A stretch of DNA of 20,000 nt from an uncultured virus (IMG/VR IMGVR_UViG_3300008120_007613) (lineage: Duplodnaviria; Heunggongvirae; Uroviricota; Caudoviricetes): IMG/VR virus record IMGVR_UViG_3300008120_007613, one strand, 5' to 3'. Positions 1 to 20,000 of the stretch are shown here, one piece after another (position 1 is the first letter of the stretch; the number at the start of each line of letters is the position of its first letter). A model generated the notes under the pieces. It ran no database searches, had not been told where the DNA came from, and was given only the letters and a program-made list of their open reading frames with translations. Made by a program: the position numbers and the translations under genes.

Positions 1-1389
1 ATCAGAATGACCTCTGGTATCTCAACAATGGCTAGAGAAATTGTAGTAGGTACAGCACATCATTTTAACTGGGTTAATATTGGTGGAGCAATCCAACATC
101 CAGATCAAGGTAAACGCTTTGATTTAAATGAAGATACCAATAGACATGCTGGTATTACAGATGCTAGTGTTTTCCTTTATCCTATTAGTGGATACGGTGA
201 TCCAATGTTTCTAAAACAAATGATCCAGCTTGAAAAACCAGATGCACTAATGATGTTTACTGATCCAAGATATTGGATTTGGTTATTTCAAATGGAACAT
301 GAAATTAGAAAAAATATCCCTATTATTTATCTTAATATCTGGGATGATTTACCTTATCCAATGTACAATAAACCGTACTATGAGTCATGTGATACGTTAC
401 TTGCAATCAGTAAACAAACTGAAAACATCAATAAGTGTGTATTAGGAGAAGAAACAGCTGCTGAAAAAATAATTAAATATGTTCCTCATGGTATTAATGA
501 AAACATGTTCTTTCCTATTACTGTTGAACACCCTGAATATCTAACATTACAAGAATTTAAAAAATCATTGTATCAAGGTAAAGAATATGAATTTACTATG
601 TTATATAATGCCAGAAATATTCGTCGTAAATCAGTACCTGATTTAATGTTAGCATGGAAAATATTCATGGATAAATTATCTGAAGACCAAAAATCAAAAT
701 GTGCTTTTATTCTACATACTCAGGCTATAGATGAAAATGGAACTGATTTATATGCTGTAAAAGATATGTTATTTGGGAATTATGAATATAATATTATATT
801 TGACCAAAACAAATATCCATCAAACATAATGAATTTATTATATAATGCTACAGATGTAACAGCATTAATAAGTTCAAATGAAGGTTGGGGATTAAGTTTA
901 ACTGAAGCAATGATGTGTGGTAAACCAATCATAGCTACAGTAACAGGTGGTATGCAAGACCAAATGCGATTTGAAGACGAAGACAGTAATTGGATTAAAT
1001 TTACAGAAGAATTCGGTTCAAATCATAGAGGCAAATACAAAAAGCATGGTAACTGGGCATTCCCAGTATTTCCTTCAAACCATAGTTTAGTTGGATCAGT
1101 ACCTACACCTTATATATTTGATGATAGAGCTGAACCACATGATATAGCTGAGCAAATTATGGCTTGTTATAAATCAGGAAAAACATATAGGGAATTTATT
1201 GGACAAGAAGCTCGTAAGTGGGTCACCTCAGATGAAGCAATGATGACAGCTACAAATATGTGCAAAAATGTAATTGAAGGAATTGATGAAACCTTTGCTA
1301 AGTGGCAACCTCGTCATAGATTTGAACTTATCCAAGTAGAAGCTTTAAAACAACCTAAACACTTCGTTAAACACGTTATCGCTCAATAA
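1..1389 (+). CDS. GT-B (GT4-like) glycosyltransferase, probably 5'-truncated by the window edge
   Basis: Frame is open from base 1 (ATC AGA ATG...). It has RNIRRKS and the GT4 signature EGWGLSLTEAMMCGKPII. Confidence 0.85.
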   Translation: MRMTSGISTMAREIVVGTAHHFNWVNIGGAIQHPDQGKRFDLNEDTNRHAGITDASVFLYPISGYGDPMFLKQMIQLEKPDALMMFTDPRYWIWLFQMEHEIRKNIPIIYLNIWDDLPYPMYNKPYYESCDTLLAISKQTENINKCVLGEETAAEKIIKYVPHGINENMFFPITVEHPEYLTLQEFKKSLYQGKEYEFTMLYNARNIRRKSVPDLMLAWKIFMDKLSEDQKSKCAFILHTQAIDENGTDLYAVKDMLFGNYEYNIIFDQNKYPSNIMNLLYNATDVTALISSNEGWGLSLTEAMMCGKPIIATVTGGMQDQMRFEDEDSNWIKFTEEFGSNHRGKYKKHGNWAFPVFPSNHSLVGSVPTPYIFDDRAEPHDIAEQIMACYKSGKTYREFIGQEARKWVTSDEAMMTATNMCKNVIEGIDETFAKWQPRHRFELIQVEALKQPKHFVKHVIAQ

Positions 1390-1390
1390 T

Positions 1391-2704
1391 ATGAAACAAT
1401 TAATAGTTATAAGCTGTCCTATTGACACATATTCTGGTTATGGTGCTCGCTCAAGAGATATTGTAAAAGCACTATTAAAAGTAGATAAATATGAGGTTAA
1501 AATATTACCTCAAAGATGGGGATCTACTCCGTTTGGATTCTTACAAGCAGATAATCCTGAGCATAAACAAATTTTAGATTGTCTTCTCCCACAACCCCAA
1601 CTCCCACGCCAACCAGATTGTTGGATTCAAATTACAGTACCAAATGAATTTCAACCTGTAGGAAAATTTAACATTGGAATTACAGCAGGTATTGAAACTA
1701 CAATATGTGATCCAAGTTGGTTAGAAGGGATTAATAGAATGAACTTAACATTAGTATCGTCCAACCACGCTAAACAAGTATTTGAACAATCTGCCTTTGA
1801 ACAACGTGATAAAGCTACTAACCAACTTGTAAAAACAGTTAAGTTAGAAAAACCAGTAGAGGTATTATTTGAAGGAGTTGATACTAGTATCTATCAAAAA
1901 TTAGATGCTATTAATGAAAGTGAAGTATGGGATGTATTAGATACAGTTGATGAAGACTTTAACTTCCTATTTGTAGGTCACTGGTTGCAAGGTGAAATTG
2001 GACAAGATAGAAAAGATGTAGGTATGTTAATTAAAACATTCCTTGAAACATTTAAAGGCAAAGGCAAAAAACCAGGCCTTATTCTTAAAACATCAGGTGG
2101 TACTTATTCTATTATGGACAAAGATAGTGTATTAGAAAAAATTAATAGTATTCGTGCTTCTATAGGTAATAATGATATTTTACCTAATATTTATCTATTG
2201 CATGGTGAATTAAGTGATGAAGAAGTAAATGAACTATATAATCACCCTAAAATAAAAGCACACGTTACCTTTACTAAAGGTGAAGGATATGGTCGCCCAT
2301 TAATTGAAGCATCAGTAAGCCAAAAACCAGTAATTGCTCCAAATTACAGTGGACATACTGATTTTCTTGATGCTGAAATGTCTACCTTATTATCAGGCCA
2401 AATAAGTAAAATTCATCCATCAGCAGTAGTAGAAAATATGTTACTTGCTGATTCAGGTTGGTTTACAGTTGATTATAAAATAGCAGCTGAAACACTTGAA
2501 GATGTTTATAAAAATTATAAAAAATATCTTGATGGTGCAAAACGTCAAGCATATAAATCACGTACTGAGTTTAGTTTAGAGAAAATGGCTGAAAAATTAA
2601 ATGCAATTATTGAGGAAAAAGTACCTAAACAAGTAGCACTAAAACTTCCTCAATTAAAGAAAATTGAATTGCCTAAACTTAAAAAAGCAGAAGATGACAA
2701 GTAA
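1391..2704 (+). CDS. GT-B (GT4-like) glycosyltransferase
   Basis: N-terminal SGYG motif, FLFVGHW...RKDV, and the GT4 E-x7-E signature EGYGRPLIEAS. Confidence 0.85.
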   Translation: MKQLIVISCPIDTYSGYGARSRDIVKALLKVDKYEVKILPQRWGSTPFGFLQADNPEHKQILDCLLPQPQLPRQPDCWIQITVPNEFQPVGKFNIGITAGIETTICDPSWLEGINRMNLTLVSSNHAKQVFEQSAFEQRDKATNQLVKTVKLEKPVEVLFEGVDTSIYQKLDAINESEVWDVLDTVDEDFNFLFVGHWLQGEIGQDRKDVGMLIKTFLETFKGKGKKPGLILKTSGGTYSIMDKDSVLEKINSIRASIGNNDILPNIYLLHGELSDEEVNELYNHPKIKAHVTFTKGEGYGRPLIEASVSQKPVIAPNYSGHTDFLDAEMSTLLSGQISKIHPSAVVENMLLADSGWFTVDYKIAAETLEDVYKNYKKYLDGAKRQAYKSRTEFSLEKMAEKLNAIIEEKVPKQVALKLPQLKKIELPKLKKAEDDK

Positions 2705-2870
2705 AGAATTCGTTATCTGGTTAAAAGGATTTGTTGCAGGTAGTAATAATTTCAATTTAACACCTGCAGGATGGGATGAAGTTAAAGAACAACTTAATAA
2801 AGTAAACGATAATTTATTTCCAGGATATACAACAACTACTACTTACGATAAATTAGACAGTAATGACTGA
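2694..2870 (+). CDS. small hypothetical protein (MTSKEFVIWLKGF...), 58 aa
   Basis: In-frame ATG at 2694 overlaps the end of the upstream gene and is preferred over 2664. The ORF fills the gap in the operon. Confidence 0.65.
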   Translation: MTSKEFVIWLKGFVAGSNNFNLTPAGWDEVKEQLNKVNDNLFPGYTTTTTYDKLDSND

Positions 2871-3255
2871 ACAATTAATCATATGCCCTAGATGTGGTTC
2901 AAATGCTTGCCATGAGGCATCAAACGAAAAATTCACTATGTGGAGTTGCTTTGGATGTGGATTTACATCTAACTCTACAATGACTGACGAACATGCTCCT
3001 AAAGCAGAAGAAACACTACCTGAATTATATAAGGCATTAAAATTTAAAGATGAAAAAGGATACCACTGGTATCCAATTGCTTTAACATTTGATGATAAAT
3101 CAATGGTGTTTGCCGAAGGTAGATCTACTGAGGACTGGAAATGGTCAGCAGTACAAGCCAAAGAAGGCAAACCAGATATGACAACTAAACAAGAATTTGA
3201 AGAGCGTGACTTTATGGAAGCGCTTGATTATGTAGGTTATTTTAATCAAAAGTAA
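2863..3255 (+). CDS. zinc-ribbon hypothetical protein
   Basis: CPRC...CFGC Cys pairs at the N-terminus; coupled to both neighbours. Confidence 0.7.
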   Translation: MTEQLIICPRCGSNACHEASNEKFTMWSCFGCGFTSNSTMTDEHAPKAEETLPELYKALKFKDEKGYHWYPIALTFDDKSMVFAEGRSTEDWKWSAVQAKEGKPDMTTKQEFEERDFMEALDYVGYFNQK

Positions 3256-3256
3256 T

Positions 3257-3883
3257 ATGTCTACAATTAGTTTTGCAATTACAGCATGGAACGAACATGT
3301 TGAACTAGAACGTTTATTAGACCAACTTGTAACCATTATCAAACCAGGAGATGAAATAATGGTTCAACTAGATAATACAGCTACAGACGAAGTTAAAAAA
3401 GTAGCTGGTAAATATAATGTTGGTCAAAAATTTGAATACCATAGAATATATCATTCATTAAATGGTGACTTTGCATCATTTAAAAATAATGTTAAAGCAC
3501 ATTGTACACGTGATTGGGTATTCTTTATTGATGCTGATGAATATCTAAGTGATGGTTTAGCTGAAAATATCCATAGCGTATTAGATATGAATAAAGGTTT
3601 AGTAGATCTAATTGCCGTACCTAGAATTAACACAGTTGAAGGACTAACCCGTGATCATATTGATAAATGGCGTTGGTTTGTAGATGATAATGGTTGGGTT
3701 AATTATCCAGATTATCAAACGCGTATCTGCGCTAATAAAAAGGAAATAAAGTGGGCTAATAAAGTACACGAGCGTCTTACAGGTTGGAAGACAATAGCAA
3801 ATTTACCTGAAGGATATGATTTAATTCATCCTAAAACAATTGATAGACAAGAAAAACAAAACAATTTTTATAATACATTATGA
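3257..3883 (+). CDS. GT2 family glycosyltransferase (WaaE/KdtX-like)
   Basis: ISFAITAWNE start, FFIDADE DxD motif, and YPDYQTR...KVHE typical of WaaE-like GT2. Confidence 0.85.
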   Translation: MSTISFAITAWNEHVELERLLDQLVTIIKPGDEIMVQLDNTATDEVKKVAGKYNVGQKFEYHRIYHSLNGDFASFKNNVKAHCTRDWVFFIDADEYLSDGLAENIHSVLDMNKGLVDLIAVPRINTVEGLTRDHIDKWRWFVDDNGWVNYPDYQTRICANKKEIKWANKVHERLTGWKTIANLPEGYDLIHPKTIDRQEKQNNFYNTL

Positions 3884-4908
3884 AAACAGCGTTAGTATTA
3901 GGGGCAGGTGGGTTTATTGGCTCACACCTCGTTAAACGATTAAAATCAGAAGGATTTTGGGTTCGTGGTGTTGATTTAAAACACCCTGAATTTGAACCAA
4001 CAGCAGCTGATGATTTTATTATCGGTGATTTAAGAGATCCTAGAATAGTAAAAAACGTTATGCTTCTAGAATCTAATAATGGTGAATTTCCACTTGAATA
4101 TTCTTATAGCTCACCTCGTCCATTTGTTCAACAAATGCAATGGGATGAAGTATATCAGTTAGCAGCAGATATGGGTGGTGCTGGTTATATTTTTACAGGT
4201 GAAAATGATGCTAATGTAATGCACAACTCAGCTATGATTAATTTAAATGTAGCTAAAGAAGCAGTAGAACAAAAAGTAAAACGTATATTCTATAGTTCAT
4301 CTGCTTGTATGTATCCTGAACATAACCAATTAGATCCAAACAATCCTAACTGTGAAGAATCAAGTGCATACCCAGCAAACCCAGATTCAGAATATGGTTG
4401 GGAAAAACTATTCAGTGAGCGTATGTTCTTAGCATTTGCTAGAAATTATGGTTTACAAGTTCGTATTGCTCGTTTTCACAATATATTCGGTCCACAAGGT
4501 ACTTGGAAAGGTGGTAAAGAAAAAGCACCAGCAGCAATGTGTAGAAAAGTAGCCGAAACACCAGATGGTGGAGTAATTGAAGTATGGGGTGATGGTAAAC
4601 AAACCCGTTCATTCCTATATGTTGATGAATGTGTTGAAGGTATATTACGTTTAACTCGCTCTGATTTTGAAGGACCAGTTAATATTGGATCTGAAGAAAT
4701 GATTGCTATTAATGATTTAGCTAAGATGGCTATTGATATTAGTGGTAAAAATATTACTATTAAAAATATTCCTGGACCAACTGGAGTTAGAGGTAGGAAT
4801 TCAGACAATAAACTAATTCAAGAAAAATTAGGTTGGGCTCCAAATTATCCGTTAATTAATGGAATGAGTAAAACATTTGAATGGATTAATAAACAAGTAA
4901 ATGGCTAG
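3880..4908 (+). CDS. NAD-dependent epimerase, GDP-mannose 3,5-epimerase (GME)-like
   Basis: GAGGFIG, LAADMGGAGYI, YSSSACMYPE (catalytic Cys), YGWEK (YxxxK) and EKAPAAMCRK match the GME subfamily of extended SDRs. Confidence 0.85.
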   Translation: MKTALVLGAGGFIGSHLVKRLKSEGFWVRGVDLKHPEFEPTAADDFIIGDLRDPRIVKNVMLLESNNGEFPLEYSYSSPRPFVQQMQWDEVYQLAADMGGAGYIFTGENDANVMHNSAMINLNVAKEAVEQKVKRIFYSSSACMYPEHNQLDPNNPNCEESSAYPANPDSEYGWEKLFSERMFLAFARNYGLQVRIARFHNIFGPQGTWKGGKEKAPAAMCRKVAETPDGGVIEVWGDGKQTRSFLYVDECVEGILRLTRSDFEGPVNIGSEEMIAINDLAKMAIDISGKNITIKNIPGPTGVRGRNSDNKLIQEKLGWAPNYPLINGMSKTFEWINKQVNG

Positions 4909-5974
4909 TATATCAATTATAGGAGTAGGTAAACTAGGATTATGTTTAGCTCTTAATTTAGAGAAAAAAGGACATAATGTTATAGGAGTAGATGTATTTA
5001 AAAGTTACATTCAATCTTTGAATGATAAAACATTTACTACAAGTGAACCAAGTGTAAACGAATATTTAGCTGAATCTAAAATATCATTTACTACTGATTT
5101 AGAACAAGCACTTCAAAATGACATATTATTTGTAGTTGTAAGAACACCATCTACTCCTGAATGGAAATATGATCATACAGATATTGAAAATATAGCTGAT
5201 AAATTAATTTCATTTGGTAGACAATCAACCAGAAAAGACTTAATTATTAATTGTACTACATTTCCAGGATATTGTGATACACTACAAGAAAAATTAAAAG
5301 AATATAACTATTACATTTCATACAATCCAGAATTTATTGCTCAAGGTACTATTATTAAGGATCAAGTAATGTGTGATAATGTATTGATTGGTGAGGCAGA
5401 TGAATATGCTGGTGAATTAATTACTAGTATTTATAAATCAATGGTTGAATCTGATCCAATATATAATAGAATGTCTAGAACTGAAGCTGAATTAACTAAA
5501 TTAGCTGTTAATTGCTTCTTAACAACTAAAATTAGCTACGCTAACATGGTTGGAGATATTACTAGTAGATTAGGATGTGATGCTGATAGAGTATTAAAAG
5601 CTATTGGAACTGATTCAAGAATAGGCAACAAATATCTCAAACCAGGATTTGGATTTGGTGGACCATGTTTTCCTAGAGATAACAGAGCATTAGCTAAATG
5701 TGGTGAAGAGGTAGGCATTGATGCTGTTATTTCTAGAGCAACAGATGAAATGAATGAAAAACACCTTCAATATCAAATTGAAGACTTTATAAAAAATAAT
5801 CCTGATAAAAACAAAGCAGTTGAAATTGACTTTATTACTTATAAAAAAGAAAGTACAATTATAGAGGAATCTCAACAACTTAAATTTGCTCAAAAATTAA
5901 AAGAATTAGGATACAATATTCAACTATTAGATCAAAGACAAGAAGTACTAGATCAAATAAAAGATATATTATGA
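4901..5974 (+). CDS. UDP-glucose/GDP-mannose dehydrogenase family protein
   Basis: GVGKLG Rossmann motif, YNPEF, KLAVNCFLTTKISYAN, and GFGGPCFPRD with the catalytic Cys. Confidence 0.9.
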   Translation: MASISIIGVGKLGLCLALNLEKKGHNVIGVDVFKSYIQSLNDKTFTTSEPSVNEYLAESKISFTTDLEQALQNDILFVVVRTPSTPEWKYDHTDIENIADKLISFGRQSTRKDLIINCTTFPGYCDTLQEKLKEYNYYISYNPEFIAQGTIIKDQVMCDNVLIGEADEYAGELITSIYKSMVESDPIYNRMSRTEAELTKLAVNCFLTTKISYANMVGDITSRLGCDADRVLKAIGTDSRIGNKYLKPGFGFGGPCFPRDNRALAKCGEEVGIDAVISRATDEMNEKHLQYQIEDFIKNNPDKNKAVEIDFITYKKESTIIEESQQLKFAQKLKELGYNIQLLDQRQEVLDQIKDIL

Positions 5975-6711
5975 CATTAAATCAAAAAATATCTAATTGG
6001 TTATTAGATTATCTTCATATTAACAGATTAGATTGCTTTATAATAGGCATTAGTGGTGGAATTGATTCAGCATTAACATCAACATTATGTGCCCAAACAG
6101 GTAGAAAAACTATAGTTGTAAGTATGCCTATACATCAACAACCTGATCAATTATCTAGAGCACATAATCATATTGAATGGTTAAAATCAAAATATCCAAA
6201 TGTATCATCATTTGAATATGATTTAACAGAAACATTTGAAACATTTAAAAAATTATTTCCTGTAGAAAATAGACTAGCATTAGCTAATTCACGTTCACGT
6301 TTAAGAATGACTACATTATATCAAATATCTACTGCATATAAAGGAATAGTAGTAGGCACAGGCAATAAAGTAGAGGATTTTGGAGTTGGATTTTTTACTA
6401 AATATGGTGATGGTGGGGTTGATATTTCTCCAATCGGTGATTTAAATAAAACTGAGGTAAGACAAATGGCTCGTGAATTAGGAATAATTGAAGAAATATT
6501 AATAGCGGCTCCAACAGACGGATTGTGGGATGATAATAGAACAGATGAGGGTCAACTTGGTGCTACATATGAAGAATTAGAATGGGCTATGGAATATGAA
6601 GGGTCATTAATTGGATTAGAAAAAAGGCAACGTGAAGTATTAGATATATATAAAACACTTCATATTAAAAATACTCATAAGATGGCTATGCCACCTATAT
6701 TTACAAAATGA
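5971..6711 (+). CDS. nadE: NH3-dependent NAD+ synthetase
   Basis: SGGIDS PP-loop, NSRSRLR, GTGNKVE, GFFTKYGDG, PTDGLW, DEGQLG and C-terminal HK. No glutaminase domain. Confidence 0.95.
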   Translation: MTLNQKISNWLLDYLHINRLDCFIIGISGGIDSALTSTLCAQTGRKTIVVSMPIHQQPDQLSRAHNHIEWLKSKYPNVSSFEYDLTETFETFKKLFPVENRLALANSRSRLRMTTLYQISTAYKGIVVGTGNKVEDFGVGFFTKYGDGGVDISPIGDLNKTEVRQMARELGIIEEILIAAPTDGLWDDNRTDEGQLGATYEELEWAMEYEGSLIGLEKRQREVLDIYKTLHIKNTHKMAMPPIFTK

Positions 6712-7520
6712 TAACTAATTTAGAAATAGGATATAATGGAAGACTAGGCAACCAAATATTCCAGTATGCAGCATGTTATGCTACTGCTAAAAGATTAGGT
6801 GTTAAATTTATTATTCCTGAAAAAAATATAGATAATATTAAACAGGATGGATGTTATGATTTTTCAAATAATCAATGGATTCCATATAATTTTAGAATGT
6901 ATGATTGTTTTGAAATAACAGCACCTAAAGGTGAAGTTAACATAAATAATGTATTTCAAGAACCCCATTTCCATTATACTGAAGCATTCAATAACATCCA
7001 AGATAATACATCAGTACAAGGATATTATCAGTCAGAAAAATATTTTATTGATTGTAAAGAAGATATTTTAAAAGAATTTACATTTAAAGAAAATATACTT
7101 ACTGAAGCAAAATCAATAATTAATTCTATTAACAATAAAGAAATAGTAGCTATACATGTTAGAAGGGGAGATAATGTGGTTAATCCTAATTTTCCCACTA
7201 TTGGTATGGACTATATTCAAGAAGCACTTAATATATTCTCAGATAAAGAATATAATTTCTTAATTATATCAGACGATGTTCCTTATTGTAAAGAGGTATT
7301 TCCTGAAGGAGTATATTTTAGTGAGGGCACAGATGATTTAGTAGATTTATGCCTAATGTCATTATCGGATCATAATATAATATCTAATAGTTCATTTTCA
7401 TGGTGGGGTGCTTATTTAAATCCTAATAAAAGTAAAAAAGTAATAGCACCTAGTAACTGGTTTAAAGATAAATCTATTAATACGGGTGATTTAATACCTA
7501 ATAACTGGATAATAATATGA
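6708..7520 (+). CDS. GT11 alpha-1,2-fucosyltransferase-like glycosyltransferase
   Basis: GRLGNQIFQYA, GYYQSEKYF, HVRRGD and SNSSFSWWGAYL are the canonical GT11 motifs. Confidence 0.92.
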   Translation: MITNLEIGYNGRLGNQIFQYAACYATAKRLGVKFIIPEKNIDNIKQDGCYDFSNNQWIPYNFRMYDCFEITAPKGEVNINNVFQEPHFHYTEAFNNIQDNTSVQGYYQSEKYFIDCKEDILKEFTFKENILTEAKSIINSINNKEIVAIHVRRGDNVVNPNFPTIGMDYIQEALNIFSDKEYNFLIISDDVPYCKEVFPEGVYFSEGTDDLVDLCLMSLSDHNIISNSSFSWWGAYLNPNKSKKVIAPSNWFKDKSINTGDLIPNNWIII

Positions 7521-7732
7521 ATTTAAAATCAACAATAAATTCTCAGGGAGAAGTAGTAACTCAAATAATTCATTTTGTAGGTGATGTAAAAAGAACATAT
7601 CATGGGATAATATCAACTTCTATTAAACAAGGTCAGTTTACTAAAATGGAATGCACTGATGGAACAATGATAATGGTAAATGATAAAAATGTTCTATGCA
7701 TAGAAGTATTTCCCGAAAAAAAGAAACAATAA
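7517..7732 (+). CDS. hypothetical protein, 71 aa
   Basis: ATGA overlap upstream and TAATG overlap downstream indicate translational coupling. No motif recognised. Confidence 0.7.
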   Translation: MNLKSTINSQGEVVTQIIHFVGDVKRTYHGIISTSIKQGQFTKMECTDGTMIMVNDKNVLCIEVFPEKKKQ

Positions 7733-8769
7733 TGAAAATATTAGTTACAGGAGCAGGTGGATTAATTGGATCTGAAGCAGTAGATTACTATTGTAGTCAA
7801 GGGCATGATGTATATGGAATTGAAAATAATCAAAGAGCAATATTCTTCGGCCCTAAAGGAAGCACATTATCCCGATTACACCAATTAGAATCAAAATATT
7901 CTAATTTTAGAAACTTTAATGTAGATATTAGAAATAAAATAGATATATTTAATTTATTTGAACAAATAAAATTTGATGTAGCAATTCATACTGCTGCTCA
8001 ACCATCACATGATAAAGCAGCATCAATTCCATTTGATGACTTTGAAACCAATGCTAATGGTACTTTACATTTATTAGAGGCAGTTAGACAAACAAATAAA
8101 GACTGTGTATTCATTCATATGTCTACAAATAAAGTATATGGTGACAAACCAAATACATTAAATTTAGTAGAATTAGATACACGATATGATTATGCTGATG
8201 TTGAATATCAAAATGGTATAAATGAAAATTTCTCAATAGATCAATCCAAACACAGTTTATTTGGAGCTAGTAAAGTAGCAGCAGATATATTAGTTCAGGA
8301 ATATGGTCGTTATTTTGGAATCCCATCATGTGTTTTAAGAGGTGGGTGTTTAACTGGTGAAAACCATAGTGGAGTAGAATTACATGGCTTCTTAAATTAT
8401 TTAGTTAAATGTAATGCCCAAAATATCAAATACAACGTATTTGGCTATAAAGGTAAACAAGTAAGAGATAATATTCATTCCTCAGATGTAGTACAATTTA
8501 TGGACCTATTCATAGCAAATCCACGTATTGCTGAAGTGTATAATATAGGTGGTGGTAAGGATAATTCATGTTCAATATTTGAAGCATTTAATTTAGCTGA
8601 ACAAATATCAGGCATTAAAATGATCTATGAGTATGTAGATGAGAACAGAATTGGTGATCATATCTGTTATTATAGTGATCTATCTAAAATGAAGGAACAT
8701 TACCCTGAATTTGGTATTACTAAAAATCTTAATTATATTATTGAAAACATCTATACAAAAACAAAATGA
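7732..8769 (+). CDS. NAD-dependent epimerase, CDP-paratose 2-epimerase (RfbE/Tyv)-like
   Basis: Start chosen at MKILVTGAGGLIG (7732). HTAAQPSHD, STNKVYG, FGASK and GKQVRD resemble the CDP-tyvelose epimerase subfamily. Confidence 0.8.
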   Translation: MKILVTGAGGLIGSEAVDYYCSQGHDVYGIENNQRAIFFGPKGSTLSRLHQLESKYSNFRNFNVDIRNKIDIFNLFEQIKFDVAIHTAAQPSHDKAASIPFDDFETNANGTLHLLEAVRQTNKDCVFIHMSTNKVYGDKPNTLNLVELDTRYDYADVEYQNGINENFSIDQSKHSLFGASKVAADILVQEYGRYFGIPSCVLRGGCLTGENHSGVELHGFLNYLVKCNAQNIKYNVFGYKGKQVRDNIHSSDVVQFMDLFIANPRIAEVYNIGGGKDNSCSIFEAFNLAEQISGIKMIYEYVDENRIGDHICYYSDLSKMKEHYPEFGITKNLNYIIENIYTKTK

Positions 8770-9293
8770 GCGAAAGATACCTACATATAGGGTGTGGTAA
8801 TGTTATACTACCAAAACCATTTGAAAATCTAGATACTAGACCTTTAGAAGGAGTAGATCATGTTTCTGAAGCATTTCCCCTTCCATTTGAAGATAATATA
8901 TTTGATTTGGTTTATTCATCTCATGTTTTAGAACACTTTGAAAAAGCCAAAACACAAGAAATAGTAAACGAATGGGTCCGTATACTAAAACCAGGAGGTA
9001 TCATTAGATTATCTGTTCCATCACTTGAAAATCTTATTAAAATATATCAAGCATCAGGTGATATGGAATATATTATAGGTCCATTAATGGGTGGTCAAAC
9101 ATATCCTCAAAATTATCATTATAATATGTTTGATACAAAACGATTAACAGAATATCTTAAAAAAGCAGGATGTGAGGCTGTTCATCCTTGGGATTATAGA
9201 AGAACATCTCACAGTAAGTATTTTGATTTTTCACAAGCAATTACATGGGAGATTCCAATTAGTTTAAACTTAGAAGCTAGAAAATGCTTGTAA
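8766..9293 (+). CDS. class I SAM-dependent methyltransferase (type 11-like)
   Basis: LHIGCG motif I, FDLVYSSHVLEH and RILKPGG. Confidence 0.88.
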   Translation: MSERYLHIGCGNVILPKPFENLDTRPLEGVDHVSEAFPLPFEDNIFDLVYSSHVLEHFEKAKTQEIVNEWVRILKPGGIIRLSVPSLENLIKIYQASGDMEYIIGPLMGGQTYPQNYHYNMFDTKRLTEYLKKAGCEAVHPWDYRRTSHSKYFDFSQAITWEIPISLNLEARKCL

Positions 9294-10093
9294 AAAGTAA
9301 CTTTATACCTTCTGAAATATTTGATAGGTTTTTATTAGATGATTCTATTTTAAAGGATAAACCTATTACTATATTTAATGACTATACTCCTACTATTGAA
9401 GAACTACAAGTAAATCCTTATAACTTTTTAATACTAAACGAACCAAATGAATTATTTGGTCTTCATGATTGGGCAATTAATAATCAAGATGTATTTAGTT
9501 GTATATTTGCATGGAGTGAAGAAGTATTAAATAAGTGTTCTCATTCTGTTTTATTTCCTTTTGGAATGTCATCAATGTGGGAAACTCCTGACTTATATAA
9601 TAATATTGATCAAAAAGATAAACAATTAAAAGTATTTTTCGTTTGTGGTCCTAAAAATCAAATAGAAGGACATAAGATGAGACATAAAATATATAATCAA
9701 AAAAATCAAATTAGTATACTTAATGAATGGATATTTTCATGTCCCATAGAGGAAAAAAATAAAAATTTTAATGATTGTATGTTTCATGTTGCCGTTGAAA
9801 ATACTCAACAATTAAATCTATTTACAGAAAAAATAATAGATGCATTTTTAACTAAAACTATTCCTATTTACAGAGGTTGTTCTAATATTGAAAAATATTT
9901 TGATGAACGTGGTATTATAAAATTTAATAATGAAGAAGAATTGATTAAAATTGTTAATTCATTAACTGAAGAAGACTATTGGAATAAACAGCAATATATA
10001 GAATATAATTATCAAAAAGCAATTGAATGGAGTAATTATTTTGGAAGATTAGTAAATATTTTAAAAAACATAGTAGAATCAAATAACATATGA
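9284..10093 (+). CDS. GT10 (alpha-1,3/4-fucosyltransferase-like) glycosyltransferase
   Basis: FHVAVENT...FTEKIIDAFLTKTIPIYRG matches the GT10 fucosyltransferase motif. Confidence 0.8.
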   Translation: MLVKSNFIPSEIFDRFLLDDSILKDKPITIFNDYTPTIEELQVNPYNFLILNEPNELFGLHDWAINNQDVFSCIFAWSEEVLNKCSHSVLFPFGMSSMWETPDLYNNIDQKDKQLKVFFVCGPKNQIEGHKMRHKIYNQKNQISILNEWIFSCPIEEKNKNFNDCMFHVAVENTQQLNLFTEKIIDAFLTKTIPIYRGCSNIEKYFDERGIIKFNNEEELIKIVNSLTEEDYWNKQQYIEYNYQKAIEWSNYFGRLVNILKNIVESNNI

Positions 10094-10809
10094 AAATAGG
10101 TATTATTTGTTTAGCTAATGGACCCTATTCTATTTTTATAGATAATCTGATTGATAGTTGTGAAGAAAAGTTATTAATTAAACATATCAAGGAATATTTT
10201 ATCATTACAGATAATGAATTTAATAATAGTATCAAAGAAAACGTTACTGTAATATATAAACAACGAAATGGATGGCCATTAGATTGTTTATTACGACCTC
10301 AATATTCTTATGAGTTAGAAGATAAGATTAAACATTTAGATTATGTTTATTTTTTTAATGCTAATATGTTTATATATAATGAAATAGGAGAAGAAATATT
10401 ACCTGATGAAAGTGAATTAATTGGGGTTGAACATGCTTGTTATACTCATAGAAACAATTTAATGTTTACTTATGATAGAAATCCGTTAACTAAAGCTTAC
10501 ATTCCCGAAGGAGAAGGAAAAATATACTATCAAGCTTGTTTATGGGGAGGTACATCTTCTGCCTTTATAAAATTAAGTAAAACTATACAAGAGTGGACTA
10601 ATGAAGATTTAAATAATAAAGTTGAACCAATATGGTTAGATGAGTCATATTTGAATAAATATTTTCTTATTAACCCACCAAAAATATTACATCCTTTATT
10701 TGCTTGGCCCACAAATATGCCTCTTTATTCAGATTCACCAGAAATTAAAATAATTCAATTACAAAAAAAAGACTATATTTCTGATGATAATTTTAGGTTT
10801 GTTAAATAA
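10090..10809 (+). CDS. GT6 family glycosyltransferase (ABO-like; NXN type)
   Basis: KIGIICLANGPY, YFFNAN (NXN in place of DXD), YDRNP...AYIP, YYQACLWGG and WLDESYLNKYF. Confidence 0.88.
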   Translation: MKIGIICLANGPYSIFIDNLIDSCEEKLLIKHIKEYFIITDNEFNNSIKENVTVIYKQRNGWPLDCLLRPQYSYELEDKIKHLDYVYFFNANMFIYNEIGEEILPDESELIGVEHACYTHRNNLMFTYDRNPLTKAYIPEGEGKIYYQACLWGGTSSAFIKLSKTIQEWTNEDLNNKVEPIWLDESYLNKYFLINPPKILHPLFAWPTNMPLYSDSPEIKIIQLQKKDYISDDNFRFVK

Positions 10810-10829
10810 AATTTATTATATTTAATATT

Positions 10830-12113
10830 ATGATTTTAAAAGATAATATAAGTTCCCTAGTAGGTAATCATGTAGCACCCTATATATACAATGCTAATAA
10901 CTTTGAACCAGGTAAAACATTTATATATTACTCTGGTCCATATTGGGATAATCGTGAAACAGAAGCTGCTATTGATTCATTTCTAAATGGGAAATGGATA
11001 ACTGCTGGAGAACGAGTTTATAAATTTGAAAACGCCTTTAGTAAAAGATTTAATACCAAATATTCCCATATGGTGAATTCAGGTTCATCAGCAAATTTAG
11101 TATTAATTGCTGCTCTTAAAAAACGATTCAATTGGCAAGATAATGATGAAATTATTGTATCGCCTGTTGGATTTGCAACTACTATTTCAGTATTATCACA
11201 AAACAGATTAAAACCAGTATTTGTAGACATTGAGTGGGATACTTTAAATTTTGATTTAAACCAAATTGAATCTAAAATTACATCAAGAACTAAAGGTATA
11301 TTTGTTTCTCCTGTATTAGGTAATCCTCCTAATATGGATAAATTGATCAAAATATGTTATAAATATAATTTAAAATTAATAGGAGATAATTGTGATAGCT
11401 TAGGTAGTAAATGGGATAACAAATATTTAAACGAATACTATGTAGCATACTCAAATTCATTTTATCCAGCACACCACATAAGCACAGGAGAAGGGGGAAT
11501 GGTATGTTCTGATGATGATAAGTTAAAACAATTATTTGTTAGTTTAAGCTGGTGGGGAAGGGATTGCTATTGTATAGGTTCAGCTAATTTGTTATCATGT
11601 GGTACCTGTGGTAATAGGTTTGATAAATGGCTTGAAAACTATGATGGAATAGTAGATCACAAGTATGTCTTTTCAGAAATGGGATATAATCTTAAACCAC
11701 TTGATTTACAGGGAGCTATTGGACTAATTCAATTAGATAAATTAGACGAAATCGAATCTAATAGAAAACGTTCTAAAGAAGTTATATCTAAAATATTCAC
11801 TGATAATGTTTCTGGTTTAAAAATACCTAAAACTTTATCTAAAGCAGATCCATGCTGGTTTGGTACGCCATTTATTTGTGAAGAAGAAGGATTAAAACAT
11901 AAATTAGTAGCTCATCTTGAAGCAAATAAAATTCAAACCAGAAATTATTTCGCTGGAAACATATTATTACACCCAGGATACTCTCATTTAGATGATTTCA
12001 AAAAATATCCTGAAGCAAATAAGGTATTAGATAGAGTATTCTTTATTGGGGCTGCTCCTCACTATAGAGAAAGTGTATTTCAATATATTAAAGAAGTAGT
12101 AAAAAAGTTTTAA
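10830..12113 (+). CDS. rfbH: CDP-4-keto-6-deoxyglucose 3-dehydratase (E1, RfbH/DdhC)-like, DegT/DnrJ family
   Basis: NSGSSANL, DNCDSLGS, SFYPAHHISTGEGG (His in place of the Schiff-base Lys), GRDCYC...CG Fe-S motif, DHKY and GYNLKP. Confidence 0.85.
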   Translation: MILKDNISSLVGNHVAPYIYNANNFEPGKTFIYYSGPYWDNRETEAAIDSFLNGKWITAGERVYKFENAFSKRFNTKYSHMVNSGSSANLVLIAALKKRFNWQDNDEIIVSPVGFATTISVLSQNRLKPVFVDIEWDTLNFDLNQIESKITSRTKGIFVSPVLGNPPNMDKLIKICYKYNLKLIGDNCDSLGSKWDNKYLNEYYVAYSNSFYPAHHISTGEGGMVCSDDDKLKQLFVSLSWWGRDCYCIGSANLLSCGTCGNRFDKWLENYDGIVDHKYVFSEMGYNLKPLDLQGAIGLIQLDKLDEIESNRKRSKEVISKIFTDNVSGLKIPKTLSKADPCWFGTPFICEEEGLKHKLVAHLEANKIQTRNYFAGNILLHPGYSHLDDFKKYPEANKVLDRVFFIGAAPHYRESVFQYIKEVVKKF

Positions 12114-12114
12114 T

Positions 12115-12864
12115 ATGAATGTTTTACTATTAGGAGAAAAAGGCTACTTAGGTTCATACTTGTATGAAAAACTAAAAGTAGATACTTTAGAAACTAGAGA
12201 ATTATATAATAATGGTAAAATATACAATTATGTTATTAACTGTATAGGTAAACCTAACTTAGAATATTGTGAAATCCATAAAGAAGAAACAGACTATTCA
12301 AATAGAGATGTAATAAAAGATATTAAAAAATATTATCCTACTAGTAAAATAATTAATTTCTCATCATATTATGTTTATAATGATGATGGGATGTGTAATG
12401 AAGAATCAAAAGTAACATATAAATATAATTATACTAAACAAAAATTAGAAGGAGAACAGTTAATAAATAATGGAGTAAGTTTTAGAGTTGGTAAATTATT
12501 TGGTCATCCTTTAAATAACCAACAAAAACTTACTGAGTACATATTAAATAATGATAATTTAACTTTAGATAACGTTTATTTTAATCCTACAAGTTTAAAT
12601 CAAGTTCTTCAAGTAATTAAATGGGAGTTGGAAAATAATAAACTTAATGGTATATTTAATTTATCTAATAATGGTGTAACAACACATTATGAATATGGTG
12701 TGTTTATAAATAATATATTACAAACTAATAAAAACATAGTTCAAACTAATAAATTAGAGAGACAATTTGATAATTATGGAAAGTTTTTAATGTCATGTAA
12801 TAAACTAAAACAATTTGTACCTTTAGTTTCTTGGAAAGAAGATATGATGGATTATTTAAAATGA
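12115..12864 (+). CDS. RmlD-like NAD(P)-dependent nucleotide-sugar 4-reductase
   Basis: GEKGYLG, INCIGKPNLEYCE, FSS and YTKQK (YxxxK). Confidence 0.7.
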   Translation: MNVLLLGEKGYLGSYLYEKLKVDTLETRELYNNGKIYNYVINCIGKPNLEYCEIHKEETDYSNRDVIKDIKKYYPTSKIINFSSYYVYNDDGMCNEESKVTYKYNYTKQKLEGEQLINNGVSFRVGKLFGHPLNNQQKLTEYILNNDNLTLDNVYFNPTSLNQVLQVIKWELENNKLNGIFNLSNNGVTTHYEYGVFINNILQTNKNIVQTNKLERQFDNYGKFLMSCNKLKQFVPLVSWKEDMMDYLK

Positions 12865-13742
12865 CTACTCAGATAATAATACACTTAATGCCCCATGAAA
12901 TTGATTGGTTTGAATGGCAAGCCAAACAATTAAAGGCAGGAAGCTGCTATATAGAAGATAAAGTAATAATTGATGTTACTTTAAATCTAAATTTAGTTGA
13001 TTGGGAAAACTCACAAATTTCTAAACATTATTTTATAGATAAGTTTAATCAAATTAAACAGTTGTTTGATTGGTGTGAAGTAATATTTGAAATAGATGAA
13101 AATAATAATTGCTTAGGTATTGATGATAAAAGAAGAAATAGTATAAGAAATTACAACCCAGATAATTTTATATACTTAGATTCTGATATTATATTTAAGA
13201 CGGAAACATTAGCATTATTAATTAATAGTGCTAAAACAATTAATGATGAATATTACATTATATCACCCCAAACACCAAAACTATGGGATTATACTTGGGA
13301 TGTATTAGTAAATAATGTATATTCAAGTCAACAATATGGGTTTGAAAAAACAATTGATCCCTACTCTATATTAAACACTGATTATGATGAAATATCATTA
13401 TCACCAATTAATGTATTTAAGTTTGGTGGAGGATGGTTTAATCTAATATCAGCAAAACTACTAAAATTTACTGATATACCAGATACATTTGGCTCATATG
13501 GTATAGATGATACTTATGTAATGTATTGCTGTGATATAATGAAGCAAAAACATCTAAAACCACAACAATATGTTATAAATAATTTAGTAGTAGCTGAAAA
13601 CTACAAATACAGAGATAATCCTTATTCTCAGTATTTAAAAATTATTAATAAAAAAGATGAATATAGAATACAAGCTGAAAATAATTTTCAAAATGAATTA
13701 AATAAATTCTATGATAAAATTTATAATAACAACAACAATTAA
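12861..13742 (+). CDS. putative GT-A fold glycosyltransferase
   Basis: ATG at 12861 overlaps the upstream stop region. YLDSDII DxD motif and GSYGIDD-like acidic motif; cluster context. Confidence 0.55.
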   Translation: MTTQIIIHLMPHEIDWFEWQAKQLKAGSCYIEDKVIIDVTLNLNLVDWENSQISKHYFIDKFNQIKQLFDWCEVIFEIDENNNCLGIDDKRRNSIRNYNPDNFIYLDSDIIFKTETLALLINSAKTINDEYYIISPQTPKLWDYTWDVLVNNVYSSQQYGFEKTIDPYSILNTDYDEISLSPINVFKFGGGWFNLISAKLLKFTDIPDTFGSYGIDDTYVMYCCDIMKQKHLKPQQYVINNLVVAENYKYRDNPYSQYLKIINKKDEYRIQAENNFQNELNKFYDKIYNNNNN

Positions 13743-14634
13743 TACTCCAACAGTAGCAACTCATAAATTTTGTGAAATTGCTAAACGTGATAATTGGATA
13801 TTTGTTGTGGTAGGTGATACTAAAACACCACATGAAGAATATGAAAACTTACCGTATTGCCACTACTTACACCCAGATAAACAAGCTGAATTATACCCTG
13901 AATTAAGTGAGGCTATCGGATGGAAAACAATCCAACGTCGTAATATTGGGTTCGTTTATGCTTATAATCATGGGGCTGAAATAGTAGCTACAGTTGATGA
14001 TGATAATATTCCTTATGATAATTGGGGAACTGATTTATATATTAGTAAGGAAGTAGAAGTAGATTATTGGACATCTGAAAACCATGTATTTGATCCATTA
14101 TCAGTAACTAATTATCCTCATCTATGGCATAGAGGTTATCCAATTGATTATTTACAAGTTAGAGATAGAGTTACTTATTTAGGCAAGAAAAAAGTTACAC
14201 CATTAATTCAAGCCGACTTATGGGATGGAGATCCTGATATTGATGCAATGTGCAGATTAACATTTAAACCAGTATGTAAATTTAATACCACAGGACCGTT
14301 TGCCTCAAGTAAACCATCTCCATTTAATTCACAAAATACATTTATCCATAGAGATGCTTTAAAACACTATGCAGTATGGCCTTATGTAGGCAGAATGGAT
14401 GATATTTGGGGTGGCTATTATACCCAAGAAATGATTGGACCTGATAAGTTAATTTATAATAGGGCATCCGTTTATCAAGATAGAAATGTTCAAGATCTAA
14501 TTGTTAATTTAGAAAAGGAAATTATTGGATACAGAAATACGCTTGACTTTACAAAATCATCAAGTACAGCAGCTTCATATGTCCCTGAAGAAACAAGAAA
14601 ATTCTTAAACATTTATTTTAAACATCTTAATTAA
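13711..14634 (+). CDS. STELLO/RGP (GT75, DUF288)-like protein; possible nucleotide-sugar mutase or glycosyltransferase
   Basis: VVVGDTKTP, RRNIGFVYAY, VDDDN, RGYP, GDPDIDA, FNSQNT and RMDDIW. Confidence 0.8.
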   Translation: MIKFIITTTINTPTVATHKFCEIAKRDNWIFVVVGDTKTPHEEYENLPYCHYLHPDKQAELYPELSEAIGWKTIQRRNIGFVYAYNHGAEIVATVDDDNIPYDNWGTDLYISKEVEVDYWTSENHVFDPLSVTNYPHLWHRGYPIDYLQVRDRVTYLGKKKVTPLIQADLWDGDPDIDAMCRLTFKPVCKFNTTGPFASSKPSPFNSQNTFIHRDALKHYAVWPYVGRMDDIWGGYYTQEMIGPDKLIYNRASVYQDRNVQDLIVNLEKEIIGYRNTLDFTKSSSTAASYVPEETRKFLNIYFKHLN

Positions 14635-15503
14635 TGAAAATATCAGCAGTTATAGTATCTAGAAATGATGGATACGGAGGACATTTAAATGAAAGAGCAA
14701 CATATTGCTTTAATTCAGCAATTGATACTTATGATGAAGTAATTTATGTAGATTGGAACTCACCAACACATAGTTTACTTTATGATATTAAAGACAATAT
14801 TCAATTTAAAGGTAACTTTAAACATATTGTAATATCACCTGAAATTGCTTCAGTACTAACTAATGGAGATCCTAATGCTCAGAAATGCTGTGAAGTATTA
14901 GGTCGCAATATTGGTTTAAGACGTGCTACAGGTGACTATCTAGTATCAACTAATATTGATATTATTCACCCAAAACGTGATCAATTAGAAGAAACAATCG
15001 CTCAACTAGATATTAGATCGTTTTATACAATTAGTAGAAGACATACTGATTGGGACATTATTAAAGCATTCCATAATGATGAAATACCATTTTCAGAATG
15101 GAAATCATTAAGAGAATATCTAATAACCAACTCAGAAGAACGTCACTTTGAAGAAACAACTGTAAGCGGAGATAACTATAGTATTATTAATTGTTGTGGA
15201 GATTACCAAATTGCCTTTAGAGAAATATGGAATGAAATTCGTGGATTTGAAGAAGCATTAATATATTCACTGTATGCTGATACTAATGTCCAAAAGAAAG
15301 CACTAATGCATGGTTTTGGATTAAAAGCAATATACAACCCAGCCTTATTTCATATTGAACATGGTCGTGGGGGTGGTGGATTTTTAGATGGTATTAATAA
15401 AGTAACTAATGATCCATATCGTGCTATAGTATACCAAAATAAAACAGAAAATAGCGATTCATGGGGATTCGGAGATACAGAAATTGAATTTGAAATCTTT
15501 TAA
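14634..15503 (+). CDS. putative GT-A/GT2-like glycosyltransferase
   Basis: SRNDGYGG, YVDWNS, RNIGLRRATGDYLVSTNIDI, GFEE and FHIEH. Confidence 0.65.
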   Translation: MKISAVIVSRNDGYGGHLNERATYCFNSAIDTYDEVIYVDWNSPTHSLLYDIKDNIQFKGNFKHIVISPEIASVLTNGDPNAQKCCEVLGRNIGLRRATGDYLVSTNIDIIHPKRDQLEETIAQLDIRSFYTISRRHTDWDIIKAFHNDEIPFSEWKSLREYLITNSEERHFEETTVSGDNYSIINCCGDYQIAFREIWNEIRGFEEALIYSLYADTNVQKKALMHGFGLKAIYNPALFHIEHGRGGGGFLDGINKVTNDPYRAIVYQNKTENSDSWGFGDTEIEFEIF

Positions 15504-15526
15504 GATATTTATAAGAAATTCAGTTT

Positions 15527-16066
15527 ATGCCTCGTCAACGTCGCTCCAAATTAGACCCATTAAGTCGAATCATGACTCTCGGTGATATAGAAACTGAGGT
15601 AGTAAACGACATAATCCACAGCATATATGAGATAAATGAGGAGGATATTAAAAAACAAACAGCAGAACCAATAAAACTAATAATTAACTCAGCTGGTGGG
15701 GAAATATATAGTGGACTTGCTTTAATAGATGTAATTAATACTTCGTTGACTCCAATCCATACAATTTGCCATGGCTCAGCCATGTCTATGGGACTAATAG
15801 TATTCGTAGCAGGTCATCAAAGAATGGCTAGTCCCAATGCTACATTTATGTATCATGAAGCCATGTACGGTCTTGAAGGTAAAACAATGTATCATAAACA
15901 AGAAATGAAAGAAGCAAACCGTGTTGATAAGATATGTGATGATTATTTATTATCTAAAACAAAATTAACACAGAAATTATTAGATAACGTTAAAAATACA
16001 CAAGCAGAATGGTATTTCGATGCGAAAATTGCGTTGAAATATGGTGTGGTTAGTGAAATTGTCTAA
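15527..16066 (+). CDS. clpP: ClpP-family (S14) serine peptidase
   Basis: INSAGG, SAMSMG (Ser87), FMYHE (His110) and C-terminal ALKYGVVSEIV. The expected triad Asp position is Glu161. Confidence 0.88.
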   Translation: MPRQRRSKLDPLSRIMTLGDIETEVVNDIIHSIYEINEEDIKKQTAEPIKLIINSAGGEIYSGLALIDVINTSLTPIHTICHGSAMSMGLIVFVAGHQRMASPNATFMYHEAMYGLEGKTMYHKQEMKEANRVDKICDDYLLSKTKLTQKLLDNVKNTQAEWYFDAKIALKYGVVSEIV

Positions 16067-16092
16067 TATTTATATATAACAATACTATAAAA

Positions 16093-16386
16093 ATGGCTAA
16101 TCCGAAACTAAGAGTAGATGTAAATCATAACCCAACTAAAAAGGGTATTAAGGTTCAATTTGTAATGCCTCAAACTGTTGAAGGTGATGCTAAGGCTGAA
16201 ATGACTCAAAAGCTACAAGCTAAATTGAATCAAGGATTAGCTCAATATGGTTTAACAGTTAGCCAAGACACAGATGTGCCTTATGCTAATGTAATTGGGT
16301 TCTTAATTCCAATTGCTGATGTTAAATTAATGATTAAGAAGGCTATTACTGGTGGTGGTGCTGCTCCTGAACCACCTGCTATTTAA
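16093..16386 (+). CDS. hypothetical protein, 97 aa
   Basis: Clean ORF with an A-rich leader, downstream of an ATATTTATA motif. Confidence 0.75.
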   Translation: MANPKLRVDVNHNPTKKGIKVQFVMPQTVEGDAKAEMTQKLQAKLNQGLAQYGLTVSQDTDVPYANVIGFLIPIADVKLMIKKAITGGGAAPEPPAI

Positions 16387-16403
16387 TTAATCAAAAATAG
16401 GTT

Positions 16404-16718
16404 ATGGTTAAAAGAAAAATGAAAAGGAAAATTCCTGTACTCCGTGTAAGTGTTGAGCCAGGGGCCAGTTATTCCCAATTAAAAGAAGTCCCAGAAATAC
16501 AAAAAGTAGTTTTAGAAGAGGCAGTATATGCAATTAAAGAAGGTATTGAAAAAAATAAACCTTCAATCTCTCTATTTGAGGTGGCATACTCAGATTATTA
16601 TATTGAGTTAAAGAAAGACAAGTGGAAATCAACACTTGAAAAAGCACTTGAATATTATATCGAAAGAGAAGAATATGACAAGTGTGCTGAAACTAGGGAC
16701 TTAATAAATAAACTATGA
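16404..16718 (+). CDS. hypothetical protein with C-terminal UVR (UvrB/UvrC)-like coiled-coil motif
   Basis: C-terminus LEKALEYYIEREEYDKCAETRDLINKL resembles the EeyE.AA.lRD motif. Paralogous to 19689..20000. Confidence 0.7.
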   Translation: MVKRKMKRKIPVLRVSVEPGASYSQLKEVPEIQKVVLEEAVYAIKEGIEKNKPSISLFEVAYSDYYIELKKDKWKSTLEKALEYYIEREEYDKCAETRDLINKL

Positions 16719-17143
16719 ACGAAGGAGAAAAACACGCTGAGGGTATCAAAAAAGAAATTGATGATATCCTTGGTACAGATACATTTTTAAAGCCAAAGAA
16801 AAAAACTGAGGATGATGCTCAACGTGAACGATTTGAAAAAATCATTCAAATGATGCAGGAAATAGAAATACGTGGAATACTACTTGCAACTGATTTAAGA
16901 TTAGATTTTACAACGTATGATGAAAAATTCTATAAAGTTATAGATAATCTTATTGAAATGCAGTTTGGAAAAGAGGTAGCTGAATTAATATTCTTCTACC
17001 TATACGAAAGAGAAAATCCAGATGGCACTATTAATGAATTAATAGATGATAGTAATAATATTGTACCGTTACATACCCCATCTGATCTTTGGCATCTTAT
17101 AAAAACAACTCAAGCCAAAGTTGGAAGGCAAAGAAAAAAATAA
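16715..17143 (+). CDS. hypothetical protein, 142 aa
   Basis: ATGA-coupled to the upstream ORF. No motif recognised. Confidence 0.75.
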   Translation: MNEGEKHAEGIKKEIDDILGTDTFLKPKKKTEDDAQRERFEKIIQMMQEIEIRGILLATDLRLDFTTYDEKFYKVIDNLIEMQFGKEVAELIFFYLYERENPDGTINELIDDSNNIVPLHTPSDLWHLIKTTQAKVGRQRKK

Positions 17144-17151
17144 TATATTTA
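17120..17151 (+). promoter_or_regulatory. Bacteroidota-type sigma promoter (GTTG-N20-TATATTTA)
   Basis: Same register as the copies at 17970 and 19312; lies 22 nt upstream of the lipoprotein ATG. Confidence 0.55.
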
Positions 17152-17173
17152 TTCTTAACCAAAAATAGATATC

Positions 17174-17338
17174 ATGAAAAAGATGATCGCAATCGTGGCA
17201 ATCGTAATGTTCGCTGTAGCTTGTAATGGTTCAGCTGAAACTCCGGCCACAACAACTGACTCAACTACTCAAGTTGACAGTACTGTAGTAGCTGCTGATT
17301 CTACAGCAACCGTAGACAGCACTGCCGCTGCAAAATAA
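17174..17338 (+). CDS. small lipoprotein (54 aa) with four D-S-T motifs; not in the ORF track
   Basis: Manual translation: MKKMIAIVAIVMFAVA-CNGSAETPATTTDSTTQVDSTVVAADSTATVDSTAAAK. It has a basic N-terminus, a hydrophobic core and a lipobox Cys17, plus its own promoter and terminator. Confidence 0.85.
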   Translation: MKKMIAIVAIVMFAVACNGSAETPATTTDSTTQVDSTVVAADSTATVDSTAAAK

Positions 17339-17372
17339 TTTAGAGGGGCTTCGGCCCCCTAATTTTATTTTT
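17339..17372 (+). terminator. intrinsic terminator
   Basis: GGGGC-TTCG-GCCCC hairpin (17345-17358) with a cUUCGg tetraloop, followed by a T-rich tract. Confidence 0.85.
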
Positions 17373-17376
17373 CGTT

Positions 17377-17979
17377 ATGCCGTTACCAAAACCACTTTCC
17401 AAAGAAGATATTTTAAGGGCAATGCGATTCACAAAATCGAATCGTGCTGCTGCTCGCTACTTAGGATGCTCATATCAACACTATAAACCGTTTGCTAAGT
17501 TATTTAGAGTAGATGAGGCTGATCCTACTTCACCTACATTATTTGATGCACATAAAAATCAAAGCGGTAAAGGTATTCCTAAATTCCTACCTGATAGAAA
17601 ACGAACACCAAACGTTAAACTTATAGTTGAAACAGGTACTGGTTGGGAATCCTTCACACCTGAAAAAATAAAATCAAGGTTAATAGCTGAGGGTTATTTA
17701 AAAGAAGAATGTTATGCTTGTGGATTCTGTGAGCGTAGAGTAACTGATTATAAGATACCACTATTGTTAAATTTTAAGGATGGTAATAAATTTAATTATC
17801 TACTTAATAATTTAGAATTATTATGTTATAATCATTATTTCCTACTTGTAGCGGATCCATTAACACCAGATCAAGTACGCCATATTGAAGACAATACTGA
17901 GGTTAAAGCAGTATCTCATACTTGGGATTTAGATGAAGCAGCCTTAGAAAATATGAAGGCATTAGGATTATTGGATTAG
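17377..17979 (+). CDS. HTH plus degenerate HNH-like zinc-finger protein
   Basis: N-terminal SNRAAARYLGCSY helix-turn-helix. CYACG...LLLNFKDGNKFNYLLNNLELLCYNHY is HNH-like but lacks the catalytic His residues. Confidence 0.7.
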   Translation: MPLPKPLSKEDILRAMRFTKSNRAAARYLGCSYQHYKPFAKLFRVDEADPTSPTLFDAHKNQSGKGIPKFLPDRKRTPNVKLIVETGTGWESFTPEKIKSRLIAEGYLKEECYACGFCERRVTDYKIPLLLNFKDGNKFNYLLNNLELLCYNHYFLLVADPLTPDQVRHIEDNTEVKAVSHTWDLDEAALENMKALGLLD

Positions 17980-18001
17980 GCAAAATAAAATCGTATATTT
18001 A
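17970..18001 (+). promoter_or_regulatory. Bacteroidota-type sigma promoter (ATTG-N20-TATATTTA)
   Basis: 17971-18000 is 28/30 identical to 19313-19342. Confidence 0.65.
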
Positions 18002-18006
18002 ATTAA

Positions 18007-18147
18007 ATGATTAAAGCATTTAAAAAACGTAAATTACATTATATAGATGAAGATGGTAACAAACACACTTATAATGTATACGTATACGAACAAAGAGGTA
18101 AATTTAATAGAGAATTGAAACCATTAAAAATAAAAAAATCAAAATGA
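18007..18147 (+). CDS. small basic hypothetical protein, 46 aa; not in the ORF track
   Basis: MIKAFKKRKLHYIDEDGNKHTYNVYVYEQRGKFNRELKPLKIKKSK. It starts just after a promoter and its TGA overlaps the next ATG (ATGA). Confidence 0.6.
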   Translation: MIKAFKKRKLHYIDEDGNKHTYNVYVYEQRGKFNRELKPLKIKKSK

Positions 18148-18437
18148 ACGGTTTACACAATCAATTTGCTGGGTTTGAATTGCCCGAAGAAATGAAACAA
18201 ATGTATAGAGCAGGTTTCCAACCATTTGGACCTAAAAATATAGCTAAATTAGCTCTATTCCTTCAAGATAACAAAATTGAAAACTTTAATGAAGTGTATG
18301 ATTATTATGTTTCTCTTAAACCACAACGTTTGGAAGGTGAATCAAATGAAGAACTAAAAAATCGTACTAATTTTACTAAAGCTCTTCAAAAGAATAAACA
18401 ATATTTCTATAATTATTCAGTTTACGAAAATCAATAA
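18144..18437 (+). CDS. hypothetical protein, 97 aa
   Basis: Coupled ORF in a co-directional run. No motif recognised. Confidence 0.7.
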   Translation: MNGLHNQFAGFELPEEMKQMYRAGFQPFGPKNIAKLALFLQDNKIENFNEVYDYYVSLKPQRLEGESNEELKNRTNFTKALQKNKQYFYNYSVYENQ

Positions 18438-18438
18438 T

Positions 18439-18651
18439 ATGGCACAATTCTTTCAAGTTAAAGTACAGTTTACTGTTGAAGACAGTAAAGGTAAAGTAAA
18501 AAAACAAAACGTATTGTATCTAGTAGATGCTCAGTCAGTAACTGAAGCTGAAGCTAGAACAGTACAATTCCTAACAGCAGAAGGCGAACAGGAATTTGAA
18601 GTAAAAGCAGCTTCGGAATCTCCTATTGTACAAGTAGTTACTGCAGAGTAA
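18439..18651 (+). CDS. DUF4494-like protein (Bacteroidota family)
   Basis: F.VKV.F...GKVKK...YLVDAQSVTEAEAR matches the YLVDA.S.TEAEAR signature of DUF4494. Confidence 0.75.
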   Translation: MAQFFQVKVQFTVEDSKGKVKKQNVLYLVDAQSVTEAEARTVQFLTAEGEQEFEVKAASESPIVQVVTAE

Positions 18652-18659
18652 CTGCTGAT

Positions 18660-18733
18660 CGGGATGTAGTACAGTCCGGTAGTATGCTTGGTTTGGGACC
18701 AAGAGGTCGTAGGTTCGAATCCTGCCATCCCGA
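18660..18733 (+). tRNA. tRNA-Pro(TGG)
   Basis: Acceptor CGGGATG/CATCCCG; anticodon arm CTTGG-TT TGG GA-CCAAG; T arm GTAGG-TTCGAAT-CCTGC. No encoded CCA. Confidence 0.95.
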
Positions 18734-18738
18734 CATAT

Positions 18739-18810
18739 GCTCGGTTCGTCTAATGGTTAGGACATCACCCTTTCACGGTGGCGATACGGGTTCGACTCCC
18801 GTACCGAGTA
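18739..18810 (+). tRNA. tRNA-Glu(TTC)
   Basis: Acceptor GCTCGGT/ACCGAGT; TCACC-CT TTC AC-GGTGG; ACGGG-TTCGACT-CCCGT. Confidence 0.95.
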
Positions 18811-18811
18811 C

Positions 18812-18885
18812 AGTAGAATAGCTCAATTGGTTAGAGCAGCCGTCTGATACGCGGCAGGTTGATAGTTCGAGTCTATCTTCTACTA
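18812..18885 (+). tRNA. tRNA-Ile(GAT)
   Basis: Acceptor AGTAGAA/TTCTACT; GCCGT-CT GAT AC-GCGGC; GATAG-TTCGAGT-CTATC. Confidence 0.92.
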
Positions 18886-18919
18886 CCTGAAGACGGTGCT
18901 AACAAGCATTGACGCCACC

Positions 18920-19011
18920 GAGGTTAATTGGAATTTAGGCAGGTGCCTATACCGGTTAGAAAAGCCAATTATAAAAGCAGTTGTCCACGCACCCATCTAC
19001 TGCTTCCCTCA
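18920..19011 (+). ncRNA. candidate structured ncRNA (multi-helix junction) within the tRNA array
   Basis: GAGG(18920-23)/CCTC(19007-10) closes two arms. One is TAATTGG(18925-31)/CCAATTA(18965-71) with an inner TAGGC-AGGT-GCCTA hairpin; the other is AAGCAGT(18975-81)/ACTGCTT(18999-19005). Confidence 0.45.
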
Positions 19012-19013
19012 CC

Positions 19014-19109
19014 TGACCCTTAGCTCAGTAGGTTAGAGCAAGCTTCAGTACTGGCCTTGAAAAAGCTGGGAACAAAGCCGTGCCACTGGTTCGATTCCAG
19101 TAGGGTCAG
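19014..19109 (+). ncRNA. tRNA-like gene with a 22-nt-extended anticodon arm (identity undetermined)
   Basis: Perfect acceptor TGACCCT/AGGGTCA, D arm GCTC-AGTAGGTTA-GAGC, T arm ACTGG-TTCGATT-CCAGT and a 5-nt variable loop. There are 29 nt instead of 7 between AGCTT and AAGCC. Confidence 0.75.
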
Positions 19110-19116
19110 CAAATTT

Positions 19117-19187
19117 GGAGACTTGGCAGAGCGGCTGAATGCGGCGGTCTTGAAAACCGTTATACGTGAATAGCGTATCTGGGGTTC
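19117..19187 (+). pseudogene. tRNA-Ser(TGA) 5' portion, truncated in the T-loop
   Basis: GGAGACT, D arm, GCGGT-CT TGA AA-ACCGT, long variable arm ATACG/CGTAT and TGGGG-TTC; then no 3' T-stem or acceptor strand. Confidence 0.8.
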
Positions 19188-19227
19188 CATAATCATTAGG
19201 TCACAGGTTCAAATCCTGTAGGGTCAA
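19188..19227 (+). pseudogene. 3' half of a CAT-anticodon tRNA (Met or Ile2)
   Basis: CAT AA TCATT AGGTC ACAGG-TTCAAAT-CCTGT AGGGTCA A. The 5' half is absent and the fragment is fused directly to the Ser fragment. Confidence 0.75.
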
Positions 19228-19235
19228 CTGACTTA

Positions 19236-19307
19236 GGTCCTGTAGTTCAACGGATAGAACAATTGCCTTCTAAGCAATGGATACAAGTTCGATTCTTGTC
19301 GGGACTA
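19236..19307 (+). tRNA. tRNA-Arg(TCT)
   Basis: Acceptor GGTCCTG/CGGGACT; ATTGC-CT TCT AA-GCAAT; ACAAG-TTCGATT-CTTGT. Confidence 0.95.
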
Positions 19308-19311
19308 CAAA

Positions 19312-19343
19312 TTTGGTTTAGGCAAAATAAAATTGTATATTTG
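19312..19343 (+). promoter_or_regulatory. Bacteroidota-type sigma promoter (TTTG-N20-TATATTTG)
   Basis: Exact match to the -33 TTTG / -7 TAnnTTTG consensus, 15 nt upstream of ATG 19359. Confidence 0.75.
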
Positions 19344-19358
19344 ATGTAAATAAAATTT

Positions 19359-19583
19359 ATGTTTTGGACTTATTATTTAGTTTGTTTAGCTTATTGCTTA
19401 ATTATGTCTGTTAAAAGATGGAATAGAGATGTTATGGCTGGTGGATTAGGTATTAATCCAGGATTAGACACTTTAGGTATACTTATAATGTGTTGGATAT
19501 TAGCACCCGTTGATATTACTTTAACTTGGATTCGTATCTATAAAGATGCTGAAGAAGCTAGACGAAACCAAACACGATTATAA
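19359..19583 (+). CDS. small membrane protein (two hydrophobic segments), 74 aa
   Basis: Hydrophobic stretches YYLVCLAYCLIMSV and LGILIMCWILAPVDITL; has its own promoter. Confidence 0.7.
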   Translation: MFWTYYLVCLAYCLIMSVKRWNRDVMAGGLGINPGLDTLGILIMCWILAPVDITLTWIRIYKDAEEARRNQTRL

Positions 19584-19589
19584 AATTAT

Positions 19590-19675
19590 ACCTGAGTGTT
19601 GAAATAGGTAGACAAGAGAGACTTAAAATCTCTTGGGCAGTAATGCCCGTGCCGGTTCGACTCCGGCCTCAGGTA
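19590..19675 (+). tRNA. tRNA-Leu(TAA)
   Basis: Acceptor ACCTGAG/CTCAGGT; AGAGA-CT TAA AA-TCTCT; variable arm GGGCA-GTAA-TGCCC; GCCGG-TTCGACT-CCGGC. Confidence 0.95.
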
Positions 19676-19688
19676 CATAGTTATTTAC

Positions 19689-20000
19689 ATGGCATGCCAT
19701 TATTTACATTTAAAAGATTCACGTGAGTTCTTCGGATTACTGAAGCGCCGTGACCCTGATCTAATATCAAAAATGGTTAGATGTGTAATCAGTGCTGCTA
19801 AACGAGGTAAAGATAAAATAGATATATTTGAAATTACCTTTAGAAATATGGAAGAATTAACATTTAGTATTGATAAATCTCAATATAAAGAAATGTTAGG
19901 TAATTGTATGGATGATCTAATAACCATGGAGGAATATGAATTATGTGCTGAGATTAAAAAAATATTAGAGAAAAAAACTCGCAAAACGAGAAAGCCAAAA
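19689..20000 (+). CDS. hypothetical protein with UVR-like motif, runs off the window end; not in the ORF track
   Basis: 104 open codons: MACHYLHLKDSREFF...KGKDKIDIFEITF-like core...MEEYELCAEIKKILEKK. Aligns by eye to 16404..16718. Confidence 0.75.
   Translation, partial: MACHYLHLKDSREFFGLLKRRDPDLISKMVRCVISAAKRGKDKIDIFEITFRNMEELTFSIDKSQYKEMLGNCMDDLITMEEYELCAEIKKILEKKTRKTRKPK

Follow-up and report, generated by a model that had tools for sequence, protein, structure and literature searches.

What is the tRNA-like RNA encoded at 19014..19110 (+) of the window, the whole stretch of 20,000 nucleotides of viral DNA analysed here, and what might it do with 29 nt in the place of the 7-nt anticodon loop? 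The locus forms part of a tRNA array in a T4-like phage from freshwater and stands downstream of the genes for tRNA-Pro(UGG), tRNA-Glu(UUC) and tRNA-Ile(GAU) (18660..18887, +) and upstream of those for tRNA-Arg(UCU) and tRNA-Leu(UAA) (19236..19676, +). The gene comprises 96 nt to the discriminator G19109, plus an encoded C74, which is also present in 61 of the 65 parsed array genes. The CCA end is not encoded, as is also the case in the neighbouring tRNAs.

The 5′ part of the RNA (19014..19040, +) contains the 5′ acceptor strand, U8-A9, a class I D arm with A14, G15 and G18-G19 (4-bp stem, 19023-26/19036-39), and A26. The acceptor stem (19014-19020/19102-19108) forms seven of seven pairs, and the 5′ strand of the proximal anticodon stem (19041..19045, +) pairs with 19075-19079 in four of five positions, with A27·C43 mismatched. 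The residues 19046-19074 then replace the anticodon loop in the following manner. The 5′ strand of a sarcin-ricin-type internal loop, C-AGUA (19046..19050, +), is followed by a distal hairpin (19051..19069, +), which consists of an invariant closing C-G pair, a hypervariable stem and a 9-nt loop containing CTTGAAA, and by the 3′ strand of the internal loop, GAA-C plus A38 (19070..19074, +). The bulged G of the motif is predicted at 19048, corresponding to tRNA base 34. The remaining residues (19075..19109, +) form the 3′ proximal stem, a 5-nt variable loop, the T arm (19085-19101), the 3′ acceptor strand and the discriminator G. A preceding sequence-only reading had described the acceptor, D and T arms, the 29-nt replacement, the identity of CTTGAAA (at 19056) to the loop of the neighbouring tRNA-Ser (at 19149), and the acceptor strand AGGGTCA common to this RNA and the CAT-tRNA fragment, all of which are exactly where it placed them; the 7-mer occurs seven times in the window. 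The invariant AGUAC/GGAA, and thus the sarcin-ricin-type loop, had been missed. The eighth acceptor pair of that reading can indeed form between C19013 and G19109, but a C-1:G73 pair is found in one clade only, and we dropped the special 8-bp acceptor. U-1/A73 occurs in 31 of the 65 parsed array tRNA-shaped genes, among which family members and some mis-parsed starts are counted.

Neither annotation nor folding energy singles out this RNA. ARAGORN calls the window locus “tRNA-???”, and Rfam returns no family, with nothing at E<=1. The distal hairpin at 19051-19069 that had been seen in the insert is present; however, minimum free energy folding gives a z-score of -1.49 for the whole RNA and 0.18 for the arm alone, and the arm is thus no stabler than its shuffles. 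Since folding does not distinguish the arm, the support for the RNA comes from conservation rather than energy.

In order to follow this conservation, we gathered at least 18 distinct homologues, whose sources are large, distant phages and a 47-kb phage unrelated to them. The alignment A1 contains 18 distinct sequences, 10 of them from the clade of the window, with the locus L485 left out. Seven viral loci were found by a pattern that fixes only the tRNA body and another, L011, was reached via its neighbouring gene; all eight of these motif-blind loci have the long arm and the AGUA/GAA motif, and in no case does a normal tRNA take its place. Scans anchored on the motif brought in members whose acceptor stems differ, and because 10 of the 18 sequences were found with patterns demanding both AGUA and GAA, the invariance of these two elements is partly by construction. 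The closing C-G pair, the Y and M flanks and the spacing are conserved though the main search patterns did not fix them. With the true motif pattern, 20 of 95 loci were tRNA-shaped, 16 of these being family members, and the other 75 were dropped; the permuted motif gave three tRNA-shaped loci among the 120 matches listed, all of them ordinary intron-type tRNAs. From a second motif scan, 111 of the 117 matches listed were dropped as not tRNA-shaped. Four L086-type loci (acceptor 6/7, no class I D stem, AGUAU/AGAA) were also dropped. A further scan yielded, apart from L485, 67 loci that belong to a different tRNA-like family with AGUA in a base-paired state, the degenerate candidate L448 and chance matches, all of which were left out.

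The alignment reveals how the tRNA body is maintained. The acceptor stem is 100% paired with double changes in six of its seven pairs, and the T stem is 100% paired with double changes in three of its five (n=18 for both, with a shuffle control that ignores relatedness). The D stem is 98.6% paired (n=18), while the proximal anticodon stem is paired in 67.8% of its cells, with A·C at 27:43 in 12 of the 18 sequences. The elbow core is conserved as strongly as the arm motif. These conservation figures are to be read with 10 of the 18 sequences coming from one clade and with covariation controls that do not remove relatedness. The model R1, built from the window RNA, gives the window a score of 103.9 bits, and six other members score 44-52 bits on RF00005, the only Rfam family matched. 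In comparison with the close relative L004, the body is identical at 78 of 79 positions and the tip at 10 of 20. The sequence-only reading had proposed a covariation test in the extended arm; the acceptor, D and T stems covary, and the arm tip is hypervariable. The homologues keep the long arm and their stems covary, which supports its proposal of a non-decoding tRNA mimic under selection, and the covarying stems, together with a motif invariant across distant and unrelated phages, bear out its argument from pairing against random decay. The window feature is a real, conserved and selected RNA.

Does the long arm also exist outside this assembly? Three other runs, two of RNA and one of DNA, gave contigs that cross the long arm with a different tip, and the differences cluster at 19053-19068, with none in AGUAC or GGAA among those listed. 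A fourth run covers the tip, with no difference among those listed, and may be the source sample; X2 is a possible source sample, and contigs of RNA runs cannot show ends, strand or level or prove transcription. Since long-arm homologues occur in other assemblies and the contigs of three other runs span the arm, the window RNA is not an assembly artefact. At the adjacent locus, a fused remnant (19117..19227, +) joins the 5′ part of a tRNA-Ser(UGA) to the 3′ half of a CAU tRNA. The fusion point lies within the T loop, with about 57 bases missing relative to the relative L003, where the Ser and CAU tRNA genes are both intact. In runs X1 and X2, the loose ends at 19187 run on as intact Ser, and the fusion at 19117-19227 is therefore a local deletion or a mis-join.

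The conserved element of the arm is the 5x4 internal loop Y-AGUA/GAA-M, whose closing pair is C-G in all 18 sequences. AGUA and GAA are each invariant (18/18). The base before AGUA is a pyrimidine in 17 of the 18 sequences, the base after GAA is C or A in 17 of the 18, and the distance from base 26 to AGUA is 6 or 7 nt throughout the family. As far as primary sequence can define it, an AGUA/GAA 5x4 loop between helices is a sarcin-ricin (bulged-G) motif: PMC1865062 gives AGUA/GAA as the sequence of this motif, which is also named loop E, and according to PMC8450098 such motifs are 4x5 internal loops, in which the flanking pairs may be CC, UC or CA, and AGUA/GAA forms a stable recurrent module. 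The arm motif would accordingly be expected to adopt the bulged-G fold, with its non-Watson-Crick pairs and S-turn.

The hairpin above the motif follows quite different rules. It is 13-24 nt long, in 16 of the 18 sequences it is better paired than its shuffled versions (p<=0.05), and its tip loops are 3 to 12 nt long with no common sequence. Among the 10 close relatives, its mean identity is 0.56, as compared to 0.93/0.90 for the body. The anticodon-like CTTGAAA loop that had attracted attention is thus identical to that of tRNA-Ser, as claimed, but it is a feature of the window copy only (9-nt loop) and not the conserved part, because unrelated sequences replace it even in the closest relatives (tip 10/20 with L004). 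Outside the alignment, the locus L485 (521-666, -), on one viral contig, has a Leu-type body with a long variable arm and carries AGUAC/GGAA in its anticodon arm. This recurrence on a Leu-type body suggests that the arm is a module that appears able to sit on different tRNA bodies.

Can such an RNA decode? The arm loop is 23-34 nt long in the family, A occupies position 33 or the next, and there is no 7-nt loop with U33 and a purine at 37. The window RNA almost certainly cannot translate. More generally, the RNA should not decode, because both a U33 turn and a conserved triplet are missing from it, and an arm about one helical turn too long would likewise keep it from decoding. The acceptor stems comprise eight different sequences among the 18, with the discriminator G in 10 and A in 8, which argues against a single conserved amino-acid identity and also weakens the earlier suggestion of a synthetase sponge or aminoacyl donor.

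Next, we examined the genomic setting. Besides the tRNA array, the window encodes ClpP, a DUF4494 protein and a block of sugar-modification genes; within 1-15503, there are at least 12 glycosyltransferase/nucleotide-sugar genes and an NAD-synthase-like gene, partly unlike those of G001. The spacer upstream of the RNA (18886-19013) contains small hairpins and has no Rfam match; most close relatives retain its first 35 bases immediately 5′ of the RNA, and over its whole 128 bases it is identical to the spacer of L004 at 121 of 130 positions. A promoter scan stayed at chance level (10 found, 10.9 expected). Genome-level comparisons used the relatives’ records G001-G011. The closest complete relative, G001, has 168,946 bp with terminal repeats; its ORFs match 18 of the 35 window ORFs, and its DUF4494 protein is 96% identical. 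Pfam searches, which covered 136 of 168 ORFs in G001 and 50 of 50 in the 47-kb G004, found T4-type capsid, portal, sheath and terminase genes in G001, identifying it by gene content as a large tailed phage, and one protein with a Por secretion C-terminal domain. This domain and DUF4494 together point to a Bacteroidota host. G001 (L395, L396, L397) also encodes QueC, PTPS/QueD and GTP cyclohydrolase I of the 7-deazaguanine pathway, GroES/GroEL, two gp23-type capsid genes and a tmRNA. The best-matching sequencing runs are mostly from freshwater.

The RNA is found, in one copy each, in G001, G002, G003 and G004 (four of the four records searched). G001, G002 (294 kb) and G003 are distant from one another, with terminases 25-26% identical to that of G001, and only six G001 ORFs match both G002 and G003, including the terminase, the sheath and an AAA ATPase. 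Of the 73 ORFs of G004 (47 kb, 63% GC), none matches an ORF of the three large phages, and since G004 nevertheless bears the RNA, no phage-encoded partner is evident and we dropped this candidate. Among 32 DUF4494-linked loci, only the four closest carry the RNA within 3 kb, and its pattern is absent from five of five near-complete, more distant relatives. The GTDB genomes gave no match; a looser pattern gave 13 matches there, none of which was tRNA-shaped in register. A BLAST search against cultured phages returned only 24-25-nt D-arm matches and no cultured carrier. This patchy, phage-only distribution is as expected for an accessory conflict gene.

Several other tRNA-like RNAs came to light. 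RNAs of about 160 nt, which have G73, a GUC-containing loop on a short arm, and a very long structured variable arm whose core is conserved, occur in relatives without the window-type RNA (L015 3445-3603, L018, L019, L021, L022 3911-4070, L033, L035 1877-2034 and L038). Others have a common Leu-type acceptor and D arm with wholly variable middle arms (L013 3294-3397, L014, L017, L020, L024, L031, L032, L035 1438-1553 and L409). L437 (~585-690) and 66 similar loci combine a Leu-type tRNA body with a long nested arm and form a separate, abundant family, with a possible pseudoknot and one compensatory change (L463).

What, then, does the RNA do? Judging from its conservation and distribution, it probably serves to bind a host protein: the fixed register of the motif, the lack of a common phage protein and the patchy, phage-only distribution together suggest a host ligand in a conflict setting. 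With confidence a little short of even, we favour a natural non-decoding “tRNA scaffold” that shows the motif to this protein; its most likely task would be to decoy a defence enzyme that attacks RNA. The tRNA body would be the processing and stability scaffold of a phage non-coding RNA. Co-transcribed with the tRNA array, it would be cut by the host RNase P, trimmed at its 3′ end, furnished with CCA and folded into the L shape; RNase P processing and CCA addition are suggested by analogy with engineered tRNA scaffolds, which E. coli treats as tRNA with a foreign RNA placed at the anticodon stem (PMC3753655). The sequences show a sarcin-ricin-type 5x4 loop whose distance to the core is fixed and whose cap is a hairpin free to vary. 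This loop would be presented to the host protein as a non-cleavable decoy for a nuclease or modifier of tRNA or the sarcin-ricin loop, which could help to keep translation running during infection.

It is possible, though doubtful, that the RNA is specifically a non-cleavable mimic of the ribosomal sarcin-ricin loop (SRL), placed on a tRNA scaffold and titrating host toxins or defence effectors aimed at the 23S loop. Bacterial SRL nucleases exist, with Bacteroidota homologues, and they cut at A2662-G2663, within the tetraloop; the available text of the SRLase1 paper that describes them does not mention phage (bioRxiv 10.64898/2026.09.18.752725). Whether known SRL toxins would recognize the phage RNA is uncertain, because the GAGA tetraloop, the site of their action, is absent from it. 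The missing tetraloop cuts both ways for the decoy reading. If the SRL mimic is true, then it represents an RNA-only counter-defence and points to undescribed SRL-targeting anti-phage systems in Bacteroidota.

AGUA/GAA is, on the other hand, found recurrently as a structural motif, and its role may be no more than to stiffen the arm. We weighed a general tRNA-body decoy, in which the acceptor and elbow act as a sponge for attackers of tRNA ends or T/D loops and the motif only stiffens and protects the arm, which keeps the RNA off the ribosome. The elbow core is indeed as well conserved as the motif, and the motif is a stable recurrent module (PMC8450098). Arms without an anticodon, of designs other than this one, are also common in phages (25 of the 120 matches listed in an unbiased long-arm scan of viral loci), and relatives without the window-type RNA have other tRNA-like RNAs. 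Nevertheless, a purely structural role requires no fixed register, invariant C-G pair or Y and M flanks, and the same motif recurs on the Leu-type body of L485. We thus consider a body decoy conceivable but unlikely.

It is improbable that the RNA is instead a modulator of the translation machinery, binding EF-Tu, EF-G, a synthetase or the ribosome and tuning host translation for the phage. The intact T and acceptor stems would suit such a role, as would the tmRNA and tRNA sets that the carrier phages also bear, while the acceptor identity is not conserved (eight sequences, G or A discriminator). In the ribosomal loop, the GAGA tetraloop contacts GTPases, and in a tRNA, the anticodon-arm end lies far from the EF-Tu grip. 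The phage RNA lacks this GTPase-contacting tetraloop and carries the motif far from the EF-Tu-held end, and these features argue against a modulator, even though the motif belongs to the factor-binding loop of the 23S rRNA (bioRxiv 10.64898/2026.09.18.752725).

The tip could also be the bait, with the variable loop mimicking anticodon loops, or the GUA within AGUA mimicking tRNA-Tyr, in order to decoy an anticodon nuclease. A decoy role has been suggested for a phage tRNA-Tyr (PMC13096335), GUA stands at positions 34-36 in 14 of the 18 sequences, and several close relatives have 8-10-nt CU...AA loops. The tip diverges more than the spacer (10/20 and 121/130 identical to L004, respectively), which could reflect diversifying selection, but relaxed constraint and recombination explain this variation equally well. 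Moreover, the loops range from 3 to 12 nt without a common sequence, base 33 is A rather than U, and G002 and G003 also encode a normal tRNA-Tyr(GUA), making a tip decoy quite improbable.

The intron alternative of the sequence-only reading, a short-intron tRNA gene spliced to a normal tRNA, fares much worse. Short introns at 37/38 are common in viral tRNA genes: the long-arm scan listed 59 canonical cases among 120 matches (anticodons GUA 31, UUU 11, GUU 6, UAU 5 and UGU 4), and the motif stands in register in none of the 120 listed. The short-intron loci fall within L252-L370, some of them on large contigs not labelled as giant viruses (for example, L281 and L320). However, a Y32-U33-R37 loop can be produced by any excision in only one of the 18 family members, L161, and not in the window copy; L161 could yield a canonical Thr-type loop, so its family membership is uncertain. 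ARAGORN with introns allowed, the check proposed earlier, assigns the inconsistent identities Ser, Arg, Leu or Pro to close homologues. The enzymes of a splicing route were likewise sought: RNA-ligase PF09414 matches two of five records (G002 and G003), but neither G004 nor G001, the closest relative with a complete genome, has a match, and the tRNA endonuclease PF01974 (0/5 records), RtcB (0/4) and T4 ligase 1 PF09511 (0/5, with silent controls) were not found. Inspection of the window copy revealed no bulge-helix-bulge, and none of the 15 run-contig joints listed, of 22, falls inside the arm. Splicing to a normal tRNA is thus very unlikely. A decayed pseudogene or assembly artefact, to which the adjacent Ser/CAU fusion (local damage or mis-assembly in the window contig) and a 5′ part resembling the same-clade CAU tRNA (15/17 bases in G001) might point, is barely tenable in view of the contradicting homologue set, with its covarying stems and invariant motif in distant and unrelated phages, and the long-arm contigs in independent runs.

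The RNA family offers a sharp experimental handle: a small invariant motif is set against a variable tip and exchangeable acceptor stems, and a few point mutants can therefore separate the hypotheses. If the RNA acts as a decoy, then phages would possess in it an RNA-based device against host defence, and it could serve as bait in the search for new immune enzymes that attack ribosomes or tRNAs.

How does this RNA relate to known systems? Other phage tRNA arrays likewise contain annotated stable RNAs to which no function is assigned, namely RNA1, RNA2 and RNA3 of T5 (NC_005859, misc_RNA) and rnaC and rnaD of T4 (NC_000866). An over-long anticodon arm beside acceptor, D and T arms is also seen in T5 RNA1 and RNA2, but these two have long variable arms, unlike the class I body of the present family, and T4 rnaC contains an AGUAG...GAA stretch in another architecture. 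No in-register AGUAC/GGAA and no R1 match at E<=1e-6 was found in T5 RNA1-3 or T4 rnaC/rnaD. Rfam 15 has no family for the present variant, and literature searches found no description of it, although subscription papers or supplements may list such RNAs; the main text of PMC7162821 contains neither “intron” nor “tRNA-like”. The kind is therefore already known but unexplained, as T4 rnaC/rnaD and T5 RNA1/2 are still without an assigned function, and the variant with the sarcin-ricin-type arm is new to Rfam 15. Bacterial Y RNA (YrlA) has permuted ends, a Ro60-binding stem and a linked Ro60/TROVE gene. We rejected it as a relative: the phage RNA ends at its acceptor stem and has no Y RNA match in Rfam, and TROVE is found in none of five records.

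The class I tRNA (RF00005) shares with the phage RNA the acceptor, the D arm, the 5-nt variable loop, the T arm and the encoded C74, while the phage RNA lacks U33, the 7-nt loop and a conserved anticodon. Annotation tools mis-call such phage RNAs as tRNAs of random identity. Viral and archaeal/eukaryotic-type short-intron tRNA genes likewise carry an extra anticodon-arm hairpin of 15-27 nt, but they keep Y32-U33-anticodon-R37 (59 of the 120 matches listed), as compared to one of 18 in the phage family. The closest likeness to the arm motif is in helix 95 of the 23S rRNA, where the sarcin-ricin motif is also a 5x4 loop, Y-AGUA / GA(A/C)-C/A, with a distal C-G closing pair; E. coli 23S 2653-2657/2664-2667 has this same layout, with the C-G pair bearing the GAGA tetraloop. 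All 18 phage RNAs have the 13-24-nt variable hairpin where this tetraloop would stand, and it is a tRNA body rather than the ribosome that bears the motif. Finally, the engineered “tRNA scaffold” (PMC3753655) also keeps the acceptor, D and T arms and uses the anticodon stem-loop as the site of cargo insertion. The engineered scaffold is a laboratory construct, whereas the cargo of the phage RNA is a natural conserved motif, and the phage RNA is thereby its natural counterpart.
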